A stretch of 64,000 nt of DNA from Escherichia phage BEU50. The DNA lies in the sequence record OM632671.1. One strand, written 5' to 3'. The notes beneath the pieces are model-generated. The model was not told the origin of the DNA, searched no databases, and saw only the letters and a program-made list of their open reading frames with translations. Numbering within the stretch: the first letter of the stretch is position 1; each line of letters starts with the position of its first letter. The translations under genes and the position numbers were made by a program. Shown piece by piece: positions 1 to 64,000 of the stretch.

Positions 1-161
1 TTAATCCTGATTTAGTTGTTGTACAGAAAAACTGGACCGAATTTTTATGCTACACTGAAGTGGTTTACGTTTACGAAAAACTCGGCGATGAAATGCCTAT
101 CTATGGTATCTTCCGTGAAATCACTGAAAACGGTACAACTTATTGGAAGGAAACTTACTAA
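1..161 (+). CDS. 3' end of unidentified upstream gene (partial; start lies outside window)
   Basis: Open frame from window edge to TAA at 159-161; stop overlaps next ATG (TAATG). Confidence 0.45.
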
Positions 162-574
162 TGGCTAATAAATTCCGCGTTAACTCATGGTACCAATTTA
201 AAGATAAACGTGCCCAAGAAGAGTTTATTAAAGACCACACTGATAATGGGATTTATGCACGACGTCTTGGCATGGAACCATTTAAAGTATTAGATGTTGA
301 CCATCTTGGTCGTCCTACTAAAATTGTGACATCTACTGGCATGGTTGGATACGCAACAGGCGGTGATATCCTTGATGAAAACTTTATCTGGCTCTCCACG
401 AATGAAGCAGAGTTCTTTGACGAAGTTGGAAATCCATATCAAGAGTCTAAAGAGCAAGATTCTGGTGAACTTGACGAATTGTCTGAATTTCCGGTGATGA
501 CGATTACTATCGAAAATAACGACCAGGCATGGTCTTTGTATCAAATGTTGAAAGCTCACTTTAAGGAACAATAA
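161..574 (+). CDS. hypothetical protein (137 aa)
   Basis: Same frame as ORF-track 143..574 (TTG start); ATG at 161 overlapping upstream stop preferred; no recognisable domain. Confidence 0.55.
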
Positions 575-753
575 TGCCGTTATACGACTATAAATGTCAA
601 TCTGAAGATTGTGGTCATGAATATGAAAAAATTAAAAGAATTTCTGAACGAGAAAACGATGTTTGCCCTGAATGTCATCGTCTGTCTACTCGTCGGGTTT
701 CTGCTCCTAAACATGTGAACGGTGGTTTTTACGACTTACTTAAGAAGGGTTAA
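574..753 (+). CDS. small zinc-ribbon protein, FmdB-like (59 aa)
   Basis: Not in ORF track (<60 aa); [18 protein letters not shown]...VCPECH with two Cys pairs; ATG overlaps preceding stop (TAATG). Confidence 0.5.
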   Translation: MPLYDYKCQSEDCGHEYEKIKRISERENDVCPECHRLSTRRVSAPKHVNGGFYDLLKKG

Positions 754-755
754 TT

Positions 756-1181
756 ATGGCTTTTAAAGGTTTTGAAGTTGGTAAGAAATATCGTATTATC
801 AAAGGACAAGAAGATAATTTCTTGAGAATTCTTAATACGACTGGTAAACGTCTTAATACTAATCTGCATACTACTTTATTGTCCAAAGATTTTATTGTGG
901 AAGAGATGATTGGTTACGGTGTTTCGATGATTGCTGTAGAAGCCGTAGGCGATTATGGCCGAACTATTCATAGTATGCAAGGTGATATTCTGCTTTATGG
1001 TGCAGAATTTAAATTCTTTGAAGAAGTTCCGGAACCAGATACAGCTGTCGATTTCAAAAAAGGCTCTATAGAATTTGTTGATGGTTCGGTGATCGTATCA
1101 GGCGATGTGGTCATTACAGTTAAAAGTGAACAAGGGCGTTTAGCTGCAATTGATGCACTTCAGAAAATTAAATTTAAATAA
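756..1181 (+). CDS. hypothetical protein (141 aa)
   Basis: ORF track; tightly packed upstream of gene 39; no recognisable domain. Confidence 0.55.
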   Translation: MAFKGFEVGKKYRIIKGQEDNFLRILNTTGKRLNTNLHTTLLSKDFIVEEMIGYGVSMIAVEAVGDYGRTIHSMQGDILLYGAEFKFFEEVPEPDTAVDFKKGSIEFVDGSVIVSGDVVITVKSEQGRLAAIDALQKIKFK

Positions 1182-1199
1182 GGGCTTAGGCCCTTTTTG
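1181..1199 (+). terminator. rho-independent terminator candidate
   Basis: AGGGC-TTAG-GCCCT hairpin followed by TTTTT immediately after stop at 1181. Confidence 0.5.
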
Positions 1200-1222
1200 C
1201 TTTAGATTTTGGATGATAGAAT
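1196..1222 (+). promoter_or_regulatory. MotA-type middle promoter candidate for gene 39
   Basis: TTTGCTTTA MotA-box-like element, 12-nt spacer, TAGAAT -10, about 22 nt before ATG 1245. Confidence 0.4.
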
Positions 1223-1244
1223 ACCTTCATAACGAGGAGACAAC

Positions 1245-3065
1245 ATGATTAAAAATGAAATTAAGGTATTGTCAGATGTAGAACATATTAAGAAACGTAG
1301 TGGTATGTATATTGGTTCTTCTGCTAAAGAAGCACATGAGCGTTTTTTGTTTGGTAAATATCAACAAGTTGAATATGTTCCTGGTCTGGTTAAATTAATC
1401 GATGAGATTATTGACAACTCGGTTGATGAAGCTATTCGTACATCATTTAAGTTTGCAAATAAAATTGATGTGCAAATTAAAAATAATCAAGTTTCGGTGG
1501 AAGATAACGGACGTGGTATTCCTCAAGGTTTAGTTACCGACCAAACGGGTGAACAAATTCCTGGGCCTGTAGCAGCCTGGACTATTCCAAAGGCTGGTGG
1601 TAACTTTGGTGATGACTCTGAACGCAAGACTGGTGGTATGAACGGTGTAGGGAGTAGTTTAACTAATATCTTCTCTACGTTGTTTACAGGCATCACGTCA
1701 GATGGCGAAAATGAAATCACTGTTAACTGTTCAAACGGAATGGAAAACAAATCATGGTCTTCTAAGAAATCTAAAGGTAAAGGCACTAAAGTAATCTTCA
1801 CTCCTGATTTCTCTTCATTTGAAGAGCATAATTTATCTCAAATTTATTTAGATATTACTTTAGACAGACTTCAAACATTGGCAGTCGTTTATCCTGATAT
1901 CAAGTTCACATTTAATGGTAAAAAGGTTGATGGTAATTTTAAACGATTTGCTAAACAATTTGGTGAAGATAACATCATTCAAGAAAATGATAAAGTCTCT
2001 ATAGCATTCACAACATCACCAGATGGCTTCCGTCATTTAACTTATGTGAATAACATCCATACTAAAAATGGTGGCCATCATGTTGAATGTGTAATGGATG
2101 ATATCTGTGAACATCTTTTGCCGGGTATTAAAAAGAAATATAAGGGTATTGAAGTCACTAAAGCTCGTGTTAAAGAATGCCTCACAATGTTGATGTTTAT
2201 TAGAGACATGAGCAACATGCGTTTTGATTCTCAGACTAAAGAACGTTTAACGTCAACGTATGGTGATATTCGTAATCATATCCAATTAGATGCTAAGAAA
2301 ATTGCTCAGGCACTTCTTAAAAACGAAGCCTTGATTATGCCTATTGTTGAAGCAGCATTAGCTCGTAAATTGGCAGCAGAAAAGGCTGCAGAAACTAAAG
2401 CAGCTAAAAAGGCGACTAAAGCTAAGGTTCATAAGCATATTAAAGCTAACCAATGTGGTAAAGATGCAGATACGACATTGTTTTTAACAGAAGGTGATTC
2501 GGCAATTGGTTATCTCATTGATGTTCGTGACCGTGAACTACACGGCGGATTCCCATTACGTGGTAAGGTGATGAATAGCTGGGGTATGTCATATGCTGAT
2601 ATGATGAAGAACAAAGAGCTCTTTGATATCTGTGCTATCACAGGTCTTATTCTTGGTGAAAAGGCAGAGAATACGAACTATCGTAATATTGCAATTATGA
2701 CCGATGCCGATCATGACGGTCTTGGAAGTATCTATCCAGCTTTGCTTGCTTTCTTTAGTAATTGGCCTGAATTGTTTGAACAAGGACGTATTCGCTTTGT
2801 TAAAACGCCTGTAATTATTGCACAAATTGGCAAAACTCAAAAATGGTTTTATACTGTAGCTGAGTATGAAGAAGCTAAAGATACACTGCCTAAGCATAGT
2901 ATTCGATACATCAAGGGATTGGGCTCACTTCAGCGAGATGAATATAAAGAAATGATTCAAAACCCTGTGTACGACGTAGTTAAACTTCCTGAAAATTGGA
3001 AAGAACTATTTGAAATGCTCATGGGTAACGACCCTGAACTCCGTAAAGATTGGATGCTAGGATAA
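1245..3065 (+). CDS. 39: DNA topoisomerase II large subunit, ATPase (uninterrupted 606-aa form)
   Basis: GHKL ATPase motifs DEIIDNSVDEA and EDNGRGIP; T-even gp39 family; 606 aa, i.e. not split into 39 and 60. Confidence 0.9.
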   Translation: MIKNEIKVLSDVEHIKKRSGMYIGSSAKEAHERFLFGKYQQVEYVPGLVKLIDEIIDNSVDEAIRTSFKFANKIDVQIKNNQVSVEDNGRGIPQGLVTDQTGEQIPGPVAAWTIPKAGGNFGDDSERKTGGMNGVGSSLTNIFSTLFTGITSDGENEITVNCSNGMENKSWSSKKSKGKGTKVIFTPDFSSFEEHNLSQIYLDITLDRLQTLAVVYPDIKFTFNGKKVDGNFKRFAKQFGEDNIIQENDKVSIAFTTSPDGFRHLTYVNNIHTKNGGHHVECVMDDICEHLLPGIKKKYKGIEVTKARVKECLTMLMFIRDMSNMRFDSQTKERLTSTYGDIRNHIQLDAKKIAQALLKNEALIMPIVEAALARKLAAEKAAETKAAKKATKAKVHKHIKANQCGKDADTTLFLTEGDSAIGYLIDVRDRELHGGFPLRGKVMNSWGMSYADMMKNKELFDICAITGLILGEKAENTNYRNIAIMTDADHDGLGSIYPALLAFFSNWPELFEQGRIRFVKTPVIIAQIGKTQKWFYTVAEYEEAKDTLPKHSIRYIKGLGSLQRDEYKEMIQNPVYDVVKLPENWKELFEMLMGNDPELRKDWMLG

Positions 3066-3862
3066 TGAATTATCGTAAAATTTATGATAAACTTATCGCT
3101 GCGGCTAAAAACCGCAGCATTATTCCTAATTATACTGAGACACATCATATATTGCCAAAATCTATGGGTGGGAGTAATGATAAATCAAATCTAGTTAAAA
3201 TGACCCCTAGAGAGCATTTTATCGCCCATTTATTGCTTTATAAAATTCATAAGAACCGTTCTATGCTTATGGCTATTAGAGCTTTTTACATGGGAGCTAG
3301 AAATTCTAGAGATTATGATTGGCTTAAACAAGAATTCTCTAAAGAGCACTCTAGATTTATGAAAGAATGGATTGCTAAAAACGGCAACCCATTTAAAGGT
3401 AAAAAACATACTAAAGCAACAAGAGAATTAATGTCACATATTGCTTCACAACGTATAGGCGAATTAAATCCATTTTATGGTAAAACTCATACGCAAGAAG
3501 CAATAGATAAAATAATACAGGCCAACAAGTTATCTTGGGAGAATGGGCGAAAAGCACCTGTAAAAACAAAAGAACACCAGGATAAAATAACTAAATCAAG
3601 AATGGAAACATTTAAAACAAAAGGATTTAAACCATACACTCCTAGGTCGGAAGAAACTAAAGCTAAGACTAGAGAGTTGTATAAATCTAAATATGAAAGA
3701 AGGCCTATAAGAATCACAAGTGTAAAAACAGGTGAAACTATTGATTTTAACTATCTTTATGAATTAAGAGAGTATTTAGATATAGGGTCTTCTAATATAT
3801 TGAAAGCATTAAATAATCCTAACAGAACCTGCAAAGGTTATAAAATGTGTTGGATGTCCTAA
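3065..3862 (+). CDS. HNH homing endonuclease (mob-type, free-standing)
   Basis: HNH motif HHILPKSMGGSNDKSNLV; repeated GK-HT helix motifs; ATG at 3065 overlaps gp39 stop; ORF-track start 3050 is TTG. Confidence 0.8.
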   Translation: MNYRKIYDKLIAAAKNRSIIPNYTETHHILPKSMGGSNDKSNLVKMTPREHFIAHLLLYKIHKNRSMLMAIRAFYMGARNSRDYDWLKQEFSKEHSRFMKEWIAKNGNPFKGKKHTKATRELMSHIASQRIGELNPFYGKTHTQEAIDKIIQANKLSWENGRKAPVKTKEHQDKITKSRMETFKTKGFKPYTPRSEETKAKTRELYKSKYERRPIRITSVKTGETIDFNYLYELREYLDIGSSNILKALNNPNRTCKGYKMCWMS

Positions 3863-3890
3863 GCTCCTTCGGGAGCTTCATTTTAATTTT
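3862..3890 (+). terminator. rho-independent terminator candidate
   Basis: AGCTCC-TTCG-GGAGCT hairpin followed by T-rich tract. Confidence 0.55.
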
Positions 3891-3904
3891 AATAAGGCTT
3901 AATT

Positions 3905-5005
3905 ATGAAAGTTATGTTTATCCCATCTCGTGCAGTCCCATTTAATCCTGACCGTGTACAAGGTGGTCTTGAAGCGGTTCATTTGAACGTGTTGAAATAT
4001 TTAGTTTCTATCGGTGCCGATATTGATTATATCGGCTTTGATAATGACACGTTTGGTGACTGGAAAGTTACACACCATCCTGTTGGTCATCTGACTAAAT
4101 TCAGTCTAGGTATGAGTTATACTATGGCTCGTAAGATTGTTGAACTAGCCGGCATCCATGAATACGATTTTGTTGTTACTATGGAACCGACTAAACTAAC
4201 CGTTCAGGCAATTAAAGACGCAGGTCTCTCTAAAGTTCATAAGAATTTTATGGCAACACCATTTGAACCAGTATCTCGTGGCATTGTTCAAATTTGGGAC
4301 CAGACTATTCAAATTCATAAGAATGGCGGTAAGAGTTATGCTCCTACTAAAGCCTTCCGTGAATTTGAACGCAAATATTGTTATATGACTTCAGGTCTGA
4401 CTGACAAAATCGATTATGATTATTGGCGAGCAAATCCGTTGTTTGAAGCCGAAGATTATCCGGTTATTTGTTTGACTGAAAAGCCAGAAGTTCTCCCGGC
4501 AACTGATTTGATTATTAGTGCTCAACGTTATGACACTAAGATGCGTCGCACTGATGTTGCTCTTGAAGCAATTAAAGCACTAGGCGAAAATGGTGTAGGA
4601 TACTGTCCTAGTAAATGGGCACCACCAGCTAAATATCCTGTTATTATTGATGCTCCACACAGTGAAATCATGGAACGTCTTAAAACAGCTAAAGCACTTA
4701 TTAATACGTGTCCTGACACAGGTACGGTAGAGAATAGTTCTATTGAAGCCATCTCTAAAGGTGTCCCTGTAATCCAGTTAGTTTTTAAGGATTATCCTCA
4801 TGCGACATTTGAATACGACCCAGATACTGTGCGTGTAGAAATTGATTCCTCTACTCCTAAGAAAGAAGTAGTTGCGCTTTACACAAAAGCTGTATTAGAA
4901 TTCACTGACACATACGAAGCTCGAGTTAAACGTGCTGAAGCAGTATGGAAGAAGTATAATCGAGATGCAGTTGTTGCGATGTGGGATAAAATCTTCACAG
5001 CGTAA
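3905..5005 (+). CDS. hypothetical protein, possible GT-B-fold glycosyltransferase (366 aa)
   Basis: ORF is solid; function weak: N-terminal MKVMFIPSR...GGLE and C-terminal ENSSIEAISKGVPVI resemble GT4-type motifs. Confidence 0.6.
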   Translation: MKVMFIPSRAVPFNPDRVQGGLEAVHLNVLKYLVSIGADIDYIGFDNDTFGDWKVTHHPVGHLTKFSLGMSYTMARKIVELAGIHEYDFVVTMEPTKLTVQAIKDAGLSKVHKNFMATPFEPVSRGIVQIWDQTIQIHKNGGKSYAPTKAFREFERKYCYMTSGLTDKIDYDYWRANPLFEAEDYPVICLTEKPEVLPATDLIISAQRYDTKMRRTDVALEAIKALGENGVGYCPSKWAPPAKYPVIIDAPHSEIMERLKTAKALINTCPDTGTVENSSIEAISKGVPVIQLVFKDYPHATFEYDPDTVRVEIDSSTPKKEVVALYTKAVLEFTDTYEARVKRAEAVWKKYNRDAVVAMWDKIFTA

Positions 5006-5097
5006 ATCCTGAATAGCCTGAGGCACTATTACACATAAGATGATAGATTATATGGTCTTTAGTAATAGTGCCCTAGGAATCTACTGAAGAGAATATT

Positions 5098-5298
5098 ATG
5101 AGAACATATAACGTGGACTTGGAACTTTTTGATAAAGCAGTGCTCCGGGAATTCCGGCTTATCCAAAGATTTTTTGATATCGAATCAGCAGAGTCCTTTA
5201 AAGAACGCTTTAAAGAAATTCGATATAAAATACAAACCGATACAGCTACTAAAGAAGAACTTCTTGAAGTAGCAGAAATTTTTAAACGTAACTTGTGA
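5098..5298 (+). CDS. hypothetical protein (66 aa)
   Basis: ORF track; immediately upstream of rIIA. Confidence 0.45.
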   Translation: MRTYNVDLELFDKAVLREFRLIQRFFDIESAESFKERFKEIRYKIQTDTATKEELLEVAEIFKRNL

Positions 5299-5310
5299 TG
5301 AGAGAAAAAC

Positions 5311-7368
5311 ATGATTATCGAAACGGCTAAAGAAACGATTATTGGTTCTGGTGGTAAGAGCACAGCATTCACTATTCAAGGCAATAGCAAAGTTTATAAG
5401 ATTTTGTCTAATGACCTTTATACAAACAAAGAATTGGCTTGTGTACGTGAATTAATCACAAACTGTATCGATGGACAAATTCTTAATGGTTGCACTGATA
5501 AGTTTATTGTTCAGGCTCCAGGTCGTTTAGACCCACGTTTTGTAGTTCGAGACTTTGGTCCTGGTATGAGTGATTTCACCATTCGAGGTAATGACGAAGA
5601 GCCAGGAATCTATAACTCATATTTTGCTTCAACTAAAACATCGAGTAATGATTTCATTGGTGGATTCGGACTCGGCTCTAAAGCTCCATTAGCATATACT
5701 GATACGTTTAACATTACTTCTTATCATAATGGTGAAGTTCGTGGTTATGTAATTTATCAAGATGACAGTGGTCCACAAATTAAGCCAACCTTTGTAGATA
5801 AGATGGGCCCTGATGACCGTACGGGTGTAGAAGTAGTTGTGCCTGTTAACCCGGAAGATTTTGAAAAGTTCGCATCTGAAATTGCGTATGTTATGCGTCC
5901 TCTCGGCGATATTGCAGAAGTTCGTGGTGTTAAAGATATCAAATACTTCCCGGAATTCGATGATGTTTATTTAGCCAAGGAAGCTCCATGGGGTGAACGT
6001 GGTAATATCATGGCTGTTTATGGTGGTATTGTATATCCAATCGGAAGTGTTATTAAAGAACAAACATGGATGATGACGCGATGCACTACAGCTTATATCA
6101 AATTCCCTATGGGTGAACTAGATGTAGCCCCGTCTCGTGAAGCATTGTCATTTGATAAACGTACAGTAGCAAATATTCATAAACGTGTTGCAGAAATTGA
6201 TGCAAAATTATTTGCTGAAGATTCTAAGAAATGGATTGATTGTGAATATCCACGTCATGTATTCCGTGAAATCGATTCTCTTGGTTACTCTGCTCGTAAA
6301 TACATGGAAAAAGCCGGTTCTAATATTGAATCACTGAAATATTCTAAAGAACAACTAACTTATTCTGAGTTGTACAAACGTTTTAAAATGGGACCTGAAT
6401 GGTGCAACCTTGGCGTTGTATATGATATCGTTTCAGATCCACGACTTCGTCGTATTCGTGAAAGCGGAAGCTCGTCTGCAACTATTTCAATTAATAGCCT
6501 GCTAGGTATTAGTCGTAAGCATATTGATATTGTTATTGACGATGTGAAAGGCCGCGTACCAATGATGCGTGCTCTGAACGATGCTTTGACTTCCACCGAT
6601 GCATCAACACTCGTTGATAAGGTTCCTTCCGGACGGGGTAGTAGCGTATTATTCATTAACCCGGAAGATGAAGTTGCAATGAAACTTCTGGAACGATTAA
6701 AGGTTATTTTCGCTGGTGATAGCCTTAAATTTTATAAGACCTCTGAAATTCTTGCATTAGTTAAACCATGGATTGAAGTTAAAGAACGTTCATCGCAGCC
6801 TCGTCCTAAATCCCCAAGTGCTCATCGGTTCTTTAAGAATGAAAACGATGTTTGGGTATCAGAAGATCTCTTTATTCCGGCCGGTAAAGCTGATGAGATT
6901 CAAGGTTATGTTGTAATTCGTAATCGTTCTAACGCTGAATGTCTTGACGCAGATAAAGGTTGGTTGAACTATGATTCTAATTTCTTGACTCGTATTGCTG
7001 ATTTGTCAGGTATTAAAGAGTTCACTGTAGTCCGTCCACAGATTGCTAAGAAAGTTCGTAAACTTGGTGAAGTAGAATGCTTGTTCGAAAAATCAATTAA
7101 TGACTATATTACGCTAATTGATAAAGTGGATTATGATGAGTATGTATCACCAAGTCGTAGAGCACAGCCTTATTTGAATCATATTACTCGTAACGAAGAG
7201 CTTAACTTCCTTAGTAAGTATTTTAGCTCTAAGAACAAAGAAATCAGTAAAGACTTTGCAAAACTCTCAACAGTAAATAATCGCTGGGGATGGAATCGAT
7301 TCGCAGGTGCTGATAACAGAGACCTGAACAGGAAGTTAGAATTGTGCTTAAAGAGGACTCTTTTGTAG
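5311..7368 (+). CDS. rIIA: rIIA membrane-associated protein with GHKL ATPase domain
   Basis: ELITNCIDG and RDFGPGM GHKL boxes; N-terminus typical of T-even rIIA; 685 aa (T4 rIIA recalled as about 725 aa). Confidence 0.85.
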
Positions 7369-7619
7369 ACCCAGAAATTTTCTACGGTTTGCGTGCCCGT
7401 GAAATTGAAATTGAGCCACAACCTACAGTTAAAATTGAAGGTGGTCAACACCTGAACGTTAACGTTCTGCGTCGTGAAACTCTGGAAGATGCAGTTAAGC
7501 ATCCGGAAAAATATCCGCAATTGACTATCCGTGTATCCGGTTATGCAGTTCGCTTTAACTCTCTGACTCCGGAACAGCAGCGCGACGTTATCGCTCGTAC
7601 CTTTACCGAGAGTTTGTAA
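7344..7619 (+). CDS. autonomous glycyl radical cofactor-like protein (GrcA/YfiD family)
   Basis: C-terminal glycyl radical motif [29 protein letters not shown]; no in-frame ATG (GTG at 7344); 3' half is GC-rich with host-like codons. Confidence 0.8.
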
Positions 7620-7840
7620 TGGCAAAGATAATTATTGAAGGTTCTGAAGATGTGCTAAATGCTTTCGCCGAGTGGTTTAGTAATTCAGGTGAACAACAAT
7701 TTAATGAAGCGTGGAATATGGGTGATATTGATGGAATTTATCCTACGACAGAAATTTCTGTTCAGGGATATGGCATTCATGAACCTATTCGTTTAGTTGA
7801 ATACGATTTATGTACTGGCGAGGAAGTCAAATATGATTGA
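7619..7840 (+). CDS. hypothetical protein (73 aa)
   Basis: ORF track; ATG overlaps preceding stop. Confidence 0.5.
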   Translation: MAKIIIEGSEDVLNAFAEWFSNSGEQQFNEAWNMGDIDGIYPTTEISVQGYGIHEPIRLVEYDLCTGEEVKYD

Positions 7841-8099
7841 AGATATTAAGGGTTATAAACCACATACCGACGAAAAAATCGGTAAAGTAAATGCTATTAA
7901 AGACGCTGAAGTTCGTTTAGGACTTATCTTTGATGCTTTATACGATGAATTTTGGGAAGCATTTGATAGCTGTGAAGATGATGAACTCGCGAAGAATTAC
8001 GCCGAAAGCCTCGATCAGTTAACTATTGCTAAAACGAAACTCAAAGAAGCAAGTATGTGGGCTTGCCGTGCTGTGTTCCAACCAGAGGAAAAATACTAA
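7833..8099 (+). CDS. hypothetical protein (88 aa)
   Basis: ORF-track frame 7797..8099 trimmed to ATG 7833, which overlaps upstream stop. Confidence 0.45.
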
Positions 8100-8377
8100 T
8101 GGCTCAATTAAGCGCAGGGTTTGGTTATGAGTATTATACTGCCCCTCGTCGTGTATCTGTTGCTCCTAAGAAAATTCAAAGTCTTGATGATTTCCAGGAA
8201 GTAGTCCGTAACGCTTTCCAGGACTATGCACGCTATCTTAAAGAAGATTCACAGGACTGTCTCGAAGAAGATGAAATTGCTTACTATACGCAGCGTCTTG
8301 AACAGCTCAAAAATCTACATGAGGTTCGTGCCGAAGTTTCAAAGTCTATGAATAAATTGATTAGATTTAAAGAATAA
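8099..8377 (+). CDS. hypothetical protein (92 aa)
   Basis: ORF-track frame 8057..8377 trimmed to ATG 8099 (TAATG overlap). Confidence 0.45.
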
Positions 8378-8379
8378 CT

Positions 8380-8409
8380 GTTTACTTTTCCTCTTGACTG
8401 TGGTATAAT
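8380..8409 (+). promoter_or_regulatory. T4-type early promoter candidate (regB)
   Basis: GTTTAC at 8380-8385, TATAAT at 8404-8409, 18-nt spacer, then AAGAGGAG Shine-Dalgarno. Confidence 0.5.
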
Positions 8410-8436
8410 TTTTCTATCAGTTAAGAGGAGAATAAC

Positions 8437-8898
8437 ATGACTATCAACACAGAAGTTTTTATCCGTCGAAATAAGCTTCGTCGTCACTTTGAGTCGGAGT
8501 TTCGTCAAATTAACAATGAGATTCGTGAGGCATCAAAAGCAGCAGGGGTCTCATCGTTTCATCTAAAATATTCTCAGCATCTTCTTGATCGTGCAATTCA
8601 ACGGGAGATTGATGAGACATATGTTTTTGAATTATTCCACAAAATAAAAGACCATGTTTTAGAAGTTAATGAATTCCTGAGTATGCCTCCGCGTCCTGAC
8701 ATTGATGAGGATTTTATTGATGGGGTTGAATACCGTCCTGGACGTTTAGAAATCACAGATGGAAATCTTTGGCTTGGATTTACAGTTTGTAAACCTAATG
8801 CGAAGTTCAAAGACCCGTCGCTTCAATGCAGGATGGCAATTATCAATAGTCGTCGTTTACCAGGAAAGGCTTCTAAAGCAGTAATTAAAACTCAATGA
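8437..8898 (+). CDS. regB: RegB site-specific endoribonuclease
   Basis: 153 aa, N-terminus MTINTEVFIRRNKLRRHFESEF matches T4 RegB family. Confidence 0.85.
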   Translation: MTINTEVFIRRNKLRRHFESEFRQINNEIREASKAAGVSSFHLKYSQHLLDRAIQREIDETYVFELFHKIKDHVLEVNEFLSMPPRPDIDEDFIDGVEYRPGRLEITDGNLWLGFTVCKPNAKFKDPSLQCRMAIINSRRLPGKASKAVIKTQ

Positions 8899-8905
8899 GG
8901 TAAGC

Positions 8906-9451
8906 ATGAGAAAAGCACTACTCGCTGGTCTATTGGCCATTTCAATGATGGCACATAGCTCCGAGCATACTTTCAGTAATGTCCAACTCGATAACATGCG
9001 TTACGCGTATCAATTCGGGGAACAATTTTCTAAGGATGGAAAATATAAAACACACAAAAACATCCACAAGAGCGGATTGGGTCATATAATGGCTGCTATT
9101 TTGTGGCAAGAAAGCTCTGCCGGAGTTAATTTAAAATCTAAACCAAAGCATCACGCCTACGGAATGTTCCAAAATTATTTGCCTACTATGCGAGCGAGAG
9201 TTAAGGAACTTGGTTATAATATGACCGATGCTGAAATAAAAAGAATGTTGAATAAACGATCCAATTCAGCTTCCTGGGCGTACATTGAACTTTCTTATTG
9301 GTTAAATATACATAAGGGCGATATAAGAAAAGCAATATCCTCTTATAATTCGGGATGGAATGTTAAAGCAGGTTCTAAATATGCTTCTGAAGTCCTAGAA
9401 AAGGCTAATTACCTTAAAAATAATAAACTTTTGGAAATAGTAAATGACTAA
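8906..9451 (+). CDS. secreted/periplasmic protein with signal peptide (vs.1-like position)
   Basis: N-terminal signal peptide MRKALLAGLLAISMMAHS; WQESS motif; positional analogue of T4 vs.1. Confidence 0.6.
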   Translation: MRKALLAGLLAISMMAHSSEHTFSNVQLDNMRYAYQFGEQFSKDGKYKTHKNIHKSGLGHIMAAILWQESSAGVNLKSKPKHHAYGMFQNYLPTMRARVKELGYNMTDAEIKRMLNKRSNSASWAYIELSYWLNIHKGDIRKAISSYNSGWNVKAGSKYASEVLEKANYLKNNKLLEIVND

Positions 9452-9785
9452 AATTTTGGTTTTATGTATAGGATTAATTTCATTTTCTGCGTTAGCAGAT
9501 ACATCATATACTGAAATTAGAGAGTATGTAAACCGTACTGCAGCGGATTATTGCGGGAAAAATAAAGCATGCCAAGCTGAATTTGCGCAGAAATTAATAT
9601 ATGCATATAAAGACGGAGAAAGAGATAAATCAAGCAGATACAAAAATGATACATTGTTAAAACGATATGCTAAAAAGTGGAATACCTTAGAATGTTCAGT
9701 TGCGGAGGAGAAAGATAAAGCCGCTTGTCATTCAATGGTTGACCGTTTAGTAGATTCTTATAATCGAGGATTGAGTACTAGATGA
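9444..9785 (+). CDS. small secreted protein with signal peptide
   Basis: Signal peptide MTKILVLCIGLISFSALA; Cys-containing mature part. Confidence 0.5.
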   Translation: MTKILVLCIGLISFSALADTSYTEIREYVNRTAADYCGKNKACQAEFAQKLIYAYKDGERDKSSRYKNDTLLKRYAKKWNTLECSVAEEKDKAACHSMVDRLVDSYNRGLSTR

Positions 9786-10261
9786 TTGTAAAATATATCA
9801 AGGGCGATATTGTCGCCCTATTTCTTCAAGGTAATATTATTGCGCACGGGTGCAATTGCTTCCACACAATGGGCTCTGGCGTAGCAGGTCAATTAGCAAG
9901 AGCCTATCCCAAAATTTTAGAAATAGATAAAACCACTACCGAGTACGGTTCTCGTGATAAATTAGGCGATATGTCTATTGTTTTTAAACATAGTCCTACG
10001 GGATTTGGTATATGCTATAACCTGTATACACAATACGAACCGGGTCCTAATCTTGATTATGGTGCTTTAGTAAACTGCATGATAGAATTAAATCTACAGG
10101 CAGAAACCCTTTTGTTTAAACCAGTAATTTACATTCCACGCATAGGTTGCGGTATTGCTGGTGGTGATTGGGATAAGGTTTCTAAATTAATCGACATGTT
10201 TACTCCTGATATTGATTTAATAGTGGTGGATTATGAAAGTACATTACCCGCATCCGTTTGA
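9782..10261 (+). CDS. macro-domain protein (ADP-ribose binding/processing)
   Basis: AHGCNCFHTMGSGVAGQLA and IPRIGCGIAGGDW resemble macro-domain Gly-rich phosphate-binding loops. Confidence 0.6.
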   Translation: MIVKYIKGDIVALFLQGNIIAHGCNCFHTMGSGVAGQLARAYPKILEIDKTTTEYGSRDKLGDMSIVFKHSPTGFGICYNLYTQYEPGPNLDYGALVNCMIELNLQAETLLFKPVIYIPRIGCGIAGGDWDKVSKLIDMFTPDIDLIVVDYESTLPASV

Positions 10262-10445
10262 TCCTAAAAACAAAGTGGAAATTATTCGTCAATGGGAACG
10301 CATTTGCCGTACTAAATGCCCAATTAATAGTCCACATGATGTAGATAAAGACTATATTGGAACATTCGTTGAATATACCTTTATTGATAGGAAAGGTCGT
10401 AAACAACATGTAGAAGAATATTGTTTAAAGGTTACATGGTTATGA
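10233..10445 (+). CDS. hypothetical protein (70 aa)
   Basis: ORF track only. Confidence 0.4.
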   Translation: MKVHYPHPFDPKNKVEIIRQWERICRTKCPINSPHDVDKDYIGTFVEYTFIDRKGRKQHVEEYCLKVTWL

Positions 10446-10648
10446 GCCAAACTAGTATTCTTAAAAATGCCCATTGTGAAAAGTGTAAGTGGCCGATTGT
10501 TTTTGCTTTATGTAATGATGAAATGGCTTGTGATTTCGATTATTGGTGCTATTGTTCTAATAAAGGATGCATCAATCATAAAGGTGAAGGATTTTATTCA
10601 GGATTTTATCCTTATCCTGATTTCGTTAAAGAAGGTAAACCGAAATGA
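10421..10648 (+). CDS. Cys-rich hypothetical protein
   Basis: ORF track; multiple CxxC pairs; start uncertain. Confidence 0.4.
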   Translation: MFKGYMVMSQTSILKNAHCEKCKWPIVFALCNDEMACDFDYWCYCSNKGCINHKGEGFYSGFYPYPDFVKEGKPK

Positions 10649-11009
10649 ATAGTTTTGAGTTACAATATGAAGTGTTACGTGAGCTTGATAATTTAATTGA
10701 ACTCGCTGTCAATAAAGGTTTTGCCATTGGAATCGGTCAAAAAGATACTGGTCATTTAACTATGGAAATATTTAAGCAAAAGCGAATTATTTTAAAACTC
10801 CTGGAAATTAATATATGAGTCTGAGTAAAGAATAAAAAGATAAATTGTTTGAGCTTATCCATGAACTTCTAGATGAGCATGCAGAAGCAAACACCTTTTA
10901 TGATGAATACGGCCCGCTATCTCCCGAACAGCAAGAAGAATTTGCTGATCGGTTTGATAAGAAAGAAAACGAATTAATAGCTTATGTGAATATGCTTTAA
11001 GAAGGTGAT

Positions 11010-11591
11010 ATGGCGAGTTTAATTTTTACTTACGCAGCAATGAATGCTGGAAAATCTGCTTCTCTTTTGACTGCTGCACATAATTATAAAGAACGCGGAA
11101 TGAGTGTATTAGTTCTTAAGCCTGCTATTGATACTCGCGATTCTGTCTGTGAAGTCGTTTCTCGCATTGGAATTAAGCAGGAAGCGAATATTATTACAGA
11201 TGATATGGATATTTTCGAGTTCTATAAATGGGCTGAAGCACAAAAAGATATTCATTGCGTATTTGTAGATGAAGCTCAGTTTTTAAAAACTGAACAGGTG
11301 CATCAATTAAGTCGAATTGTTGATACATATAATGTTCCTGTTATGGCTTATGGATTAAGGACTGATTTCGCTGGAAAATTGTTTGAAGGTTCTAAAGAAC
11401 TTTTAGCGATTGCAGATAAACTTATTGAACTAAAGGCAGTTTGTCATTGCGGCAAAAAAGCGATTATGACAGCTCGATTAATGGAAGATGGAACACCAGT
11501 TAAAGAAGGTAATCAAATCTGTATTGGTGATGAAATTTATGTTTCTTTGTGTAGAAAACATTGGAACGAATTAACTAAAAAGCTCGGTTAG
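11010..11591 (+). CDS. tk: thymidine kinase
   Basis: 193 aa; P-loop AAMNAGKS; matches recalled T4 Tk essentially end to end. Confidence 0.92.
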   Translation: MASLIFTYAAMNAGKSASLLTAAHNYKERGMSVLVLKPAIDTRDSVCEVVSRIGIKQEANIITDDMDIFEFYKWAEAQKDIHCVFVDEAQFLKTEQVHQLSRIVDTYNVPVMAYGLRTDFAGKLFEGSKELLAIADKLIELKAVCHCGKKAIMTARLMEDGTPVKEGNQICIGDEIYVSLCRKHWNELTKKLG

Positions 11592-11633
11592 TGCAAAAGT
11601 TATAAATAGGTTTATCTAACTAAAGGGGTATAT

Positions 11634-11846
11634 ATGCTACAATTAACTGAAAAGCAACTTCGCAATCTTACTGTTCTTCAATTAGATGAAATTCGTAGGG
11701 AAGTTGGAAATATCATTTCAGCTTTGCGTCGAGAAGTATCACTCAACCAATCTCCGGCAGACTATACTAGATTGCGAAATTTTGAAAAATACCTTGATAA
11801 AGTTAAGGCCGTGCATCGGCATAAAGTAAATACAGGACAAAAATGA
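11634..11846 (+). CDS. hypothetical protein (70 aa)
   Basis: ORF track; SD AAAGGGG upstream. Confidence 0.5.
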
Positions 11847-11858
11847 TAGGAGGCCTTT

Positions 11859-12152
11859 ATGGCCTTAAAAGCAACGGCACTATTTGCCATGCTAGGATTA
11901 GCGTTTGCTTTATCTCCATCGATTGAAGCGAATGTCGATCCTCATTTTGATAAATTTATGGAATCTGGTATTAGACACGTTTATATGCTTTTTGAAAATA
12001 AAAGCGTAGAATCATCTGAACAGTTCTATAGTTTTATGCGAACGACTTATAAAAATGACCCGTGCTCTTCTGATTTTGAATGTATAGAGCGAGGCGCGGA
12101 GATGGCACAATCATACGCTAGAATTATGAACATTAAATTGGAGACTGAATGA
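11859..12152 (+). CDS. rI: RI lysis-inhibition regulator (antiholin), signal-anchor protein
   Basis: 97 aa with N-terminal signal-anchor MALKATALFAMLGLAFALS; size and position next to tk match T4 rI. Confidence 0.7.
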   Translation: MALKATALFAMLGLAFALSPSIEANVDPHFDKFMESGIRHVYMLFENKSVESSEQFYSFMRTTYKNDPCSSDFECIERGAEMAQSYARIMNIKLETE

Positions 12153-12535
12153 AATTCAGCGACTTTTCACAAAGTGGAAAACCTTCAAAGGCAGATGAAT
12201 ACTTAGGTTTATTAATGGCTGCACAAGCTTATTTTCATTCTGCGCATTTTGAAACTAAAAGTTATGCTAGACACAAAGCATACGATTTTATTTTCTCCGA
12301 GTTGCCAGATTTGATTGATAAATTTGGTGAGCAATATTTGGGGTATTCTGGTAGAAAATACACACCTTCAATTCCAGATGCTAGTAAACTTCCTACCGAC
12401 ACAATTAAAATGATTGATCGCATACTAGACCAATCTAACAGCATTTATAAAGAAATGCCTCCAGCCATTCAAAGCACGATAGATGATATCACTGGGATGT
12501 TTTATCAGAGTAAATATCTTCTTTCCCTCGAATAA
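12149..12535 (+). CDS. hypothetical protein (128 aa)
   Basis: ORF track; overlaps rI stop. Confidence 0.55.
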
Positions 12536-12539
12536 CGTT

Positions 12540-12563
12540 AGTCTCCTTCGGGAGACTTTTTTC
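12540..12563 (+). terminator. rho-independent terminator candidate
   Basis: AGTCTCC-TTCG-GGAGACT hairpin followed by TTTTTT. Confidence 0.6.
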
Positions 12564-12630
12564 ATTTTACCGGTTTACTTTCCATTTGAGCTGTGATACT
12601 ATACAACCATCGGATAAAGAGGAGAACATC

Positions 12631-12819
12631 ATGAAAATTGAAGCACTTAATCAAGAAGGAAATATCTACGTCATCATTAATGGTGATTTTTTCGTCGACA
12701 TGGATGAAGTTACCAGTGAAGAACTTGTAGAACTTCTTAAGAAACGTTATAATATGTGTGATGAAGTTGCAACTCACATGGCGTGTGCAATATTCTCTCT
12801 TTCATATGTGGTGGAATAA
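12631..12819 (+). CDS. hypothetical protein (62 aa)
   Basis: ORF-track frame trimmed to ATG 12631 preceded by AGAGGAG. Confidence 0.5.
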
Positions 12820-13022
12820 TGAAAACTGAAAAGCAAGCGGATAAAATTAAGGAATTAGTGGCTTCAATTCGTAAAGCAGATGAAGAGCTGATTGACTTTG
12901 CTTGGTATTCATCGGGTATTTCGAATAAAGGCATTAAAGACTTTGAAACTAAAGTTGATAATGCTTTAGAAGCGTTAGATATGTTTCTTGATGAAATTAT
13001 CGATCATAATACGAGAGTTTAA
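12819..13022 (+). CDS. hypothetical protein (67 aa)
   Basis: ATG overlaps preceding stop; begins MKTEKQ. Confidence 0.5.
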   Translation: MKTEKQADKIKELVASIRKADEELIDFAWYSSGISNKGIKDFETKVDNALEALDMFLDEIIDHNTRV

Positions 13023-13024
13023 GT

Positions 13025-13219
13025 ATGCTAACACGTGAACAGTTTGAAAAAATCATTAAATTAGCACGTGATGTTGAAATAGATTCATATCAATTAGCAG
13101 TTGAGCATTGTGAAGGATATTCATACGATGGTATAGAATCAGCTAAAAGGGATTTGGATAAATCTAAAGCTAAGTTAGTCCAATATCTTGAAATGATTAG
13201 GTGGAATAATGAAAACTGA
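13025..13219 (+). CDS. hypothetical protein (64 aa)
   Basis: ORF track. Confidence 0.5.
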   Translation: MLTREQFEKIIKLARDVEIDSYQLAVEHCEGYSYDGIESAKRDLDKSKAKLVQYLEMIRWNNEN

Positions 13220-13381
13220 AAAGCAGATGTTTTTAATGAAACTAATTGAAGAATATGCTAATGCAGTTTCTGACTATGAGCGTTCTTCTCGGGAAAGAGG
13301 TACAGCTTTCGCCAAAGAAGAAATGAAAATCATGGTTGATGCTCACACAAAGCTTCAGAATTTTATTGAAAACAACATTTA
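13208..13381 (+). CDS. hypothetical protein (57 aa), paralogous start module
   Basis: Not in ORF track; begins MKTEKQ with the same 25-nt start region as the 12819 gene. Confidence 0.4.
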
Positions 13382-13384
13382 ACG

Positions 13385-13414
13385 GTTTACAAGTTGGCAA
13401 GGTTATGGTATAGT
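13385..13414 (+). promoter_or_regulatory. T4-type early promoter candidate
   Basis: GTTTAC then about 18 nt then TATAGT. Confidence 0.4.
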
Positions 13415-13549
13415 AATCTTGTCAACTGTCAAGGAGAAGAGAATGAAAGTTTTGTTTGTTGTGTATGTAATGATTCAATATAATTACCCAATGTTTACTT
13501 ATAATCTGGTGAACAACATTATTGATATTATTCAAAGGAGTATGTAATT

Positions 13550-13780
13550 GTGAGTGAGTCGAAGAGAATCAATATGAAACGATTAGTATTAGAAGTTAGT
13601 CCGCTTTTTGGTGAATTGGCTATAGAAAAAGTAAATAACATGTATCGTTTGACGCAAGAAGACGATATGCTATATTTTACGCCTAGTGAAATCATTCATT
13701 TAACCCAAATTGAATATCCTTATACTGATAAAATAGTAAGTATCAATGATGAGCACAAAATTCATTGCTCGTTTGATTGA
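13550..13780 (+). CDS. hypothetical protein (76 aa, GTG start)
   Basis: ORF track; AAGGAG upstream. Confidence 0.45.
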   Translation: MSESKRINMKRLVLEVSPLFGELAIEKVNNMYRLTQEDDMLYFTPSEIIHLTQIEYPYTDKIVSINDEHKIHCSFD

Positions 13781-13870
13781 AGTTGAAGCCCAAATTGCAG
13801 AACACACCAAATTGTTAAAAGCTCTTAATGCAAAAGCAAATGGTTTACGTAATGCTATTGAGGTATTGAA

Positions 13871-14185
13871 ATGAAAAAGCGTCTATTAGAAGACATTGCA
13901 GCTTCAAGTAATTCCAGTTTAATTAAAATTATTATGGCCGGTGAAGAAGACGATCTGGAAATGCGTGGAAAGATTTATGGTTGTGATGATTATAGCAGCC
14001 CTATTAATTGGGATTCTGTAATGGTCATGGTTGAACGTCGCGAAAGGGCTTCTAAAAACGTTCCTAATTGCCCTGAATGTGGAACTGAACAGGTGCAATT
14101 AGTCCATTGGCAGACTAATAATCTTCGTTATAAATGTCGCCATTGTAAACACCGATTTGACCGAGAAGAAAATGACAAAGCGTAA
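13871..14185 (+). CDS. zinc-ribbon hypothetical protein (104 aa)
   Basis: CPECGTEQ ... CRHCKHRF four-Cys pattern. Confidence 0.55.
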
Positions 14186-14414
14186 AGAATATATGGAGAC
14201 CGCCGAAAAGGCAGTCCGTGAATTAGCAATAGCTTATTATAATGAACACGGTAAATTTCCTGATAGATACAGCGTGCTTAAATCTGCTTTAACTCGTTCA
14301 TATAAAAATATGCTATCAGAAGTAAGTGATATTATATACAAACATAAAGAACAAACGGGCCAAAGTCTTGATTACGACGAGACTTTTAAACAAGTACTAG
14401 GAATTAAGGAATAA
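14172..14414 (+). CDS. hypothetical protein
   Basis: ORF-track frame 14157..14414 (TTG) trimmed to first ATG. Confidence 0.4.
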
Positions 14415-14415
14415 T

Positions 14416-14679
14416 ATGTTTAAAGTATATGGTTATGATAGCAACATCCATAAATGTGTGTATTGCGATAATGCAAAACGTCTTTTGACCGTGAAGAAAC
14501 AGCCGTTTGAATTTATCAACATTATGCCGGAAAAAGGTGTTTTTGATGATGAGAAAATCGCTGAGCTTCTGACTAAACTAGGTCGTGATACTCAAATCGG
14601 CTTAACAATGCCTCAGGTATTTGCTCCTGATGGAAGTCATATTGGTGGATTTGACCAATTGCGGGAATACTTTAAATGA
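14416..14679 (+). CDS. nrdC: glutaredoxin/thioredoxin (T4 NrdC type)
   Basis: 87 aa, CVYC redox motif; matches recalled T4 NrdC. Confidence 0.9.
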   Translation: MFKVYGYDSNIHKCVYCDNAKRLLTVKKQPFEFINIMPEKGVFDDEKIAELLTKLGRDTQIGLTMPQVFAPDGSHIGGFDQLREYFK

Positions 14680-14891
14680 TTCTCGAAGGAACTGATTATA
14701 TCCATGATTACCGCGGAAGCGCGGTATATGTAGGTGATGAAGTTGCAGTTTACTACGGGTATGGAACTTTGATGACAGCCAAGGTTATTCAAATTAAAAA
14801 TAATCGTGCTAAACTCGAAGTTTATTATTCTAACGGCGAAAAGTCTATTTCTAAGTGGAAATACGGCGATTGTATGGTCAAACTGGGGTAA
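14676..14891 (+). CDS. hypothetical protein (71 aa)
   Basis: ORF track; overlaps nrdC stop. Confidence 0.5.
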   Translation: MILEGTDYIHDYRGSAVYVGDEVAVYYGYGTLMTAKVIQIKNNRAKLEVYYSNGEKSISKWKYGDCMVKLG

Positions 14892-14893
14892 AT

Positions 14894-15064
14894 ATGATTT
14901 ACGATATTAGTGCAGCAAGAGCTCCATCAATGGTTGCTATTCCAGCTGAAGAATTAGATCGTCTTCATAAAATTGAAGAACTTCTGTGGGAAATTGAATC
15001 TGATTTGCCATCAGGATTAGAATCCTGGATTGATTATGAAGAACTTAATAAGCTTCGGGGTTAA
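14894..15064 (+). CDS. hypothetical protein (56 aa)
   Basis: ORF-track frame trimmed to ATG 14894 following upstream stop. Confidence 0.4.
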   Translation: MIYDISAARAPSMVAIPAEELDRLHKIEELLWEIESDLPSGLESWIDYEELNKLRG

Positions 15065-15186
15065 ACCCTGGTGGGCGGCTAGATGGGAAACTGTAGAGCC
15101 AGAGCCGGAAGAACCGGTTTACACTGATGAAGAAACAGTATATAATGAACCAACGATAAATGACTTAATTGATATGGAGATGGGAC

Positions 15187-15672
15187 ATGATTACAGTAGA
15201 TAAGTGGTTTAGAATTAATCGTGTTGATACAGGGCTATGTAATTACTGGCCGGAACTTAGTGCAGGTACTGTCTTTAAAGTTCGTGAACTTGCAAAAGAA
15301 TGTGAAGATGATATAGAACCTGATACTGGAATTATTGAAATTGAACTTTCTGATGGAAAGATTATTAACATCTATGATAAGCCAATTACGTATTGGTGCT
15401 TGTGGAATACTGAATCCGTTGAAAATGGCGAAATTGAAGAAGTTGTAGAGAGAACTAGCCAAGATGCTCAGAAGCCTAAAGCCGCTTTTCAAGGTGAACG
15501 TATTTCATACGCATTAGCTAAATTAGCTGCACAAGAAAATAACGATGGTTATGAAGGAAATTTAATGCAAGCTGCCGCAGAGTACATTGAATGGCTTGAA
15601 ACTCAAATTTCTTTTTCTGACCAAATGATTCGGCAATATAAGCGATTGCATCAAATGTTTTACAATACTTGA
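15187..15672 (+). CDS. pin: hypothetical protein, possibly protease inhibitor Pin (161 aa)
   Basis: ORF-track frame trimmed to first ATG gives 161 aa, the T4 Pin length; position between nrdC and gene 49. Confidence 0.45.
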   Translation: MITVDKWFRINRVDTGLCNYWPELSAGTVFKVRELAKECEDDIEPDTGIIEIELSDGKIINIYDKPITYWCLWNTESVENGEIEEVVERTSQDAQKPKAAFQGERISYALAKLAAQENNDGYEGNLMQAAAEYIEWLETQISFSDQMIRQYKRLHQMFYNT

Positions 15673-15708
15673 AAAAACTCAAAATTCTTTTTCTGACAAG
15701 GCATTTTA

Positions 15709-15885
15709 ATGAAAACCGAATTGGTTTATACTGAAAAGTTAAATGGCGGTAAGGTTTGGAAACTTTTTATTAAAGGACATTCTACGGACCCTCATATGAC
15801 CACTTGCGTAGGAACCTATTCTCGTCCTACTAAAAAGATGATTCGACAGTATAAACGATTGCATCGAATGTTTTACAATACTTAA
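15709..15885 (+). CDS. small hypothetical protein (58 aa) sharing its C-terminus with upstream gene
   Basis: Not in ORF track; ends ...MIRQYKRLHRMFYNT, near-duplicate of the last 15 aa of the 15187..15672 product. Confidence 0.35.
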   Translation: MKTELVYTEKLNGGKVWKLFIKGHSTDPHMTTCVGTYSRPTKKMIRQYKRLHRMFYNT

Positions 15886-15925
15886 ATAATAAATACCCTT
15901 ATCTATTTAAGGTAAGGGTTTTATT

Positions 15926-16399
15926 ATGTTATTGACTGGCAAATTATACAAAGAAGAAAAACAAAAATTTTATAATGTACAAAACGGTAAATGCTTAATT
16001 TGCCAACGAGAACTAAATCCTGATGTTCAAGCTAATCACCTTGACCATGACCATGAATTAAATGGACCAAAAGCAGGAAAGGTACGTGGATTGCTTTGTA
16101 ATCTCTGCAATGCTGCAGAAGGTCAAATGAAGCACAAATTTAATCGTTCTGGCTTAAAGGGTCAAGGTGTTGATTATCTTGAATGGTTAGAAAATTTACT
16201 TACTTATTTAAAATCCGATTACACCCAAAATAATATTCACCCTAACTTTGTTGGAGATAAATCAAAGGAATTTTCTCGTTTAGGAAAAGAGGAAATGATG
16301 GCCGAGATGCTTCAAAGTGGATTTGAATATAATGAATCTGACACCAAAACACAATTAATAGCTTCATTTAAGAAGCAGCTTAGAAAGAGTTTAAAATGA
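15926..16399 (+). CDS. 49: endonuclease VII (Holliday junction resolvase)
   Basis: 157 aa; zinc-binding CLIC...C..C; matches T4 gp49 family. Confidence 0.88.
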   Translation: MLLTGKLYKEEKQKFYNVQNGKCLICQRELNPDVQANHLDHDHELNGPKAGKVRGLLCNLCNAAEGQMKHKFNRSGLKGQGVDYLEWLENLLTYLKSDYTQNNIHPNFVGDKSKEFSRLGKEEMMAEMLQSGFEYNESDTKTQLIASFKKQLRKSLK

Positions 16400-17217
16400 A
16401 TGTAGTATATAAACTATCATTTATTAATAGAATTAATGCTAAAACCCCACCATATTATTACATTGGAAGTAAAACCAATTGCACTTTTGATGGAACGAAT
16501 ATTATTGATAAAAATGGTAAATTTTATTATTCGTCTTCGTCATCTTCTGAATTTCAAAAAGCCTTATTGAAAGAAACGCCGAAAGTTGAAATATTATATT
16601 TTCAATTAGTCGGAGATGAACAAATAACTAGCATTGAAGCTGAATTTCAAAAGAATATAGAAAAAGATGTATGGAATAAAGAGTATTTTAATTTAGCATA
16701 TGCTGATGGCAAATTTACGACATATGGTATTTCTCCTTCTAAAGAAACTAGAGAAAAGCAATCAATAACCATGATTAAAAGAAATCGTAATAAAGGCAAA
16801 AATCATGGATTTTATGGAAAGCATCATACTAATTTAGCTAGAAAGAAAATATCAGAAGCTTCTAAAAAATACTGGAAAGAAAATCCACATCGTGGATTTT
16901 CGCATACAAAGGAAGCTAAAATTAAAATTGGAATTTCATCTTCTATCAGGCATAAAGGAAGTGGAAATCCGATGTATGGTGTAAAACCTTGGAAAACTCC
17001 GAGCGCAATTAAATCTGGTACTTGTATATTATGGTTAAAATACGCAGAAATTTTATATGATTATTTAAGTCCAGATTTTAAAAGTAAATCATCTATTTTT
17101 GCGGATTTAAACTTACCGAAATTTAGAATTGATAATTTCATCAAAAGGTTTAAAATGGGTTGGAACCCATATTTAGACGAAGAATTTCAAAAGGATAAAT
17201 TAGAATTATGTCTTTAG
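16396..17217 (+). CDS. GIY-YIG homing endonuclease (seg-like, free-standing)
   Basis: N-terminal VYKL...PYYYIGS GIY-YIG module; downstream basic helix repeats; start and stop overlap neighbouring genes. Confidence 0.75.
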   Translation: MNVVYKLSFINRINAKTPPYYYIGSKTNCTFDGTNIIDKNGKFYYSSSSSSEFQKALLKETPKVEILYFQLVGDEQITSIEAEFQKNIEKDVWNKEYFNLAYADGKFTTYGISPSKETREKQSITMIKRNRNKGKNHGFYGKHHTNLARKKISEASKKYWKENPHRGFSHTKEAKIKIGISSSIRHKGSGNPMYGVKPWKTPSAIKSGTCILWLKYAEILYDYLSPDFKSKSSIFADLNLPKFRIDNFIKRFKMGWNPYLDEEFQKDKLELCL

Positions 17218-18205
17218 AAAAAGATGTTTTAAATTTTATTTCAAATAAAGATAAAGAATTAAATACAGAAAACGCCAACAAAGATTCTCGCGTCTTTCCA
17301 ACAAAAAGAGATTTAATGGCCGGTATTGTTTCTAAACATATCGCTTGTCGTATTCTTCCAAGTCATATTGTAAATGCCCATAATGTTGGATTAATTCATT
17401 TTCATGATTTAGATTACAGTATATCATTGCCTTTTACTAATTGCTGTTTAGTAGATTTAAAAGGAATGCTTGAGAACGGGTTTAAGCTCGGTAATGCACA
17501 GATTGAAACTCCTAAATCAATCGGTGTTGCTACTGCAATTATGGCACAAATTACTGCACAGGTTGCTTCTCACCAATATGGCGGAACTACATTTGCTAAT
17601 GTCGATAAAGTACTTTCTCCTTATGTTAAACGCACCTATGCAAAACATATCGAAGACGCAGAAAAATGGCAAATCGCCGATGCGTTAAATTATGCTCAAT
17701 CTAAAACAGAAAAAGACGTATACGATGCATTCCAAGCTTATGAATATGAAGTAAATACTCTCTTTAGTTCAAACGGACAGACTCCTTTTGTAACAATTAC
17801 ATTTGGTACAGGAACTGACTGGACTGAACGAATGATTCAGAAAGCAATTCTGAAAAATCGTATTAAAGGTCTTGGTCGTGATGGGATAACTCCTATTTTC
17901 CCTAAGCTTGTTATGTTTGTTGAAGAAGGTGTTAATCTTTATAAAGACGATCCGAACTATGATATTAAGCAGCTTGCTCTAGAGTGTGCAAGCAAAAGAA
18001 TGTATCCTGATATTATTTCAGCTAAGAACAATAAAGCTATCACTGGTTCATCTGTTCCTGTTTCTCCAATGGGTTGCCGTAGTTTCTTGGGCGTATGGAA
18101 AGATTCGACTGGTAATGAAATTCTTGATGGACGTAATAATCTTGGCGTTGTAACACTGAATCTTCCTCGCATCGCGTTAGATTCTTATATTGGAACACAG
18201 TTCAA
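17208..18205 (+). pseudogene. nrdD: anaerobic ribonucleotide reductase NrdD, 5' portion only (truncated near codon 333)
   Basis: N-terminal two-thirds of class III RNR; frame then runs into reverse complement of gp37 start; no glycyl radical C-terminus. Confidence 0.8.
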
Positions 18206-18340
18206 TCCTGAGTCATCTTTTGTGAAAATTGTTTTATCTTTTAAGTTTATAGCCAATTCACCTTCGGCTAATACTGAAGCAGCAGGACGTTGACCTGCAG
18301 TTTTGCTTCTTTTAAATTGTATTTGTTTTAAAGTAGCCAT
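18206..18340 (-). pseudogene. 37: distal long tail fibre gp37, N-terminal 44-codon fragment
   Basis: Minus-strand [45 protein letters not shown] matches T4 gp37 N-terminus, then diverges and stops within 6 codons. Confidence 0.7.
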
Positions 18341-18348
18341 AAGTCCTC

Positions 18349-18999
18349 TTAATAATAGCCGAAATCTTGAACAGAATCCTTAATTACGATTTGGTCAAAT
18401 CGTGGAACGTGTGAAGGTTGAGATGCAGGATTCTGTGAAAAAAGGTTTGGCGCAGTTAAATTTCCTGTCATAGTGTCTCCAGAGCGTAATACCCTAGAGT
18501 TTGCATTTGCTGTAACAGTATTTATTGCTCCATCAACATAATCTTTACGAGTAGCATCTGATGCTGCGGAAGGAGTAGATGTAACAGTTACAGATGGAGC
18601 CGTTACAGCTTTGGTAAATGTTGTCAAACCTTCTGGCGTAATAGTAATTTGTCCAGTAGTGATTTCACTACCTGCTGGTCTAAAACTAATACCGCCAGAA
18701 GAGCCACCAACTACAAGAGTATTACCAGTGCCGCCACCAGAACGAATTCGGATGGGGGTTTCATTATTACTTAATTGAAGATAACTATTTACACCATAAT
18801 TAATAGTAACTGGGCCTGTGTAAGTACCACCAGTAGATTTAGAAACGAAATCATTATCAGCTGCCTGTGGTTTATTATATTCTGAATATATTTTAAATGA
18901 TTTGTAGAGTACATCGTCACCGGCTGAATTCAACGGAAAATTTCCTTGATGCCAAATGACAGATCCACCTACAGTTGAACCTCCTTTTAAATCAGCCAT
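18349..18999 (-). CDS. 36: long tail fibre distal connector gp36
   Basis: 216 aa; position between gp35 and gp37 fragment; T-even gp36 family. Confidence 0.85.
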
Positions 19000-19022
19000 A
19001 GTATGCCCATTTATTTTAATAT

Positions 19023-19030
19023 TATTTATA
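19023..19030 (-). promoter_or_regulatory. late promoter TATAAATA (gene 36)
   Basis: TATTTATA on plus strand, 24 nt upstream of gp36 ATG on minus strand. Confidence 0.5.
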
Positions 19031-19055
19031 AAGAAAAAAGGAGCCCGGCGGCTCC
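19031..19055 (-). terminator. rho-independent terminator candidate after gene 35
   Basis: GGAGCC-CGGC-GGCTCC hairpin followed on minus strand by TTTTTTCTT. Confidence 0.55.
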
Positions 19056-19061
19056 CTCAGT

Positions 19062-20177
19062 TTAAACTTCTCTAAATTCCTGTCCAAACACTTTACCAGT
19101 TTTAGACGATGCCTGTGTAGGAAGTACCATTATATCTGGAGGTGAAGCCGATTCACAGACATAATTAACGCGAATACCATTGACGCCAAATTCGGCAGGT
19201 TTTGAAATGCCGCCATTTCTTGATACTTCAGAAAAGCTTAAATTTCTCATACCGCCTTGACCCGCTTGGGCGGTTCTCTGTGTGTATATCGTAAATCCTA
19301 CTGCATTTTCAGGAACAACTACATAATCTTCTTTTAATTCCCAAGACCCAGCTTGCCCAGTAAACTCAGCTTGGGTCGAGGAAATATATCCATTTGATGC
19401 ATCATAAAAACGAATAGATATATTTGCAGTTCCAAGATCAAGTAAATCAGCATCAGCATATAGTTGTGCTTTAAGATAAAGAACATCACCAGGAATTAAA
19501 TTGTAGTCAGAAAGTTTACTTATAGCAGCTGAAGTTGGTAAACGCGCAATTTCATTATTAGTTCCACCAACCGCAGACATAAATTGCTCAACGCTTTCGT
19601 ATGTTCTTTTAGGAAATCCTGTAGCTCCGACGTCTTCTAAACTATCAAATACAACATCTAAAATAGTTTGATAATCATCTGTGCTTTTTCTATTACTTAG
19701 TTTAACATGCTCTAATGCAATAGCTCTTTTAGAAGAAGTATAAAAAGCAGCATATGACACGTCAAATCTTGACAATACTGAATCTGATGGAAAAACTGAA
19801 GTTCCTGCTCCCCTTAACCAAGATACCACTTCAGGAGGAAAATTAACCTTTCCGCTAGTTAATATAGCAACAAGTCTATTGTTTGACAAAGAATTCATGA
19901 AACTGACAAAAGTGGTAGATGTTGTATTGTTTGAAGCAGAAAAAGCATATGACTTACTATCAACTAATGCTCCCGTAGAAGGGTCAAAAACTCTTAAATG
20001 AAGACCTGCACTAAATGTTTGATTTCCAACGGGATTATCCTGAAATTTAACATATGGTCCCGCAGTAGAAAGCGGGCAAGAACCCGCTATGCTTATTTTA
20101 TATCTTACTGAATTGCTTTCCGATAAAAATGGCGTTTGGACATATCCTTGTCCAAACTCTGCCATAAATTTTTCCAT
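19062..20177 (-). CDS. 35: long tail fibre hinge connector gp35
   Basis: 371 aa; synteny between gp34 and gp36. Confidence 0.85.
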   Translation of the reverse strand: MEKFMAEFGQGYVQTPFLSESNSVRYKISIAGSCPLSTAGPYVKFQDNPVGNQTFSAGLHLRVFDPSTGALVDSKSYAFSASNNTTSTTFVSFMNSLSNNRLVAILTSGKVNFPPEVVSWLRGAGTSVFPSDSVLSRFDVSYAAFYTSSKRAIALEHVKLSNRKSTDDYQTILDVVFDSLEDVGATGFPKRTYESVEQFMSAVGGTNNEIARLPTSAAISKLSDYNLIPGDVLYLKAQLYADADLLDLGTANISIRFYDASNGYISSTQAEFTGQAGSWELKEDYVVVPENAVGFTIYTQRTAQAGQGGMRNLSFSEVSRNGGISKPAEFGVNGIRVNYVCESASPPDIMVLPTQASSKTGKVFGQEFREV

Positions 20178-20185
20178 AATACCTC

Positions 20186-23100
20186 TTATTCAACCCATTC
20201 AAATTTAACAGTTTTATTCACTGGGTCAGGAATAATGCGAACATTACCAATTCGTAAGAAATCACGAATAGTAAGATTACCTATTATTCCATTATCAGAT
20301 GGGATTGCTCCTATATCCGAAGGTTGAGGAGGATTACCTCCATCGAATACCTGAACAAAACTTGACCAAGAGTTTTTGGTTTTCTGCCATGTACGTGTCC
20401 AGCGAGTGGTACGTGCTTCTGGGGTCGTTGGATAAGTAATCCAATCTTGGTAAAGTGAATCAAGTGTGTTACCAAACTGAGTCAATGTACCAGGAGATTT
20501 AACTTCTTCACCGCGTTCTAAATATGGAAGTCCAGTCACTTCATTAGTTTTTTCAACCATTTTAAAATAACCCGGGAACTGGTTATAAGTGGCTGAATCA
20601 TTAATATCGATTGACCAGAATCCTACAGTATCAGATGTTGGCGCACGGGTATATAAATCAGATGTTTTAACACCTTGAGAACGAATTCTCGAGTTAACAG
20701 TTAAACCGCCTGAACTTATAGTAGCACCTTTTGCAATGATTAAGCTTTCACCAATCGTTACTTGGCCAGATGCATTATTAATAGATAAAGGACGTAATCC
20801 ATTAAATCCGCCAGTTTGATCACCCGATGCAGTAAGCATAAAATTCGTTACTGACCCATCATTGCGAACAATGAAACCATAATTTCCGTTAATAGCACGG
20901 AAAGCATTTGCGCTTCGAGAAATAATTTCACCAGTTGCAGTGACTGAATTACCAAATGTTGCTACACCATTTGCATTCAATGTTCCTGAAGCATTAACAT
21001 TTATCGGTGTTACTGTACCGTTGATATTAAATGTTATATTTCCAGCTTTATTACGCTGAGAATAAAAATGACTAGACGTTTCATCACTAACTTCAAATAC
21101 GGTAGAACGTGTTGTGTCTGATTCCCCACTAAATTGATTTCCCCACACTCTGACTGTCATCGTTTGAGCCGGGTTTGTTCCAGTTTGAGGTCCTTTCTCA
21201 AAAATCAATCGAGTTGCCGTTCCAGTATTAGAAATAGTTAATGTACTATTTGCTGAAACTGATCCACCGAATGTAGCAGTACTAGATGATACAAGAGGGG
21301 CACTCAGATTCGTTTGTTGGGTTAAGGTTAGTGAACCATTAACTGTTTGTGCAATGTCCCTACGAATGAACTGGAGCGAATCTAGACCATCTAATAAATT
21401 ACTATCTACAGCTTTTGCTTTTAATGGCAAATAATTTGCTAATACGCGATTTAATTCATATGGTGATACTGCATAACCATTTTTCTCATATGATTCTAAT
21501 GGTTGTGTTGAACCTACCGTATCATTACCAACGAATGTAATTGAACCAGATGAAGTTTTAACAAACCCTCTTATCAGAGTAGTTGCTGCCCAAGTTGGTT
21601 CACTCTGCACAATCCATTTTAAATTTTTTGGAGATACAGCAGTATTTGCTGATGTTCCAGTCACAGTTTCAGACTGAGTTGCAACTTTAATAACACCTTC
21701 CTGTGCTTCAGTAGATTTAGTACCTAAAAGCTTTTTAGGAGTTATTAAAACATTATCTAATGTTCCTGCAGCAGCTTCAACTTGTGTAGCTACACGAAGT
21801 GTACCACGCTGTGTCTCATTTGCTTCAAGAATATTAAGTGTATAATGGTCCCAGAGAGTTCCTGATTCAACTAATCCAGATAGAGCAACAACAGAAGTAC
21901 GATCAGTACTATTAAATCTAGTTTTAATTTTTAATGGTGTAGAGATGCGAGTATCGTCGACGCCTGCGTCGAATTCAACTTGCGTAGCAATTTCAGCTAT
22001 ACCACTTAAACTTTCAGTTGCTCTACGGTCATTTAAAGTTTTAGGAGTGACTGCACGAGTATAGTCAGTTCCTGTGTTAACTTCACTTTGCGTAGCAATT
22101 TCAATTAAACCAATTCTTCCATCAGTTGATGTCTTTTTATGTAACGTTTCTGGCGTTACAACCGCATTTGCCCATCCTTCTTGGCTTTGTCCAGCAATTA
22201 CTTCACTTTCAACTGCTAAAATTACTGCGCCTTGTTGCGTTGGAGTAGCTTTATACTGATCCAAAGCTTTAGGTGAAACAACTAAATTATTAGTGTTTTT
22301 ATTATAAACATTCGTACCATTTAATTCACGGCTAGAAGCTGGAGTAGCTCCTGCAGTAGATACATAAGTTACAATACCAGATAATGATTCAGAACCTTGG
22401 CGAGCTTGAAGCTTTTTAGGAGTGATGATTGTAGTATCATCAGTACCTGTATTAGTTTCCTGCTGCGTAGCAATTTCAGCGACACCTCTACGAGTTTCTG
22501 TAGCAGTTCTTTCATTCAGCTTTTTAGGAGTGATGATAAGGTCATCTGCAAAAGAGAATGTGGTGTTCTGATTCACTTGAGCAGTAGTTGCTATTCTTGC
22601 AATACCTCTGCGAGTTTCTGTAGCAGTACGATTAGCTAACGTTTCTGGAGTAATTGCTAATTCTTTTTGTGGAGAATTTTCTAAATCAGCATTTGCTTGA
22701 GCTTGCGTAGCTAAAGCAATTACGCCTAATCTTGCTCTAGTAGAAGCATTTAAAGAGTCTACTCTTTCTACAGTTGGAACGTTTTGCTGTACAACCCAGC
22801 ATTTTCCATCAGAATCTTCTATATAAGCAAGTTGTAAAACTGGAACATAATTAGTTTCACCGTTAAAAACTAATTCTTGAACTGTTACCCATTCAGCTTC
22901 AGGCGGATATTCTGAACGTTTTGGGAATTGCAGCAATTGAACTGAGGAAGCAATTTTATCTTCACCTGCAGCTTTGATTTTAACTGTTTGTCCTTTTCTC
23001 ATGTAATTCATGGAAATTTTAACAGTATCACCAACAGAAATATCAGTCGGAAGCTGAAGTTCAATTGTTTGGGTTGTTCCATTATTCGCGCCAAATACCA

Positions 23101-24055
23101 TGACTTCTTCATTTGGACGAATATTAGAATTAGTTGTTATAATGCGTAAACGTGCTTTACTATCCCCGTCAAACAATCTCCACAATTTCTCATTATCATC
23201 AAACATCAAGAAACCGTCAATCGATGTACGGCCTTCAATGGAATGAGTTCCAACTTCTTGCACTGACGTTGTTTCATCATATGTCGTAACAATTGTATGA
23301 TAAAGTGGATTTAATTTATCTAAATCAACGAAATTAATGATATCTCCATGATTGGCAAATCTTGGAAGCTTAACATTAATCGGCGCGGCAGAAGTAAATC
23401 TACGTACGATAAAATCATTAGATTGTGCTTGATATGCAGTCGATGGAGTAACAATCGCAGCTTCTCTGCTATAATCAGCAATATACATTTGCCACAAACG
23501 ATTATTAAAAATGAATACCATCTGTGACTTTGGATGAGTCATTAAAACTGAACGTACCTGTTCACCTCTAAAATTGACAATACTCTGATTTGAAGAATTT
23601 ATTTTAACCTGATTTATGCCAGGTTTTCCACCGATATCTTGAATTATTACGGTTTCTCCATCAAGCGGAGAAGGTGGTAAAGTAAACTCAATGTCATTGC
23701 CAACTGATGTATCTACTGAAATTGCTTCTCCGGATTTTAATTGATATGGTCCAGATGATACGGTTGTATATACAGCATCAGTACGTAATGCTTTCCAACG
23801 AATTCTATTAAAATTTCCAGCAGGTTTTGGAATATTATCCGTTGCTGCCCAAAAACGATTATTATAAATGATTACAAAATCTTTTAAATATCCACGAGTT
23901 GGATCATATTGCTGAACTGTGTTTTCTTGAATTAAGTAATCAACGTTAACACCGTCAGTTCCTACGGTACGATCAGCTAAAGCTACGTTGATTATTTTAT
24001 CGCCACCTGCGTCCAGACCATCTTCTGCTCTGAACTTTCTTTTAATCTCGGCCAT
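20186..24055 (-). CDS. 34: long tail fibre proximal subunit gp34
   Basis: 1289 aa; N-terminus MAEIKRKFRAEDGLDAGGDKIINVALADRTVGTDGVNVDYLIQ and C-terminus KTVKFEWVE match T4 gp34. Confidence 0.92.
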   Translation of the reverse strand: MAEIKRKFRAEDGLDAGGDKIINVALADRTVGTDGVNVDYLIQENTVQQYDPTRGYLKDFVIIYNNRFWAATDNIPKPAGNFNRIRWKALRTDAVYTTVSSGPYQLKSGEAISVDTSVGNDIEFTLPPSPLDGETVIIQDIGGKPGINQVKINSSNQSIVNFRGEQVRSVLMTHPKSQMVFIFNNRLWQMYIADYSREAAIVTPSTAYQAQSNDFIVRRFTSAAPINVKLPRFANHGDIINFVDLDKLNPLYHTIVTTYDETTSVQEVGTHSIEGRTSIDGFLMFDDNEKLWRLFDGDSKARLRIITTNSNIRPNEEVMVFGANNGTTQTIELQLPTDISVGDTVKISMNYMRKGQTVKIKAAGEDKIASSVQLLQFPKRSEYPPEAEWVTVQELVFNGETNYVPVLQLAYIEDSDGKCWVVQQNVPTVERVDSLNASTRARLGVIALATQAQANADLENSPQKELAITPETLANRTATETRRGIARIATTAQVNQNTTFSFADDLIITPKKLNERTATETRRGVAEIATQQETNTGTDDTTIITPKKLQARQGSESLSGIVTYVSTAGATPASSRELNGTNVYNKNTNNLVVSPKALDQYKATPTQQGAVILAVESEVIAGQSQEGWANAVVTPETLHKKTSTDGRIGLIEIATQSEVNTGTDYTRAVTPKTLNDRRATESLSGIAEIATQVEFDAGVDDTRISTPLKIKTRFNSTDRTSVVALSGLVESGTLWDHYTLNILEANETQRGTLRVATQVEAAAGTLDNVLITPKKLLGTKSTEAQEGVIKVATQSETVTGTSANTAVSPKNLKWIVQSEPTWAATTLIRGFVKTSSGSITFVGNDTVGSTQPLESYEKNGYAVSPYELNRVLANYLPLKAKAVDSNLLDGLDSLQFIRRDIAQTVNGSLTLTQQTNLSAPLVSSSTATFGGSVSANSTLTISNTGTATRLIFEKGPQTGTNPAQTMTVRVWGNQFSGESDTTRSTVFEVSDETSSHFYSQRNKAGNITFNINGTVTPINVNASGTLNANGVATFGNSVTATGEIISRSANAFRAINGNYGFIVRNDGSVTNFMLTASGDQTGGFNGLRPLSINNASGQVTIGESLIIAKGATISSGGLTVNSRIRSQGVKTSDLYTRAPTSDTVGFWSIDINDSATYNQFPGYFKMVEKTNEVTGLPYLERGEEVKSPGTLTQFGNTLDSLYQDWITYPTTPEARTTRWTRTWQKTKNSWSSFVQVFDGGNPPQPSDIGAIPSDNGIIGNLTIRDFLRIGNVRIIPDPVNKTVKFEWVE

Positions 24056-24089
24056 TCTCCCGGGCTCCTATTGTGTTTTCAATAATAAG

Positions 24090-24097
24090 TATTTATA
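24090..24097 (-). promoter_or_regulatory. late promoter TATAAATA (gene 34)
   Basis: TATTTATA on plus strand, about 35 nt upstream of gp34 ATG. Confidence 0.55.
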
Positions 24098-24100
24098 CTT

Positions 24101-24130
24101 GTTTACTTTAAGATTTAGATAGTATATAAT
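24101..24130 (+). promoter_or_regulatory. T4-type early promoter candidate (rnh)
   Basis: GTTTAC 24101-24106, TATAAT 24125-24130. Confidence 0.5.
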
Positions 24131-24159
24131 AGAAATCTCACTAATTGAACGAGGTTCAT

Positions 24160-25077
24160 ATGGATTTAGAAATGATGTTGGATGAAGATTACAAAGAAGG
24201 AATTTGCTTAATTGACTTTAGTCAGATTGCGCTTTCAACTGCTCTGGTAAACTTCCCAGATAAAGAAAAAATTAATTTATCAATGGTTCGTCATTTGATA
24301 TTGAACTCAATTAAGTTTAATGTCAAAAAAGCAAAAACGCTTGGATACACTAAAATTGTGCTGTGTATTGATAACGCGAAATCTGGATACTGGCGTCGTG
24401 ATTTTGCTTATTATTATAAGAAAAACCGTGGAAAAGCACGAGAAGAATCTACTTGGGACTGGGAAGGTTATTTTGAATCCAGCCATAAAGTTATAGATGA
24501 ATTGAAAGCTTATATGCCATACATTGTTATGGATATTGATAAGTATGAAGCAGATGACCACATTGCTGTTCTTGTTAAAAAGTTCTCTTTAGAAGGACAT
24601 AAGATTTTAATCATTTCATCGGATGGTGACTTTACACAGCTTCACAAATATCCAAATGTTAAGCAATGGTCACCGATGCATAAGAAATGGGTTAAAATTA
24701 AAAGCGGTTCTGCTGAAATTGACTGTATGACTAAAATCCTTAAAGGCGACAAAAAGGATAACGTTGCTTCAGTTAAAGTACGATCTGACTTTTGGTTTAC
24801 CAAAGTTGAAGGTGAACGGACTCCTTCAATGAAAACTTCAATCGTTGAAGCTATTGCTAATGATCGTGAGCAAGCTAAGGTGCTTCTCACAGAATCTGAA
24901 TATAATCGTTATAAAGAAAATTTAGTTCTAATTGATTTTGATTATATTCCTGATAATATTGCTTCAAACATTGTGAATTACTATAATTCATATAAATTAC
25001 CACCGCGTGGCAAAATTTATTCATATTTTGTAAAAGCGGGTCTTTCTAAATTAACTAATAGCATTAATGAATTTTGA
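24160..25077 (+). CDS. rnh: RNase H (5'-3' exonuclease, FEN family)
   Basis: 305 aa from ATG 24160 (ORF-track 24145 is TTG); MDLEMMLDEDYKEGICLIDFSQIAL matches T4 RNase H. Confidence 0.9.
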   Translation: MDLEMMLDEDYKEGICLIDFSQIALSTALVNFPDKEKINLSMVRHLILNSIKFNVKKAKTLGYTKIVLCIDNAKSGYWRRDFAYYYKKNRGKAREESTWDWEGYFESSHKVIDELKAYMPYIVMDIDKYEADDHIAVLVKKFSLEGHKILIISSDGDFTQLHKYPNVKQWSPMHKKWVKIKSGSAEIDCMTKILKGDKKDNVASVKVRSDFWFTKVEGERTPSMKTSIVEAIANDREQAKVLLTESEYNRYKENLVLIDFDYIPDNIASNIVNYYNSYKLPPRGKIYSYFVKAGLSKLTNSINEF

Positions 25078-25085
25078 GGTGAATA

Positions 25086-25355
25086 ATGGCTAAAAAAGAA
25101 ATGGTTGAATTTGATGAAGCTATCCATGGCGAAGACTTGGCTAAATTTATTAAAGAAGCATCTGATCATAAACTGAAAATTTCCGGTTATAATGAACTGA
25201 TTAAAGATATTCGAATTCGTGCTAAAGATGAACTTGGCGTTGATGGTAAGATGTTTAATCGTCTATTAGCTTTGTATCATAAAGATAACCGTGATGTGTT
25301 TGAAGCTGAAACTGAAGAGGTAGTTGAACTTTATGACACAGTTTTCTCTAAATGA
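25086..25355 (+). CDS. dsbA: double-stranded DNA binding protein DsbA
   Basis: 89 aa; size and position between rnh and gene 33. Confidence 0.7.
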   Translation: MAKKEMVEFDEAIHGEDLAKFIKEASDHKLKISGYNELIKDIRIRAKDELGVDGKMFNRLLALYHKDNRDVFEAETEEVVELYDTVFSK

Positions 25356-25671
25356 CATTCGTCCGGTCGATGAGACCGGTCTTTCAGAAAAAGAACTTTC
25401 AATTAAGAAAGAAAAGGATGAAATAGCAAAGCTTCTTGATCGTCAAGAAAATGGATTTATTATTGAAAAAATGGTAGAAGAGTTTGGAATGAGTTATCTT
25501 GAAGCTACAACAGCATTCTTAGAAGAAAATTCTATTCCTGAAACTCAATTTGCTAAATTTATTCCTTCGGGTATAATTGAAAAAATTCAGTCAGAAGCTA
25601 TTGACGAAAATCTTTTACGTCCTTCTGTTGTTCGTTGTGAAAAAACTAATACATTAGATTTTCTACTATGA
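25333..25671 (+). CDS. 33: late transcription co-activator gp33
   Basis: 112 aa from ATG 25333 (MTQFSLNDIRP...); C-terminus ...TLDFLL. Confidence 0.75.
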   Translation: MTQFSLNDIRPVDETGLSEKELSIKKEKDEIAKLLDRQENGFIIEKMVEEFGMSYLEATTAFLEENSIPETQFAKFIPSGIIEKIQSEAIDENLLRPSVVRCEKTNTLDFLL

Positions 25672-25727
25672 TTAAACTCCGCATGCCTGCTGGTGGTGAA
25701 AGATACATTGATGGTAAATCAGTTTAG
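25668..25727 (+). pseudogene. 59: helicase loader gp59, first 19 codons only
   Basis: [19 protein letters not shown] matches gp59 N-terminus, then TAG; ATG overlaps gp33 stop. Confidence 0.6.
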
Positions 25728-25810
25728 TGAGTATTTTGATAATAAAATTTCTACAGTTAAAACTTCTTCTGATTGTTACTATGATATTACTGTTTTGACG
25801 GAAAAACAAT

Positions 25811-26137
25811 ATGTTGAATTATCACCGCGCGGGCCGTCTATGCCGGGTAGTGAATAAATATAAATCCGACTTTGATGTTAATATTCACCGTGGTACATTT
25901 TGGGGAAATTACGTCGGTAAAGATGCTGGCAGCCGGGAGGCTGCCATTGAATTATTCAAAAAAGATTTTATACGTCGAATTAAATCCGGAGAAATAACTA
26001 AAGCACATTTAGAGCCTTTACGTGGAATGAGGCTAGGATGCACATGTAAACCAAAGCCGTGTCATGGTGATATAATAGCTCATATAGTTAACCGACTGTT
26101 TAAAGACGATTTTCAAGTTGAGGACTTATGCAATTAA
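25811..26137 (+). CDS. conserved hypothetical protein (DUF4326-like Cys/His motif)
   Basis: [12 protein letters not shown] motif; overlaps nrdA start. Confidence 0.55.
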
Positions 26138-28392
26138 TTAATGTTATCAAAAGTAGTGGTGTTTCTCAGAGCTTTGACCCGCAAAAAATTATTAAAGTTT
26201 TATCTTGGGCAGCTGAAGGAACATCAGTAGATCCTTATGAATTATATGAAAATATTAAATCTTATCTCCGTGATGGAATGACAACTGATGATATTCAGAC
26301 TATTGTCATTAAGGCCGCTGCGAATTCTATTTCGGTTGAAGAGCCTGATTATCAATATGTAGCTGCACGCTGTTTAATGTTCGCTCTTCGTAAGCATGTT
26401 TATGGGCAGTATGAACCACGTTCATTTATTGACCATATTTCTTACTGCGTAAATGAAGGTAAATATGACCCTGAATTATTGTCAAAATATTCAGCAGAAG
26501 AAATTACATTTTTAGAATCAAAAATTAAGCACGAGCGGGATATGGAATTTACTTATTCCGGGGCGATGCAATTAAAAGAAAAATATCTAGTCAAAGATAA
26601 AACCACCGGTCAAATTTATGAAACTCCGCAGTTTGCATTTATGACTATTGGAATGGCATTGCATCAAGATGAACCTGTTGATAGACTAAAACACGTTATC
26701 CGTTTTTATGAAGCAGTATCCACTCGACAGATTTCATTGCCAACTCCTATTATGGCTGGTTGCCGTACTCCGACTCGACAGTTTAGTTCATGTGTTGTTA
26801 TTGAGGCAGGAGATTCATTGAAGTCTATCAATAAGGCTTCTGCTTCAATTGTTGAATATATCTCTAAACGCGCTGGAATTGGTATTAACGTTGGTATGAT
26901 TCGTGCCGAAGGTTCTAAGATTGGCATGGGTGAAGTACGCCATACTGGTGTTATTCCTTTTTGGAAACATTTTCAGACTGCAGTTAAATCATGTTCACAG
27001 GGTGGAATTCGTGGCGGCGCTGCTACTGCTTATTATCCTATTTGGCATTTGGAAGTTGAAAATCTTCTCGTTTTGAAAAATAACAAAGGCGTAGAAGAAA
27101 ACCGCATTCGTCATATGGATTATGGTGTTCAACTGAATGATTTGATGATGGAACGTTTTGGAAAGAACGATTACATTACTTTGTTCAGTCCCCATGAAAT
27201 GGGTGGAGAGCTTTATTATTCTTATTTTAAAGACCAAGACCGTTTCCGTGAATTATACGAAGCAGCAGAAAAAGACCCTAATATTCGTAAAAAGCGTATT
27301 AAAGCCCGTGAACTATTTGAATTGCTCATGACTGAACGTTCAGGAACAGCAAGGATTTATGTACAGTTCATTGATAATACGAATAACTATACTCCGTTTA
27401 TTCGTGAAAAGGCACCTATTCGTCAGAGTAACTTGTGCTGTGAAATTGCTATTCCAACAAATGATGTGAATAGTCCTGATGCTGAAATTGGATTGTGTAC
27501 TCTCTCTGCATTCGTACTAGATAATTTTGACTGGCAAGACCAAGATAAAATTAATGAATTGGCAGAAGTTCAAGTTCGTGCTCTTGATAATCTTTTGGAT
27601 TACCAAGGATATCCAGTTCCTGAAGCAGAAAAAGCTAAAAAGCGTCGTAACCTTGGCGTAGGTGTTACCAACTATGCAGCTTGGCTGGCAAGTAACTTTG
27701 CTTCTTATGAAGATGCTAACGATTTAACACATGAACTATTTGAGAGATTACAGTATGGACTCATTAAAGCATCCATTAAGCTCGCCAAAGAAAAAGGACC
27801 TTGCGAATATTATTCAGACACTCGTTGGTCTCGAGGCGAATTACCTATCGACTGGTACAATAAAAAGATTGACCAAATCGCAGCTCCAAAATACGTTTGT
27901 GACTGGTCGTCGCTGCGGGAAGACCTCAAGCTCTTTGGCATCCGTAATAGCACATTATCAGCACTTATGCCATGTGAGTCATCTTCCCAAGTTTCTAACA
28001 GTACAAACGGTATCGAGCCTCCACGTGGACCGGTAAGTGTTAAAGAATCAAAAGAGGGTTCCTTTAATCAAGTCGTGCCCAATATTGAGCATAACATAGA
28101 CCTCTATGATTATACGTGGAAATTAGCTAAGAAAGGTAATAAACCTTATCTTACGCAGGTAGCTATTATGCTGAAATGGGTATGTCAATCAGCTTCAGCG
28201 AATACATACTATGACCCGCAAATTTTTCCAAAAGGAAAGGTTCCAATGTCAATAATGATTGATGACATGCTATATGGATGGTATTATGGCATTAAAAATT
28301 TCTATTATCATAATACCCGTGATGGTTCTGGTACTGATGATTATGAAATAGAAACTCCAAAAGCTGAAGATTGTTCATCCTGTAAATTATGA
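26128..28392 (+). CDS. nrdA: aerobic ribonucleotide reductase large subunit
   Basis: 754 aa; ATP-cone N-terminus; active-site Cys motifs; C-terminal Cys pair CSSCKL. Confidence 0.92.
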   Translation: MQLINVIKSSGVSQSFDPQKIIKVLSWAAEGTSVDPYELYENIKSYLRDGMTTDDIQTIVIKAAANSISVEEPDYQYVAARCLMFALRKHVYGQYEPRSFIDHISYCVNEGKYDPELLSKYSAEEITFLESKIKHERDMEFTYSGAMQLKEKYLVKDKTTGQIYETPQFAFMTIGMALHQDEPVDRLKHVIRFYEAVSTRQISLPTPIMAGCRTPTRQFSSCVVIEAGDSLKSINKASASIVEYISKRAGIGINVGMIRAEGSKIGMGEVRHTGVIPFWKHFQTAVKSCSQGGIRGGAATAYYPIWHLEVENLLVLKNNKGVEENRIRHMDYGVQLNDLMMERFGKNDYITLFSPHEMGGELYYSYFKDQDRFRELYEAAEKDPNIRKKRIKARELFELLMTERSGTARIYVQFIDNTNNYTPFIREKAPIRQSNLCCEIAIPTNDVNSPDAEIGLCTLSAFVLDNFDWQDQDKINELAEVQVRALDNLLDYQGYPVPEAEKAKKRRNLGVGVTNYAAWLASNFASYEDANDLTHELFERLQYGLIKASIKLAKEKGPCEYYSDTRWSRGELPIDWYNKKIDQIAAPKYVCDWSSLREDLKLFGIRNSTLSALMPCESSSQVSNSTNGIEPPRGPVSVKESKEGSFNQVVPNIEHNIDLYDYTWKLAKKGNKPYLTQVAIMLKWVCQSASANTYYDPQIFPKGKVPMSIMIDDMLYGWYYGIKNFYYHNTRDGSGTDDYEIETPKAEDCSSCKL

Positions 28393-28443
28393 TATAATTT
28401 GACTCATGGACGAGTCACTATCTATTAACTAAGTGGAAAATTT

Positions 28444-29118
28444 ATGAGCACAGTTTTTAATACAAACCCAGTTGATGTTTTAAAAGAACCTATGTTTTTT
28501 GGTTCAGGTCTTGGTATTGCGCGTTATGATATTCAACGCCATAAAGTTTTTGAAGATTTGACCGAAAAGCAATTGTCATTTTTCTGGCGTCCTGAAGAAG
28601 TAAACTTAATGATGGATGCTGCACAGTTTAATAAGCTTCCTCAGTATCAGCAAAATATTTTTACTAATAACCTGAAGTATCAATCACTTTTGGATAGCAT
28701 TCAGGGTCGTGCGCCATCTGCTGTACTTATGTCATTAATTTCAGACCCGAGTCTTGATACATGGGTTGCTACATGGACTTTTAGTGAAACTATTCACAGC
28801 CGTTCATATACACATATCATGCGAAATCTTTATACTGATCCATCGAAGGTATTTGATGAGATTGTATTAGATGAAGCTATTATGAAACGTGCTGAATCTA
28901 TCGGTCGCTATTATGATGATGTTCTGATTAAAACCCGTGAATGGGAAAATGCTAAAGAATTTGTAGAACTAGCTAAAGAATCTCCTGATGCTGTCTTTCG
29001 TTTAAACCGAGCTATTAAACAAGAAGCCGAAGCTAAACGTGCTTTAATGAAATCTCTTTACCTCTGTTTGCACGTTATTAATGCCTTAGAAGCATTCGTT
29101 TTTATGTATCTTTTGCGT
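28444..29118 (+). CDS. nrdB: ribonucleotide reductase small subunit, exon 1 (apparent -1 frameshift near 29094)
   Basis: R2 di-iron family; frame gives ...NALEA then off-frame, while the conserved IRFYVSFA continues in the -1 frame up to the 5' splice site. Confidence 0.8.
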
Positions 29119-29228
29119 AAAATGCGCCTTTAAACGGTAACGTTTATCGAAAACTCCTTTAATTGCTGGAAAGTCCTTTATAGGAAAACTAGCAGCCAAG
29201 GTTTTGCTTGCACCTTTAATTAGTATAA

Positions 29229-29236
29229 TATAAATA
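29229..29236 (+). promoter_or_regulatory. late promoter-like TATAAATA upstream of intron ORF
   Basis: TATAAATA about 28 nt before the intron ORF start. Confidence 0.4.
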
Positions 29237-29263
29237 TGGTTATACTTTTAAGAGGATGCACAA

Positions 29264-30073
29264 TTGAACTATAGAAAAATTTGGATAGATGCTAACGGAC
29301 CTATACCTAAAGATTCTGATGGAAGAACATACGAAATCCATCATAAAGACGGTAACCGTGAAAATAATGATTTAGATAATTTGATGTGCCTTTCTATACA
29401 GGAACATTATGATATACATTTAGCTCAAAAAGATTACCAGGCTTGTCATGCTATAAAGCTTAGAATGAAATATTCTCCTGAAGAAATTTCTGAATTAGCT
29501 TCTAAAGCCGCAAAATCTAGAGAAATCCAGATTTTTAATATCCCTGAAGTACGAGCTAAAAATATTGCCTCTATTAAATCTAAGATAGAAAATGGTACAT
29601 TTCATCTTTTAGATGGTGAAATACAGCGTAAATCTAATTTAAATAGAGTTGCATTAGGTATACATAATTTTCAACAAGCTGAGCATATTGCAAAAGTTAA
29701 AGAACGCAATATTGCAGCTATAAAAGAAGGTACTCATGTATTTTGCGGTGGTAAAATGCAGTCAGAAACTCAATCAAAACGGGTAAATGACGGTTCACAT
29801 CATTTCTTATCAGAAGACCATAAGAAAAGAACATCAGCAAAAACATTAGAAATGGTTAAGAACGGGACCCATCCTGCACAAAAAGAAATCACATGTGATT
29901 TTTGTGGTCACATTGGTAAAGGTCCTGGATTTTATCTAAAACATAATGACAGATGTAAATTAAATCCAAATAGAATTCAATTGAATTGTCCATATTGTGA
30001 TAAGAAAGATTTATCACCATCAACATATAAACGATGGCACGGCGACAATTGCAAAACAAGGTTCAACGACTAG
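29264..30073 (+). CDS. I-TevIII: HNH homing endonuclease, intron-encoded (I-TevIII-like, full length 269 aa)
   Basis: HNH motif HHKDGNRENNDLDNL plus C-terminal Cys4 zinc finger; TTG start codon in ORF track. Confidence 0.8.
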   Translation: MNYRKIWIDANGPIPKDSDGRTYEIHHKDGNRENNDLDNLMCLSIQEHYDIHLAQKDYQACHAIKLRMKYSPEEISELASKAAKSREIQIFNIPEVRAKNIASIKSKIENGTFHLLDGEIQRKSNLNRVALGIHNFQQAEHIAKVKERNIAAIKEGTHVFCGGKMQSETQSKRVNDGSHHFLSEDHKKRTSAKTLEMVKNGTHPAQKEITCDFCGHIGKGPGFYLKHNDRCKLNPNRIQLNCPYCDKKDLSPSTYKRWHGDNCKTRFND

Positions 30074-30208
30074 TCTTCGGACGTAGGGTCAAGCGACTCG
30101 AAATGGGGAGAATCCCTCCGGGATTGTGATATAGTCTGGACTGCATGGTAACATGCAGCAGTTCATAAGAGAACGGGTTGAGAATTAGCGAGCTCAATCG
30201 AACATACG

Positions 30209-30711
30209 GTACCTTTAACTTCCATAAAAATATGGAAATTATGGAAGGTAATGCAAAGATTATGAAGTTCATTGCTCGTGACGAACAACTCCACCTCAAG
30301 GGTACTCAGTACATTATCCGTCAACTTCAATCTGGTACTGATGGTGATGAGTGGGTTCAAATTGCTAAAGAATGTGAACAAGAAGCAGTTGACATTTTTA
30401 TGGAAGTAAATAGTCAAGAGAAGGAATGGGCTGCACACCTCTTTAAAGACGGTACATGTCCAGGTATCAATACGCAGAGTATGTGTGCTTTTGTTGATTA
30501 CTTGACTGTGTCTCGTATGAAACAGTGTGGTTTGCCATGCCCAATCACTGATGCTCCGACCAAGCATCCGTATCCTTGGATTCGTGAATATCTGAACTCT
30601 GATTTAGTTCAAGCCGCTCCTCAGGAAGTTGAAATCAGTTCTTATCTTGTCGCACAAATTGATAATGATGTAGACCAAAATGTAATCAATTCATACAAAA
30701 AATATTTCTAA
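30209..30711 (+). CDS. nrdB: ribonucleotide reductase small subunit, exon 2
   Basis: Begins GT-ACC-TTT (..CTFNFHKNMEIMEGNAKI); ORF-track 30178..30711 includes intron-derived leader. Confidence 0.8.
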
Positions 30712-30715
30712 GGAC

Positions 30716-30737
30716 GGGACTTCGGTCCCACTTTATT
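30716..30737 (+). terminator. stem-loop / weak terminator candidate
   Basis: GGGAC-TTCG-GTCCC hairpin then CTTTATT. Confidence 0.4.
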
Positions 30738-31148
30738 ATGAAAGATATTGCCGCCGAATATTCCTTTATTAAATATACAGAATTGGAGCTATTAGAAGAT
30801 GCAACAATTAAAACAGTTGATGTCCCTAATAAGAAAAATGTCATATACGCTATTGCTATAGATGACGAACTTGTGTATATTGGTAAAACCAAGAATTTAA
30901 AGAAACGCATTAACTATTATCGAACAGCCATAAATCGAAAAGACCAGACTTCAGATTCAAGAAAATCACTTATGATTTTGGATGCCTTAATGCAAGGCAA
31001 AAAGGTTGAATTCTGGGCCCGCCAATGTTTTGACCTTTCAGTCACCAACGAACTTGGTTCAATGACCATCGCAACAATGGACCTTGAAGAACCACTTTTT
31101 ATCAAAAAGTTCAACCCGCCTTGGAATATCCAACATAAGAAAAAGTAG
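30738..31148 (+). CDS. denA: endonuclease II (GIY-YIG family nicking endonuclease)
   Basis: 136 aa; VYIGKTKNLKKRINYY GIY-YIG core; matches T4 DenA. Confidence 0.85.
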   Translation: MKDIAAEYSFIKYTELELLEDATIKTVDVPNKKNVIYAIAIDDELVYIGKTKNLKKRINYYRTAINRKDQTSDSRKSLMILDALMQGKKVEFWARQCFDLSVTNELGSMTIATMDLEEPLFIKKFNPPWNIQHKKK

Positions 31149-31195
31149 TTTACATACCACAAGGATTGTGGTACAATTTAAAAAAAACTAACTGA

Positions 31196-32329
<1,134 letters not shown>

Positions 32330-32391
32330 TGGTTTACAAACACCAAGGAAGGTGTTACTATGGCTTTTATCAACAACACGAGGAGAAAATT

Positions 32392-32892
32392 ATGAATATG
32401 CAATTGATTACTAACGATATGGTCGTAACCGCTTTTGGAGACACAACTGACGGAATCCGGGTCTTTAAGAAAGGACGTCCAGTTGGTTATCTTACTGACC
32501 TACGTGTTACACTGGCCAAAAATCTTAAAAAGAAAGTAAAACAAAAAGAGTATTCAACCCGATACGCTGAAGAGAAACGCGAAGCGATGCCAGAAGCAGT
32601 TAATGCTATGGTAGAATTTCTTCAAAACAATTTGACTAAATATGACGCTAATGTGTTCATTAATATTAGTCAACCAAACGTACATATCGCAGGTATCAAA
32701 TTCTATATTATTTGCGACCCTCTTACCGACAAATTCAACCGTCTCGGAATCTCAAGCCCATATCATACAGCAGAAGAGTTGTGTGTATTGTTTGAATCAT
32801 ACAAAATCCAAACTGACGGGCCTAAAACAGTTCTTATCAATGGATTATCCCGAGACGAAATCATTGAGATTATTCAAACATGCTTAAAGTAA
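32392..32892 (+). CDS. alc: hypothetical protein, possibly Alc (host transcription inhibitor)
   Basis: 166 aa from ATG 32392 behind GAGGAGAAAA SD; assignment by position and size only. Confidence 0.45.
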   Translation: MNMQLITNDMVVTAFGDTTDGIRVFKKGRPVGYLTDLRVTLAKNLKKKVKQKEYSTRYAEEKREAMPEAVNAMVEFLQNNLTKYDANVFINISQPNVHIAGIKFYIICDPLTDKFNRLGISSPYHTAEELCVLFESYKIQTDGPKTVLINGLSRDEIIEIIQTCLK

Positions 32893-33236
32893 ATGCATCA
32901 TATATTGTAGTGGCAGCTTTTGCAGTTGTTGCTACTGTAACAATAGCATTTCTGAACCATAAAGTCGATTCGCTGAATACTGAATTGGCTTCTGTTAAAG
33001 AGACTGCTAAAAACAATGCTAAAGTATTAGACGACTTCAAGATTCAATATCAGTCAATCGAAGAAATGACTTATAAGAACCGTGTTTTAGTTGACCAACT
33101 TAAGGCTGAAAATGAAAAGCTCCGTAAGGATTCGAAGAAGAAGAACGTGGTGGCAAGTAAGCCAGGATTGGTCGAAAAACAAATCAACAGGTCCTTCGAT
33201 TCCTTTGCAGAAGACCTCAGGAAGCTCTCAGAATGA
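32880..33236 (+). CDS. hypothetical membrane-anchored coiled-coil protein (118 aa)
   Basis: Hydrophobic N-terminus then charged helical region. Confidence 0.5.
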   Translation: MLKVNASYIVVAAFAVVATVTIAFLNHKVDSLNTELASVKETAKNNAKVLDDFKIQYQSIEEMTYKNRVLVDQLKAENEKLRKDSKKKNVVASKPGLVEKQINRSFDSFAEDLRKLSE

Positions 33237-33523
33237 TTAAATTAACCGCAGTTGTATTATCTATTGGTCTCCTAGTTGGATGTACTCAGGATGTGCCAGT
33301 AAGCCCTAAAGAAACTTTACATCCTTCATGGCCTACGCCTATTTCCGAATACAACCAGAAATGGCAAGTAAAGGTTATTGATGGTAATCCGTGGGTTGGA
33401 ATGCCATTTGAAGACTCTCAAGAATTTCGTATCTGGTTAAACGACGTAAAAAGATATATACATGACCAGAAGACTATGTTATGTTATTATCGTAGTGGTT
33501 TAAAAGAGGAAAAATGCCAATGA
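33233..33523 (+). CDS. putative lipoprotein (96 aa)
   Basis: Lipobox-like LLVGC after hydrophobic signal. Confidence 0.55.
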   Translation: MIKLTAVVLSIGLLVGCTQDVPVSPKETLHPSWPTPISEYNQKWQVKVIDGNPWVGMPFEDSQEFRIWLNDVKRYIHDQKTMLCYYRSGLKEEKCQ

Positions 33524-33738
33524 CTAAAGAACAGCATGAATACATTAAAGGGCTTATCTATGAATCTGAAATGGCGGCTATGATTTATGGACGCCAGATT
33601 CAACGATTAGAATCTTTGCCTCCGACTAATGACCGCTTGTTAGTTCAGTCTCGTGCTAATCTGAAAAATGAATATCAGAATAAGTGGGCAGTAGCGACTA
33701 AAGCTCTTCATGAGTATATTGAATCTTTAGTAAAATAG
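33514..33738 (+). CDS. hypothetical protein (74 aa)
   Basis: ORF track. Confidence 0.5.
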   Translation: MPMTKEQHEYIKGLIYESEMAAMIYGRQIQRLESLPPTNDRLLVQSRANLKNEYQNKWAVATKALHEYIESLVK

Positions 33739-33768
33739 TTTACAAACTCTCGGGAGCAGAGTATAATG
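33738..33768 (+). promoter_or_regulatory. T4-type early promoter candidate
   Basis: GTTTAC then TATAAT at 33763-33768. Confidence 0.4.
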
Positions 33769-33795
33769 CTCCTATGGATAATTGAGGAAATCTAA

Positions 33796-34094
33796 ATGAA
33801 AACATTACTAGAGAATTACATCAAACGGTCTGATGAGTATATTGATATCTGCCGTGGAATGACACTTGTAGATTATGACAAAGATGCTGCAAAGGCACTA
33901 GATGAAGCAGGTAAAGCTCTTCGTAAAGCGGCTAAAGAAAAAGGGTTGGATTTGCAACAACTCAAAAGTCATATGATTAAATTTATTTCTTCAAACGTTA
34001 GAAGTACATCAATTAATAAAAACGTTGCTGAAATTAATAAAGACCGGCGCGAGCATAACATTCGTATTCTTGAAACTTTCTTAGGAATAAAATA

Positions 34095-34095
<1 letters not shown>
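33796..34095 (+). CDS. hypothetical protein (99 aa)
   Basis: ORF track. Confidence 0.5.
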
Positions 34096-35181
<1,086 letters not shown>

Positions 35182-35182
<1 letters not shown>

Positions 35183-35373
35183 TGAAACGATTATATGAAG
35201 TGATTGAGGCCATCGAACAACGTAAAGAATATTTGTTTGTAGCCTGGTCTTTAGTAAATGGACAGTTCGGTATTGATGTGCTGGACTATGAGCATGAAGA
35301 ACGTTTGGACGGCGGTATATTTGATAGCGTCGACCAGGCAATTGAATGGTTAAATGAAAACTATGTACGATAA
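35182..35373 (+). CDS. hypothetical protein (63 aa)
   Basis: ORF track. Confidence 0.45.
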
Positions 35374-35578
35374 ACATCATGAAATCGAAGATGAAGCATA
35401 CAAAATGCTTCGTAAACTAGTGGGTCTTAATATGAGTCCTACATTAATCAACAAACTCGCAGGAATTCGTAATGATCTGAATACTCGTTACAAAGGTGAA
35501 TATCATGTAGAGTTTGTTCCTGTAGGTGAACCAACCGAGCGATTTGTTGTTCGAGTTAAAGTAAATACTGTGCACTGA
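35354..35578 (+). CDS. hypothetical protein (74 aa)
   Basis: ORF track. Confidence 0.45.
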   Translation: MKTMYDKHHEIEDEAYKMLRKLVGLNMSPTLINKLAGIRNDLNTRYKGEYHVEFVPVGEPTERFVVRVKVNTVH

Positions 35579-35585
35579 GGTAATT

Positions 35586-35861
35586 ATGTTCCCAACTTAT
35601 TCTGAAATTGTAAAGGTAGTCTTCAGTCAGATTATTGCTAATAATATGTTTGAAGTGCTTGATAATGCAGCCGAACTCAGAGTTCATGCTCAAGTAACTC
35701 ATGTACTCAATGCTTTGCTCCCAGACCAAGTAGATTCTATTGCTATTACTCTTCTCCCTGGGTCTGCACACGTCATCGTGGTATTTGATCTTGACGGCGA
35801 TTTAGTTATCCAATGTGATATCAATTTCGGTACACAAAAAATTGAATGCAAAGCAATTTAA
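35586..35861 (+). CDS. hypothetical protein (91 aa)
   Basis: ORF track. Confidence 0.45.
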   Translation: MFPTYSEIVKVVFSQIIANNMFEVLDNAAELRVHAQVTHVLNALLPDQVDSIAITLLPGSAHVIVVFDLDGDLVIQCDINFGTQKIECKAI

Positions 35862-35863
35862 TG

Positions 35864-35893
35864 GTTTACAACATGGTAGAGTTGTGATACTAT
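35864..35893 (+). promoter_or_regulatory. T4-type early promoter candidate
   Basis: GTTTAC, 18-nt spacer, TACTAT; conserved leader ending GAGGAAAACAGAATG. Confidence 0.4.
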
Positions 35894-35922
35894 AACTCTA
35901 CCAACACAATGAGGAAAACAGA

Positions 35923-36159
35923 ATGCTAAGTGAAAACCCAATTACAGTACACGAATTTCAGATTAAAGTAAAAGAATTTGCTCAAGCACTCATCAATAAA
36001 GTGTCTGAACGTTTCCAGGATGCAACATTACGAGTTATTCAAGAATCTCCACGTTCTTTTCTCATAATCGTTAATCCTAAAGATGGTGACCAGATTACTA
36101 GCCTTAAATTAGGCAGTGATGGTCTTGTTGAAGCAACTCGAGTATATGGAACACTATAA
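35923..36159 (+). CDS. hypothetical protein (78 aa)
   Basis: ORF track. Confidence 0.45.
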   Translation: MLSENPITVHEFQIKVKEFAQALINKVSERFQDATLRVIQESPRSFLIIVNPKDGDQITSLKLGSDGLVEATRVYGTL

Positions 36160-36279
36160 TGAGAGCTATCTCATTACTATCGAGAATGGTCATAAATCTG
36201 AGCACTACCAACTTAGCCTGTCTAATCCGGTTAAAGGTATTGTTGAATCAGAATCTGTTTATATCTCCTAAGGATTGTT

Positions 36280-37272
36280 ATGTTACCTGTCGTCGGAAAA
36301 CTTATTTCTCCAAAAGAACTGGCTGAGATTATTCCTTTGTCGGAAGCTTACGCATCACAAGTGGCTTCTCATCGCGAACAAGTTAATTCGATTATGAACG
36401 GTGAAGACCCACGCAAACTTATTGTTGTAGGTCCTTGTTCAATTCATGACCCTATTGCTGCTGTTGAATACGGCAAACGTTTGGCTGAACTTCAAACTCG
36501 TCTTCCTAATGTTCTGTTAGTGATGCGCGTTTATTTTGAAAAGCCTCGAACTACCGTAGGTTGGAAAGGTCTTGTAAATGATCCATATCTTGACGGAAGT
36601 TTTGATATGAACCACGGTCTTATAGTTGCACGAACATTGTGTCGTAAACTTCTACGTATGGGACTTCCATTAGCAACTGAAGTATTAGACCCATTCACGA
36701 TTAAGTATCTTTCTGGTATTTTCTCATGGGTTGCTATTGGCGCCCGTACGACTGAAAGTCAGACACATCGTGAAATTGCTTCAGGTCTACCGATGTGCGT
36801 AGGCTTCAAGAACGCAACCAATGGTTCTATTAAAGTAGCTACAGACGCGATGTATAGTGCCGCCTGGCCTCATCGGTATATGGGTATGGACGTCGATGGT
36901 ACTGTAGGCATTGTTGAAGCTGAAGGTAATCAGAATACGCATATCGTATTGCGTGGCGGGACCAACGGCCCGAACTATCATTCTTCTGATATTCAAGAAG
37001 CTTCTAACAAAGCAAGTGCAGTAGGTCTGAATCATTATGTAATGGTTGACTGTAGCCATGCAAACGCTGCTGGGCATTATAGCAATCAAATTGGTATTGG
37101 TAAAAATTTAGCAGCTAATGATTTGGTCAAAGGAATTATGATAGAATCATTCCTACATGAAGGAAATCAAAAAATTTCTGATAATATGTCCTATGGCGTT
37201 TCCATTACCGATGCGTGCATCAGTTGGGAACAAACTAAAGAGCTGTTAACTTATATTAATAAGGTTCAATAA
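36280..37272 (+). CDS. 3-deoxy-D-arabino-heptulosonate 7-phosphate (DAHP) synthase, class I (AroG/AroF/AroH-like)
   Basis: Hallmark motifs VVGPCSIHD, EKPRTTVGWKG, GARTTESQ, DCSHAN, ESFLHEGNQ, SITDACI; about half of residues appear shared with E. coli AroG. Confidence 0.85.
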   Translation: MLPVVGKLISPKELAEIIPLSEAYASQVASHREQVNSIMNGEDPRKLIVVGPCSIHDPIAAVEYGKRLAELQTRLPNVLLVMRVYFEKPRTTVGWKGLVNDPYLDGSFDMNHGLIVARTLCRKLLRMGLPLATEVLDPFTIKYLSGIFSWVAIGARTTESQTHREIASGLPMCVGFKNATNGSIKVATDAMYSAAWPHRYMGMDVDGTVGIVEAEGNQNTHIVLRGGTNGPNYHSSDIQEASNKASAVGLNHYVMVDCSHANAAGHYSNQIGIGKNLAANDLVKGIMIESFLHEGNQKISDNMSYGVSITDACISWEQTKELLTYINKVQ

Positions 37273-37853
37273 TGAAAGCTAGCACATATCTTCAGATTGC
37301 TTATCTGATTTCTCAAGAATCAAAATGTTGTTCATGGAAAGTTGGCGCCGTCATTGAAAAAGATGGGCGCATTATTTCTACTGGGTATAACGGTAGCCCG
37401 GCCGGTGGTGTTAACTGTTGTGAACATGCATCCGAAAACGGTTGGTTGAAGAATAAACCAAGCCCGGTCATCGTTGCTGGGCATAAAGAAGGCACTACAG
37501 CATTTGGACGGGTGGATAATTTTGTTTTGGCTAAAGAACATCGGGCCGCTCATAGTGCATGGTCTGCTAATAACGAAATCCATGCGGAATTGAATGCAAT
37601 TTTGTTTGCAGCTCGTAAAGGTAATTCTATTGAAGGTGCTACGTTGTATACGACACTTTCTCCATGTCCTGATTGCACTAAAGCTATTACGCAGTCAGGT
37701 ATTAAAAAGGTTGTATACGCTGAGTTATATGACAGATCTCCTGAAAATTGGGCAGACATTCTAAAACAAGCCGGTATTGAAGTAATTCAGTACTCTCGTA
37801 ATAATCTTCGTTCTCTGAATTGGGAACAAATTCGAAACTTTTGTGGTGAATAA
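37272..37853 (+). CDS. cd: dCMP deaminase
   Basis: 193 aa; zinc-binding HAELNA and SPCPDC motifs; T4 Cd family. Confidence 0.9.
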   Translation: MKASTYLQIAYLISQESKCCSWKVGAVIEKDGRIISTGYNGSPAGGVNCCEHASENGWLKNKPSPVIVAGHKEGTTAFGRVDNFVLAKEHRAAHSAWSANNEIHAELNAILFAARKGNSIEGATLYTTLSPCPDCTKAITQSGIKKVVYAELYDRSPENWADILKQAGIEVIQYSRNNLRSLNWEQIRNFCGE

Positions 37854-37854
37854 T

Positions 37855-38151
37855 ATGATTTTAACTGAACAAGAAACTATGGTTCTTCGTGAACGTATTA
37901 AAACTATTCTGTCTGTAGGCGTTCATTGTGTTGTGTTTGAAAAGGCTAACGGTGATGTTCGTACGATGTTTGCTTCTCGTGATGAACTTGAAGTCAAATA
38001 TGAAAATAGTAACCCATCAACAGAAGTTCGTTCTGAACCTCGTGAATCAGTTCGAGCATTCGATACCGAGTTAGGTCAGTGGCGTTCTTTCCGCCTTGAT
38101 AAAGTAATTTCGGTTGATGGTACTCCGGTAGAACGTTTGCTTCTTATGTAA
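37855..38151 (+). CDS. hypothetical protein (98 aa)
   Basis: ORF-track frame 37843..38151 (GTG) trimmed to ATG overlapping cd stop. Confidence 0.45.
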   Translation: MILTEQETMVLRERIKTILSVGVHCVVFEKANGDVRTMFASRDELEVKYENSNPSTEVRSEPRESVRAFDTELGQWRSFRLDKVISVDGTPVERLLLM

Positions 38152-38152
38152 T

Positions 38153-38178
38153 ATGCTTTACGAATAGTATGGTATTAT
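38153..38178 (+). promoter_or_regulatory. MotA-type middle promoter candidate (gene 31)
   Basis: ATGCTTTA MotA box, 12-nt spacer, TATTAT -10. Confidence 0.45.
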
Positions 38179-38208
38179 TAATCTATCGTTAAACAACAAG
38201 GAAATAAG

Positions 38209-38541
38209 ATGTCTGAAGTACAACTCCCAATTCGTGCCGTTGGTGAATATGTCATTCTGGTTTCTGAACCCGCTCAAGCAGGTGATGAAGAAGTTACCGA
38301 ATCAGGACTTGTGATTGGTAAACGTGTTCAAGGTGAAGTTCCTGAACTATGTGTAGTTCATTCTGTAGGTCCTGATGTTCCTAAAGGTTTTGTTGAAGTC
38401 GGTGATTTGACTCCACTACCAGTTGGACAAATTCGAAATGTTCCACATCCATTTGTGGCTTTGGGACTTAAACAACCTAAAGAAATTAAACAGAAATTCG
38501 TAACATGCCACTATAAAGCTATTCCGTGTCTTTATAAGTGA
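38209..38541 (+). CDS. 31: co-chaperonin for GroEL (GroES-like) gp31
   Basis: 110 aa; matches T4 gp31 size and context. Confidence 0.85.
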
Positions 38542-38665
38542 TATAAATAACTATATGAAGAGAACACTCTTCTAAGCGGTAGCCTACAACTGAGAGACTT
38601 GTCGAAAGAAGGTGAAATTCAGACGAACGTGGCTACTAAATATTATCTCGAATTGAGAATTTAAA

Positions 38666-38914
38666 ATGATTAAACAATTACAACACGCTCTTGAACTGCA
38701 ACGAAACGCATGGAATAACGGTCACGAAAACTACGGCGCGTCGATTGATGTTGAAGCCGAAGCACTGGAAATCCTGCGTTATTTCAAACATCTGAACCCG
38801 GTACAGGCAGCTTTGGCCTCTGAACTGGAAGCAAAAGATGAACTGAAATATGCTAAGCCTTTGGCTTCTGCGGCTCGTAAAGCAGTACGTCATTTTGTTA
38901 TTACCCTTAAATAA
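38666..38914 (+). CDS. rIII: hypothetical protein, possibly RIII lysis-inhibition accessory protein (82 aa)
   Basis: 82 aa, position next to gene 31 as in T4. Confidence 0.5.
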   Translation: MIKQLQHALELQRNAWNNGHENYGASIDVEAEALEILRYFKHLNPVQAALASELEAKDELKYAKPLASAARKAVRHFVITLK

Positions 38915-39208
38915 GTTTTAGGTGATTCGCTACCTTAGTGCGGCTAGAAAATCGAGGAGCCGTCGAACTGTCTGATTAATGATTTGCGAATCATTATAGT
39001 TTTAAGACCCCGGCAGTTTTACGGTGTACCTCTTGAATGTATTTTGTACTATCACGCGTCAGAAAAAGGTTATCTGTCTAAGTCGTGGTTGGTATGATGA
39101 CGGGTTTATGGTTATCCTGTCGTTAAATATCCAAAACCTATGTTCCCTTCGAGGGCTTGCGCAGGCAATGTCAATAAGTCCTGCATTTTCATTTAAAGAG
39201 AATTTATA

Positions 39209-39388
39209 ATGGCAAAACAAGCTAAAGCAAAGAAAGCAGTTGAAAAGAAAGTTGATGGTACCTCTAAACGCGCTGGATACAAGCGTGGGTCGAACTCTCG
39301 TATTAATCAAACAGTTGAGAAGATCATGCGCAGAGCACGTGCAGTTCTTCGAGATGATGCTTCTCGTTTTGGAAAGGTTATTGCATAA
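39209..39388 (+). CDS. small basic protein (59 aa)
   Basis: Not in ORF track; MAKQAKAKKAVEKK... Lys/Arg-rich; followed by terminator. Confidence 0.35.
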   Translation: MAKQAKAKKAVEKKVDGTSKRAGYKRGSNSRINQTVEKIMRRARAVLRDDASRFGKVIA

Positions 39389-39393
39389 TTTTA

Positions 39394-39418
39394 GGGAGAC
39401 TTCGGTCTCCCTTTTGTG
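39394..39418 (+). terminator. rho-independent terminator candidate
   Basis: GGGAGAC-TTCG-GTCTCCC hairpin then TTTTGTG. Confidence 0.6.
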
Positions 39419-39447
39419 CGTTTAGGGCAGAAAAAGTTTAAAAAGAT

Positions 39448-39476
39448 GTTTACTCTCCTGTAGGATGTGTTACTAT
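39448..39476 (+). promoter_or_regulatory. T4-type early promoter candidate
   Basis: GTTTAC, 17-nt spacer, TACTAT. Confidence 0.45.
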
Positions 39477-39518
39477 AGACTTGTACCATCTAATCAATAA
39501 AACAACCTGGAGAACAAA

Positions 39519-39887
39519 ATGAAAATCAATCTGAACTCATACATCAAATGTAAAGACCACGATGGTTATAAAGCTATCGAAATTAAAGAATTCCAGTGGA
39601 TGTTATACAAAGAGCAATTTGAGTTCGTAGGTTGTATGACCCCTGAAGGTCCTTCTGATGATTTCTCTTGGAAAATTGTGTTAGCAAACTTTTTCACAGG
39701 TGACACATACGAATTAAAAACTATTATTACCGGTAAAATTCGTTCAGAAACATATGTTGACGAAGAAACTGGTTACTCTGAAGATGTTACATGGTATCAA
39801 AATGGACGCATTACAGCAGATAACCTGATAGAAAAAATGAAAGCCAAAGGTGTTTTAAATTTAGACAATTGGATTAAAGTTGCATAA
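39519..39887 (+). CDS. hypothetical protein (122 aa)
   Basis: ORF track; SD GGAGAA. Confidence 0.5.
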   Translation: MKINLNSYIKCKDHDGYKAIEIKEFQWMLYKEQFEFVGCMTPEGPSDDFSWKIVLANFFTGDTYELKTIITGKIRSETYVDEETGYSEDVTWYQNGRITADNLIEKMKAKGVLNLDNWIKVA

Positions 39888-39892
39888 AACAG

Positions 39893-39920
39893 TTTACTTT
39901 GGTACAGGTTATGTTATTAT
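39893..39920 (+). promoter_or_regulatory. T4-type early promoter candidate
   Basis: GTTTAC, 16-nt spacer, TATTAT; leader near-identical to the 39448 cassette. Confidence 0.45.
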
Positions 39921-39961
39921 AGACCTGTACCAACAAACAACTTAAACATCTGGAGAATAAA

Positions 39962-40327
39962 ATGAACTACATCAACTTCGAACGTAAATATGTTTCTAAC
40001 GGTATCGCTGGTTCTTCTGAAGTTATTTGCTTATGGAAACACGAAAACGGTACAGTTTGTGAAATCGAACAGTGCATGACTCCTAATTACGTTTATATGC
40101 GATTTGAAAACGGTATCACGGTTTCAATCACGATGGAAGGTTCAAATTTTAAAATTGCATTAGATGATGATTTCCGTCAGCGTGATTTAGGTACTCATCC
40201 TTGCTGGAATGGTGTTAATCGTAAACTTCTGGTTAAAACTTGGATTCGTCATATCCTGAGTAACCGAGCTAAACCTGAACATCTCGAAGCAATCTTTGAT
40301 GTAGTTCTTAACGAATTTGATATCTAA
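39962..40327 (+). CDS. hypothetical protein (121 aa)
   Basis: ORF track. Confidence 0.5.
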   Translation: MNYINFERKYVSNGIAGSSEVICLWKHENGTVCEIEQCMTPNYVYMRFENGITVSITMEGSNFKIALDDDFRQRDLGTHPCWNGVNRKLLVKTWIRHILSNRAKPEHLEAIFDVVLNEFDI

Positions 40328-40362
40328 ATTAATTGGGAGCTTCGGCTCCCACTGAGGAAATT

Positions 40363-40977
40363 ATGTTTAAAGTTAATACTTTTTATAAAATGAATTTTAA
40401 AAATGGGGATATTACTCCACGCCTTAAAAACATGTTCTCATATGACCTTATCGAGCCTTTTGAAGTTTTAGAAGTTACTGATGCCGGCTCGGTTTGTGAA
40501 ATTAGAACTTCTGAAGGTAAAATTTATCAGGCAGGTGTTGGTAAATTCAGTAATTGTTTTTCTTTAATATTCTCGACCGATTTAGATGAGCATTTTATTG
40601 AATGTCCTAACCCTAAGGTCTATGAAGTTCCACATCAAGAAACTAAGAAAAATGGACCGCACGAATATACGAAGGTTGAAACTCCTCACGGCGTGATGTG
40701 GCGACATAACTCTCCTTTTGGAAGTAAAGGAACATTTGCTCAACTGGCTAAGCCCTACGACGATGAAAAATATGTAGTAGTCCTTTTATCTGAACAGGGT
40801 ACTCAAGACCGTGGATGCCAGCGTTCCGGTTTATTGAGTGAACTCGAAGCTCATAACCTAGCACGTGAATTCGTTGAGAAAAATCCTGGTTCTGAAGCTC
40901 TAGTCATGAAAGCAATTACTCAATATATCACTGCTCAACCTGTTGTTCATCCGGTAGAAATTAATTTCATTAAGTAG
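40363..40977 (+). CDS. hypothetical protein (about 204 aa)
   Basis: ORF-track frame 40333..40977 trimmed to ATG behind GAGGAAA. Confidence 0.5.
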   Translation: MFKVNTFYKMNFKNGDITPRLKNMFSYDLIEPFEVLEVTDAGSVCEIRTSEGKIYQAGVGKFSNCFSLIFSTDLDEHFIECPNPKVYEVPHQETKKNGPHEYTKVETPHGVMWRHNSPFGSKGTFAQLAKPYDDEKYVVVLLSEQGTQDRGCQRSGLLSELEAHNLAREFVEKNPGSEALVMKAITQYITAQPVVHPVEINFIK

Positions 40978-41031
40978 TGTACATCCAAGGACGGATTAGA
41001 GTATAATGATTTCTTTAGTAAGTGGAAAAAT

Positions 41032-41229
41032 ATGAAATTTTTAATAGCACAAACAGTCCAATTAAAAGGTGTTGGAATCCCTGGGATGATTTTTAAAGTT
41101 CTCAACGAATTTAAAACTGCCGCTGGAATTATCAATGAAGCGTATGCTGTTCAATGGGTTGATGGGACTTCTGACATACGTATGGGTAAAGAGTTATCTC
41201 CTATTAAAGGGTTGAAACATGTTGAATAA
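41032..41229 (+). CDS. hypothetical protein (65 aa)
   Basis: ORF track. Confidence 0.45.
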   Translation: MKFLIAQTVQLKGVGIPGMIFKVLNEFKTAAGIINEAYAVQWVDGTSDIRMGKELSPIKGLKHVE

Positions 41230-41437
41230 ATTAATCCAGAAATTGTTTGGTACGGAAATGATTGAAGTTACTTATCGTGTAACCGACGTTTTTCCATATT
41301 ACGCGGAAAACCGTTTAGAACCATACGTTACGTCAATTAAAATGCCTAAAAATGACAGAAATTTATCTATCGAAGACCGTATACCTGGATACGGACATTG
41401 GGCTGATGTTGAAATTATAAGTGTTAAAGATGTCTGA
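41219..41437 (+). CDS. hypothetical protein (72 aa)
   Basis: ORF track. Confidence 0.45.
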   Translation: MLNKLIQKLFGTEMIEVTYRVTDVFPYYAENRLEPYVTSIKMPKNDRNLSIEDRIPGYGHWADVEIISVKDV

Positions 41438-41888
41438 ATTAGAAATAAGAAGTAATTTCAAATGGCCGTCATGTGCATTAAGTAACTTTGCTCAATGGCC
41501 TTTTGTTATGGATGGTATTCAATTCGGAGGTCTTGAAGGATTTCTCCAAGGATGTAAGGTGAAAAATGTTGAACAACAAAGACGTATATTTGGGTTGTCT
41601 GGATTGGCTGCACAGCAAGCTGGAAGGTCTTACGCAAGAGCTCAGGACCGTGGGACTCTCTTCTGGTTCGGAGTTCCATTTTCAAGATACTCCGAAGCGT
41701 GGAAAGAATTATACACAAATGCATATTTTGAAGCCGCGATCCAAAACAAGGGGTTTCGTGATGCCTTACAAGCCTCTAAAGGAAAAATTTTGAAGCACAG
41801 CATGGCCAGCCACCTAACAAAAGATGATACAATACTAACTGAAGATGAATTTATTGACGTGTTAAACCTATTAAGAGACTCTTTATGA
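41421..41888 (+). CDS. NADAR-domain protein (YbiA-like, ADP-ribose-processing family)
   Basis: LSNFAQWPFVMDGIQFGGLEGFLQGCK parallels YbiA FSNFAAWPIKVDG...E.YFQAQK signature. Confidence 0.6.
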   Translation: MLKMSELEIRSNFKWPSCALSNFAQWPFVMDGIQFGGLEGFLQGCKVKNVEQQRRIFGLSGLAAQQAGRSYARAQDRGTLFWFGVPFSRYSEAWKELYTNAYFEAAIQNKGFRDALQASKGKILKHSMASHLTKDDTILTEDEFIDVLNLLRDSL

Positions 41889-42700
41889 AGCCTACTATTT
41901 TGACTGATATTGATGGTGTATGTTTAAGCTGGCAATCTGGACTTCCTTATTTTGCCCAAAAATATAACCTTCCATTAGAACATATTTTAAAAATGATTCA
42001 GGACGAAAAATTTATTTCTCCTGGTAAACTGTTCAATACCGACGATAACCTTGGTAAACAATTAATAGAAAAATATAATAGCTCTGATTTTATTCGTTAC
42101 TTAGCGCCTTATTCTGATGCTCTTCGAGTTATCAATAAACTAAAAGAAGACTATAATTTTGTAGCCGTGACGGCGCTAGGTGATTCAATTGATGCTCGAT
42201 TGAATAGACAATTTAATTTGAATGCTTTGTTCCCAGGCGCTTTCTCTGAAGTAATGATGTGTGGTCATGATTCTTCAAAGGAACAATTATTCGAACTAGC
42301 TAAAACAAAATATAACGTAATTTGTTACGTTGACGATTTAGCTCATCATTGTGACCATGCGGCAGAAATTCTTAATGTACCGATTTATTGGTTGGCTCGT
42401 GGTGAACGTGATGCCATTCCTCGTACTGCACAACGTGTACACACGTGGGATGATATTGAATCTCGTTTGGTTCTGCCTAAGAATAATTCAGATTCAGATC
42501 GTGAAGACCTTTTAAAACGATTGGCGGATTTGCTTAAAGAATCTGGTGCAACAAGTCCAGGTGCATGGCCTAATCAAATTGGCGCTCCGTCGAATCCGTA
42601 TACCTGGCGAACCCTAGGACCAACCGATATGCAGCCATGGTGGACGATTCAAAACTTTCCTTTAGATTCGTCTAAATGGACTTGGTCTATAAATTGTTAA
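41885..42700 (+). CDS. HAD-superfamily hydrolase (putative nucleotidase/phosphatase)
   Basis: N-terminal HAD motif I LTDIDGV; 271 aa. Confidence 0.55.
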   Translation: MKPTILTDIDGVCLSWQSGLPYFAQKYNLPLEHILKMIQDEKFISPGKLFNTDDNLGKQLIEKYNSSDFIRYLAPYSDALRVINKLKEDYNFVAVTALGDSIDARLNRQFNLNALFPGAFSEVMMCGHDSSKEQLFELAKTKYNVICYVDDLAHHCDHAAEILNVPIYWLARGERDAIPRTAQRVHTWDDIESRLVLPKNNSDSDREDLLKRLADLLKESGATSPGAWPNQIGAPSNPYTWRTLGPTDMQPWWTIQNFPLDSSKWTWSINC

Positions 42701-42709
42701 GGGATAATT

Positions 42710-42979
42710 ATGTTTGTAGTTCATGATATTACAGATGGCAAAAACACCACACGTGACTACGGTCATGTTAACATGTTCTTTCGAGACTGGCCATTGTTTC
42801 GTTCAGTAAAAGACGCAGAAATATTTAAAGAGTGTGTTGAACAAGGGTTCATCTACATTTCAGAATATTATGTTGAAGGTCTCGGTAAATGGATTACAAC
42901 TTATCAGAAAACGCTGAAATCGCTTCTAGATGAAGTGGCTTATAATAGAACCGTAACCAAAATCGAGGACATCAAATGA
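42710..42979 (+). CDS. hypothetical protein (89 aa)
   Basis: ORF track. Confidence 0.5.
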   Translation: MFVVHDITDGKNTTRDYGHVNMFFRDWPLFRSVKDAEIFKECVEQGFIYISEYYVEGLGKWITTYQKTLKSLLDEVAYNRTVTKIEDIK

Positions 42980-44469
42980 TTTTAGATATTTTAAACCAAA
43001 TAGCTGCGATCGGTTCTACTAAAACAAAACAAGAAATCCTTAAGAAAAATAAGGACAACAAATTACTTGAACGTGTGTATCGTTTAACATATGCACGTGG
43101 TATCCAGTATTATATTAAGAAATGGCCAGGACCAGGTGAAAGGTCCCAAGCATATGGTCTTCTTGAATTAGATGACATGTTGGATTTTATTGAGTTCACA
43201 TTAGCCACTCGTAAACTCACCGGTAATGCCGCAATTAAAGAGCTCATGGGTTATATCGCTGACGGTAAACCTGATGATGTAGAAGTCCTTCGTCGTGTAA
43301 TGATGCGCGACCTTGAAGTAGGTGCTTCAGTGTCTATCGCGAATAAGGTGTGGCCTGGACTTATTCAATTGCAACCACAGATGTTAGCATCTGCATATGA
43401 TGAGAAATTGATTACTAAAAATATTAAATGGCCTGCATTTGCTCAATTAAAAGCCGATGGTGCTCGTTGTTTCGCTGAAGTTCGCGATGATGGTGTTCAA
43501 TTCTTTTCTCGTGCTGGTAATGAATACCATGGTCTTACCCTATTAGCAGATGAATTAATGGAAATGACTAAAGAAGCTCGTGAAAGACATCCTAATGGGG
43601 TTTTAATCGACGGTGAATTAGTTTACCATTCATTTGATATTAAAAAGGCTGTGAGCTCAGGAAATGACCTGTCGTTCTTATTTGGTGATAATGAAGAATC
43701 CGAAGAAGTACAAGTTGCGGACCGTAGCACTTCAAACGGTTTAGCAAATAAATCTCTTCAAGGGACTATTTCTCCTAAAGAAGCTGAAGGTATGGTTCTT
43801 CAAGCCTGGGACTATGTTCCTTTAGATGAAGTCTATTCTGATGGCAAAATTAAAGGTCAGAAATACGATGTTCGTTTTGCTGCTCTTGAAAATATGGCTG
43901 AAGGCTTTAAACGAATTGAGCCAATTGAAAATCAGTTAGTTCGTAATCTTGACGAAGCTAAAGTGGTTTATAAAAAATATGTTGACCAAGGTCTTGAAGG
44001 TATTATCCTTAAAAACCGTGATTCATATTGGGAAAACAAACGTTCTAAGAACCTAATTAAATTTAAAGAAGTTATTGATATCGCTTTAGAAGTTGTAGGA
44101 TACTATGAACACTCTAAAGACCCTAACAAATTAGGTGGTGTCGAACTCGTATCACGTTGTCGTCGTATTACAACCGATTGTGGTTCAGGGTTTAAAGATA
44201 CAACTCATAAAACAGTTGATGGTGTAAAGGTTCTTATTCCTTTAGATGAGCGACATGATTTGGACCGTGAACGATTAATGACCGAAGCTCGTGAAGGTAA
44301 ATTGATTGGACGTATTGCTGATTGTGAATGCAATGGTTGGGTTCATTCTAAAGGACGTGAAGGCACTGTAGGTATTTTCCTCCCAATTATTAAAGGGTTC
44401 CGTTTTGATAAAACAGAAGCGGATTCGTTTGAAGACGTATTTGGACCACGGTCCCAGACAGGTTTATAA
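42976..44469 (+). CDS. 30: ATP-dependent DNA ligase
   Basis: 497 aa; ligase adenylation motif region KADGARC; T4 DNA ligase family. Confidence 0.92.
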   Translation: MILDILNQIAAIGSTKTKQEILKKNKDNKLLERVYRLTYARGIQYYIKKWPGPGERSQAYGLLELDDMLDFIEFTLATRKLTGNAAIKELMGYIADGKPDDVEVLRRVMMRDLEVGASVSIANKVWPGLIQLQPQMLASAYDEKLITKNIKWPAFAQLKADGARCFAEVRDDGVQFFSRAGNEYHGLTLLADELMEMTKEARERHPNGVLIDGELVYHSFDIKKAVSSGNDLSFLFGDNEESEEVQVADRSTSNGLANKSLQGTISPKEAEGMVLQAWDYVPLDEVYSDGKIKGQKYDVRFAALENMAEGFKRIEPIENQLVRNLDEAKVVYKKYVDQGLEGIILKNRDSYWENKRSKNLIKFKEVIDIALEVVGYYEHSKDPNKLGGVELVSRCRRITTDCGSGFKDTTHKTVDGVKVLIPLDERHDLDRERLMTEAREGKLIGRIADCECNGWVHSKGREGTVGIFLPIIKGFRFDKTEADSFEDVFGPRSQTGL

Positions 44470-44657
44470 TGAAAGCTTATTTAGAAACAGTTATTGTAGC
44501 TAAGAAGGATGGTGGAGATGTTTCCACCTCTTGCTCTCAGATTATATTAGATTTTCCTAATAACGATTCCTATCATATTTTTATGGACAATTTCGATAAG
44601 TACGAAAAAGGCTCTAATTTTGAAGTTTATCGTACTTTGCTTCCGATTGTGGATTAA
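44469..44657 (+). CDS. hypothetical protein (62 aa)
   Basis: ORF track. Confidence 0.45.
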   Translation: MKAYLETVIVAKKDGGDVSTSCSQIILDFPNNDSYHIFMDNFDKYEKGSNFEVYRTLLPIVD

Positions 44658-44677
44658 GAGCCTTCGGGCTCTTTTTG
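44657..44677 (+). terminator. rho-independent terminator candidate
   Basis: AGAGCC-TTCG-GGCTCT hairpin then TTTTTGG. Confidence 0.6.
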
Positions 44678-44712
44678 GCATAAATATAAATTATTACTAA
44701 AAGGAAAACACT

Positions 44713-46800
44713 ATGTCTGAACAATTAAATGAAGTGTTTGAATCTGAAGGCAGTCTTCCTGTCGTCAATTTGAACCCTAAAGCTAAAGTTCCACAAGTCT
44801 GGAAAATTGGTGATATCGATACAAATATTGTAGTTCGTTTATTCTCTTACCTTTCCGAAGGCGACGCTGTAAAACAAGTTAAACTTGGCGACAAATACGC
44901 TCATGTTGTTATTATGAGTCTGTCTGAAAAGGGTAATCTCGCTGAATTGAAAAATGGCCTTGGTCCTGCTCCTATTGATGCAATCAACACCATTTTCAAT
45001 ACAGTATATGAACAAGTTAAAGCTCTTCGTATGGATGCAGTTCTGTTCCGATTCCCTACCAAGAAATTGAAAGGACGTGGACAACAGCTTCAAACTCTTC
45101 TTGCTCGTTTAGTTTCTACTAAAACCGGTGGTCGTTTTAAAGTATTGTCGGCAATGTATCAATTCACAGGTAAACACACCTATGTGATGATGGTTCGTAA
45201 AAATGCCAACATTGAAGATATTAAAGGCATCCCTAACATTAACACAGAGTTGTACACGAAAGTAGATTCTGATGTTGGCGAAGTTTATGTGAGTAAAAAG
45301 ACCGGCGAAAAAGTCACCAAAGAAACGGCTATCGCTGGTTCTATTGCTGCTGTAGAAGAAAAACGTAAAGATAAGCCTGTTATTGCTCGTACTAAAATTT
45401 CTCGTCGTGCTATTGCCGCAAGCCAATCTTTAGAAGCTGACCGCCAAGAAGGTGAGTTATTCCAGAAATACGAAAATTCTGCTAAAGAAGTTAGTGGCCC
45501 GGCTACAGCCGAATTACTTCCTGAAGCATATGAAATCGTACTAGCCCAAGCATCATCCACAGCAAAAGGCACTTTAGTTGCTGATATCGAAAATAAGATT
45601 TATAATCGTATTGATGAATCCTTTAGATTTGCTGATGAAGTTTCTTATGGTAGTGTTATTAAGCCAACTTTAGAAAAGTTTGCTAAGAAAATTAAAACTG
45701 AAAAAACAACATCTGTTAAAGCATTAGCTGCTTTTGTTGAAGCTGCAAACGAAATTGCGGACTCTATTAAAGACGAATGGTTTGAAGATTTTAGACGTGA
45801 TAATTTCCAACTGGCCGACGATGTTTTAGCTGAAGTATCTGAAAAAACTTGGAAACAACGTAAATCAGCGTTCTTGTCTAATGTGATGTATACTTATGCA
45901 CGAGAATCGGCTAGAGGCACCTTTAATATAACAATGAATCGGGACCCTAAACAATACTCTGTTGCTGAAAAACGAGCTATTCGCGAATATGCCTCTTCTG
46001 CGTATACCGATATCAATAATATGTTGTTAGGTCGTTATAAACCAGATTTTTACGATGTTGCAGATGAAGATGAAGTTAAACGCGCTATTGATGGTCTTGA
46101 TTCGGCGTTTTTAAATGGAGACCGTTTACCTGAAGGACTAACGTTATATAGAGCTCAGTCTATCAGAATGCCTATTTACGAAGCAATGGTTAAAAATAAG
46201 GTATTCTACTTCAGAAACTATGTTTCCACTTCACTAGCTCCTATTATTTTCGGTGGGTTTAAAGAGAACGTTGCCCTTGGACTTGCTCCTGAAGAAGTTC
46301 GCAAAGAGCTTAACATTGACAATAATGACGAAGGTGTTACCATTTCTCCTAGTCAAGTAAGAACAGCTATGCATGCGCCAGAACAAATCCGTGTTAACGT
46401 TGGATGGGCTATTGATGGCGCCCATAAAGTTAACGTGATTTATCCAGGACAGTTGAGTAATCACCCTAATGAGCAAGAAATTATTTTGCCTAGAGGCATT
46501 CTCTTGCAGATAAATAAAATTACAGATGCGTCATCTGACACCGGTGCAGGTTTAGAATCCAACCTTAAATTTATTCAAGCTGAAGTCATGTCCTCGGACC
46601 AGTTGGACGAAGCTGTCATTTACGATGGTGATGTTCTCATGGAAACAGGCGAGGTAGTTGCTATGACGGGTGAAATCGAATCAGATGAGCCGGTATCTTT
46701 TGCCTCATTTGTAGAAAAAACTAGTGCACCTAAAGGTTTGAAATTGTTAGCATCTTTAATGGATTTAGAATCAGTTCCGTTTAAATTTATCCAAGGATAG
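44713..46800 (+). CDS. alt: ADP-ribosyltransferase Alt (virion-packaged)
   Basis: 695 aa; N-terminus MSEQLNEVFESEG and overall T4 Alt architecture. Confidence 0.8.
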   Translation: MSEQLNEVFESEGSLPVVNLNPKAKVPQVWKIGDIDTNIVVRLFSYLSEGDAVKQVKLGDKYAHVVIMSLSEKGNLAELKNGLGPAPIDAINTIFNTVYEQVKALRMDAVLFRFPTKKLKGRGQQLQTLLARLVSTKTGGRFKVLSAMYQFTGKHTYVMMVRKNANIEDIKGIPNINTELYTKVDSDVGEVYVSKKTGEKVTKETAIAGSIAAVEEKRKDKPVIARTKISRRAIAASQSLEADRQEGELFQKYENSAKEVSGPATAELLPEAYEIVLAQASSTAKGTLVADIENKIYNRIDESFRFADEVSYGSVIKPTLEKFAKKIKTEKTTSVKALAAFVEAANEIADSIKDEWFEDFRRDNFQLADDVLAEVSEKTWKQRKSAFLSNVMYTYARESARGTFNITMNRDPKQYSVAEKRAIREYASSAYTDINNMLLGRYKPDFYDVADEDEVKRAIDGLDSAFLNGDRLPEGLTLYRAQSIRMPIYEAMVKNKVFYFRNYVSTSLAPIIFGGFKENVALGLAPEEVRKELNIDNNDEGVTISPSQVRTAMHAPEQIRVNVGWAIDGAHKVNVIYPGQLSNHPNEQEIILPRGILLQINKITDASSDTGAGLESNLKFIQAEVMSSDQLDEAVIYDGDVLMETGEVVAMTGEIESDEPVSFASFVEKTSAPKGLKLLASLMDLESVPFKFIQG

Positions 46801-46829
46801 TTTACAAACACATGGATGTGTGATACTAT
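46800..46829 (+). promoter_or_regulatory. T4-type early promoter candidate
   Basis: GTTTAC, 18-nt spacer, TACTAT; conserved leader ...CATGAGGAAAACGTTATG. Confidence 0.4.
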
Positions 46830-46858
46830 CATCCCATAAACAACATGAGGAAAACGTT

Positions 46859-47152
46859 ATGAAATCTATGCTTCGCTTTAATGGTCAAGAACTAGTAGTT
46901 GAAGATGCTATCCCAGCGGATGATGTTTTTAACGAAGCTGTGATTGACGAATTGAATCGAGTATTCCCAGGTGCATTCCATATTGCTATGGAACCTCTTA
47001 AAAACTTTCGTGACCCTGAGCACACTGATCAAATTTTTATCGGTGTAGTGACAGGTCATTTAGAAACAGAGGTACCAATGGTCGTATTAGTTAAATACTC
47101 TAAAGATGATACTCCATTCCGAGCACCAGCATTCCTTTCATTCCGTAAATAA
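46859..47152 (+). CDS. hypothetical protein (97 aa)
   Basis: ORF-track frame 46820..47152 trimmed to ATG behind GAGGAAAAC. Confidence 0.45.
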   Translation: MKSMLRFNGQELVVEDAIPADDVFNEAVIDELNRVFPGAFHIAMEPLKNFRDPEHTDQIFIGVVTGHLETEVPMVVLVKYSKDDTPFRAPAFLSFRK

Positions 47153-47161
47153 ACCCCTAAA

Positions 47162-47185
47162 GGGAGACGTTGTCTCCCTTTTTCT
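47162..47185 (+). terminator. rho-independent terminator candidate (between convergent genes)
   Basis: GGGAGAC-GTT-GTCTCCC hairpin then TTTTTCTT. Confidence 0.6.
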
Positions 47186-48147
47186 TATAGTCCTAAAACT
47201 CTTGACGCAGAATTCACCACACCTGTCAATGTGTTTATATTAGACACGCCACCAGCAGTCCCACCTAATCTAGAAAGTCTTGATACTGCACTTCCTAGAC
47301 CAGAATCATTCTGATTATTTCCAAACATTCCTGAAACACTACTAATAAGTCCTGATTCCAACCATTCTAAAGCAGCCTGTCTATTTACAGCACCTGATTG
47401 CATAACGCGATAAGCAAATGTTACATCAAAAACTGTTATCTGATTATCACCATCATATGTTAACTCAGGAGAAGAGACACTAACAGGAATACATCCGGTG
47501 AACATGACAGCGGTATGTGGTAAACCATTTCGTGCATGTAAATTAACCTGAATATCTGCTTCGACGTCTTGTGGTAAAGCACGAAGACCTGTTACAGGGT
47601 CTTGGACTGAGTTTACCCAGTCTTGCATTGCTCTAAAGTTAGATGCTTCGGAATCCATTCTAAAGCTTATTACTAACGGGTCCATTTCACGACCGGTAAT
47701 TCGGATGTTCGGGGAGTTATAGTTGAAATCTGTTTCATACGATAATCGGTTCTCAGGCATTTTTACAGAATAAATCATTAAACCTGTATTATTATATGCC
47801 ATATTGAAGAAGTCTATCAGATAAGCTCCTACCGTGAACTCACCTAACAAGCTTTGTACCGTACGTTGGCTCATTGCTCCAATCAGATATTTACTTATAC
47901 CCGATTTTCGAATTAATTTCTGTGTTCCTGCTGTAATCAGGGTTGTTACGCCCTGATTGATATCACCTTGAGACAATCCTAGCCAATCGGAATCCAACCC
48001 TAAGTTATTATAAGCAAAACTACCAATTGACGAAATTAGTGAAGACGATTTGGTTGATGGTGTAGTAGCAAATACACAACTAAACATATTGTTTCGTTGG
48101 AAATCTGCATTTATAGCTTGGTTATTAAATTCTTCTAAAGAGTACAT
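47185..48147 (-). CDS. 54: baseplate tail-tube initiator gp54
   Basis: 320 aa; T4 gp54 size and synteny. Confidence 0.85.
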   Translation of the reverse strand: MYSLEEFNNQAINADFQRNNMFSCVFATTPSTKSSSLISSIGSFAYNNLGLDSDWLGLSQGDINQGVTTLITAGTQKLIRKSGISKYLIGAMSQRTVQSLLGEFTVGAYLIDFFNMAYNNTGLMIYSVKMPENRLSYETDFNYNSPNIRITGREMDPLVISFRMDSEASNFRAMQDWVNSVQDPVTGLRALPQDVEADIQVNLHARNGLPHTAVMFTGCIPVSVSSPELTYDGDNQITVFDVTFAYRVMQSGAVNRQAALEWLESGLISSVSGMFGNNQNDSGLGSAVSRLSRLGGTAGGVSNINTLTGVVNSASRVLGL

Positions 48148-49256
48148 TAGAAAGTCCCCGCATAAAGTGAAGAACGGTTTAATGTAATAATTTCTCGCAT
48201 TGTTATCTCTAACGTAAATGTCGATGGTAAGTTAGGAGCAACAGCGAGACCATTAAATTGTCCATTTGGAGTTTTATCAAAACGTACGCTTTGAATTTGA
48301 CATGGGCCAAATACATCAGTTAACCCGTCAAATTTAGACGTGTGTCCAAAGTTTTTAACCATCCAAATTGTAGGGTTGCTTACAACTAATACATTTGTTA
48401 ATGACGCAGTAATCTTTTCAAACAATGTCTTATTTTTTACTGCATCGTCTGGTGTCATAGGCTCAATAAACGTTGAACGGTACCATTCGTCTAAATAACT
48501 TTTAATCTCTTGGGCGTATTGTGATTTACCTGTCTCACCATATGAGAAATAGTTAAAATATTGGTAAATGTTTATAATAGCCATAAGGTCTTCAGTTGAA
48601 CGTGGAGTTAAATCCCATGTAAAGACTTTAGTACGGTTCTCAGCACCGCCATACATACTACGAGAAGTCGTATAAATCTGTTCGTTATTATCAGCCATAA
48701 GCCCTTGAGTAATAGAATCTAATGCACCAAAAACTGCAGTAGAAGCAATGTTACTTAAAACACCTGTAGCAGTACCTCCACCTTTAGTAATAAGGCTATC
48801 ACCTATATCATTAAAACGATGTGAAGTTGTATCAACGTCAGATTTGGAACGTGGCAAAAGTATATTAGCAACAGGAGTTTTATTTATAGTAGACTTATTA
48901 GCTCCGGCAGGAAGCAATCCATTTGAGAATTTAGTCACCGCATCTTTCACATTATCAGTTAAATCTGATATGATACCGTTAGATGAAGTCCCGGCGTATG
49001 CCGGACGTAAATTCCTGAGGGATCCTGAATCGCGTGCAGACATATTGTACGCGGTAAATAATAATCCATTCTTATAAAGGTCTGTTACCTGGAAGTCTCC
49101 TGTGGAGTCATTTCCGGCTGCTCTTCCTGTAGGAAATTGAGCAACATAAGTTTTAGTAGTTGTTTCGGTTTTAGTGCTTTGCCCAGCACTTTCTGATACT
49201 GGGATTGCTTTATTTAAATCCTTTGCATCTACTACTATTTCTTTTACACTAATCAT
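48147..49256 (-). CDS. 48: baseplate tail-tube cap gp48
   Basis: 369 aa; synteny between gp29 and gp54. Confidence 0.85.
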   Translation of the reverse strand: MISVKEIVVDAKDLNKAIPVSESAGQSTKTETTTKTYVAQFPTGRAAGNDSTGDFQVTDLYKNGLLFTAYNMSARDSGSLRNLRPAYAGTSSNGIISDLTDNVKDAVTKFSNGLLPAGANKSTINKTPVANILLPRSKSDVDTTSHRFNDIGDSLITKGGGTATGVLSNIASTAVFGALDSITQGLMADNNEQIYTTSRSMYGGAENRTKVFTWDLTPRSTEDLMAIINIYQYFNYFSYGETGKSQYAQEIKSYLDEWYRSTFIEPMTPDDAVKNKTLFEKITASLTNVLVVSNPTIWMVKNFGHTSKFDGLTDVFGPCQIQSVRFDKTPNGQFNGLAVAPNLPSTFTLEITMREIITLNRSSLYAGTF

Positions 49257-49264
49257 AATAATCC

Positions 49265-51037
49265 TTAATTAACACCGGTGGCATGGAAAATTCCAGGAGC
49301 CGTTGTACTTGTTACAGGGGTCATATTCTGGACTACGGTATTCTTTTTGACGACATTATTTGTGTTACTAATCGCCGCTACCGGTTGCTGTTGTTTAGAT
49401 TCAGAAGCACGTCCTTTCTCTATTGACTGAACTTGTTTTGCTTCTGGAGATTTAGATGAAGATTCAGGCTTAACTGTTGTCTGAGCCTTTTTGGCTTCAG
49501 CCATTTTATTATTTAGCTTTTCAAATCTAGCATCTAATTCCTTTTTAACAACAGGAGTTTTATTAAGTTCAGGGTCTTTAATAAGTTTACTTAAATCGGC
49601 ATAAGACTTCTCGACGTTTTTAGCATTTTCCGGATTAGTCATATCGATTTTATCGATATAATCCTCAAATCTAACCAGTGCCGCACGAGTTTCATTAGCT
49701 TTTATATACGCCTCTTTACGCTCCTCTTCAGGTAAATCTTTTAATTTTGCTGATTCCGCAGCACGCTCATCACTTGTACTAAACTCTTCTTTATTGTCAT
49801 TACCACGAACCCAGTTAGTAACGAATGTTTTACCGCGTTGTAACATATCAAGACCTTTAGAAACGGTTCCTAATTCCCCATCGTCACGCTTCATTTGATA
49901 TTTAGCGACTTTCTCTTGGTCTTCTTTCTTTAATTTGTTCCCAGTAGTTTCTTGGAATCCTTCCAAAGCACGTCCTTCTATTTCGTCCGCGGTATCACCA
50001 AAACCTATAGCACGCAATATAGACGCGGAGAGTTTAGCCATTCCTAATTGAATTAGTTCACCTAAGTTCATTAATGCTGTTCCTACACCTTTGACAATAG
50101 CAACGGTTAAACCACCCCAGTCTCCAGCTTCCCACAATTGTTTTATCGAGTCAATAGAAGTGAATATATCACTTAAGAATTTACCCCACTCTTTAGCTTC
50201 ATCGGAGAATTTAGTAAAGTTTTCATCAAATAAATCCCAGGCAGAAGTGAACTTGTCTGTCCAATATTTGAAATGGACTATCAATAAATCAATACCGATA
50301 ACAATACCAAGAATAAGTGCGGCCATTTTTGCTGCTTCAATAGCAGCCGTTATAGTGTATTTGAAAAGCATTCCAGCAATTCTGTCTGAAATTGATATTG
50401 ATTTATTAAACCCGGTTTGAACTGTTTTGGTGAGCATTGCAATTTTATCGCTCAATTTAAAGCTAATTCCGCCTTTAGAATCGGAAGTAGAATTAGCACT
50501 TTCTTGAACCGGGGCCGGGAAGAAATCTTCGTCTGGCTTATTATCAATCTTTTCAGGTGTAGGGAATGCTTTAAACAACTCATCAGAAGTTTCATTCTCA
50601 ACCACTTTAACAGGTATTGCGTTCTCAATTACTTCAAGAGAGGTGCCTCCTGTATTTTGAATAGCGGTAGATGTTTGTAATTTTTGCTCTAATAATGTAG
50701 CTAATCGGTCTAACTTAGAGCTTATTGCACTAGAAACTTCGTTTATACTTTTAGTGACTTCAGTTTGTTTTTCAATAACTTCTGCGATAAGCTCTGTGCC
50801 TTCAGCAGTATTATCTGTCGAATTCTTTAAGTCTCCAATTGATTCAATAATTCCATTGCCTTTATCTTCTACACTTTGTGATGTGAGTTCAGACGCGGCT
50901 TGGACATCGTCTAGTTTTGATGAAATGTCATTCAATGCTTCTAATGAATCGGTAGCTGCTGTTGCAGCTACTTTTTGTGGTTTATTATCGGCAATGACCT
51001 TATTTCTACGCATGGATTTCATTTCTTCAGGTTTCAT
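49265..51037 (-). CDS. 29: baseplate hub / tail length determinator gp29
   Basis: 590 aa; Ser/Thr/Ala-rich extended protein; T4 gp29 size. Confidence 0.85.
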   Translation of the reverse strand: MKPEEMKSMRRNKVIADNKPQKVAATAATDSLEALNDISSKLDDVQAASELTSQSVEDKGNGIIESIGDLKNSTDNTAEGTELIAEVIEKQTEVTKSINEVSSAISSKLDRLATLLEQKLQTSTAIQNTGGTSLEVIENAIPVKVVENETSDELFKAFPTPEKIDNKPDEDFFPAPVQESANSTSDSKGGISFKLSDKIAMLTKTVQTGFNKSISISDRIAGMLFKYTITAAIEAAKMAALILGIVIGIDLLIVHFKYWTDKFTSAWDLFDENFTKFSDEAKEWGKFLSDIFTSIDSIKQLWEAGDWGGLTVAIVKGVGTALMNLGELIQLGMAKLSASILRAIGFGDTADEIEGRALEGFQETTGNKLKKEDQEKVAKYQMKRDDGELGTVSKGLDMLQRGKTFVTNWVRGNDNKEEFSTSDERAAESAKLKDLPEEERKEAYIKANETRAALVRFEDYIDKIDMTNPENAKNVEKSYADLSKLIKDPELNKTPVVKKELDARFEKLNNKMAEAKKAQTTVKPESSSKSPEAKQVQSIEKGRASESKQQQPVAAISNTNNVVKKNTVVQNMTPVTSTTAPGIFHATGVN

Positions 51038-51567
51038 TCAAGCAATCCAATAATTTCTGCTATACCCTTAATAGGGCCATTAGGGCCTGGAATAGCAATA
51101 GTTGTCGAAAGGTCTTCTGCCCATTTGATTACAAAAGCAGGCATCTCAAGGAAAGAAATTTCTTTCTCTTCGTCATTAACTTTTATTAAGCAATTTGATA
51201 GCATTTCACTGATTGTAGCGAATTGTTCAAATTTGCCTGGGGGTCTAAAATAAAAAGTATTACCTTGAAATTGGAATTCTGTTCGTTGGCATACATAGAC
51301 GTCATCTAGTTTATAAGTGAATCCATCTTTTTCAACTTCAGACTTAAGTTTGTTATTAAATTCCAATATGTGTAGACATGCAAAATCAAAATCGGCGGGA
51401 CTCATATTTTTACAAATAGAATCAGCTAAGATTTTCATGTTTTCGTCAGGACCTTTAACGTCCTTTAAAAGATTATAATGTTTGAGCCCTAATTTGGGAA
51501 TCATTACCTTTTTATTAGACTGTGGTAGAATTATTTTCTTTAGAGGTAGAATCAGATTTAAGTTCAT
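51034..51567 (-). CDS. 28: baseplate hub distal subunit gp28
   Basis: 177 aa; synteny. Confidence 0.8.
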
Positions 51568-52687
51568 TTTTAACCTTAACTGGGTTAACAGGTTCTAACA
51601 CCATTGAGTTGGTAAACATGTACAGATGAGTTTGTGAGTTGTTATTTGATAACTCATGAATAACTTCATCGACGTAAAATTCGGATTTGAATTGGTTCTT
51701 TTGGTCAACAAATATAATTTTAGTAGCAGGCGTTATGTTAAAATTACCTGTAGTAGTGCATTTAGCATATCCGTCATATTGAGCCATTGTCTGAAGACGA
51801 CTTGCTTCTTCAAATCCATTACGATAGGTCATTTCGGAATATCCACCGGATCTTGACACAAGAATAGCATTATCACCATCGCCTGTAACAATAACCGGAA
51901 TAGATGTATCTAAAAATGAATGGGCGAATATTGTGGCGTTTTTAATAGGGTCTCTTGTAAATTGGTTGGCTTTAGTCATCCAGGTAAAATCCCATACTAA
52001 TGGATACTCAAGCTCTTGAATATACTGACCTACGGTATTTGGCTCGCCTACAACCATCTTAATGCCTTCCTGACCAATAAGAGTATCGTAGTCAATCATG
52101 TTTACGCCTAAAATATCTTGCCATACGAATACGAACTTATCACTCGCTGTAGCAAGTCCTAATTCTCTGACATATGCCAAATAATCATCAAATGTGCTTG
52201 TCCAAGGGATATCAGGAACATAAGCATTAATAGTGTTTATTGGCGGAGTAATTAACGCACGATCTTTGTATATGACACCTAACATTTCACGTATAGATTC
52301 GCCTGCGTCCGGGAAGAATGGTCGCCCAAATTTAAGGTTCTCTATAGAATGTATTGTTCCAAGCTCAATTGCAATAATATTGTCACCTTTTGAGTCCACA
52401 GACACAGAATAATGTCTACATCCATAAATTCGAGTTCTAACTTGGAGAGGTGTGTTTGAATTTGAAACAGAGATTTGAACTATCTGTCTACCATCCATTT
52501 TAGTGTGGATGTTTTTAGTGTCATAAAATTGAAGAATCCCTTCATTTCTTCCATATAGCGAATCTCGCATGGTTAAAGTTGTTATTGTTGCTGCGAGTTC
52601 AACGTATCTATTTTCTTGCCAAGCCGAATAATCTTGGTATAATTTAACGCTTAAGTTAGGATATCCTGGACGTTGGAATACTGTCAT
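51515..52687 (-). CDS. 27: baseplate hub subunit gp27
   Basis: 390 aa; synteny. Confidence 0.85.
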
Positions 52688-53436
52688 TTTTTATGGTCCT
52701 TTTCTACTAATGTTAAAGCAATACCACGTTCAACAGGAATCATTTGCATAATAGAATCCAATGTGTATTGACTCTTTACTAGTGAATGGTTTATCTGATA
52801 GAATGTAAAAATCTCATCAGGGTTAACTAACAATTTAAAAACCTCTAAGATATCAGTATATGTTTTAACATGACGTTCACAACAACCTAATCTAAGGGTC
52901 AAATTAATAGGGTTCATAGAAGCAATAACCTTCTCGAGCGAGTCAATGTCTATTGCTTCTATTACTTGGATTTGGTTCTCTTCAGTCAAATCATTCCATG
53001 GGTACCATTCATCATTATAATATATTTCTTTTATGTTTTCACTTATCATTAATGCCTTGTTGTCATAAAACTTTTCAGGGAAAGAAAAACGTATTTTTAT
53101 ACCAGCAACATCAAGTTCAGGTTCGACTAGTTCTTTTTGATATATCTCAAATGGTGCAGTTTTTTCTTTAGAGCATTTAGGGCAAGTGAAAATAACGGGA
53201 ACTTTTGTTTTGCCTATAGAGCCTGCAAAAACTTGCAGGAATATAAATGGTTGCCATGTTTTAGGGTATTCGTTAAAATAATCATCAATCAGATCGGCAA
53301 TTATTTCTTTTTGTTCTTGCGGCGAACGATGTTCGATATCATTTCTAACTAGTAAAAAGTCTCTATAATCCGCTACGGTGAACGGCTTAAAACGATGAAC
53401 ACCATCCGGTAATTTACAACGAATTATATTAGCCAT
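52684..53436 (-). CDS. 51: baseplate hub assembly catalyst gp51
   Basis: 250 aa; synteny; divergent from gene 26. Confidence 0.8.
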
Positions 53437-53453
53437 AATTACTCCTTTTCTAT

Positions 53454-53465
53454 TATTTATAAATA
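53454..53465. promoter_or_regulatory. bidirectional late promoter pair (TATTTATAAATA) for genes 51 and 26
   Basis: Overlapping TATAAATA on both strands between divergent late genes. Confidence 0.6.
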
Positions 53466-53483
53466 CACAATAAAGGAGTTAAC

Positions 53484-54110
53484 ATGTACAAATATACGTT
53501 TACCGTACGTTTAGGCGATAAAGAAGTGAATTGTAGAGCCTTTACTTTAAAAGAATATTTAGGACTCATAGGTGCGCGGGCTACCGGTACTATTGAATCA
53601 GCAGTGAACAATATTATCACTAATTGCTCTAACGCTAAAAACTTGACTAAACAAGAAGCCGAGCTATTGTTGGTAAATCTGTGGGCACATTCGTTAGGTG
53701 AAGTGAATCAAGAACACACCTGGAATTGTTCCTGTGGGCATTCATTTCAAGTCTATATGAATTTATTGCACACTCAATTGGATGAACAGGCCGATCCCTG
53801 GTATTCGTTCAGTGGCATTAAAATTAAGTTCCGTCAACCTAAATTATTTGATGATAAAAATATCGCATTAATGATTGCTTCATGTATTGAGGCCGTTTTT
53901 GTCAATGGAGAGTCCATCCCTGTTGAAGATTTAACTGAAGCAGAAATAAACGACCTTTACGGCCTTATAACAGAAGATGACATGATCAATATTAAAAATC
54001 TTTTGGTATCGCCATCAATTTATCTGGCAACCCCTATTAAATGTCCCAAATGCGGGGCGTCACACGTTCACACAATACGAGGCCTCAAAGAATTCTTTGA
54101 GTTACTATAA
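53484..54110 (+). CDS. 26: baseplate hub subunit gp26
   Basis: 208 aa; synteny. Confidence 0.8.
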   Translation: MYKYTFTVRLGDKEVNCRAFTLKEYLGLIGARATGTIESAVNNIITNCSNAKNLTKQEAELLLVNLWAHSLGEVNQEHTWNCSCGHSFQVYMNLLHTQLDEQADPWYSFSGIKIKFRQPKLFDDKNIALMIASCIEAVFVNGESIPVEDLTEAEINDLYGLITEDDMINIKNLLVSPSIYLATPIKCPKCGASHVHTIRGLKEFFELL

Positions 54111-54508
54111 TGTCTAATATCAATAAACTTTATTCAGATATCGACCCAGAAATGCGCATGGATTGGAACAAGGACGTTGCTCGTTCTGTAGGACTTCGTT
54201 CTATTAAAAATAGTCTTCTTGGTATAGTGACAACTAGAAAAGGCTCACGCCCCTTCGACCCTGAATTTGGATGCGATTTGGTCGACGAACTTTTCGAGAA
54301 CATGACACCGCTTACAGCCGATACGATTGAGCGTAATATCCAGGCAGCCGTCCGCAACTATGAGCCGCGCATCGACAAACTTTCTGTAAGTGTAACGCCA
54401 GTATATGATGACTATACGGTTATAGTAGAGATTAGATTTTCGGTCGTAGATAACCCTGATGATATCGAACAAATCAAACTTCAGTTAGCATCAAGCAATA
54501 GAGTGTAA
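54110..54508 (+). CDS. 25: baseplate wedge subunit gp25
   Basis: 132 aa; synteny. Confidence 0.85.
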   Translation: MSNINKLYSDIDPEMRMDWNKDVARSVGLRSIKNSLLGIVTTRKGSRPFDPEFGCDLVDELFENMTPLTADTIERNIQAAVRNYEPRIDKLSVSVTPVYDDYTVIVEIRFSVVDNPDDIEQIKLQLASSNRV

Positions 54509-54588
54509 TGCTTCAAGGCAACCTATGTATAATGGTTTTAGGTCCTTCCGATACAGCCGGGAGATTATTAGTTAAAAGAGAGAATATT

Positions 54589-55002
54589 ATGAAGCTGGAA
54601 GATTTACAGGAAGAGTTAGACGCAGACTTAGCTATTGATACGACAAAGTTGCAATATGAGACAGCGAATAATGTTAAGTTATACAGCAAATGGCTACGTA
54701 AGCACTCATTTATTCGTAAAGAAATGTTGCGTATAGAGACTCAGAAGAAAACTGCTCTAAAAGCGAGATTAGACTACTACTCGGGACGAGGTGACGGTGA
54801 TGAATTCAGTATGGACCGATACGAGAAATCTGAAATGAAAACTGTCCTGGCTGCAGATAAAGATGTGCTTAAAATAGAGACTACTTTACAATACTGGGGA
54901 ATTTTACTTGAGTTCTGTAGTGGTGCACTTGACGCAGTTAAGTCTCGTAGTTTTGCACTTAAACATATCCAGGATATGCGAGAATTTGAAGCGGGGCAAT
55001 AA
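54589..55002 (+). CDS. uvsY: recombination mediator UvsY
   Basis: 137 aa from ATG 54589 (MKLEDLQEEL...); ORF-track 54508 start is an upstream extension. Confidence 0.85.
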   Translation: MKLEDLQEELDADLAIDTTKLQYETANNVKLYSKWLRKHSFIRKEMLRIETQKKTALKARLDYYSGRGDGDEFSMDRYEKSEMKTVLAADKDVLKIETTLQYWGILLEFCSGALDAVKSRSFALKHIQDMREFEAGQ

Positions 55003-55226
55003 TGCGTTATTCAATTGAAGATGCCTTTAATAACGATGAAGAATTTGAAACTGAAATTAAATTCTTAATGGAAAAGTATCGTCTACGTCGTCAGGATATT
55101 CGTATCCTGGCAGACCACCCTTGTGGCGAAGACGTCCTTTATATTAAAGGGAAGTTTGCTGGGTACATCGACGAGTATTTTTATACAAAAGATATGGGTA
55201 TCGATATGTGCATGCGAATGGTATAA
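55002..55226 (+). CDS. hypothetical protein (74 aa)
   Basis: ORF track. Confidence 0.5.
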   Translation: MRYSIEDAFNNDEEFETEIKFLMEKYRLRRQDIRILADHPCGEDVLYIKGKFAGYIDEYFYTKDMGIDMCMRMV

Positions 55227-55258
55227 ATAGATATGTAATTTCAACTTAGGAGGCAATC

Positions 55259-55426
55259 ATGTCAGATAAGATTTGTGTTGTCTGTAAAACTCCAATCGAT
55301 TCTGCATTGGTTGTTGAAACAGACAAAGGTCCAGCACATCCTGGTCCTTGTTATAATTATGTCCAACAATTGCCGGTTTCAGAAAGTTCAGAAGAGCAAT
55401 TGAACGAAACCCAACTTTTACTATAG
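55259..55426 (+). CDS. small Cys-containing protein (55 aa)
   Basis: Not in ORF track; strong SD TAGGAGG 7 nt before ATG; CVVC...C. Confidence 0.45.
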   Translation: MSDKICVVCKTPIDSALVVETDKGPAHPGPCYNYVQQLPVSESSEEQLNETQLLL

Positions 55427-55484
55427 TGTTACCTTTTTTGCCTATGGTTTTTGGCCCTTCCAAAAAGGTCGGGCCTTTTTTTAA

Positions 55485-55715
55485 TTAGAAGTCTTCTTCC
55501 GCATCCTCATCGTCGCCTTCAAGTTCGGCACGCTTACCTGCTAAGGCATCCCTGACAGAAATATCATCTGTATCTTTTAATTCCGTTTCTTTTATACGTT
55601 TCTTATAATAAGCTTCCAATTCTTCAAGCCCTTCTAAGGTATGACAACTAGCAATTTTACCCATGAATTCGTCAATAGATGCTTCGTATAAAAATTGTTT
55701 AAATTCAAGTACCAT
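55485..55715 (-). CDS. uvsW.1: UvsW.1 small acidic protein
   Basis: 76 aa immediately downstream of uvsW. Confidence 0.65.
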   Translation of the reverse strand: MVLEFKQFLYEASIDEFMGKIASCHTLEGLEELEAYYKKRIKETELKDTDDISVRDALAGKRAELEGDDEDAEEDF

Positions 55716-55740
55716 TTTTATCTCCTAAGGGCCGAAGCCC

Positions 55741-57255
55741 TTATAAATTAATTGTTTTCATTACATAGTTAAATTTCTCATCAGCGTAACGTTGGATACG
55801 ATCAATACCGTGTTTTAACAAGTAATTAAGATGAGTATACTTCTTTTTAGTATTTAATGATTTAGGTTTTACACCTGCGTCATCTATGAGATCCCAAACT
55901 GTAGCAACAGCTTTAGAACCGTGCTTACGAAGCACACGACCTACGGTTTGAAGTACGATAATTTTTGATTTAACACCATGGGCAAAAATAACATGATGAA
56001 GATTCTTGACTGAAATACCAGTAGAGAATACTCCATATGATGCAACAATAATAATGCCTTTACCATTTTCTGCCATGACTTTAAGCGCGTTACGTGTTTC
56101 AGTATCAACTTCACCTGATACGTAATAAACTTTTTCGTATCCAAGCTCTTTAATAGCTTCAAATATTTCTTTACCGTGTGTAACGTGTTTAAACATTACA
56201 AAGGCGTTCTCGTCTTTCTTAGCCAATTTGACTGAAAGTTGAGCAATCCACTTTGTACGTCGTTTTAGTCCGGTAATAATTTTAACTTCTTCTTGGTATG
56301 TTTTACCTTTTAATTTAACAGTGAATTCGTCCGGATAACGAAGGAAAATACTATTAATCTTAAGCTCAGTTACCTGTCCATCTTCCATTAATTTAGACGT
56401 GCTAACAGGACGGAAGATTTCGCCGAACATGCCTACATACTGCATTACATTGGCTTTTCCGTCTCTTAATGAGCCGGATAAACCGAATTTAAACATGCAA
56501 TTATTTAATCCTGAGATGATTGAAGAAATACTTTTGCCTGTTGCTAAGTGGCATTCATCGTTCATCATCATACCGAACTGAGAGAACCATTCTTTAGGCT
56601 GCTTAACTACCGTTTGCCATGTGCCAACAATAATTGGAGCGTCGTTTTTAGATTTGTCCGCTTTATCAGCACCACCGCCAATTTTCTTAATCATCGAATG
56701 ACTAAACAAGCGATAATCAACAAAATCATTAGCCATCTGGGTTGTCAATGCTGTTGTAGGGACGATAATGAGAATTTTACCTTCATAGTTCTCTAGATAA
56801 TACCGAGCTAAAAGTGCTTGGATTAGTGATTTACCTGCTGATGTCGGAAGGTTTAAAATTCGACGACGATTAACTAGTCCTTCATATACTGCATCTTTTT
56901 GATACCAATGTGGTTCGATTTTGGCATTGCCGGAATAAATTTCTTGTTTAGAAAGCCATGCGTCAAAATCTTCCCTGGTAAGGTCTTCGGTCTCAAAGAT
57001 TTTAGGGTCAATCCATACAGAATAACTCATATTGTTACAGAACTTTTTTATTTGTCCTACAAGTCCATATGGTAACAAACGATTGTAATCTAAAAGTCGA
57101 ATTCTACCATCCCAGTTCCCATATTTGTAACGCGGGTTGAATTTGTACCCATCGGCTTCAAAGCTAAAAAAGTCACGAAGTTCGTAAAACGTACTTTCGT
57201 CGCATTCAATGCGCACGTGACTAAAATCATAAAAATGTACTTTAATATCTGTCAT
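55741..57255 (-). CDS. uvsW: UvsW DNA/RNA helicase (SF2)
   Basis: 504 aa; Walker A LPTSAGKS, DExH-type box. Confidence 0.88.
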   Translation of the reverse strand: MTDIKVHFYDFSHVRIECDESTFYELRDFFSFEADGYKFNPRYKYGNWDGRIRLLDYNRLLPYGLVGQIKKFCNNMSYSVWIDPKIFETEDLTREDFDAWLSKQEIYSGNAKIEPHWYQKDAVYEGLVNRRRILNLPTSAGKSLIQALLARYYLENYEGKILIIVPTTALTTQMANDFVDYRLFSHSMIKKIGGGADKADKSKNDAPIIVGTWQTVVKQPKEWFSQFGMMMNDECHLATGKSISSIISGLNNCMFKFGLSGSLRDGKANVMQYVGMFGEIFRPVSTSKLMEDGQVTELKINSIFLRYPDEFTVKLKGKTYQEEVKIITGLKRRTKWIAQLSVKLAKKDENAFVMFKHVTHGKEIFEAIKELGYEKVYYVSGEVDTETRNALKVMAENGKGIIIVASYGVFSTGISVKNLHHVIFAHGVKSKIIVLQTVGRVLRKHGSKAVATVWDLIDDAGVKPKSLNTKKKYTHLNYLLKHGIDRIQRYADEKFNYVMKTINL

Positions 57256-57260
57256 AATAA

Positions 57261-58004
57261 TTACCTTAAACGGCCTTTAACATATCCATCTGGGATGGAT
57301 AACGGATTTACTAATTTATTTATAGCCCCGTTATTTACCCATATTCTGCCGGTGGTCGTAGGTTTTACTTCACAGCCCTTTCTAGATTTTCTATTAAGTT
57401 GGACCATTCCTTTTACAAATCCTTCAGGCATCGGGTCCTCGGCTGATATAAATCTGTTTTCTTTACCGTTGTTAACACAAATTTTATTTAGAGTTGTAGG
57501 ATTTTTAGGACCTTTAATTTTATCAATCTTTGGCTTTCCTGTACCATACCGCCCGTGGCATGTTGGGTCTTCAGAGTATCGACGTTTATTTGTTTCAGAT
57601 AGTTTTCTTTTTGTTTCTTCCGATCTGTGTTTTCCTAAAAGATTATGACCAAGCCTCTTTATTCGTTCTTTAGCACTATTAGACATTTTAGTCTTATCAG
57701 CTTCGGTGTACTTATACCTTCCACCTTCACCGCCTTGGCGCATATTATAATACTCGTTAGATTTGACCAAATCCTCTGTTACTAACTGAGCTTCGTATTC
57801 TAAAGCTTCAGCGGAAGTTTCAAATTGTTTAATTATTGAACGTTTAAATGATTCTTCTCCGTATTTTTTGATAGCGCGATTTAAGGCAACACCTGACCCT
57901 AGATACGAATCATTTAAATTTTCTGTAGAATGTTTGCCAATGTACTTTTTACCATTGATTAAATTTACGGTCTCATAAACAAAGTGATACATACTCTTTT
58001 CCAT
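57261..58004 (-). CDS. segE: GIY-YIG homing endonuclease (segE-like)
   Basis: MYHFVYETVNLINGKKYIGKHS GIY-YIG module; start trimmed to Met 14 of ORF-track frame. Confidence 0.7.
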   Translation of the reverse strand: MEKSMYHFVYETVNLINGKKYIGKHSTENLNDSYLGSGVALNRAIKKYGEESFKRSIIKQFETSAEALEYEAQLVTEDLVKSNEYYNMRQGGEGGRYKYTEADKTKMSNSAKERIKRLGHNLLGKHRSEETKRKLSETNKRRYSEDPTCHGRYGTGKPKIDKIKGPKNPTTLNKICVNNGKENRFISAEDPMPEGFVKGMVQLNRKSRKGCEVKPTTTGRIWVNNGAINKLVNPLSIPDGYVKGRLR

Positions 58005-58041
58005 GTAATAAATATAGTTATATTTATAATGAGGAAATATC

Positions 58042-58710
58042 ATGATCGATAAAGACTATATTGAAGAGTTACGTGCTCTTTCTGATAAAAAGGAAGCCAA
58101 AGCTAAACTGTTTGAATATGCGGAACAATTTGGCATTAGTGTTAAGAAAACAAAATCATTCGATAATATTGTTATTGATATCGAAGAAGCTCTTAACGCA
58201 CTGGCTGATGAACCATTACCTGAAACTGATGGATTATCTATCACTGATTTAATTACTGCCGCAGATGATGTGGACGGTGTTAATTTCACCAACGAAGAAG
58301 TTAAAGAAGAAGCTATTCTGTTGTTTGATTCTCCAACAGAACAAGTTGAAGTATTAGAAGTTGTCGAACAAGAAAAAGAATTCGACCATGATAAATTCAA
58401 AGAAGCAATTACTCAGGTTGTTGAATCTGAAAAAGAGCCTGAGACAGAGGTAAATAAAGAAGTAAAATTTGTTCTGCCTGAAAATTTTAGTCCTACACTC
58501 ATTAAATTAGGCAAAGGCCTAGGATATGTTACTGTTCCTTGGTGGATTTATCAATGGATCGCTGAAACCCCAGATTGGAAATCTCGCCCAACTAGTTTTG
58601 TGCATGCTTCTGCTCACCAAACATTATTTAGCTTAATTTATTATATTAATCGCGATGGATCAGTTCTAATTCGTGAAACTCGTAATTCTTCTTTCGTAAC
58701 ATTAAAATAA
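58042..58710 (+). CDS. inh: hypothetical acidic protein, possibly Inh (prohead protease inhibitor)
   Basis: 222 aa, acidic; position between segE and hoc as in T4. Confidence 0.5.
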   Translation: MIDKDYIEELRALSDKKEAKAKLFEYAEQFGISVKKTKSFDNIVIDIEEALNALADEPLPETDGLSITDLITAADDVDGVNFTNEEVKEEAILLFDSPTEQVEVLEVVEQEKEFDHDKFKEAITQVVESEKEPETEVNKEVKFVLPENFSPTLIKLGKGLGYVTVPWWIYQWIAETPDWKSRPTSFVHASAHQTLFSLIYYINRDGSVLIRETRNSSFVTLK

Positions 58711-58719
58711 GGATAACTT

Positions 58720-59850
58720 ATGGCTTTTACAGTTAATATAACTCCTAAAACACCTACTGGAGTTATAGGACAGACTCAGCAGTTTACTGTCACACCCAGT
58801 GGTCAGGCTGAAGGTGGAACTATTACATATGCTTGGACTGTGGATGATGCTCCTCAAGTAGGATCGGCAGAAACTTTTGATTACGTGTTAAAAGGACCTG
58901 CTGGAACAAAAACAATTAAAGTTGTTGCAACAAATACTATTCCTGATACTGACGCTGAAACAGCAGAAATTACTACGACTATCACGGTTAAAAATAAAAC
59001 TCAGACAACTACGTTGGCAGTAACTCCCAATAGTCCTCCAGCAGGAGTAATTGGAACAGCTGTTAAATTTACCGCTGCTTTGGCTTCGAAGCCATCAGGT
59101 GCATCTGCTACGTACCAATGGTATGTTGACGGTTCTCAAGTTAGTGGAGAAACTAACTCTACATTTAGCTATACTCCAACTACAAGTGGAGTTAAAAAAA
59201 TTAAATGCGTAGCCCAAGTAACCGCGGCAGATTATGATGCAAAGGAAGTTACTTCTAATGAAGTATCATTAACGGTTAATAAGAAGACAATGAATCCACA
59301 GGTTACATTGACTCCTCCTTCTATTAACGTTCAGCAAGATGCTTCGGCTACATTTACCGCTAATGTCACTGATGCACCACCAGAAGCACAAATTACTTAT
59401 TCATGGAAGAAAGATTCTTCTCCTGTAGAAGGGTCAACTAATGTATATACCGTTGATACCTCGTCTATTGGAAGTCAAACTATTGAAGTTACTGCAACTA
59501 TTACTGCAACTGATTACGATAGCAAAACTATTACAGCAGAAGGTCAAGTTCAGGTAACTGATAAAGTTGCTCCAGAACCAGAAGGTGAACTACCTTATGT
59601 TCATCCTCTTCCACATCGTACTTCAGCTTACATCTGGTGCGGATGGTGGGTTATGGATGAAATCCAAAAAATGACTGAAGAAGGTAAAGATTGGAAAACT
59701 GAAGATCCAGATAGTAAATACTACCTGCATCGTTACACTCTTCAGAAGATGATGAAAGACTATCCGGAAGTTGATGTTCAAGAATCACGTAATGGATACA
59801 TCATCCATAAAACTGCTTTGGAAACTGGTATCATCTATACATATCCATAA
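58720..59850 (+). CDS. hoc: highly immunogenic outer capsid protein Hoc (Ig-like repeats)
   Basis: 376 aa; three Thr/Val-rich Ig-like repeats plus C-terminal capsid-binding domain. Confidence 0.85.
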   Translation: MAFTVNITPKTPTGVIGQTQQFTVTPSGQAEGGTITYAWTVDDAPQVGSAETFDYVLKGPAGTKTIKVVATNTIPDTDAETAEITTTITVKNKTQTTTLAVTPNSPPAGVIGTAVKFTAALASKPSGASATYQWYVDGSQVSGETNSTFSYTPTTSGVKKIKCVAQVTAADYDAKEVTSNEVSLTVNKKTMNPQVTLTPPSINVQQDASATFTANVTDAPPEAQITYSWKKDSSPVEGSTNVYTVDTSSIGSQTIEVTATITATDYDSKTITAEGQVQVTDKVAPEPEGELPYVHPLPHRTSAYIWCGWWVMDEIQKMTEEGKDWKTEDPDSKYYLHRYTLQKMMKDYPEVDVQESRNGYIIHKTALETGIIYTYP

Positions 59851-59856
59851 TCGTAA

Positions 59857-59883
59857 GGGGCTTCGGCCCCTTTCTTCGTTTTT
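59857..59883 (+). terminator. rho-independent terminator candidate
   Basis: GGGGC-TTCG-GCCCC hairpin then TTTCTTCGTTTTT. Confidence 0.6.
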
Positions 59884-59945
59884 AAAGCATACAAAACACA
59901 ACTTGAGATTGATGTATATAATGGCACAAACCAAATAATACGGGA

Positions 59946-60146
59946 TTGATTATGAGAGCTGAAGTTGAAGTTTATACATTACATGAGGCGGGATTTTCAT
60001 TCGTAGAAATTGCTCAAAAAATTGGTTTACAACCTAAAGAAGTTGGATTACTATGGACTAAAGCCGAGACAGCTCGGTCAAAGTTTAAAGCAAAAGAAAA
60101 AGTTGTATACCGTAAACGTTTGATTAACAAAAAGGTGAAGAAATGA
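59946..60146 (+). CDS. hypothetical protein (66 aa)
   Basis: ORF track. Confidence 0.45.
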   Translation: MIMRAEVEVYTLHEAGFSFVEIAQKIGLQPKEVGLLWTKAETARSKFKAKEKVVYRKRLINKKVKK

Positions 60147-60394
60147 GTTTTGCACAGGAATTAAGAGAAAGGGCACTGGCCACTAAAGCTAATTTGTTGA
60201 GTGATTTTATTACTAACTTCTCTGTGATGGCAGAGAAAGCCGCTGATAAAGGCCAGACACAATTCACGTACTACCCGTCAAAGAACGATTTAACTATAAC
60301 TGAACAAGTCGGTCAATGGCTTCGTGATAACGGCTTTCAGTACAAAATTAATCACGACCAGCGTGATGGGCACTGGATAGAAATCAAGTTCTAG
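60143..60394 (+). CDS. hypothetical protein (83 aa)
   Basis: ORF track. Confidence 0.5.
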   Translation: MSFAQELRERALATKANLLSDFITNFSVMAEKAADKGQTQFTYYPSKNDLTITEQVGQWLRDNGFQYKINHDQRDGHWIEIKF

Positions 60395-60395
60395 T

Positions 60396-60422
60396 ATGCT
60401 TTACATTTTTTGATGGTATAAT
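60396..60422 (+). promoter_or_regulatory. MotA-type middle promoter candidate (rnlB)
   Basis: ATGCTTTA MotA box, 13-nt spacer, TATAAT. Confidence 0.45.
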
Positions 60423-60513
60423 GAATCTAGGTTCTATCCATTCAAATTAAACATCCGGTCAGAGATAGAGTCTCTGCTAATTATTTTGATATTATTATTT
60501 ATAATGGTGATTT

Positions 60514-61512
60514 ATGTTTAAGAAATACAGCAGTCTTGAAAACCACTACAACTCTAAGTTTATTGAAAAACTCTACACTAATGGTTTGACTACTGGTGTT
60601 TGGGTAGCACGTGAGAAAATCCATGGGACTAACTTCTCGTTAATAATTGAACGTGACAACGTCACATGCGCCAAGCGCACAGGCCCTATTCTTCCAGCAG
60701 AAGATTTTTATGGTTATGAAATCGTACTCAAGAAGTATGATAAAGCTATTAAAGCCGTTCAGGAATTCATGTACACAGCTCGAGCCGTATCATATCAAGT
60801 ATTTGGTGAATTCGCTGGTGGTGGAATCCAGAAAGGTGTTGACTACGGTGAAAAAGATTTTTATGTGTTCGATATCCTTATCAATACAGAAAGTGGTGAT
60901 AATACGTATTTGACCGATTACGAAATGCAAGATTTCTGTAATGAATTCGGTTTTAAAATGGCACCAATGCTTGGACGTGGCACATTTGATGCTCTTATCA
61001 TGATTCCAAACGACCTTGATTCTGTCTTAGCCGCTTATAATGCTACTGCGTCAGAAGACCTTGTCGAAGCAAATAATTGTGTATTTGATGCTAATGTTAT
61101 TGGCGATAATACGGCAGAAGGTTATGTTCTGAAGCCTTGTTTCCCTAAATGGCTGCCAAACGGTACTCGTGTAGCTATTAAGTGCAAGAACTCTAAATTC
61201 AGTGAAAAGAAAAAGTCTGATAAGCCTATTAAAACTCAGGTTCCATTAACCGAAATTGACAAAAACTTGCTTGATGTTCTAGCTTGTTATGTTACATTAA
61301 ACCGTGTTAATAATGTGATTTCTAAGATTGGGACTGTAACGCCAAAAGATTTTGGCAAAGTGATGGGATTGACTGTTCAAGATATTCTGGAAGAAACTTC
61401 TCGTGAAGGTATTGTATTAACATCATCTGATAATCCGAATCTTGTTAAGAAAGAATTAGTCCGAATGGTGCAAGATGTTCTGCGTCCTGCATGGATTGAA
61501 TTAGTATCATAA
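60514..61512 (+). CDS. rnlB: RNA ligase 2
   Basis: 332 aa; nucleotidyltransferase KIHGTN motif; T4 Rnl2 family. Confidence 0.88.
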
Positions 61513-61514
61513 CG

Positions 61515-61547
61515 AAAAAGGGACCGTAAGGTCCCCTTTTTTTTTGT
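61515..61547. terminator. bidirectional rho-independent terminator between convergent rnlB and gene 24
   Basis: AAAAA-GGGACC-GTAA-GGTCCC-TTTTTTTTTT. Confidence 0.65.
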
Positions 61548-62831
61548 TTATTCATCTATAATAATTTTAGGCAATTTAACACCGAGTAAAACAGACAAGT
61601 CTGAACGTCCTGCCATTTTATCCATGTCCCCACCATCAATTATTCTCGCTTCTTTTTCGTCTTTTGCTACTGTGTAAGGATTTGCTGATAAAGCATATCT
61701 AACCAATAATCCGATAGACGGTTGCAAGCTTTCTGGATCAACTACAACTTTAAATGCACCAACATGTTCCGGGTCATCTAAATCTACTCCTTCAGTGTAT
61801 GGAGCATAAAAGATGGACCCTACAATTTCTTTTTCGCCGATATTTTCTACAACACCCACAACAACATAATCTAACGGACTGTTGGTATCGCAGTAAAGAG
61901 GTAATCCATTTGCCAAGAATCCATAAGCATTTTGTGAAAGATACTTGTCATCTTCTGGCTTATGTTTTAACCAACCAGAAGCAGCAAGAATAGCAGCTGC
62001 ACGAGCTGAGGCTACACAAAACGTTGCAGTATAAGTTGTCTCTTTTTGAATGTGTGATACCATTTCACACACCATTCGATATAATGAACGACCTGCTTCT
62101 GGAGCGGATGCGTAGCTCAAGTCAATAAATCCGGTGTCAGTAATTCCAGTAACTTTATAACGTTTCGATACAGTAATTAAAGACTGAAGAATATCTTTAT
62201 TAATTTCATCAGCCATTTCAGTAGCAAGCAAATCTTCTAAGAAGTTAGGGGCATCAAATCCATTCGCTTCCAAATCTTGCGCTAATTCAACCGTGAGGCC
62301 AGTTTTAAGTTTACGAGATTTGACTGAAGTTTGCCATTTATTAATCTGGAATCTTGCATCAGAAATTTCGCTACCAGAGCTTTCAAATTTGCTTGTTATC
62401 GCTGCATCTGAAAATAACCGTACCTTCAAATGAACGACCGCAATCTGAAGAGCTAATTCTAGATCACTTTCTTGAATATCTGCAAATGGTGTATCTTCTA
62501 ACACTTTATAGACGATATTATTATATTTGAAAAAATCGCCTTTATTTAGTGTGACTTTTGATTCTTCTGTGAGCTCAGTAATTTTTTCTCGGTCTACATA
62601 TCCAACTTCGCCAGCATAAGTAGCACCGGTTTTAAATGTGAATTCGTTATCTGGGTTAAGATATTTGATACCATAAAAAGCAGCAACAGGTTGATTAGTT
62701 CTTTGTGTTGCTACAATGTCAGAATATATTAATTTAGTCGTAGCGCGAGTCAAAGCAACGAGATTTGGGCGACCAATTGAGTTGCTAGTAGACGTTGTAG
62801 ATTCACGCAATAATTTTTGGATTTTACTCAT
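61548..62831 (-). CDS. 24: head vertex protein gp24
   Basis: 427 aa; major-capsid-like fold family; synteny. Confidence 0.85.
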   Translation of the reverse strand: MSKIQKLLRESTTSTSNSIGRPNLVALTRATTKLIYSDIVATQRTNQPVAAFYGIKYLNPDNEFTFKTGATYAGEVGYVDREKITELTEESKVTLNKGDFFKYNNIVYKVLEDTPFADIQESDLELALQIAVVHLKVRLFSDAAITSKFESSGSEISDARFQINKWQTSVKSRKLKTGLTVELAQDLEANGFDAPNFLEDLLATEMADEINKDILQSLITVSKRYKVTGITDTGFIDLSYASAPEAGRSLYRMVCEMVSHIQKETTYTATFCVASARAAAILAASGWLKHKPEDDKYLSQNAYGFLANGLPLYCDTNSPLDYVVVGVVENIGEKEIVGSIFYAPYTEGVDLDDPEHVGAFKVVVDPESLQPSIGLLVRYALSANPYTVAKDEKEARIIDGGDMDKMAGRSDLSVLLGVKLPKIIIDE

Positions 62832-62861
62832 TGCATTTTTTCCTTATTGAGAATATAATTT

Positions 62862-62869
62862 TATTTATA
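62862..62869 (-). promoter_or_regulatory. late promoter TATAAATA (gene 24)
   Basis: TATTTATA on plus strand about 30 nt upstream of gp24 ATG. Confidence 0.5.
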
Positions 62870-62875
62870 AAAGTG

Positions 62876-62905
62876 GTTTACACACAAAAAGCGTCGTGTT
62901 ACTAT
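62876..62905 (+). promoter_or_regulatory. T4-type early promoter candidate
   Basis: GTTTAC, 18-nt spacer, TACTAT. Confidence 0.45.
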
Positions 62906-62919
62906 AGACCTATCAAAAC

Positions 62920-63201
62920 ATGAGGAGATTAAAAATGAACAAATTAAACTTTATCCGTACCACACTTTCTAACCTTGACAAAGACATCAAAGCTCTGGTA
63001 GAAAAATTTGGTACCAATCCTAACGGTAATGCAGTTAATGCATTGGTTAAGAAATACGAAGCCCTGGCTTATGAAACTGACTTCTGGTGGAACGGTGAAT
63101 ATTCTACCCATACCAAAGACAAATCTGGTAACTGGCTGAAAATCCAAGAAAATCGTATTGACTTCCGTGATATCATCAACCGTCGTGTCAAAGCAGCGTA
63201 A
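62920..63201 (+). CDS. hypothetical protein (93 aa)
   Basis: ORF track; SD GAGGAG. Confidence 0.5.
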   Translation: MRRLKMNKLNFIRTTLSNLDKDIKALVEKFGTNPNGNAVNALVKKYEALAYETDFWWNGEYSTHTKDKSGNWLKIQENRIDFRDIINRRVKAA

Positions 63202-63204
63202 AAT

Positions 63205-63864
63205 ATGAATTATTTAATTTACAAAATAACCAATCTCATTAATAACAAGATTTATGTTGGAGCCCATGCCACTACAGATGTTAACGATTCTTATATGGGT
63301 TCCGGGGTTAACATAGTAAAATCCATAAAGAAATACGGCTTAGAGAATTTTAAAAAGGAAATCCTTTTCAATTTCGAAACATCTGAAGAGATGTATGCTA
63401 AGGAAGCCGAACTAGTTGACGAGGCTTTTGTCATGAGAACAGATACTTATAATGCAGCCTTAGGCGGCAAGGGTAATCCTGTTATAGTAGCTTTACAGGA
63501 ACCTGGGTATCGTGAGATGTTATCCAAAAAGACAAAAGCTGGTATGACTGAAGAAGTTCGGGCCAAAATATCTAAAAAGAAATTAGGTTCTAAAGAATCT
63601 AAAGAACATCGAGAAAACAAATCTATAGCAAATAAAAAGTTTTATAAAAATAGAGATTCTCATCTTAAAGGTAGAAAACTATCAGAAGAGCATAAAGCAA
63701 AAATTAGAAAGAATTCTAATAAAGGTAAGAAATTTGTATTTGTGGATATTTCTATTAAAGGTCATGAATTTAACCACTACGATTACGCTGCCGAATTCTT
63801 TAACGTATCCGCAAAAACTATAAGAAATTGGATTAATGAACGCGATGATTGTTTTAAGCTATAG
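63205..63864 (+). CDS. segD: GIY-YIG homing endonuclease (segD-like)
   Basis: MNYLIYKITNLINNKIYVGAH GIY-YIG module; basic C-terminal DNA-binding region. Confidence 0.75.
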   Translation: MNYLIYKITNLINNKIYVGAHATTDVNDSYMGSGVNIVKSIKKYGLENFKKEILFNFETSEEMYAKEAELVDEAFVMRTDTYNAALGGKGNPVIVALQEPGYREMLSKKTKAGMTEEVRAKISKKKLGSKESKEHRENKSIANKKFYKNRDSHLKGRKLSEEHKAKIRKNSNKGKKFVFVDISIKGHEFNHYDYAAEFFNVSAKTIRNWINERDDCFKL

Positions 63865-63921
63865 AAACAAGAATGGGAGACCGGAGTCTCCCATAAGGTT
63901 ATGTATTTTAACGTTAAAGCA

Positions 63922-64000
63922 TTAAATTCCTTTAACGTAGACGCGTCTAAAGTAAGCGTTCTTACCAAGGCTGTTCAGGATAGACGGCATACCGGACTGG
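63922..64000 (-). CDS. 23: 3' end of a minus-strand gene, probably major capsid protein gp23 (partial)
   Basis: Minus-strand frame ...QSGMPSILNSLGKNAYFRRVYVKGI* open to window edge; synteny with segD/gp24. Confidence 0.4.
   Translation of the reverse strand, partial: QSGMPSILNSLGKNAYFRRVYVKGI

Follow-up and report, generated by a model that had tools for sequence, protein, structure and literature searches.

The 273-residue open reading frame that lies between gene 49 and nrdD in the window (the whole 64,000-nucleotide stretch of DNA that was analysed) is very probably a free-standing gene for a GIY-YIG homing endonuclease of the SegG clade ('intronless' homing), with the mode of spread proposed below. 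The endonuclease belongs to a known kind and is uncharacterised at the 49/nrdD site; we looked in the literature for a described endonuclease at this site, and none was reported. The genes of the locus, together with a variant block at the start of nrdD, are as follows.

15926-16399, + strand: gene 49 (endonuclease VII), 157 aa, the upstream flank (Pfam PF02945, PF09124)
16396-17217, + strand: predicted SegG-clade gene for a free-standing homing endonuclease, 273 aa (PHROG, tblastn/blastp, BFVD)
17208-18206, + strand: nrdD, intron-less, ending after ~333 codons at a breakpoint (Pfam NRDD model positions 1-293 of 562)
17208-17450, + strand: endonuclease-linked variant 5' block of nrdD, ~240 nt (identity comparisons)

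The reading frame starts with an ATG and stops with a TAG at 17215-17217. Because the TGA stop of gene 49 occupies 16397-16399, gene 49 ends and the frame begins within the same ATGA at 16396-16399, while at the other side the frame overlaps nrdD by exactly 10 nt (17208-17217). Both overlaps had been described in the original prediction and can be read directly from the sequence, and 4-nt and 10-nt overlaps are likewise annotated in phages Shinka, 55 and JK42. The nrdD start at 17208 is backed by a Pfam NRDD match (2.8e-87) and by an N-terminal alignment that includes the NrdD proteins of T4 and T6 among others; the 3' end of nrdD is missing from the window. The upstream gene product matches the Pfam Endonuclease_7 (1e-21) and Endonuc-dimeris (1e-32) models, and the gene shares 97.9% nucleotide identity with T4 gene 49. 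The frame between them does not appear to be a chance ORF, since it matches PHROG 7504 'homing endonuclease' (1.4e-33), a full-length copy with at least 90% amino acid identity is encoded in 49 phage records, and codon differences between copies are mostly synonymous. Against the JK42 copy we counted 16 synonymous and 9 nonsynonymous codon changes, all four endonuclease copies examined locally are intact, and the gene is evidently under purifying selection.

The proposal that this is a seg-like free-standing endonuclease gene set between two conserved genes was borne out, with SegG as the closest characterised protein and both empty and occupied sites among relatives. The original prediction proposed to compare the 49-nrdD region across T-even genomes for presence or absence of the gene, and both states occur: the junction is empty in 629 of 733 T4-like phage records and occupied in ~48. 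Empty-site examples include T4, where 49 and nrdD themselves overlap by ATGA, T6, RB27, RB5/RB51, Mosigvirus SF and Gaprivervirus VR20. Carriers (about 48-49 records, ~7%) always have the gene at 49|nrdD, and because ~7% of related phages carry it we regard it as ordinary for this phage group.

Against its genomic background, the endonuclease gene appears to have moved in recent times and more than once, because the copies in the window and in Mosigvirus phage 55 share 99.4% identity while the flanking gene 49 differs by 19%. The window side of this comparison has a Tequatrovirus-type background, with a gene 49 that is 98% T4-like, whereas gene 49 of phage 55 is 81% identical to the window and 96.6% identical to Mosigvirus SF. 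Between the window and JK42, the endonuclease gene is 96.8% and gene 49 80.4% identical. These comparisons point to horizontal spread that is out of step with the phylogeny of the host genomes. The last 60-nt bin of gene 49 is 92-98% identical in every comparison made, and these final ~60 nt, kept across genera, appear to be the left homology arm.

On the other side of the gene, the nrdD 5' block is 97-100% identical among endonuclease-carrying phages of the two genera, compared to 53-78% identity with all six empty-site alleles examined, and its right boundary is the same in both genera. The variant block is present in exactly 49 records, among which Shinka, phage 55 and JK42 were checked and carry the endonuclease gene; the two block-positive records that ranked lowest were inspected, and one of them, OLB35, is without it and is a deletion derivative. 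The haplotype of nrdD nucleotides 1-240 is strictly linked to the endonuclease gene, and the variant block is presumably a cleavage-resistant allele. The linked block is also explicable by a single import via ordinary recombination, as opposed to nuclease-driven co-conversion.

A broader form of this explanation is that the endonuclease gene and the nrdD 5' block were imported once as a cassette from a divergent T4-like phage and were then spread among Tequatrovirus and Mosigvirus genomes by ordinary homologous recombination during co-infection, with the gene's own nuclease activity playing no part and perhaps lost. Recombination is very frequent among T4-like phages, and the genera share 90-97% identity in nrdD and in the 3' end of gene 49, enough for homology arms. 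The low share of carriers would also fit such a passenger, as would a protein with no canonical arginine aligned with I-TevI R27 and no Pfam GIY-YIG match, two features to which we return below. However, we consider this explanation unlikely given the near-identity of the gene across genera whose gene 49 has diverged so far, the restriction of full-length matches to copies at least 90% identical, and the intact state and mostly synonymous changes of the four local copies. Furthermore, conservation of the GIY, YIG, Glu and Asn positions extends over a clade of which SegG, shown to be active by experiment, is a member (PMC2988022).

Two further alleles at this locus seem to record loss of the gene. 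In OLB35, a Mosigvirus represented by an 'UNVERIFIED' GenBank record, nrdD opens with codons 1-7 of the endonuclease gene, which run in frame into the variant block, an arrangement that we interpret as a deletion footprint. In a metagenomic relative (contig L015), gene 49 is followed in order by a 55-codon nrdD stub, a homologue of the endonuclease gene with a frameshift that may be an assembly error, and a full nrdD; this homologue is probably a decayed copy.

The expression signals around the gene suggest how it is fitted between its neighbours.

16383-16389, + strand: Shine-Dalgarno-like GAAAGAG, 6 nt before the endonuclease ATG (read from the sequence)
16395-16425, + strand: predicted RNA hairpin in which the endonuclease AUG is paired with codons 6-10 (folding of 16350-16450)
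17191-17195, + strand: AAGGA Shine-Dalgarno for nrdD, inside the 3' end of the endonuclease gene and 12 nt before the ATG at 17208 (read from the sequence)

An identical sequence to GAAAGAG lies upstream of the nrdD ATG in T4, and this motif is probably the nrdD ribosome-binding site in the empty-site phages. The fold of 16350-16450 has a predicted energy of -16.9 kcal/mol (z -3.3), with 0 of 200 shuffled sequences equally stable, and the hairpin at 16395-16425 might tentatively be viewed as a translational attenuator. A scan for sigma-70 promoters round the gene gave 12 hits compared to 10.2 in shuffles, which is no enrichment, and the exact T4 late-promoter box TATAAATA does not occur in 15000-18300. 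Across the whole window, including the nrdB intron region, no Rfam family reached its gathering score. We also considered a repeat pair, D3/D4 (16642-16677 and 17182-17234), which we take to be chance or unexplained because it is not conserved in the L015 homologue.

Because the gene supplies the nrdD ribosome-binding site and has a hairpin on its own AUG, it can be described as wired into nrdD expression. This could indicate that it serves mainly as a phage weapon or regulator, through marker exclusion of competing T4-like phages by cutting in their nrdD region, through repression or adjustment of nrdD, or through SegB-like recombination and amplification. T4 homing endonucleases do exclude T2 markers (PMC2988022, PMC2993671), and SegB is reported to promote the amplification of anti-defence loci (PMC13096335). 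Exclusion, however, is a by-product of homing and not an alternative to it, and the sequence holds nothing that separates domestication from plain homing. OLB35 indicates that the gene can be deleted with nrdD still in frame, and the empty arrangement is the majority one and evidently fully functional. We therefore find a domesticated role very unlikely as the main explanation and continue to favour homing.

The protein itself is divided into three regions.

16396-16740, + strand: N-terminal catalytic domain, aa 1-115, predicted SegG-type GIY-YIG (39.8% identity to SegG aa 1-124)
16774-16983, + strand: linker with two NUMOD3 DNA-binding motifs, aa ~127-196 (Pfam NUMOD3 6e-7, two stretches)
16984-17214, + strand: C-terminal domain, aa 197-273, similar to the SegG C-terminus (blastp)

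The N-terminal domain matches SegG with an E-value of 8e-28 in pairwise blastp, and by tblastn is 39.8% identical to it over aa 1-126 (E 2e-17). Its candidate motifs are V4-Y5 ('GIY'), Y22-I23-G24 ('YIG'), E81 and N99. In an alignment with T4 SegA-G, I-TevI and I-TevII, residues Y22, G24 and N99 are invariant and E83 is nearly so, while in the SegG-clade alignment the nearly invariant glutamate is E81; N99 is invariant in both and aligns with I-TevI N90. Y5, Y22, G24 and E81 are each at least 90% conserved (22 clade members for Y5, Y22 and G24), and E81/E83 fall within 1-2 columns of the metal-binding E75 of I-TevI. The GIY strand (V4-Y5-K6) and the YIG strand (Y22-I23-G24) are both present, separated by 17 residues compared to the canonical ~10-11 because of a helix insert. 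Between them lies R12, which is conserved only in the SegG clade. No equivalent of the I-TevI catalytic Arg27, expected ~8-10 residues after YIG, aligns in the ORF or SegG, nor in T4 SegA, C, D or E in the same multiple alignment. We considered whether this marks an inactive enzyme and found it not decisive, since the active SegG is also without it, as are SegA, C, D and E.

Profile and structure comparisons gave signals of mixed strength. The Pfam GIY-YIG model PF01541 does not match the ORF even at E<=10, and Pfam and NCBIfam scans gave no GIY-YIG match above cut-off, the nearest being TIGR01453 'group I intron endonuclease' at a below-cut-off E of 2.5e-4. In control searches PF01541 matched SegA and I-TevI and missed SegG and SegF, and we reject the missing match as evidence against membership because these two proven enzymes behave alike. 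An hhalign comparison of the clade profile with canonical GIY-YIG domains reached a probability of only 76% (E 2e-5). The AF2 model has an N-domain pLDDT of 92-97; searched with Foldseek against the PDB, it placed I-TevI 1LN0 at rank 2 with a target-normalised TM-score of 0.56 and a non-significant E of 4.3. In BFVD, the top non-self matches are SegG homologues (gp32.1; 1e-9 to 1e-12), and matches annotated GIY-YIG or GrpIintron_endo have E ~1e-3 and probability of at least 0.96. When PDB sequences were searched with a profile, the only match was to the DNA-binding domain of I-TevI (1I3J, E 1.6e-4), in the NUMOD3 region, and the I-TevI catalytic domain was not matched. Residues 197-272 match SegG 134-208 by blastp (28% identity, E 1.5e-4), and this C-terminal domain, which has low AF2 confidence, is presumably a sequence-specific DNA-binding module. 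The GIY-YIG label of the original prediction thus stands on SegG homology, motif conservation and weak-to-moderate profile and fold matches, and lacks a Pfam GIY-YIG match. If the ORF were instead a DNA-binding protein of the NUMOD3 type whose N-terminal domain is unrelated to GIY-YIG enzymes, this would suit NUMOD3 being its only Pfam match and the lack of a significant Foldseek match in the PDB. We find this scarcely credible, given that Pfam equally misses the proven nucleases SegG and SegF and that alignment to I-TevI and SegA-E brings the YIG, Glu and Asn columns into register, and given the BFVD matches and the TM-score to 1LN0.

We propose that the homing endonuclease gene has no promoter of its own and would be transcribed as part of an nrdC-49-nrdD polycistronic message. 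It would have captured the ATG and ribosome-binding site from which nrdD is translated in phages with an empty site, the hairpin over its AUG possibly lowering its translation, and a new Shine-Dalgarno for nrdD would be furnished from its own 3' end. When a carrier and a T4-like phage without the gene infect the same cell, the protein would bind through its NUMOD3 and C-terminal modules and cut the competitor's DNA within or close to the ~240 nt at the start of nrdD, which are highly conserved. Phage recombination would mend the break with the endonuclease-carrying genome as template, and the repair would copy in both the endonuclease gene and its divergent, presumably uncuttable nrdD 5' block. 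We infer all three of the nuclease activity, the position of the cut and the biased inheritance. A more ambitious reading, which we find rather doubtful, is that the locus displays the complete life cycle of a genus-crossing seg gene, from invasion with an immune nrdD 5' 'exon' to in-frame loss (OLB35) and decay (L015). The cut would then lie near nrdD nucleotide ~165, judging from the stub, and the SegG clade would be a GIY-YIG variant in which the canonical Arg helix is replaced and R12 takes its role.

The four other endonuclease ORFs named in the original prediction are all present in the window.

3050-3862: MobA-like, with an HNH motif (by eye) and a NUMOD3 match
29264-30073: HNH_3, I-TevIII-like, at the nrdB intron position
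57261-58043, - strand: SegE-like GIY-YIG
63205-63864: SegD-like

The claim that this is an unusually high density did not hold, as five in 64 kb (1 per 12.8 kb) is T4's own density: T4 has 15 homing endonuclease genes in 169 kb, ~11% of its genome (PMC2988022). The window is also a patchwork, in which non-adjacent segments that come from two or more types of phage meet at abrupt breakpoints (7346, 13762, 18206 and 25726). Since it is collinear with no known phage genome, counts per window are not those of one real genome. The junction at 18206 had no match in IMG/VR, and no record in the phage collection spans it.

Between T4-like phages that infect the same cell, free-standing homing endonucleases cause local gene conversion and the exclusion of markers, and they therefore shape which alleles travel between phages, therapy phages included. 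Our understanding of homing elements is unchanged by this locus, which adds 49/nrdD to the catalogue as an uncharacterised insertion site and offers defined occupied, empty, deleted and decayed alleles. It also provides a clean natural example of recent transfer between T4-type and RB69-type genera, for which a 2010 review found convincing evidence lacking (PMC2993671).

The best characterised homologue of the ORF, and a paralogue, is T4 SegG (gp32.1), whose gene is located between 59 and 32 and which is active as a GIY-YIG homing endonuclease with gene 32 as its target (PMC2988022, Table 1). SegG makes its cut in the neighbouring gene, some distance away, with co-conversion of the flanks (PMC2988022). 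The two proteins are 40% identical in the N-domain and 28% in the C-domain, and have in common R12, PPYYYIGSK, Y44/S47, E81 and FN99. Both genes are promoter-less cassettes between conserved genes that are read from the host message. They differ in site (49/nrdD compared to 59/32), in target (presumably nrdD compared to gene 32) and in length (273 compared to 211 aa), the ORF having an extra ~70-aa insert with two NUMOD3 motifs that are absent from SegG. SegF, between 56 and soc, has its cleavage site in an adjacent conserved gene, co-converts flanks and is variably present among T-even phages (PMC2988022). Like the ORF, it is encoded by a free-standing seg gene and missed by the Pfam GIY-YIG model, but it is only ~16% identical in the multiple alignment and has another site and target. 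I-TevI from the td intron (PDB 1LN0/1MK0, 1I3J) shares with the ORF the YIG, Glu and Asn positions and a modular catalytic-linker-binding layout; in contrast to the ORF, it is encoded in an intron, contains a zinc finger and has, after YIG, a helix that carries R27. In the AF2 model of the ORF, a beta-hairpin-like insert replaces this R27 helix, and a short helix bearing R12 lies between the GIY and YIG strands. Ribonucleotide reductase genes are favoured targets of homing endonucleases (PMC2988022), and I-TevII (nrdD intron), mobC and SegH (nrdD/nrdG junction) occupy the same gene neighbourhood as the ORF. These are, however, different proteins, encoded inside nrdD or at its other end, whereas nrdD in the window has no intron.

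Gene 49 and nrdD flank an ATG-initiated ORF of 273 aa, which appears both in the ORF listing and in the raw sequence of the window:

15926-16399, given strand: 157-aa ORF, gene 49 (endonuclease VII; Pfam Endonuclease_7, 1e-21, and dimerisation domain, 1e-32)
16396-17217, given strand: 273-aa ORF, the endonuclease gene
17208 onward, given strand: nrdD (Pfam NRDD, 2.8e-87)

In the raw sequence, the ATG of the endonuclease gene and the TGA stop of gene 49 share one tetranucleotide, ATGA, and its own TAG stop (17215-17217) lies 10 nt into nrdD. Identical 4-nt and 10-nt overlaps are annotated in the complete genomes of Shinka, phage 55 and JK42, which carry the gene. The coordinates, the Pfam matches of the flanking genes and these three annotations agree, and the original prediction of an ORF between gene 49 and nrdD with overlapping start and stop codons is correct as written. 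A collinear repeat pair (16642-16677 and 17182-17234; 16 nt at 94% identity plus 20 nt at 85%) also ties the middle of the endonuclease (EFQKNIEKDVW) to the 3' end of its gene and the nrdD start (EFQKD…/SLEKDVL). This pair is not conserved in the homologue on L015, a metagenomic contig of a distant T4-like phage, and is therefore due to chance or to unexplained local conversion.

In T4, gene 49 and nrdD overlap directly by ATGA with nothing between them. With a 401-nt query spanning this junction, 629 of 733 matching records covered at least 80% of it, including T6, RB27, RB5, RB51, Mosigvirus SF, and Gaprivervirus VR20 and P479, so empty-site alleles are clearly present among the T-even relatives. 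The occupied arrangement was found in 48 records covering at least 80% of a 1.6-kb query, and tblastn returned 49 full-length copies of the endonuclease at 90% identity or more, always by features annotated as endonuclease VII and nrdD. The gene is thus carried by ~7% of sequenced relatives.

Working in 60-nt bins, we set the occupied alleles of the window, Tequatrovirus Shinka and Mosigvirus phage 55 against six empty alleles. Gene 49 tracks genus: the window's copy shares 98% identity with those of T4 and Shinka and 81% with that of phage 55, which in turn is 96.6% identical to that of Mosigvirus SF. In contrast, the endonuclease gene ignores genus: the copy in the window shares 99.4% identity with that of phage 55 and 96.8% with that of Mosigvirus JK42. 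In nrdD, the first ~240 nt behave like the endonuclease gene, being 97-100% identical among occupied alleles and 53-78% identical to every empty allele compared, while the empty alleles, from three genera, are 92-100% identical to each other there. Past nt 240, all comparisons are back at ~90-98% identity, and this boundary is the same in both genera. No endonuclease-linked differences mark the left side, where every comparison shows 92-98% identity over the last 60 nt of gene 49. Because the endonuclease gene and this variant block are shared across genera on a genus-specific gene 49, the moving unit is the endonuclease gene together with a foreign nrdD 5' segment. Intronless homing has been described as leaving this pattern: the enzyme cuts a neighbouring conserved gene, and the resistant allele of the donor is co-converted (PMC2988022). 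The protein encoded by the variant block (FPTKRD, GLIH, HDLDY) resembles the nrdD of L015, which suggests that the cassette may have come from a similarly distant lineage. All four locally examined copies of the endonuclease gene are intact, and codon changes relative to JK42 (16 synonymous, 9 nonsynonymous) give a dN/dS of roughly 0.2.

The variant block used alone as a megablast query matched exactly 49 records, two of which, the lowest-ranked matches JK42 and OLB35, were inspected individually. JK42 carries the endonuclease gene, whereas Mosigvirus OLB35, an 'UNVERIFIED' record, does not. In OLB35 (MH992122, 1580-1640), nrdD starts with ATGAATGTAGTATATAAACTAT, the opening seven codons of the endonuclease gene (MNVVYKL), which run in frame into the variant nrdD block (…FISNKDKELN…), an arrangement unique in the phage collection. 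To judge from its sequence, this is the deletion footprint of element loss, with the presumably resistant allele kept. The 4.7-kb contig L015 (Logan SRR27536177_201122, 1718-4712) carries, in order, gene 49, a 55-codon nrdD 5' stub, an endonuclease homologue (55-66% amino acid identity) in which a frameshift near codon 48 interrupts the reading frame, and a complete nrdD. The homologue is apparently a decayed copy, and from the stub a junction of insertion or repair may be placed ~165 nt into nrdD. The bin that holds this position is among the two most divergent of the linked block, only a hint at where the cleavage site may lie. A third homologue (P0003; 273 aa, 4001-4822 of contig ENA ERZ13617658 NODE_202) shares the N-terminal domain alone (56% identity) and sits where T4 has segC, with gp5 on one side and a gp5.1-like/PAAR gene on the other, suggesting that the catalytic domain may have been shuffled onto other binding domains and sites.

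The original description of the protein as a seg-like GIY-YIG endonuclease holds in its homology to SegG, its motif positions and, moderately, its fold, but not in every defining feature of the family. Two NUMOD3 DNA-binding motifs (6e-7) are all that Pfam detected, with no match to GIY-YIG at any E ≤ 10, and PHROGs placed the protein in family 7504, 'homing endonuclease' (1.4e-33). In a control scan, SegA and I-TevI were matched whereas T4 SegG and SegF were not, indicating that the missing match is a property of the model rather than evidence against membership. When near-identical copies are set aside, T4 SegG was the best relative in a tblastn search of 50,697 phage records (aa 1-126, 39.8% identity, E 2e-17). 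Experiments have shown SegG to be an active GIY-YIG homing endonuclease of the free-standing kind, with gene 32 as its target (PMC2988022, Table 1). By direct blastp, the C-terminus (aa 197-272) also matches SegG 134-208 (28% identity, E 1.5e-4). Alignment with T4 SegA-G, I-TevI and I-TevII showed Y22 and G24 (of 'YIG'), S46 and N99 to be invariant and one Glu nearly so, and among 22 metagenome clade members Y5, R12, P19, Y22, G24, S25, K26, N28, Y44, S47, E81, F98, N99 and A103 are at least 90% conserved.

The fold tests give moderate support for a GIY-YIG fold. With hhalign, the clade N-domains matched canonical GIY-YIG domains (probability 76%, E 2e-5), pairing YIG with YVG, E81/E83 within 1-2 columns of E75, and N99 with N90. 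The AlphaFold2 model is confident for aa 1-100 (pLDDT 92-97). In the PDB, 1LN0, the catalytic domain of I-TevI, was the second-ranked Foldseek match (target-normalised TM-score 0.56, with an insignificant E of 4.3), and among predicted viral structures Foldseek returned proteins annotated GIY-YIG, GIY-YIG_SegABCDEFG or GrpIintron_endo (E ~1e-3, probability 0.96-1.0). The defining feature that is missing is the catalytic Arg27 of I-TevI, with which no residue aligns: where I-TevI has an Arg-bearing helix, the model has a beta-hairpin-like insert. Because active SegG has the same layout, we do not read this as inactivation. Between its GIY and YIG strands the model also has a short helix that carries R12, conserved across the clade and a candidate substitute for the canonical arginine.

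The Shine-Dalgarno-like GAAAGAG and the ATG of the endonuclease gene are those used by nrdD in empty-site phages; here the AAGGA of nrdD lies inside the endonuclease 3' end. Around the gene we found no sigma-70-like promoter above shuffled controls and, nearby, no exact late-promoter box, so it fits the 'promoter-less cassette' class of segC, segF and segG (PMC2988022). A predicted RNA hairpin (16395-16425) pairs the AUG with codons 6-10, and the 101-nt fold around the start has an energy of -16.9 kcal/mol (z -3.3 against shuffles). Translational down-regulation is known for T4 endonuclease genes, and the predicted hairpin could be an attenuator of the kind described for them.

The four other endonuclease ORFs named originally are real, but their density is not unusually high, since five in 64 kb equals that of T4 itself, with 15 homing endonucleases in 169 kb (PMC2988022), and the window is also non-collinear. 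Relative to T4 it runs 6.4→1.3, 63.8→57.6, 49.0→44.4, 156.7→149.1 and 143.1→106.4 kb, with four abrupt breakpoints (7346/7347, 13762-13764, 18206/18207 and 25726/25727) that truncate rIIA, nrdD (after ~333 codons), gene 37 (after ~45 codons) and gene 59. At nucleotide level the junctions at 13762/13764, 18206 and 25726 contain no Ns and at most 1-2 nt of shared sequence; that at 7346 was placed by BLAST end-points only. From 1 to 7346 the window matches Mosigvirus-type phages such as phi25-307 (and a20) at 98% identity, the match ending exactly at 7346; 7.3-28.4 kb is 91-98% T4-like; and 44-64 kb is 98% identical to KAW3E185, JK45 and AV116. The 18206 junction occurs in no record of the phage collection or IMG/VR. 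Measured against T4 and every phage-collection record, the window is a patchwork in which Mosigvirus-like and T4-like segments are joined in non-circular order, and it has the look of an assembly chimera or of fragments strung together rather than of a viable genome. The endonuclease finding is unaffected because the 4.4-kb segment that holds it (13762-18206) is collinear with Shinka throughout.

Several other features were seen in the window. A 52-nt direct repeat of the pin 3' end (15625-15676 and 15838-15889, 88% identical) surrounds a 213-nt insert with a 58-aa ORF (15709-15885) whose C-terminus repeats the last 15 residues of Pin; small ORFs also occupy the pin/49 gap in SF, JK45, VR20 and P479. 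At 1245-3862, the topoisomerase II large subunit is one 606-aa ORF, T4 genes 39 and 60 fused with no 50-nt bypass gap, and a full-length 270-aa MobA-like HNH/NUMOD3 endonuclease gene follows rather than interrupts it, overlapping its last 16 nt. At 28444-30711, nrdB is split at the T4 intron position by ~1 kb holding a 269-aa I-TevIII-like HNH ORF (29264-30073), full-length here and truncated in T4; no Rfam group I intron reached the gathering score anywhere in the window. At 17743-17746, nrdD lacks T4's group I intron and I-TevII gene (T4 45850 to 44814 skipped), so the 5'-end endonuclease and the intron element occupy nrdD independently of each other.

GenBank already annotates the gene as 'homing endonuclease' and, in JK42, as 'SegG homing endonuclease'. 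In the literature, main reviews included, we found no description of an endonuclease at 49/nrdD or of an experiment on this protein, and it is best called a new, uncharacterised SegG-clade member at a new site. The gene is real and most likely an ordinary member of the free-standing homing endonucleases, whose nuclease activity and target we infer, and the comparative sequence evidence for its putative mobility is unusually clean. A 2010 review saw no convincing evidence for such elements moving between different phage types, and stated that RB69 lacks them (PMC2993671); against this, the near-identity of the gene between T4-type and RB69-type phages is noteworthy.

Follow-up and report, generated by a model that had tools for sequence, protein, structure and literature searches.

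Mosaicism among T-even phages arises naturally by homologous exchange and by co-conversion associated with homing endonucleases. Deletions at short or no homology (for example in rII) and topoisomerase-mediated joins are established in T4, and the known viable T4 deletions are confined to non-essential DNA of one genome. Swaps of the tail-fibre 37/38 module, by which host range changes, substitute the version of another phage for gp38 and the distal part of gp37; the conserved N-terminal part of gp37 attaches to gp36. Abrupt joins of related genomes are also made in sequence data, in chimeric or mis-joined contigs and in spacer-free concatenated drafts of mixed phages, and the usual short-read chimeras switch within shared sequence. 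Here, a junction between nrdD and gene 37 is analysed in a 64,000-nt stretch of the Escherichia phage BEU50 record OM632671.1 (the window). The evidence indicates that this junction is probably an artefact of assembly or concatenation within a composite Mosigvirus and Tequatrovirus sequence and not a natural gene arrangement.

Alignment of the window against T-even genomes (T4, a20, and Killian), which an initial annotation had proposed for locating the breakpoint and any microhomology, places the break at 18206|18207 with an overlap of 0–1 nt. In BLAST comparisons with T4, nrdD homology ends at window position 18206 (T4 44354) and gene 37 homology begins at 18206/18207 (T4 156676) and runs downward in T4 coordinates; viewed base by base, the switch is sharp, the T at 18206 being the one base that could belong to either side. 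All reference nrdD sequences compared (T4, Killian, and metagenomic contigs L010–L014) lose alignment exactly at this position. The plus-strand ORF at 17208..18293 encodes 361 aa and is 98% identical over residues 1–333 to an intact NrdD of 605 aa encoded on a metagenomic T4-like contig, with no similarity thereafter, which bears out the annotated match to a class III ribonucleotide reductase for about 333 codons followed by the N-terminus of gp37 read from the minus strand. The gp37 fragment described in the annotation is present as well, although its length is 45 and not 44 codons: residues 1–45 of T4 gp37 are placed by tblastn at 18340..18206 with 93% identity. Beyond ...TKDDSG the frame reads LNCVPI and then a stop, six codons past the break as had been stated, and bases 18207–18320 have 100% DNA identity to gene 37 of many phages. 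The separation of nrdD and gene 37 in T-even phages, given as about 100 kb, is roughly right, since on the circular T4 map the two breakpoints are separated by 112.3 kb in one direction and by 56.6 kb in the other.

Table 1. Segments, junctions, and genes of the window, with the corresponding T4 coordinates of each segment.
Feature	Position	Strand	Description	T4 coordinates
S1	1..7346	+	7346 nt, Mosigvirus; goF, gene 39 (unsplit), homing endonuclease, 366-aa ORF, rIIA	~6.4 to 0.15 kb
S2a	7347..13766	+	6420 nt, Tequatrovirus; vs.6' (from codon 31), regB, vs, tk, rI, mobD.1' (to codon 68)	63828 to 57624
S2b	13767..18206	+	4440 nt, Tequatrovirus; nrdC.3' (from codon 274), nrdC.2, nrdC, pin, small ORF, gene 49, homing endonuclease, nrdD codons 1–333	49045 to 44354
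S3	18207..25726	-	7520 nt, Tequatrovirus; gene 37', 36, 35, 34, rnh, dsbA, 33, gene 59 codons 1–19	156676 to 149138
S4	25727..64000	+	38274 nt; nrdA.2 (from codon 46), nrdA, nrdB with intron and HNH gene, on to genes 24/23	143081 to 106432
J1	7346..7347		Mosigvirus rIIA' joined to Tequatrovirus vs.6 codon 31 (T4 63828); no microhomology	
J1b	13766..13767		mobD.1 codon 68 joined to nrdC.3 codon 274; ~8.6–9.2 kb of relatives' DNA missing	
J2	18206..18207		nrdD codon 333 abuts opposite-strand gene 37 codon 45; 0–1 nt overlap	
J3	25726..25727		gene 59 codon 19 (+2 nt) joined to nrdA.2 codon 46; genes 59, 32, frd, td missing; no microhomology	
Homing endonuclease gene	16396..17217	+	free-standing, between gene 49 and nrdD; normal context	
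nrdD fragment	17208..18206	+	codons 1–333 of 605, intron-less, without glycyl-radical domain	
Antisense tail of nrdD ORF	18207..18293	+	28 out-of-frame codons and stop, read off antisense strand of gene 37	
Gene 37 stub ORF	18185..18340	-	51 aa; codons 1–45 (18340..18206), 6 antisense nrdD codons, stop	
Gene 36	18349..18999	-	intact, 216 aa, T6/PST-like; 99.6% DNA identity to T6 and PST; Pfam Phage_T4_gp36	
Gene 35	19062..20177	-	intact; 95% aa identity to T4 gp35, full length	
Gene 34	20186..24055	-	intact, 1289 aa; 91% aa identity to T4 gp34, full length	

Neither partner of the junction retains the features of a working gene. The nrdD ORF spans positions 1–293 of the 562 positions of the Pfam NRDD model and has no Gly_radical domain, which occupies residues 481–585 of the intact homologue, and thus what would be required of a functional class III (anaerobic) NrdD, a full-length protein with its glycyl-radical domain, was not found. 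A tblastn search of the window with T4 NrdG, the product of the activase gene nrdG, gave no match. Because the glycyl-radical domain is missing and nrdG is absent from the window, the fragment of NrdD residues 1–333 is predicted to be unable to work. The homing endonuclease encoded immediately upstream occurs as an identical protein on 13 public contigs, and where these contigs are long enough a full nrdD (605 aa or intron-split) follows and then nrdG, usually with an HNH gene between them. This order of endonuclease, nrdD, and nrdG represents the normal arrangement; the segment ending at J2 was cut from it. A break at J2 caused by the homing endonuclease or by intron homing (I-TevII site) was considered and rejected, as the nrdD intron insertion site, defined by the end of T4 exon 1 (45850) and the start of exon 2 (44814), lies at window positions 17743–17746, 460 nt upstream of J2, and is retained intact.

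A distal tail-fibre subunit gp37 would be expected to comprise ~1000 aa with a C-terminal receptor-binding region and to be followed by gene 38; the window holds 45 residues and no gp38, and such a stub, judged from its sequence, cannot form a tail fibre. The claim of the initial annotation that most of gene 37 and all of gene 38 are missing thus holds within the window. Apart from the stub, tblastn with gp37 returned no genuine match in the window, merely a weak match of 27% identity inside gene 34, and gp38 returned none. Exact-protein look-ups of gp34 and gp36 were negative.

The losses extend well beyond the tail fibre. Ten T4 proteins, gp38, t, AsiA, MotA, gp52, RIIB, gp32, Frd, NrdG, and gp43, have no tblastn match in the window, and eight genes are present only as fragments (gp37, gp59, vs.6, mobD.1, nrdC.3, nrdA.2, rIIA, and NrdD), with gp37 missing from the window past residue 45 and gp59 past residue 19. 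The remainders of gp37 and gp59, together with gp38, t, asiA, motA, gp52, rIIB, gp32, and nrdG, are absent although a Mosigvirus backbone should carry them in the interval between rIIA and nrdA.2. Genes 37, 38, 32, motA, and asiA are needed for T4 growth. With this structure, a genome would depend on intact copies located elsewhere in order to propagate, and if such copies existed all eight fragments would be superfluous remnants. No decay is visible in the fragments: nrdD retains 98% protein identity to its intact homologue and the gene 37 stub 100% DNA identity to many phages. The truncations must thus be recent or artificial.

The origin of the window was mapped by comparing all of it with T4 and with Mosigvirus a20, and by comparing 500-nt tiles with both. 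Positions 1–7346 form a single 7346-nt alignment to a20 at 98.5% identity, compared with 68–79% to T4; the gene content of this segment was assigned with PHROG, and its rIIA is cut after codon 678 of 737. In the tiles, positions 1–7346 and ~29000–64000 are 98–100% identical to a20, whereas from 7347 to ~28900 most tiles are 90–100% identical to T4 (with lower values in variable regions, for instance the tail-fibre genes) and mostly 65–88% identical to a20. Positions 29000–53999 give one unbroken alignment, with 98.5% identity to a20 and 97.5–98.5% to many other Mosigviruses. On this comparison, positions 1–7346 and 25727–64000 are ordinary Mosigvirus DNA, ~98.5% identical to a20. Between them lie 18,380 nt (7347–25726) made up of three non-contiguous T4-like Tequatrovirus pieces, the first of which aligns without interruption to Killian (96.6%) and to IMG/VR contig L019 (96.7%), both alignments stopping at its own two ends (7347/7348 and 13766). 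In T4 coordinates the five pieces follow one another as 6.4–0.15, 63.8–57.6, 49.0–44.35, 156.7–149.1, and 143.1–106.4 kb, an order that is non-collinear with the T-even map. The simplest description of these alignments would be a Mosigvirus backbone in which the interval from the C-terminus of rIIA to nrdA.2 has been replaced by three non-adjacent Tequatrovirus pieces. In a20 this interval is ~25 kb long and contains rIIB, denB, ndd, 52, motA, asiA, t, 38, 37–34, rnh, 33, 59, 32, frd, and td. The window contains no Ns or long repeats, and an Rfam scan of it at the gathering threshold returned nothing.

Three further junctions of the same type as J2, which the initial annotation had missed, lie at 7346|7347, 13766|13767, and 25726|25727. 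All four fall within 18.4 kb, cut ORFs on both sides, and have 0–3 nt of imperfect microhomology. At J1, tblastn places the start of vs.6 residues 31–120 at 7347, and a 6-nt microhomology suggested there by BLAST extension was shown by alignment to be an effect of gapped alignment. The break at 13766 was considered as a natural variant of the variable nrdC region and rejected, none of 497 matching phage records spanning it or covering 80% of the query across J1b. Alignments of relatives end exactly at the borders: those of Killian and an IMG/VR contig at 7348 and 13766, those of Killian and five public contigs at 18206, and that of FL18 at 25726/25727, the FL18 alignment beginning exactly at 25727.

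The joins were found nowhere else in the collections searched. None of the 854 phage records matching a 221-nt query that spans J2 covers 80% of it, and J2 was not found in IMG/VR, JGI metagenome contigs, GTDB genome contigs, or complete E. coli genomes. Exact strings across all four junctions were not found in IMG/VR, none of the four junctions was found in 50,697 phage records, and for the three chimeric ORF products an exact-protein look-up covering 153 billion gene positions was negative. A literature search on Mosigvirus/Tequatrovirus recombinants found nothing relevant. The pieces carry private SNPs, and parents at 100% identity are not in the collections searched; a search for parents in IMG/VR with strain-specific 40-mers of S2a and S3 returned just relatives of 96.7–98% identity, whose alignments also end at the segment ends. 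The window was therefore not stitched from the public records searched, a point that counts against an artefact.

The spacing of the junctions shows a regularity. Positions 7346, 13766, 18206, and 25726 are all 6 mod 20, and the internal lengths 6420, 4440, and 7520 are all multiples of 20; the simulated p is ~0.001, or ~0.004 allowing 1-nt ambiguity, for a pattern that was noticed after the fact and with p uncorrected. This spacing is a weak hint of an in-silico step. The 21-mers shared by both genera at the junction flanks, which could mark branch points of an assembly graph, show no consistent pattern.

A different kind of boundary occurs just downstream. The stretch from nrdA.2 through nrdA (25727 to ~28400) is T4-like, and the same T4-like nrdA is joined to Mosigvirus DNA in Mosigvirus FL18; the switch between T4-like and a20-like sequence inside nrdB is patchy and homologous and lies around the nrdB intron. 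Both the T4-like nrdA.2–nrdA tract and the patchy switch in nrdB look natural from these alignments.

The initial annotation had offered a recombination or deletion junction and an assembly or construction chimera as explanations for J2. The number of joins, the two genera, and the non-collinear order favour the chimera, and a simple deletion does not stand. A single large deletion from nrdD to gene 37 in an otherwise normal T4-like genome would give flanks in the orientation observed if it crossed the rII end of the map, but it would have lost 56.6 kb with DNA polymerase and most of the replication genes, among them genes 43, 41, 61, 44, 45, 62, 46, 47, 55, 42, and 56, and part of the interval supposedly lost (goF to rIIA) is present upstream at 1–7346 in its Mosigvirus version. 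With three more junctions in the window, this possibility is scarcely credible, and it is excluded by the block mapping, in which the order is non-collinear, the flanks belong to two genera, and 56.6 kb of essential replication genes would be gone. It is also very improbable that the window belongs to a viable natural phage with a rearranged genome, in which genes 37, 38, 32, 59, and nrdD would be complete beyond the window and the fragments within it would be partial duplicates left behind. The window represents 64 kb of an expected ~168 kb, which leaves room for such copies, but eight genes are cut mid-codon or mid-domain without decay, none of the hundreds to >1000 T-even records matched by each query spans a junction, and every complete relative examined keeps the canonical order. 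A deliberate wet-lab or designed construct, such as a phage genome assembled from PCR fragments, is about as improbable: pieces of 4.4–7.5 kb resemble amplicons and their lengths are multiples of 20, yet joins that disrupt the genes on either side show no design logic, the junctions carry no sequence of a vector, marker, scar, or overlap, and the product would be non-functional.

Somewhat less improbable, though still unlikely, is a real but defective Mosigvirus–Tequatrovirus hybrid molecule, which would have arisen when two such phages infected one cell and successive homology-independent joins incorporated T4-type fragments into a Mosigvirus genome. Candidate mechanisms would be end joining of nuclease-generated fragments of an excluded phage, topoisomerase-mediated illegitimate recombination, or serial template switching in recombination-dependent replication, and a molecule without essential genes could persist only with a helper. 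Several observations that count against an artefact fit this explanation. All five pieces have the same orientation on the T-even map, which is tidier than random concatenation would be; of the skips, two run forward over short distances (8.6 kb and ~5–6 kb), as forward deletions would; and S3 is located where the backbone's own 37–59 region would be, a syntenic position for these genes. Deletions or template switches in a real molecule could also produce this order and orientation of the pieces, the microhomology of 0–3 nt is compatible with illegitimate recombination, and a genuine inter-genus exchange occurs at nrdA/nrdB in the same window. However, a molecule lacking gp37, gp38, gp32, gp59, gp52, motA, asiA, and t would not propagate alone according to established T4 genetics, a minority defective species is not normally the assembled consensus, four independent illegitimate events in 18 kb of one molecule are extreme, and no second instance is present in any collection searched.

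We infer that the joins were introduced while the sequence was being assembled or handled, rather than in a phage. This reading is favoured because of the number and density of the joins, the make-up from two genera, the loss of essential genes, the undecayed fragments, and the private joins, and the sharp, homology-free joins of more than one genome, with truncated but undecayed genes, are those looked for in concatenated, scaffolded, or chimeric-read sequences. An otherwise ordinary Mosigvirus genome of the RB69/a20 type would have lost the interval from the C-terminus of rIIA to nrdA.2, and three T4-type pieces placed end to end would have taken its place, so that the contact between nrdD and gene 37 would be no more than the end of S2b meeting the start of S3. 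The likely source would be a sample or lysate containing both phages, with mis-joining of the contigs, scaffold pieces, or reads derived from it. This could have happened by spacer-free concatenation of contigs or closing of scaffold gaps, circularisation of an incomplete contig, chimeric long reads, or another in-silico step. For such a mis-join a De Bruijn graph assembler requires a shared k-mer, and none is present at any of the four junctions, which speaks against an artefact of that kind; a de Bruijn graph chimera formed through a shared repeat was rejected on the overlaps, 0–1 nt at J2 and at most 3 nt, imperfect, elsewhere. The lack of a shared k-mer therefore means that a specific step would be needed, such as chimeric long reads, spacer-free concatenation, or stripping of gaps.

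J2 is thus a correctly observed sequence discontinuity of low biological interest. If it is an artefact, it serves as a quality warning: the first ~26 kb of the window would be unfit for inference of gene order, host range, or gene content, and the source record would probably derive from a mixed Mosigvirus and Tequatrovirus sample. If the joins are real, they would represent multi-step illegitimate recombination between two T-even genera and would bear on the scavenging of excluded phage genomes in co-infection; a real hybrid would be the phage equivalent of complex chained rearrangements, having come to notice because its abundance allowed it to be assembled.

Among the known systems, the natural mosaicism of T-even phages has its genuine case in the window in the nrdA/nrdB tracts. 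The join between nrdD and gene 37 is not a natural mosaic boundary of this kind, since it connects non-homologous positions inside the coding sequences of both ORFs and recurs in no other genome of the collections searched. Tail-fibre module swaps are similar in that the break falls just past the conserved N-terminal part of gp37, but no replacement distal part or gp38 follows, and the neighbour is antisense nrdD. The junctions share with T4 deletions formed by illegitimate recombination their sharp breakpoints, 0–3 nt of microhomology, and flanks retained in direct orientation; unlike in the known viable deletions, essential genes are lost, two genera are involved, and four events are chained. 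The closest match is to chimeric or mis-joined contigs, or to spacer-free concatenated drafts of mixed phages, with which the window has in common abrupt homology-free joins of two related genomes, truncations on both sides, clustered joins, missing essential genes, and joins shared with no other sequence. It differs from the usual short-read chimeras in having no shared k-mer at any junction, and from random concatenation in its uniform orientation and partial synteny.

Beyond the join between truncated nrdD and truncated gene 37 at 18206/18207, the window contains three further junctions of like type, all abrupt and without homology. Eight genes in total are interrupted by the junctions, and the genes lost at them include 32, 59, frd, and td. 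The positions of the four junctions (7346, 13766, 18206, and 25726) are each congruent to 6 modulo 20, so that the three internal T4-like (Tequatrovirus) pieces, of 6420, 4440, and 7520 nt, are multiples of 20 in length. Simulation assigns this pattern, which was spotted after the fact, a p value of about 0.001–0.004. The spacing may reflect an in-silico step, and it matches no standard file or line width.

Features of the window, with primes denoting truncated genes.
Feature	Position	Strand	Remarks
Topoisomerase II large subunit, single 606-aa ORF	1245-3065	+	
Free-standing homing endonuclease gene	3050-3862	+	Mosigvirus part
Junction rIIA'/vs.6'	7346/7347		Sharp, homology-free
Junction mobD.1'/nrdC.3'	13766/13767		Sharp, homology-free
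Small ORF, 58 aa, between pin and gene 49	15709-15885	+	phrog_3272; insertion region 15676-15837
Free-standing homing endonuclease, 273 aa	16396-17217	+	Between gene 49 and nrdD
Junction gene 59 codon 19/nrdA.2 codon 46	25726/25727		Sharp, homology-free
HNH endonuclease, full-length, 269 aa	29264-30073	+	phrog_12324, 'intron-like DNA endonuclease'
Free-standing homing endonuclease gene	57261-58043	-	Mosigvirus part; missing at that site in a20
Free-standing homing endonuclease gene	63205-63864	+	Mosigvirus part; missing at that site in a20

A patchy, genuine change from T4-like sequence to sequence like that of the Mosigvirus reference a20 occurs inside nrdB exon 1 (28500-29000), adjoining the intron. 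The nrdA.2-nrdA region (25727-28400) lies on the Mosigvirus backbone and its nrdA is 98% T4-like, an arrangement of T4-like nrdA on a Mosigvirus backbone found likewise in phage FL18. The pattern across nrdA and nrdB looks like natural exchange between genera or co-conversion around the nrdB intron. The two halves of nrdB (28444-29133 and 30178-30711) flank the full-length HNH endonuclease gene, whereas T4 has only the defective I-TevIII at this position. Rfam returned no group I intron at the gathering threshold.

The inserted 58-aa ORF is bordered by a duplicated 23-nt motif and a copy of the 3'-terminal ∼60 nt of pin, and it consequently shares the terminal ...MIRQYKRLH.MFYNT of pin; the ORF is not present in T4, in the T4-like reference phage Killian, or in six public contigs. 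Downstream of gene 49, the 273-aa homing endonuclease gene overlaps the start of nrdD, which is intron-less here, by 10 nt. An identical endonuclease is encoded by 13 public contigs, some of them with an intron-containing nrdD. The large subunit of topoisomerase II is one ORF, as in RB69-type phages, and is unlike its T4 counterpart, which is divided into genes 39 and 60.

Follow-up and report, generated by a model that had tools for sequence, protein, structure and literature searches.

The 64-kb stretch of Escherichia phage BEU50 analyzed here (64,000 nucleotides in all, referred to as the window) contains a blunt join, termed J4, at which gene 59 passes directly into the 3' part of nrdA.2. 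The join probably arose as a splice during construction of the sequence rather than as an evolved or functional feature of a phage genome. J4 is blunt, is unique among the data sets searched, removes an essential gene and belongs to a set of four such joins that includes a translocation and whose breakpoints share a 20-nt phase, and together these properties point to the assembly of the sequence and not to the evolution of a phage. A technical rather than a biological cause is the most likely reading of J4. An earlier sequence-only reading of the same DNA had recognized a deletion-type break relative to the universal T-even order 33-59-32-frd-td-nrdA.2-nrdA.1-nrdA, and this structural description is correct. 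The biologically meaningful deletion from a phage genome that it implied is not upheld, on the grounds just given.

Table 1. Features flanking J4 and the positions of the four joins in the 64-kb window
Feature	Position	Strand	Description
junction J1	7346..7347	.	rIIA of Mosigvirus type, lacking its last 178 nt, fused to mid-gene sequence of a Tequatrovirus Gly-radical gene (~T4 63818)
junction J2	13766..13767	.	mobD-nrdC region missing: 6.6 kb vs fPS-2, 8.6 kb vs T4
junction J3	18206..18207	.	nrdD cut mid-gene, joined to gene 37 codon ~45 on the opposite strand
rnh (RNase H)	24160..25077	+	intact ORF in the left flank; 99% identity to rnh of T4 and other Tequatrovirus
dsbA	25086..25355	+	intact ORF; matches the annotated dsbA of T4
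gene 33 (late-transcription co-activator gp33, 112 aa)	25333..25671	+	intact; ATG at 25333, stop at 25671
gene 59 remnant	25668..25727	+	19 codons, then TAG formed by the join
junction J4	25726..25727	.	blunt, zero microhomology; from BLAST end points and comparison of the flanks with T4 and VATT16-1 scaffold_2
nrdA.2 (DUF5496) 3' remnant, codons 45-87	25727..25857	+	out of frame with the gene 59 remnant
nrdA.1 (DUF4326, 108 aa)	25811..26137	+	intact; Pfam PF14216, E = 5.5e-22
nrdA (aerobic ribonucleotide reductase large subunit, 754 aa)	26128..28392	+	intact ORF; 99.7% to VATT16-1 scaffold_2, 98% to T4 and FL18

The arrangement of the genes surrounding J4 is given in Table 1. Gene 33 and the gene 59 remnant overlap in the sequence ATGA, and the remnant peptide is identical to residues 1-19 of T4 gp59 (19/19 amino acids by tblastn), which bears out the gp59 N terminus that the sequence-only reading had placed behind gene 33 with this same overlap. 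A chance resemblance of the 19-codon ORF to gene 59, considered as a way in which that assignment might fail, is rejected since the ORF forms the end of an unbroken ~99% nucleotide match of 1,627 nt or more to hundreds of T-even/Tequatrovirus records. In every T-even reference compared, position 25726 is the last base of the left homology and 25727 the first base of the right homology; the deletion-type junction that had been placed near 25725 does exist, and its exact position is 25726|25727. Gene 59 is cut after 19 codons and followed by TAG as had been described, with the correction that this stop codon is made by the join itself. The bases TA of the TAG at 25725-25727 derive from gene 59 codon 20 (TAT) and the G from nrdA.2 codon 45 (CGT), whereas T4 at the gene 59 breakpoint reads on as TAT AAA. 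Both breakpoints are intragenic, lying in gene 59 on the left and in nrdA.2 on the right, where NrdA.2 residues 46-87 align to 25729-25854 (tblastn). The spacing of ~85 nt that had been noted ahead of the DUF4326-like gene and nrdA is confirmed, but the segment is not intergenic and constitutes the 3' part of nrdA.2, ending at 25857. A scan for promoters and terminators around J4 returned weak consensus matches only and no terminator, and an Rfam scan of the window gave zero matches at the gathering threshold.

The gap at J4 measures 6,055 bp compared with T4 (KJ477684) and 6,017 bp compared with the closest relative, the metagenome scaffold VATT16-1 scaffold_2. The missing block comprises codons 20-217 of gene 59, gene 32, frd.1-3, frd, td with its group I intron and I-TevI, and codons 1-44 of nrdA.2; in T4 itself segG also falls in this stretch. 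Tblastn of the whole 64 kb with the rest of gp59, gp32 (query taken from FL18), Frd, both Td exons and I-TevI found none of these. The search confirms that the remainder of gp59, gp32, frd and td are missing, as had been read from the gene order, and adds frd.1-3, the td intron with I-TevI and, for T4, segG to a list that was incomplete. It also covered the proposal that gene 32 be looked for elsewhere, which in the 64-kb window yielded nothing, and rules out that gene 32, frd or td has been moved to another place within the window. In a self-sufficient T4-like segment gene 32 lies directly downstream of gene 59, and in the window it does not. gp32 has an essential role in replication, repair and recombination (PMC535899) and is absent from the window, so the sequence as written is not that of a self-sufficient phage. 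In gene content, order, orientation and the 33/59 ATGA overlap the window is the same as the canonical T-even cluster rnh-dsbA-33-59-(segG)-32-frd.3-frd.1-frd-td(intron/I-TevI)-nrdA.2-nrdA.1-nrdA-nrdB (T4 KJ477684, ~150.7 to 138 kb), with 98-99.8% identity on both sides of J4. The difference is the central 6.0 kb, which is absent in the window and present in all 18 contexts listed and in all matching phage records.

The surroundings of the flanking genes are uniform in public data. The public collection has the exact gp33 protein in 2,887 blocks, followed by full gene 59 and gene 32 in 10 of the 10 contexts listed, and the exact NrdA.1 protein is found in 22 public contigs, with td and a full-length 87-aa NrdA.2 upstream in 8 of the 8 contexts listed. 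The intact order 33-59-32-frd-td-nrdA.2-nrdA.1-nrdA is therefore seen in 18/18 contexts listed (10 for gp33 and 8 for NrdA.1). The two flanks of J4 occur together in none of the matching records (0/693 and 0/780) among 50,697 phage records, and the junction 28-mer has zero exact matches in IMG/VR, JGI metagenomes and GTDB genomes. J4 has no match in E. coli complete genomes or plasmids, the ORF reading across it is not recorded among 153 billion gene positions, and the exact gp34 protein has no entry in the gene-position index. The junction was not recovered independently in the other genomes and metagenomes searched. Homologous phages with gene 33 adjacent to nrdA, which the sequence-only reading had named as a finding that would speak against it, were sought and are represented by 0 of the 693-780 matching records and 0/18 genomic contexts; a natural 33-nrdA adjacency in some T-even phage is rejected on this absence of spanning records or contexts. 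A literature search for a matching feature returned general T4 reviews only.

The breakpoints of J4 have 0 nt in common, both in T4 and in the 99.5% relative VATT16-1 scaffold_2, and the closest shared 8-mer is displaced by 24 nt. The short direct repeat that marks the breakpoints of a natural microhomology-mediated T4 deletion is lacking, and a microhomology- or repeat-mediated deletion at J4 is rejected because there is no repeat at the ends. Classical T4 deletions are located in non-essential regions, namely rII/denB and the del(63-32)/farP region adjoining gene 32. The frd and td genes are dispensable, and the del(63-32)/farP deletions do not reach gene 32, leave the phage viable and typically have short direct repeats at their ends. 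These deletions are similar to J4 in being multi-kilobase losses in the same part of the map that cover frd and td, but at J4 gene 32 and the greater part of gene 59 are lost and the ends carry no repeat. Because gene 32 is left intact in the classical deletions and their ends are usually short repeats, J4 does not belong among them.

J4 is one of four joins of this kind in the window (Table 1). At J1 the match to phage a20 ends at 7346 and the match to fPS-2/T4 begins at 7348 with zero shared bases, and the partner gene is placed ~62 kb away on the T4 map. J2 is spanned by none of 497 matching phage records. At J3 the nrdD remnant corresponds to positions 1-293 of the 562 in the Pfam NRDD profile, and the join is non-syntenic, leading from T4 44341 to 156691. 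The overlap at J1-J3 is 0-1 nt, and the chimeric ORFs at J1 and J3 have no record in the gene-position index. Read along the window, the T4 coordinates run 6352-1272 / 63818-57611 / 49032-44341 / 156691-149153 / 143097-106413, the same breaks appear against FL18, a20 and fPS-2, and the window is not colinear with the circular T-even map. With the five segments termed A, B1, B2, C and D in the order of the window, the natural circular order is B1, B2, A, C, D, and at least one of the events is thus a translocation, the block at 63.8-44.3 kb of the T4 map being placed between rIIA and gene 37.

Two further observations concern nrdD and rIIA. The nrdD remnant is without the group I intron or I-TevII at 17743-17746, where fPS-2 has a 1,036-bp insert. 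In the deposited FL18 genome (PP400780.1, 149513-150960) an annotated rIIA fragment of 813 nt is directly followed by denB, and most of rIIA and all of rIIB are apparently missing.

No sequence is shared at any of the four joins, and the window contains no repeats of at least 27 nt and no N spacers. De Bruijn-graph assemblers normally make no join without a shared k-mer, and chimeras of that origin are joined inside shared sequence of at least k nt, which is found at none of the four positions. The lack of shared k-mers and N spacers excludes the ordinary graph-chimera mechanism. The breakpoints at 7346, 13766, 18206 and 25726 can all be placed at 6 mod 20, three of the four carrying an ambiguity of ±1 nt, with segment lengths of 6420, 4440 and 7520. 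This common 20-nt phase was noticed after the fact and has a Monte Carlo p≈0.001 with the ±1 nt ambiguity allowed; ordinary indels relative to the references lie off the phase. We know of no biological process that yields such a phase and, to our knowledge, no assembler produces breakpoints upon it. The phase hints at a block-wise, non-biological construction, for which it is suggestive only.

The composition of the window alternates between two genera. Positions 1-7346 are Mosigvirus-like (98.5% to phage a20), 7347 to ~30230 are Tequatrovirus-like (96-99.8%), and ~30450-64000 are again Mosigvirus-like (98% to FL18). The closest relative of both J4 flanks is a single Tequatrovirus metagenome scaffold (ENA ERZ28650664, VATT16-1 scaffold_2) with 99.1-99.8% identity. 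The left flank (18207-25726) is 99.1-99.5% identical to this scaffold and the right flank 99.4-99.8% over 25727-29336, or 99.4-100% over 25727-30230. The scaffold is the best of 10 contexts compared on both sides of J4 and has the intact 6,017 bp, and both flanks are accordingly matched by one parental genome. With both flanks assigned to one Tequatrovirus lineage the term deletion fits J4 better than chimera, and from these alignments J4 is judged to be a deletion-type join within one lineage. The switch from Tequatrovirus to Mosigvirus is located ~4.5 kb to the right of J4 in nrdB exon 2 (30230-30450) and is syntenic. This region, examined for a fifth join on the 20-nt phase, is a gradual mosaic unlike both reference types and looks like the product of ordinary homologous recombination or mosaicism.

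Some of the records closest to the J4 flanks are themselves irregular. The scaffold VATT16-1_SAMN05826552_METAG-scaffold_2 has a length of 215,140 bp, ~46 kb beyond a T4-type genome, and may itself hold redundancy or a mis-join. The best match of the left flank among deposited phages (99.4%) is the T4-type record PV654520.1 (142,418 bp), labelled 'Pseudomonas phage vB_PSGBLB0006', and PV654517.1 is likewise listed. PV654520.1 is ~27 kb shorter than the T4 genome, and the record is probably incomplete or mislabelled.

On the preferred reading, construction of the sequence would have skipped a contiguous 6.0-kb block by a clean cut at 25726|25727, and with the three further clean cuts the result would be a mosaic of segments of Mosigvirus and Tequatrovirus type whose order is partly wrong. 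Candidate origins of such cuts are the concatenation of contigs, a reference-guided consensus that dropped uncovered stretches, or deliberate block-wise editing, none of which accounts fully for the pattern. Mis-joined phage and metagenome contigs resemble the window in having several unsupported non-syntenic joins, arbitrary cuts through genes, sequence from two related genera and junctions that are unique. The window differs from them in joins that lack a shared k-mer or N spacers, in a single orientation and in the 20-nt phase, and the finding that all five segments have one orientation and are nearly in map order argues against a random concatenation of contigs. The presence of a single Tequatrovirus lineage on both flanks is also what a genuine deletion would be expected to show, and counts against the splice reading.

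The alternative that survives best holds that 6 kb have really been deleted at J4 from a defective T-even genome. The deletion would be one among several illegitimate rearrangements in a phage that would persist through co-infecting intact Tequatrovirus or Mosigvirus, with headful packaging tolerating the loss. T4 packages its DNA by headful measurement, and T4 topoisomerase can mediate illegitimate recombination that is free of homology. This explanation accommodates both the single lineage on the two flanks, whose closest relative retains the intact 6,017 bp, and the presence of two T-even genera in the window, for which a mixed infection is plausible. It nevertheless requires that four blunt events, a translocation among them, occurred independently within 19 kb, and leaves their shared 20-nt phase unexplained. 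Many essential functions are gone from the map intervals of the window, including gp32 and genes 37 and 38, J4 is seen in no public data set searched, and the short direct repeats in which classical T4 deletions usually end do not occur at J4. We consider a real deletion of this kind unlikely. In its full form, the proposal would take the window as the faithful sequence of a multiply rearranged, gene-32-less, helper-dependent 'cheater' T-even genome, arising when a mixed Tequatrovirus/Mosigvirus infection produced joins without homology, and kept by complementation and headful packaging. If true, this would be the first T-even genome without a single-strand DNA-binding protein of its own and a candidate helper-dependent defective genome of relevance to phage social evolution; the evidence is against it, and we regard it as highly improbable.

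A strain deleted or rearranged by engineering or in the laboratory, with its gene 32 and further essential genes relocated or supplied in trans, is equally hard to credit. Clean breakpoints without microhomology on a regular phase are compatible with design, whereas the arbitrary cuts inside codons, which leave useless stubs of gene 59 (19 codons), nrdA.2 (43 codons) and half of nrdD, speak against it. The joins are without scars, linkers, markers, restriction sites or recombination sites, gene 32 is not in the 64 kb, and the backbone is not a laboratory strain but a wild unpublished mosaic lineage with no more than 98-99.8% identity to any record.

A chimera of two co-assembled phages, Tequatrovirus on the left of J4 and Mosigvirus on the right, has a slightly smaller chance again of being correct. 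Segments of the two types do alternate in the window, and a genus-level chimera was suggested by FL18 (Mosigvirus), which matches from exactly 25727 with 97.9% identity. The right flank over 25727-30230 is, however, closer to the Tequatrovirus scaffold of the left flank than to FL18, and the change of genus takes place further to the right in nrdB exon 2. With one Tequatrovirus scaffold best on both sides, a genus-level chimera is rejected for J4, but a two-phage chimera is the best description of J1 at 7346. The last possibility is a novel T-even lineage whose genes are naturally ordered in another way, with genes 59 and 32 intact at some other place. These genes could lie outside the window, which is 64 kb of its source, but the possibility is barely credible, as the canonical order holds in the 18/18 contexts listed and all matching phage records and the gene 59 and nrdA.2 remnants retain 99-100% nucleotide identity to relatives, indicating a very recent cut and not an old rearrangement.

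With J4 read as a splice introduced during construction of the sequence, the window is unsuitable for annotation or mining as if it were a natural phage genome. The apparent losses (genes 32, 59, frd, td, 37, rIIB-motA and others) and the fusion ORFs at 7346, 13766, 18206 and 25726 would reflect how the sequence was constructed. Had the molecule existed, it would encode a 19-aa gp59 stub and would be without gp32 or its translational operator, Frd, Td and I-TevI. The nrdA.1 and nrdA genes would be placed 83 nt downstream of the new stop codon and, as there is no terminator-like site between the rnh-33 unit and nrdA.1/nrdA, would be transcribed by read-through from that unit. DNA replication and recombination would be wholly dependent on a co-infecting helper.

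Further differences between the window and its relatives concern the nrdA-nrdB region and homing endonucleases. The nrdB gene (28444-30711) is split by an intron carrying a full-length 269-aa HNH (I-TevIII-type) ORF at 29264-30073, which is truncated in the T4 copy. A segment of ~476 nt (29337-29812) is present in the VATT16-1 scaffold and absent from T4 and FL18. The spacer between nrdA and nrdB is 51 nt long (28393-28443) and has no mobE-type homing endonuclease gene, compared with ~700 nt in T4 and ~1.6 kb in FL18. Free-standing homing-endonuclease-like ORFs are located at 57261-58043 (-), 63205-63864 (+), 3050-3862 (+) and 16396-17217 (+). Two of these four are GIY-YIG/SegE-type and occur where FL18 has no sequence or a different one, and two contain NUMOD3, one beside the topoisomerase gene, the other located between gene 49 and nrdD.

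Follow-up and report, generated by a model that had tools for sequence, protein, structure and literature searches.

Organization of the nrdA-nrdB locus

We analyzed a 64,000-nt stretch of the Escherichia phage BEU50 record OM632671.1 (the whole of which is referred to here as the window), in which nrdA lies upstream of nrdB, and nrdB is interrupted by an intron that itself holds a homing endonuclease ORF (Table 1). The exact NrdA protein is present in many Tequatrovirus genomes; the gene is 97.5 to 98% identical to those of the Tequatrovirus phages SHFML-26 and SHFML-11 and 78% identical to those of the Mosigvirus phages a20 and WFK. Only 51 nt (28393-28443) separate nrdA from nrdB. The free-standing homing endonuclease gene mobE, which sits between the two genes in T4 and RB3, is absent from this spacer, as it is in SHFML-11 and a20. 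In the relatives the ORF of nrdB exon 1 comprises 225 aa, and its TAA terminator straddles the splice junction (GCG T/AA). Exon 2 is 100% identical to that of a20 and about 82% identical to that of Tequatrovirus phages.

Table 1. Features of the nrdA-nrdB locus and segments of the window
Feature	Position	Strand	Remarks
nrdA, large subunit of aerobic ribonucleotide reductase	26128..28392	+	Intact ORF, 754 aa; Tequatrovirus type
nrdB exon 1	28444..29118	+	675 nt (676 nt in all relatives); Tequatrovirus-like
Missing-base site	29093..29094	+	Wobble position of the Ala217 codon GC[T/A/C], directly after Glu216; from alignments
Out-of-frame tail FVFMYLLRKMRL	29094..29133	+	TAA at 29131-29133, nt 13-15 of the intron; from translation
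T5 run (29099-29103) with I-TevIII cleavage position	29099..29105	+	Run from sequence reading; cleavage from PMC1865063
Predicted P1 hairpin	29115..29127	+	Exon GCGU pairs with intron guide GCGC; U29118-G29124 wobble at 5' splice site
nrdB group I intron, RB3 type	29119..30208	+	1090 nt; terminal G30208
I-TevIII homing endonuclease ORF, inside intron	29264..30073	+	Full length, 269 aa; HNH motif
nrdB exon 2	30209..30711	+	503 nt; ARDEQLH iron ligands and C-terminal tail; in phase with the -1 frame of exon 1
Segment	1-7346		98.5% identical to Mosigvirus a20; goF, gene 39, homing endonuclease, rIIA cut short
Segment	7348-18206		Tequatrovirus-like; regB through tk, gene 49 to truncated nrdD; wrong map position
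Segment	18207-25726		99% to Tequatrovirus SHFML-26; gene 37 5' end, 36, 35, 34, rnh, dsbA, 33, first 19 codons of gene 59
Segment	25727 onward		Begins upstream of nrdA; T-even map, collinear to about 63 kb

The intron boundaries were checked by joining the exons and comparing the product with intronless nrdB, which it matched. Both exon/intron junctions are identical to those of RB3, a20 and T4T, which puts the insertion at the same position as in T4 and RB3, and the intron is 98.9 to 99.9% identical to the introns of RB3, a20 and SHFML-11. The RB3 annotation has the same arrangement, with nrdB as a joined CDS plus the I-TevIII ORF. A search of Rfam at the gathering threshold returned no match for the intron; below that threshold, RF00028 (group I) aligned at 29918-30158 with 35.6 bits (E = 4e-7; gathering score, 50). 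This match is subthreshold and confined to the 3' half of the core because the 810-nt ORF splits the core. Matches to the S15 leader and mir-1 in the E-value run of Rfam were dismissed as chance. The U-G wobble at the 5' splice site of P1, in a predicted fold, and the terminal intron G are both present; the P1 hairpin is short and its fold taken alone is not significant (z = -0.74), and its sequence is the same in RB3 and T4. With 99% or more identity to annotated introns, the element is classed as an RB3-type group I intron, its self-splicing and homing being putative.

The I-TevIII ORF has the length and position annotated in RB3 and matches Pfam HNH_3 with 48.7 bits, and its exact protein also occurs in a20 and in metagenome contigs. 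Residues 74 to 114 give a marginal match to Pfam FlgM (anti-sigma-28) of 26.2 bits against a cutoff of 25, which recurs as a weak precomputed match on identical proteins in other contigs; this is probably a chance similarity of a helical linker. Upstream of the ORF, which is called from a TTG start at 29264, the window has a private G at 29239, where all six aligned relatives have A, just 3' of the late-promoter-like motif TATAAATA (29229-29236).

A base missing from nrdB exon 1

An earlier note on this DNA had placed an apparent frameshift in nrdB exon 1 just upstream of the intron, with one base lost and the conserved segment IRFYVSFA displaced to the -1 frame. Alignment and translation bear this out. 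The zero frame of nrdB reads ...LYLCLHVINALEA and then FVFMYLLRKMRL up to a stop that lies within the intron, as the note had described, while the -1 frame over the same bases reads ...IRFYVSFA. Against RB3, a20, SHFML-11, WFK, SHFML-26 and T4T, about 160 nt are identical save for a single gap, which falls after C29093 and before A29094 and lies 25 nt ahead of the 5' splice site. With the base absent, the site is written in the window as GAAGCATTCG.

The base is present in all 29 relatives whose loci were fetched, as GCT in 26 (including T4T), as GCA in two (SHFML-11 and SHFML-26) and as GCC in one. We also ran the surrounding 76 nt as a query against 50,697 phage records; none of the 239 that matched shares the gap, the best matching at 76/77 and none exactly. 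The exact deleted pattern had no match in viral contigs. When the pattern was allowed to contain either no base or one base at the site, four viral or metagenome contigs were recovered, all with the base, and genome contigs yielded none. An exact-protein look-up of the truncated 229-aa NrdB likewise found no record. The one-base gap in nrdB is therefore not a matter of chance, and the claim that a base is missing is correct. Where the earlier note went astray was in taking GCA ATT as the default sequence and locating the deletion in a run of two A's: T4 and 26 of the 29 relatives have GCT ATT, and such a run would have existed only if the ancestor was SHFML-11-like. The comparison of exon 1 with T4 and RB3 nrdB that the note had proposed finds the base at the gap site in both.

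Consequences for the NrdB protein

Insertion of any base at the gap gives a 1179-nt spliced ORF and a 392-aa NrdB, which matches E. coli R2 structures with E = 5e-127. The repaired protein scores 132.5 bits over residues 33 to 335 against Pfam Ribonuc_red_sm (PF00268; cutoff, 33.6), whereas the spliced product as written scores 72.3 bits over residues 33 to 161 only. As written, the gene yields 229 aa unspliced or 243 aa spliced. The di-iron ligands of E. coli R2 are D84, E115, H118, E204, E238 and H241, with Y122 as the radical tyrosine. In an alignment to R2, E216/A217 of the phage protein correspond to E. coli E204/A205, and E251/H254 correspond to E238/H241. As the record stands, no one frame holds the full ligand set and the radical tyrosine, which are complete only after one base has been added; the products as written lack E251 and H254, two of the six iron ligands, both of which lie out of frame. 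The C-terminal tail that binds the large subunit (...SYKKYF, residue 392) is likewise reached only in the repaired reading. On the strength of these alignments, NrdB as written must be inactive.

A real deletion would let ribosomes translate four codons beyond the point at which they stop in the relatives and so pass over the P1 guide. Stop codons in frame at the beginning of introns are considered to guard folding and splicing (PMC3984707), and splicing might therefore also suffer.

One way in which a full-length protein could still be made is that the frame is restored during expression, either by a -1 ribosomal slip on the U5 run or by a shifted splice site. A -1 shift anywhere from 29078 to the stop reenters the native frame, and U5 at 29099-29103 would allow tRNA-Phe to re-pair; a slip there (GUU UUU AUG) would give ...LEAFVFYVSFACTF... 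and a full-length NrdB with I218F and R219V. A 5' splice moved one base downstream, to follow A29119, would likewise bring exon 2 back into frame. However, the zero frame (codons GCA UUC GUU UUU AUG UAU) contains no X XXY YYZ heptamer, so that only a single-tRNA slip on UUU would be possible, and local folding is no better than that of shuffled sequence (z = -0.8). Nor is the shifted arrangement conserved in any of the 239 phage records or the 29 fetched loci. As for splicing, the P1 guide and the splice-site context are the same as in the relatives and specify the normal U29118 site; a splice after A29119 would swap nine residues of the metal-site helix, and among canonical alternative sites (U at the 5' end, G at the 3' end) none restores the frame. 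With neither heptamer, stimulatory structure nor conservation to support programmed frameshifting, and with an unchanged guide to set against alternative 5' or 3' splice sites, we rejected both and consider rescue of the frame in expression extremely improbable.

Base-level quality of the window

Twelve relatives, five from Mosigvirus and seven from Tequatrovirus, were set against roughly 32 kb of the window, and at only one indel, the nrdB gap, did the window depart from all the relatives that cover the site. Of 167 ORFs of relatives with a match in the window at 80% identity or above, none reveals another frame change. The remaining 1-nt indels, seen against one relative or another, fall between genes or at gene ends, or else recur in other relatives. 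The possibility that the window is generally error ridden was accordingly rejected, there being no other private indel or frame change. An apparent second deletion near the 3' splice site, at 30205/6, proved to be an insertion in RB3 and WFK. Elsewhere, a 9-nt in-frame deletion at 42594 relative to WFK, G53, JK45 and F31 is common to a20, as is a 1-nt intergenic difference at 38937; these look like natural lineage markers rather than errors.

A plain read error unrelated to the makeup of the rest of the window, such as a miscall of the AA homopolymer in GCA ATT, could in principle leave just such a gap. SHFML-11 and SHFML-26 do have GCA ATT, and the window has rare nearby variants in common with SHFML-11. 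A two-base run is, however, a weak site for such an error, and the much longer homopolymers of the window carry no private indels. Random read error is unlikely because no other private indel or frame change is present, and we regard this explanation as very unlikely indeed.

A patchwork of two phage genera

The window consists of a Mosigvirus (a20-like) backbone and three Tequatrovirus pieces (Table 1). Positions 7348-29093 are Tequatrovirus-like (96 to 99%); from about 29094 the sequence is a20-like (98 to 100%) and collinear with a20 to about 63 kb. The denA-rnlA region, for example, is 99.2% identical to a20 and about 70% identical to Tequatrovirus. The intron is at least 99% identical to both genera. 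In place of about 28.7 kb of the a20 map, the middle of the window has three pieces that total 21.7 kb.

Three of the joins (7347/8, 18206/7 and 25726/7) are sharp, fall in the middle of genes and share no bases with the expected continuations. They cut rIIA (685 of about 725 aa), nrdD (mid-gene), gene 37 (of which the first ~130 nt are kept) and gene 59 (of which 19 codons are kept), and genes 32, frd, td, 38, t, 52 and rIIB, gene 32 being among the essential ones, do not occur where the map would place them. None of the three joins is crossed by any phage record. The 30-mer spanning 25726/7 had no match in viral and genome contigs, and exact-protein look-ups of the ORFs that cross 7347/8 (truncated RIIA) and 18206/7 (truncated NrdD) found none on record. 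Because essential genes are missing and three of the joins are impossible, the window as written is not a replicating phage; to judge from its gene content and joins, it cannot faithfully represent any viable genome.

Some features of the individual segments are worth recording. At 17743-17746, about 1 kb of the nrdD of Yersinia phage fPS-2 is absent from the window. The fPS-2 region has an annotated homing endonuclease and is probably an nrdD intron with I-TevII, and the nrdD fragment of the window looks intronless; a separate 273-aa ORF (16396-17217) lies just upstream. In the region of 1245-3862, the topoisomerase II large subunit (gene 39) is encoded by one ORF of 606 aa that covers nearly the whole family profile, with a homing endonuclease ORF (3050-3862) directly after it. 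Gene 39 here appears to be the undivided form, unlike the split 39 and 60 of T4.

The seam between the two genera in nrdB

The fourth switch, from Tequatrovirus to Mosigvirus, runs through the shared intron region and can be placed within 28994-29649 (655 nt). To its left, the rare variants 28992T and 28994T are common to the window and SHFML-11 alone, and SHFML-11 has GCA at the gap site. To its right, only the gap and G29239 set the window apart from a20 (which has GCT), and its divergence from SHFML-11 begins at 29649. Between 28994 and 29649, a20 and SHFML-11 differ from each other only at the missing base, which is T in the former and A in the latter.

Discussion

In the present work, we found that a single base is missing from nrdB exon 1 at the one position at which the two parental types of the surrounding seam differ. 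The earlier note had offered two alternatives, a real inactivating deletion and a sequence error, and both hold as candidates. The patchwork, which weighs most in choosing between them, had escaped the note. On balance, we think it somewhat probable that the gap arose as an artifact of assembly or of joining, and that the base is missing from the record rather than from a living phage. In such an event, the two flanks of a two-variant "bubble" or, alternatively, two contig ends would have been abutted and the variable base dropped. Several observations favor this explanation: the gap is unique among phage records, fetched loci and environmental contigs; the record as written cannot describe a viable phage; and the lesion, as far as the alignments place it, coincides with the only base that varies along a seam joining two genomes. 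The patchwork and the position of the gap at the sole difference between parental types favor an assembly or join artifact over a plain read error. What the comparisons show directly is the gap and that no relative shares it, what it does to NrdB, the mosaic build of the window and the fact that gap and seam coincide; that the join was made during assembly or processing is our probable inference. Moreover, the lesion is essentially without evolutionary age, since the rest of the locus is undecayed, exon 2 being 100% and the intron 99.9% identical to a20 and nrdA being intact.

Several considerations count against an artifact. The base-level quality of the window is clean, so that the case for an artifact depends on the seam, whose position is fixed only to within 655 nt. 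The gene is dispensable in T4, as would be expected of a real, tolerated mutation. In addition, the other three joins are nonhomologous, while the seam in nrdB is homologous and off by one, and it may be that a different process was at work there.

A second possibility, to which we give considerable weight while still doubting it, is that the gap is a genuine and very recent one-base deletion in the phage or in the sequenced stock (whether or not left as a scar of recombination), which would make nrdB a null allele. The phage would then survive because host NrdAB and the breakdown of host DNA supply deoxynucleotides. Freedom from indel noise in the rest of the window speaks for a real deletion. 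Classical T4 nrd mutants are viable. Furthermore, nrdA and nrdB have been classed as "Quasicore, auxiliary metabolism," substitutable in some backgrounds (PMC2993671); one review terms nrdB "essential" in passing (PMC2988022). On the other hand, no relative that was searched shares the deletion, relaxed selection is nowhere evident in nrdA or nrdB, and the record that surrounds the gap is the one that lacks essential genes and contains three impossible joins.

A more specific version of the real deletion invokes a true intergenus recombinant, in which Tequatrovirus nrdA and exon 1 came to lie on a Mosigvirus backbone through a crossover in the mobile intron and the deletion is a mutational scar of that event. 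The I-TevIII cut site (PMC1865063) lies 10 to 12 bp downstream of the gap, and the gap site is the sole mismatch expected in a heteroduplex of the two parental types. A single A/T mismatch near the cut site might thus have been misrepaired. Homing in T-even phages is known to coconvert flanking exon sequence (PMC2790892). However, upstream of the seam the Tequatrovirus-like sequence continues for 3.4 kb or more, which exceeds the maximum coconversion of roughly 2 kb given in the same study (PMC2790892). The mechanism is conceivable but unsupported, and we consider a recombinant of this kind quite unlikely. Were it true, it would be a natural case of intron homing or coconversion damaging the intron's own host gene.

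Much of what is found at this locus has counterparts in known phages. One of the closest known arrangements is that of RB3 nrdB, which shares with the window the insertion site, the intron (98.9%), the 269-aa HNH ORF and the exon context (...GCGT/intron/GTACC). It differs in having GCT ATT, an intact joined nrdB CDS and mobE between nrdA and nrdB, and the window has an exon 2 of Mosigvirus type. Eddy and Gold reportedly described the RB3 nrdB group I intron, encoding full-length I-TevIII, in 1991, and Robbins et al. (2007; PMC1865063) also dealt with it. Mosigvirus a20 (OQ067374) is identical to the window from ~28995 to beyond 30800 except for the gap and G29239, and its I-TevIII is identical; its nrdA and the 5' part of exon 1 are, by contrast, only 78 to 82% identical to those of the window, and its nrdB is in frame. 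T4 shares the gene, the splice site and the local exon (T4T differs only by an extra T over 77 nt), but its intron is shorter, its I-TevIII is truncated and defunct, and its nrdB is functional. If the deletion is real, the allele resembles the loss-of-function nrd mutants of T4 (quasicore genes; PMC2993671), being a simple null in the same dispensable function, although those mutants were isolated and characterized in viable phage and the allele of the window is known from the record alone.

The artifact that we favor also has a known counterpart in the interstrain chimeric contigs and errors of bubble collapse that arise when mixtures of closely related genomes are assembled. As in these, the switch of genomes occurs inside a long shared repeat (here, the mobile intron) and the error falls at the only variable site of that repeat. 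In contrast, the other three joins of the window share no sequence, which is unusual for graph assemblers.

The RB3-type intron, I-TevIII, the splice site and the mosaicism of exons around the mobile intron were thus already known at this locus. Only this record shows the frameshift, which under either leading explanation is ordinary in kind. Other findings made from the window are to be read in the knowledge that two phage genera are pieced together in it, with joins that lack homology, and that essential genes are absent. In annotation, nrdB should be entered as a spliced gene with a flagged frameshift and not as a novel recoding event. The biological weight of the missing base is small, for it would represent either an error in the record or the routine knockout of a dispensable phage gene.

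Follow-up and report, generated by a model that had tools for sequence, protein, structure and literature searches.

The interval from 29119 to 30208 of the window, by which we mean the whole 64,000-nt stretch of Escherichia phage BEU50 (OM632671.1) analysed here, is very probably a copy of the RB3-type nrdB group I intron together with its homing endonuclease gene, I-TevIII; we put the probability at roughly 93%. All features described below lie on the + strand. Over this region the window is 98-99.8% identical to the annotated I-TevIII/nrdB introns of RB3, a20 and others, reaching 99.8% over 1301 nt with phages a20 and NRG-P0074, and at least 80% of this 1301-nt intron-spanning query is present in 84 phage records from several genera. 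The element is already well studied, having been described since 1991 through both genetics and biochemistry (Eddy & Gold 1991; Robbins 2007, PMC1865063), and is no new discovery; with near-identical copies in dozens of sequenced phages, its importance as a discovery is small. The value of the analysis lies mainly in annotation: nrdB should be recorded as a two-exon gene with an intron at 29119-30208, and the 269-codon ORF named I-TevIII, with a TTG start. A frameshift in exon 1 at 29093/29094, which the sequence-only reading of the host gene had missed, deserves a flag in that annotation.

Alignment to RB3, a20 and GBLB0003 places exon 1 of nrdB, the T4-family gene for the small subunit of class Ia ribonucleotide reductase, at 28444-29118, an open reading frame that matches the N-terminal half of the Ribonuc_red_sm domain and ends in ...GCGT at 29118; it measures 675 nt here and 676 nt in all relatives. 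Exon 2 begins with GTACCTTT at 30209, runs to 30711 and is identical to that of phage a20. Between the two lie the 1090 nt of the intron, ending in a terminal G at 30208 and containing the P7.1/P7.2 hairpins, so that the boundaries and length proposed in the sequence-only reading are recovered. That reading had also named continuous nrdB coding across the intron as the result that would speak against it, and an unspliced reading is in fact interrupted in both relevant frames: the frame of the nrdB ATG stops at 29131-29133, and the conserved frame at a TAA at 29118-29120. When the base missing from exon 1 is restored and 29118 is joined to 30209, the product is a protein of 392 aa along which a single Ribonuc_red_sm match runs unbroken (profile positions 9-271, 132.5 bits). 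The spliced product as written instead reaches a stop at codon 244 and matches Ribonuc_red_sm at profile positions 9-141 only, with no continuous domain. The junction peptide proposed earlier, ...SFACTFNFHKNMEIMEG, is thus locally correct, but it is out of frame with the window's nrdB ATG because of the base missing at 29093/29094.

The predicted ribozyme structure extends from P1 to P9.2, including the P3/P7 pseudoknot, and its 81 pairs are kept in all 728 cells (100%) from nine natural variants, a percentage inflated both by the close relationship of these variants and by the derivation of the structure from the window's own sequence. Slid controls for the 81-pair structure are 33-45% paired and contain zero compensatory pairs. 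In the real alignment, which is a small sample, compensatory changes affect four pairs, two of them in P2 and one each in P5 and P9, and five pairs are preserved through one-sided changes. Covariation therefore backs only P2, P5 and P9 and, one-sidedly, P6a and P7.2, with P3, P4, P7 and P8 being invariant in the sample. Additionally, P1, P2, P4, P5, P6a, P7.1, P7.2, P9, P9.1 and P9.2 all appear in the MFE fold of the core without its ORF (z = -4.2).

The 5' half of the core opens with P1 (29115-29127), in which the exon GCGU at 29115-29118 pairs with an internal guide, GCGC at 29124-29127. The resulting U29118.G29124 pair at the 5' splice site and the terminal G30208 are the hallmarks of a group I intron. 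P2 (29131-29146) is a UAAACG/CGUUUA hairpin with a GUAA loop, and in S16, CJY920 and SG1 it shows two compensatory changes, one from A-U to G-C and one from G-C to A-U. The 5' strand of P3, CUCCUU at 29154-29159, pairs with GGGGAG at 30105-30110 and, being invariant, is uninformative either way. P4 (29164-29169 with 29189-29194) encloses P5 (29174-29177 with 29182-29185), the whole spanning 29164-29194; both are in the MFE fold, and P5 contributes one compensatory pair, U-A to A-U. The 5' strand of P6, CC at 29196-29197, pairs with GG at 30060-30061, and that of P6a, GUUUUGC at 29201-29207, pairs with GCAAAAC at 30051-30057 and carries one-sided U-A/U.G and C-G/U.G changes.

The 3' half begins at 30051-30072 with the 3' strands of P6a (30051-30057) and P6 (30060-30061), J6/7 and the 5' strand of P7, GACUA at 30068-30072. 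P7.1 (GUC-UUCG-GAC, 30073-30082) and P7.2 (GGGUC-AAGC-GACUC, 30086-30099) are both in the MFE fold and paired in all variants, with P7.2 showing a G.U to A-U change in G8. Their position between P7 and P3' presumably marks the intron as a member of subgroup IA. The 3' strand of P3 (30105-30110), P8 (30111-30116 with 30120-30125), J8/7 and the 3' strand of P7, UAGUC at 30132-30136, follow within 30105-30136, and the R element GUUCAACGACUA and S element GAUAUAGUC align to the Rfam consensus. In P9 (30141-30147 with 30152-30158), capped by a GUAA loop, G-C is replaced once by A-U, a compensatory change, and once by G.U, while P9.1 (30161-30164 with 30171-30174) and P9.2 (30176-30182 with 30193-30199) are seen in both the MFE fold and the variant test.

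Folding the core or comparing it with an Rfam model had been suggested as a check. A search of the whole window returned no group I intron match at the gathering score, which we attribute to the 843-nt loop of P6a (29208-30050), a loop that holds most of the ORF and that the model cannot bridge. A relaxed search matches RF00028 to the 3' core of the window at 35.6 bits (E=4e-7), below the gathering threshold of 50, and the 309-nt ORF-less homologue from phage CJY920, which agrees with the window core in 292 of 317 columns, reaches 71.7 bits against the same model, for which the gathering score is 50. These two matches led us to reject the absence of a ribozyme as the cause of the miss. The T4 nrdB intron is known to self-splice in a GTP-dependent manner. 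By homology to the T4/RB3 intron, the window's copy would be transcribed within the nrdB pre-mRNA, fold as a group I ribozyme and excise itself after U29118 and after G30208.

The ORF inside the intron is complete, as the sequence-only reading had it. It runs from 29264 to 30073, begins with the TTG that the RB3 annotation also uses, and encodes a 269-aa HNH/zinc-finger protein. Four codons before the TTG the frame is closed by a TAA (29249-29251), and no ATG occurs in frame until codon 41, past the catalytic H26, H27 and N39; for these reasons TTG is the only workable start, in keeping with the earlier proposal. Pfam HNH_3 matches residues 4-48 (E=6e-13), the HNH residues H26, H27, N39 and H48 are all present, and the two CX2CX12-13HX3C zinc fingers (C211/C214/H227/C231 and C242/C245/H259/C263) are intact. 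A second Pfam match, to FlgM over residues 74-114, reaches 26.2 bits against a cut-off of 25 and was treated as chance. From the sequence and the fold together, the ORF sits within the loop closed by P6a, and its last eight codons and its stop, TAG at 30071-30073, double as P6a', P6', J6/7 and the 5' strand of P7. By its sequence, length, intron, site and start codon, the ORF is an I-TevIII orthologue.

The roles of the HNH and zinc-finger residues of I-TevIII have been defined by mutagenesis (PMC1865063), and every residue so defined (H26, H27, N39, H48, C211, C214, C242 and C245) is kept in the window's ORF. The protein is 100% identical to that of phage a20 and matches the characterised RB3 enzyme at 267 of 269 residues, with Y23 in place of D23 and T265 in place of A265. 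These two differences from the assayed enzyme, or a poor TTG start, might leave the endonuclease inactive here, in which case the intron would spread only passively or through a neighbouring endonuclease; the defunct copy in T4 offers a precedent, moving only in trans, via MobE (PMC2790892). We consider this very unlikely. The mutationally defined catalytic and zinc-binding residues are all intact, the RB3 gene starts with the same TTG, and Y23 and T265 are both shared with the identical a20 protein, their codons occurring in GBLB0003 as well. Furthermore, the window offers no nearby helper endonuclease, since the 51-nt nrdA-nrdB spacer holds no mobE-like gene. The near-identity to RB3 favours a window copy of I-TevIII that would be active.

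The region upstream of the ORF carries signals for late and restricted expression. A T4-type late promoter consensus, TATAAATA, can be read at 29229-29236, 27 nt before the TTG (about 28 nt had been estimated), and is gone in the decayed variants U5, G8 and SG1. A Shine-Dalgarno sequence, AAGAGG, can likewise be read at 29250-29255, 8 nt before the TTG. In MFE folds of both the mini-intron and native 29195-29300, this sequence falls in a predicted stem at 29209-29260, in which UGCACCUUU at 29209-29217 pairs with AGAGG-AUGCA at 29251-29260; the late promoter lies on a further hairpin inside this stem, 29223-29229 with 29239-29245. In its native context the stem has a z of only -1.9, and its pairs are invariant among the variants. 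Regulation of I-TevIII by a late promoter and a hairpin that sequesters the ribosome binding site has been published (PMC2988022), and the tightly restricted late expression proposed for this ORF agrees with that work. From the fold and the published work, we infer that in read-through pre-mRNA the Shine-Dalgarno sequence would be paired with 29209-29217, and that transcripts from TATAAATA would begin downstream of this strand, freeing the ribosome binding site. As a weak start, the TTG should further keep the DNA-cutting enzyme at a low level. A proposed I-TevIII operator was sought by comparing the reconstructed homing site with the sequence that precedes the ORF; the best match, 13 of 15 positions between TGCGTGTACCTTTAA and TGCTTGCACCTTTAA at 29205-29219, was matched by 37 of 500 shuffles and is not significant.

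For RB3, mobility of the intron, cleavage at -14/-16 and the dimeric state of the enzyme are established (PMC1865063). In homing, as shown experimentally for that phage, repair from an intron-bearing genome copies the intron together with flanking exon sequence. The exon sequence from ~28995 to ~30227 is nearly invariant among phages that, in the rest of nrdB, differ by 13-28 substitutions per 100 nt, a pattern that we read as a probable signature of co-conversion. Near-identical copies of the intron occur in Tequatrovirus, Mosigvirus and Gelderlandvirus phages with far more diverged flanking genes, and for this reason the full-length intron is, on the evidence of these sequences, a horizontally spreading element and no lineage marker. 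The suggestion that a full-length copy marks a different T-even lineage is therefore not upheld. At this one insertion site, natural variants of the intron range from 309 to 1093 nt, a series that illustrates the gain and subsequent decay of a homing endonuclease gene and that is also the source of the covariation backing the fold.

The exon 1 frameshift stands apart from this picture. Where relatives read GAAGC[T/A]ATTCGT, the window reads GAAGCATTCGT; the 1-nt deletion, at 29093/29094 and 25-26 nt upstream of the 5' splice site, removes either the wobble base of an Ala codon (GCT/GCA) or one A of GCAATT and shifts the nrdB frame. The spliced mRNA as written would encode a truncated NrdB of 243 residues, and the host gene as written cannot, to judge from its coding sequence, make NrdB; splicing and expression of the endonuclease should be untouched. 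The deletion variant was found at 100% identity over the stretch in 0 of 633 phage records, and a frameshifted 28-mer gave zero matches in IMG/VR, metagenome contigs and genome contigs, the intact version being present in IMG/VR. Restoration of the frame by a compensating indel or another splice site was considered and rejected. From the ATG as far as ~29103, the a20 exon 1 protein can be aligned without a change of frame, and exon 2 is already in the frame expected of an intact gene, which counts against a compensating indel; a moved splice site would break the U.G pair of P1 and still scramble nine conserved residues. The deletion was also considered as a possible site of endonuclease cleavage, with MobE known to nick the 5' region of nrdB (PMC2790892), but we see no such link because the deletion lies at -25/-26 and I-TevIII cuts at -14/-16.

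We think it probable that the frameshift is an artefact of sequencing, assembly or editing, and that the true phage carries an intact, intron-interrupted nrdB as in a20. The variant is unique among all collections searched, and its site coincides with a T/A polymorphism: the missing base is exactly the one that varies in its tract, all the others being invariant, and at such a place mixed reads could mislead a consensus caller. From 28995 to 30711 the window is identical to a20 but for the deletion and one substitution. The window is also a mosaic of Tequatrovirus-like and Mosigvirus-like segments, and at 25650-25800 it has a junction, seen in no other record, at which genes 59, 32, frd and td are missing; gene 32 is essential, such a loss would be lethal if real, and the junction makes the assembly doubtful. 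Against an artefact, the site is without the homopolymer run usual for such errors, and the coding regions compared contain no further frame-breaking indel.

A real frameshift, which we regard as doubtful, would place an intact, homing-competent intron in an inactivated nrdB, with host NrdAB (and any phage anaerobic reductase) supplying deoxynucleotides and the selfish element outliving its host gene. The deletion is, after all, part of the given sequence. No other uncompensated single-base indel occurs in coding regions over the ~27 kb aligned to a20, where 30 other a20 proteins of at least 100 aa that match the window all align full-length in one frame or nearly so, and the sequence is therefore not generally error-ridden. 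The nrd genes of T4 are dispensable in the laboratory, which also counts for a real frameshift. The absence of the variant from the records searched, its polymorphic site and the unmatched junction weigh on the other side. Slightly less likely again is the fuller account in which a real deletion leaves the intact, homing-competent intron and its endonuclease inside a dead nrdB of a recombinant Tequatrovirus/Mosigvirus genome, with the crossover at the edge of the co-conversion tract; if true, it would provide a natural example of a selfish intron that survives the inactivation of its host gene and keeps the capacity to spread from there.

Several known systems are close to this one. RB3 itself (KM606994), which annotates nrdB as a two-piece join, shares the insertion site, the TTG start, the late promoter, the Shine-Dalgarno sequence and all core helices, at 98.1% identity over 1300 nt. 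It differs in several respects: an additional A close to the 3' end brings its intron to 1091 nt, a compensatory change in P9 replaces G-C by A-U, the protein has D23 and A265, nrdA and nrdB have mobE between them, and exon 1 is intact. The Mosigvirus phage a20 (OQ067374) is closer still: its intron is likewise 1090 nt long, its endonuclease protein and exon 2 are identical, and the ~22 kb downstream encodes proteins that are mostly 97-100% identical. Over 28995-30711 the two differ only by the 1-nt exon deletion at 29093/94 and an A to G change at 29239, whereas upstream of ~28995 the window is Tequatrovirus-like instead.

The T4 nrdB intron (598 nt) shares the site, ribozyme core, promoter, Shine-Dalgarno sequence and start region, but its I-TevIII is defunct, as the sequence-only reading had stated. 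T4 is without the 491 nt corresponding to 29328-29818, which in the window lie between the imperfect repeats GAAGAACATA and GAAGACCATA; with this loss go the HNH region and the central part of the protein, and T4's own annotation calls the copy defective. T4 also lacks one A in the P5 loop. The introns of CJY920 (309 nt), SG1 (420 nt), AV109 and G8 (592 nt each) and U5 (1083 nt) have a homologous core at the same site as the window, but in all of these the endonuclease gene is partly or wholly deleted, whereas the window's gene is complete. More distantly, the T4 td intron with I-TevI and the nrdD intron with I-TevII are, like this one, phage group I introns in genes of nucleotide metabolism, and they share with it a late internal promoter, a hairpin that sequesters the ribosome binding site, and cutting at a distance from the insertion site (PMC2988022). 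I-TevI and I-TevII are monomeric GIY-YIG proteins, whereas I-TevIII belongs to the HNH enzymes and works as a dimer.

The small-chain gene of ribonucleotide reductase, nrdB, is split in the window. Downstream of nrdA, which ends at 28392, an ORF starting at 28444 (exon 1) encodes the N-terminal half of the small-chain domain and a second, ending at 30711, encodes the C-terminal half; between them sits an inner ORF of 269 codons (29264–30073) that matches Pfam HNH_3 (E = 6e-13). Exon 1 closes with ...GCGT at 29118 and exon 2 opens with GTACCTTT at 30209, so the intervening sequence is 1090 nt, the length given by the sequence-only reading. A 1301-nt query spanning the intron matched 579 phage records, 84 of them across at least 80% of its length; Escherichia phages a20 and NRG-P0074 come closest (both 99.8%). 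RB3 and its sisters RB5–RB10 share 98.1% identity with this query, and their annotation presents nrdB as a two-piece join with I-TevIII as the inner ORF. The element is an already known one, the RB3-type nrdB intron with I-TevIII; the earlier observation of an nrdB intron with an inner HNH ORF is confirmed, and its interpretation is supported.

The first exon carries a frameshift. In every relative examined, T4, S16 and two IMG/VR contigs among them, GAAGC(T/A)ATTCGT lies 25–26 nt 5' of the splice site; in the window one base is deleted here (29093–29094), which leaves GAAGCATTCGT and an exon 1 of 675 nt versus 676 nt. The ATG frame of unspliced nrdB runs into a stop at 29131–29133, and the spliced gene encodes 217 native residues and then 26 in the wrong frame before it terminates at codon 244, giving a truncated product that retains Pfam domain positions 9–141 only. 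Restoring one base yields a 392-aa protein with a single Pfam match over positions 9–271 (132.5 bits). The joined peptide, ...SFACTFNFHKNMEIMEG, by which the junction was originally placed, is correct locally but, owing to the deletion, out of frame with the nrdB start codon. As the deletion lies outside P1, splicing should be unaffected.

The deletion variant is unique among the collections searched: a 60-nt query found no match of at least 99% identity among 633 phage records (the best, at 98.4%, has one gap), and a 28-mer containing the deletion was not found in IMG/VR or in metagenome or genome contigs. No other uncompensated single-base coding indel occurs in the ~27 kb aligned to a20, and across 28995–30711 the sole other difference from a20 is an A to G change at 29239. 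Roughly 10 bp separate the deletion from the position cut by I-TevIII, and the sites nicked by MobE are far away. We favor an artefact, with a probability of about 0.7; a real mutation in exon 1 is rather unlikely. The missing base is the one polymorphic (T/A) position in a tract that otherwise does not vary, which would suit a consensus-calling error on mixed reads.

The surrounding sequence bears on this reading as well. Judged by sequence identity, the window is a mosaic of different ancestries, in which 20071–25726 shows only 77–80% DNA identity to a20, 25728–28994 shares ~98% identity with Tequatrovirus phages (SHFML-11, for example), and 28995–53129 is a20-like (Mosigvirus), differing by just a single substitution and a single deletion in the stretch from 29 to 31 kb. 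The switch from Tequatrovirus to Mosigvirus ancestry lies at the upstream edge of the conserved tract surrounding the intron. At ~25727 (window 25672–25811), the first ~19 codons of gene 59 are fused to sequence normally found upstream of nrdA. For the gp59, gp32, Frd and Td proteins of a20, the entire 64 kb gave no match, and the region of genes 59, 32, frd and td measures about 5–6 kb in relatives. Among phage records none reads across this junction, and a search for its 33-mer in IMG/VR and in metagenome contigs found nothing. As gene 32 is essential in T4, this arrangement suggests mis-assembly, editing or relocation. The junction therefore casts doubt on the integrity of the whole sequence, which adds to the case for an artefact in exon 1.

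At the gathering threshold, an Rfam search of the whole window gave no match. A relaxed search matched the 3' core at 29918–30158 (35.6 bits, E = 4e-7), aligning the conserved GUUCAACGACUA and GAUAUAGUC along with P8 and P9. The 309-nt intron of CJY920, which has no ORF, scores 71.7 bits against RF00028 (gathering score 50) and is identical to the window core in 292 of 317 columns. We aligned nine distinct cores, keeping CJY920 whole and cutting the ORF out of longer introns at the ACAATTG repeat, and drew from the window sequence itself an 81-pair structure made up of P1, P2, P3, P4, P5, P6, P6a, P7.1, P7.2, P8, P9, P9.1, P9.2, the ribosome-binding-site stem, and P7, which forms a pseudoknot with P3. 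Standard pairs fill 728/728 cells in these cores, with the caveats that the cores are close relatives, that P3, P4, P7 and P8 are invariant in them and that the structure came from the window itself. Four pairs show two-sided changes (two in P2, one each in P5 and P9) and five show one-sided changes with pairing kept; when the 3' partners were slid 1–3 columns as a control, 33–45% paired, with zero compensatory pairs. An MFE fold of the ORF-less window core, computed without pseudoknots, recovers ten of the drawn helices (z = -4.2). P6a pairs GUUUUGC (29201–29207) with GCAAAAC (30051–30057) and closes the loop that holds the ORF, and the last eight I-TevIII codons and stop TAG (30071–30073) double as P6a', P6', J6/7 and the 5' strand of P7.

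The TTG at 29264 is the sole usable start of I-TevIII, as first proposed, because an in-frame TAA lies upstream (29249–29251) and the first in-frame ATG, at codon 41, is past the catalytic histidines. Numbered from this TTG, the protein, identical to that of a20, contains H26, H27, N39, H48, C211, C214, C242 and C245, the residues tested by Robbins et al. (PMC1865063), and both of its zinc fingers (CX2CX12-13HX3C) are complete. A Pfam FlgM (anti-sigma-28) match to residues 74–114 (29483–29605; 26.2 bits, cut-off 25), in the linker between HNH and zinc fingers, is probably due to chance. A three-codon mini-ORF, ATG CAC AAT TGA (29257–29268), begins 1 nt past the Shine-Dalgarno GAGG, overlaps the TTG start with its stop (TTGA), and is unchanged in all variants that keep the ORF start.

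A late promoter consensus, TATAAATA, occupies 29229–29236 and is followed by a Shine-Dalgarno AAGAGG (29250–29255). In MFE folds of both the mini-intron and the native 29195–29300 context, UGCACCUUU (29209–29217) pairs with AGAGG-AUGCA (29251–29260) in a predicted stem that buries the Shine-Dalgarno and carries TATAAATA on an inner hairpin; the native-context fold has a z-score of only -1.9. In the published regulation (PMC2988022), the stem forms in read-through transcripts of the early and middle periods, and those initiated late begin within it, so that their ribosome binding site stays accessible. The earlier suggestion that expression is late and tightly restricted agrees with this control. 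Just 3' of TATAAATA, position 29239 is G in the window and S16 and A in a20, RB3 and T4, a change by which one U-A pair in the promoter hairpin becomes U.G and so stays paired. Just upstream of the promoter, intron TGCTTGCACCTTTAA (29205–29219) matches the reconstructed intronless homing site TGCGTGTACCTTTAA (29115–29118 + 30209–30219) at 13 of 15 positions; this could correspond to an operator that has been proposed in published work, but the match is equalled by 37 of 500 shuffles and is not significant.

The RB3 nrdB intron is mobile and requires for this I-TevIII, which binds as a dimer (PMC1865063). From ~28995 to ~30227, the window, RB3, a20 and GBLB0003 are nearly identical, and beyond this tract the same genes differ by 13–28 substitutions per 100 nt, a pattern that fits homing with co-conversion. 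Tequatrovirus (RB3, SHFML-11), Mosigvirus (a20, AV109) and Gelderlandvirus (S16) all have copies, and this makes the full-length intron a mobile trait rather than the marker of a T-even lineage that the sequence-only reading took it to be. The nrdA–nrdB gap (28393–28443) is just 51 nt in the window, as in a20, and so holds no neighboring helper endonuclease; this gap contains an annotated homing-endonuclease gene in RB3 (mobE) and S16, and an unannotated 642-nt ORF in GBLB0003.

Introns collected from this nrdB site in other phages vary in length from 1093 to 309 nt (S16, 1093 nt; RB3, 1091; a20, 1090; GBLB0003, 1089; U5, 1083; T4, 598; AV109, G8 and one IMG/VR contig, 592; SG1, 420; CJY920, 309). 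The heptamer ACAATTG stands at both ends of the I-TevIII ORF, at 29260–29266, where it includes the TTG start, and at 30045–30051, and the CJY920 intron (locus L012, 1515–1823) contains it exactly once. The pattern points to one of two histories: precise ORF loss via recombination between the repeats, or a footprint left when the endonuclease gene first inserted. The late promoter TATAAATA is also lost, through a small deletion (GTATAATATGATT) aligned to 29225–29235, in U5, G8, SG1 and one IMG/VR contig (loci L010, L011, L013 and L006). The I-TevIII ORFs of these four are decayed or shortened, so promoter and gene decay jointly.

The T4 intron lacks 29328–29818 of the window, a 491-nt segment flanked by two imperfect repeats, GAAGAACATA and GAAGACCATA, and additionally one A of the P5 loop, and the T4 genome annotation labels its own I-TevIII defective; T4 therefore does hold a deleted, inactive copy, as had been stated. 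The RB3 I-TevIII coding sequence, by comparison, starts at the same TTG as the window ORF, and its protein is identical to that of the window at 267 of 269 residues, differing by Y23D and T265A.
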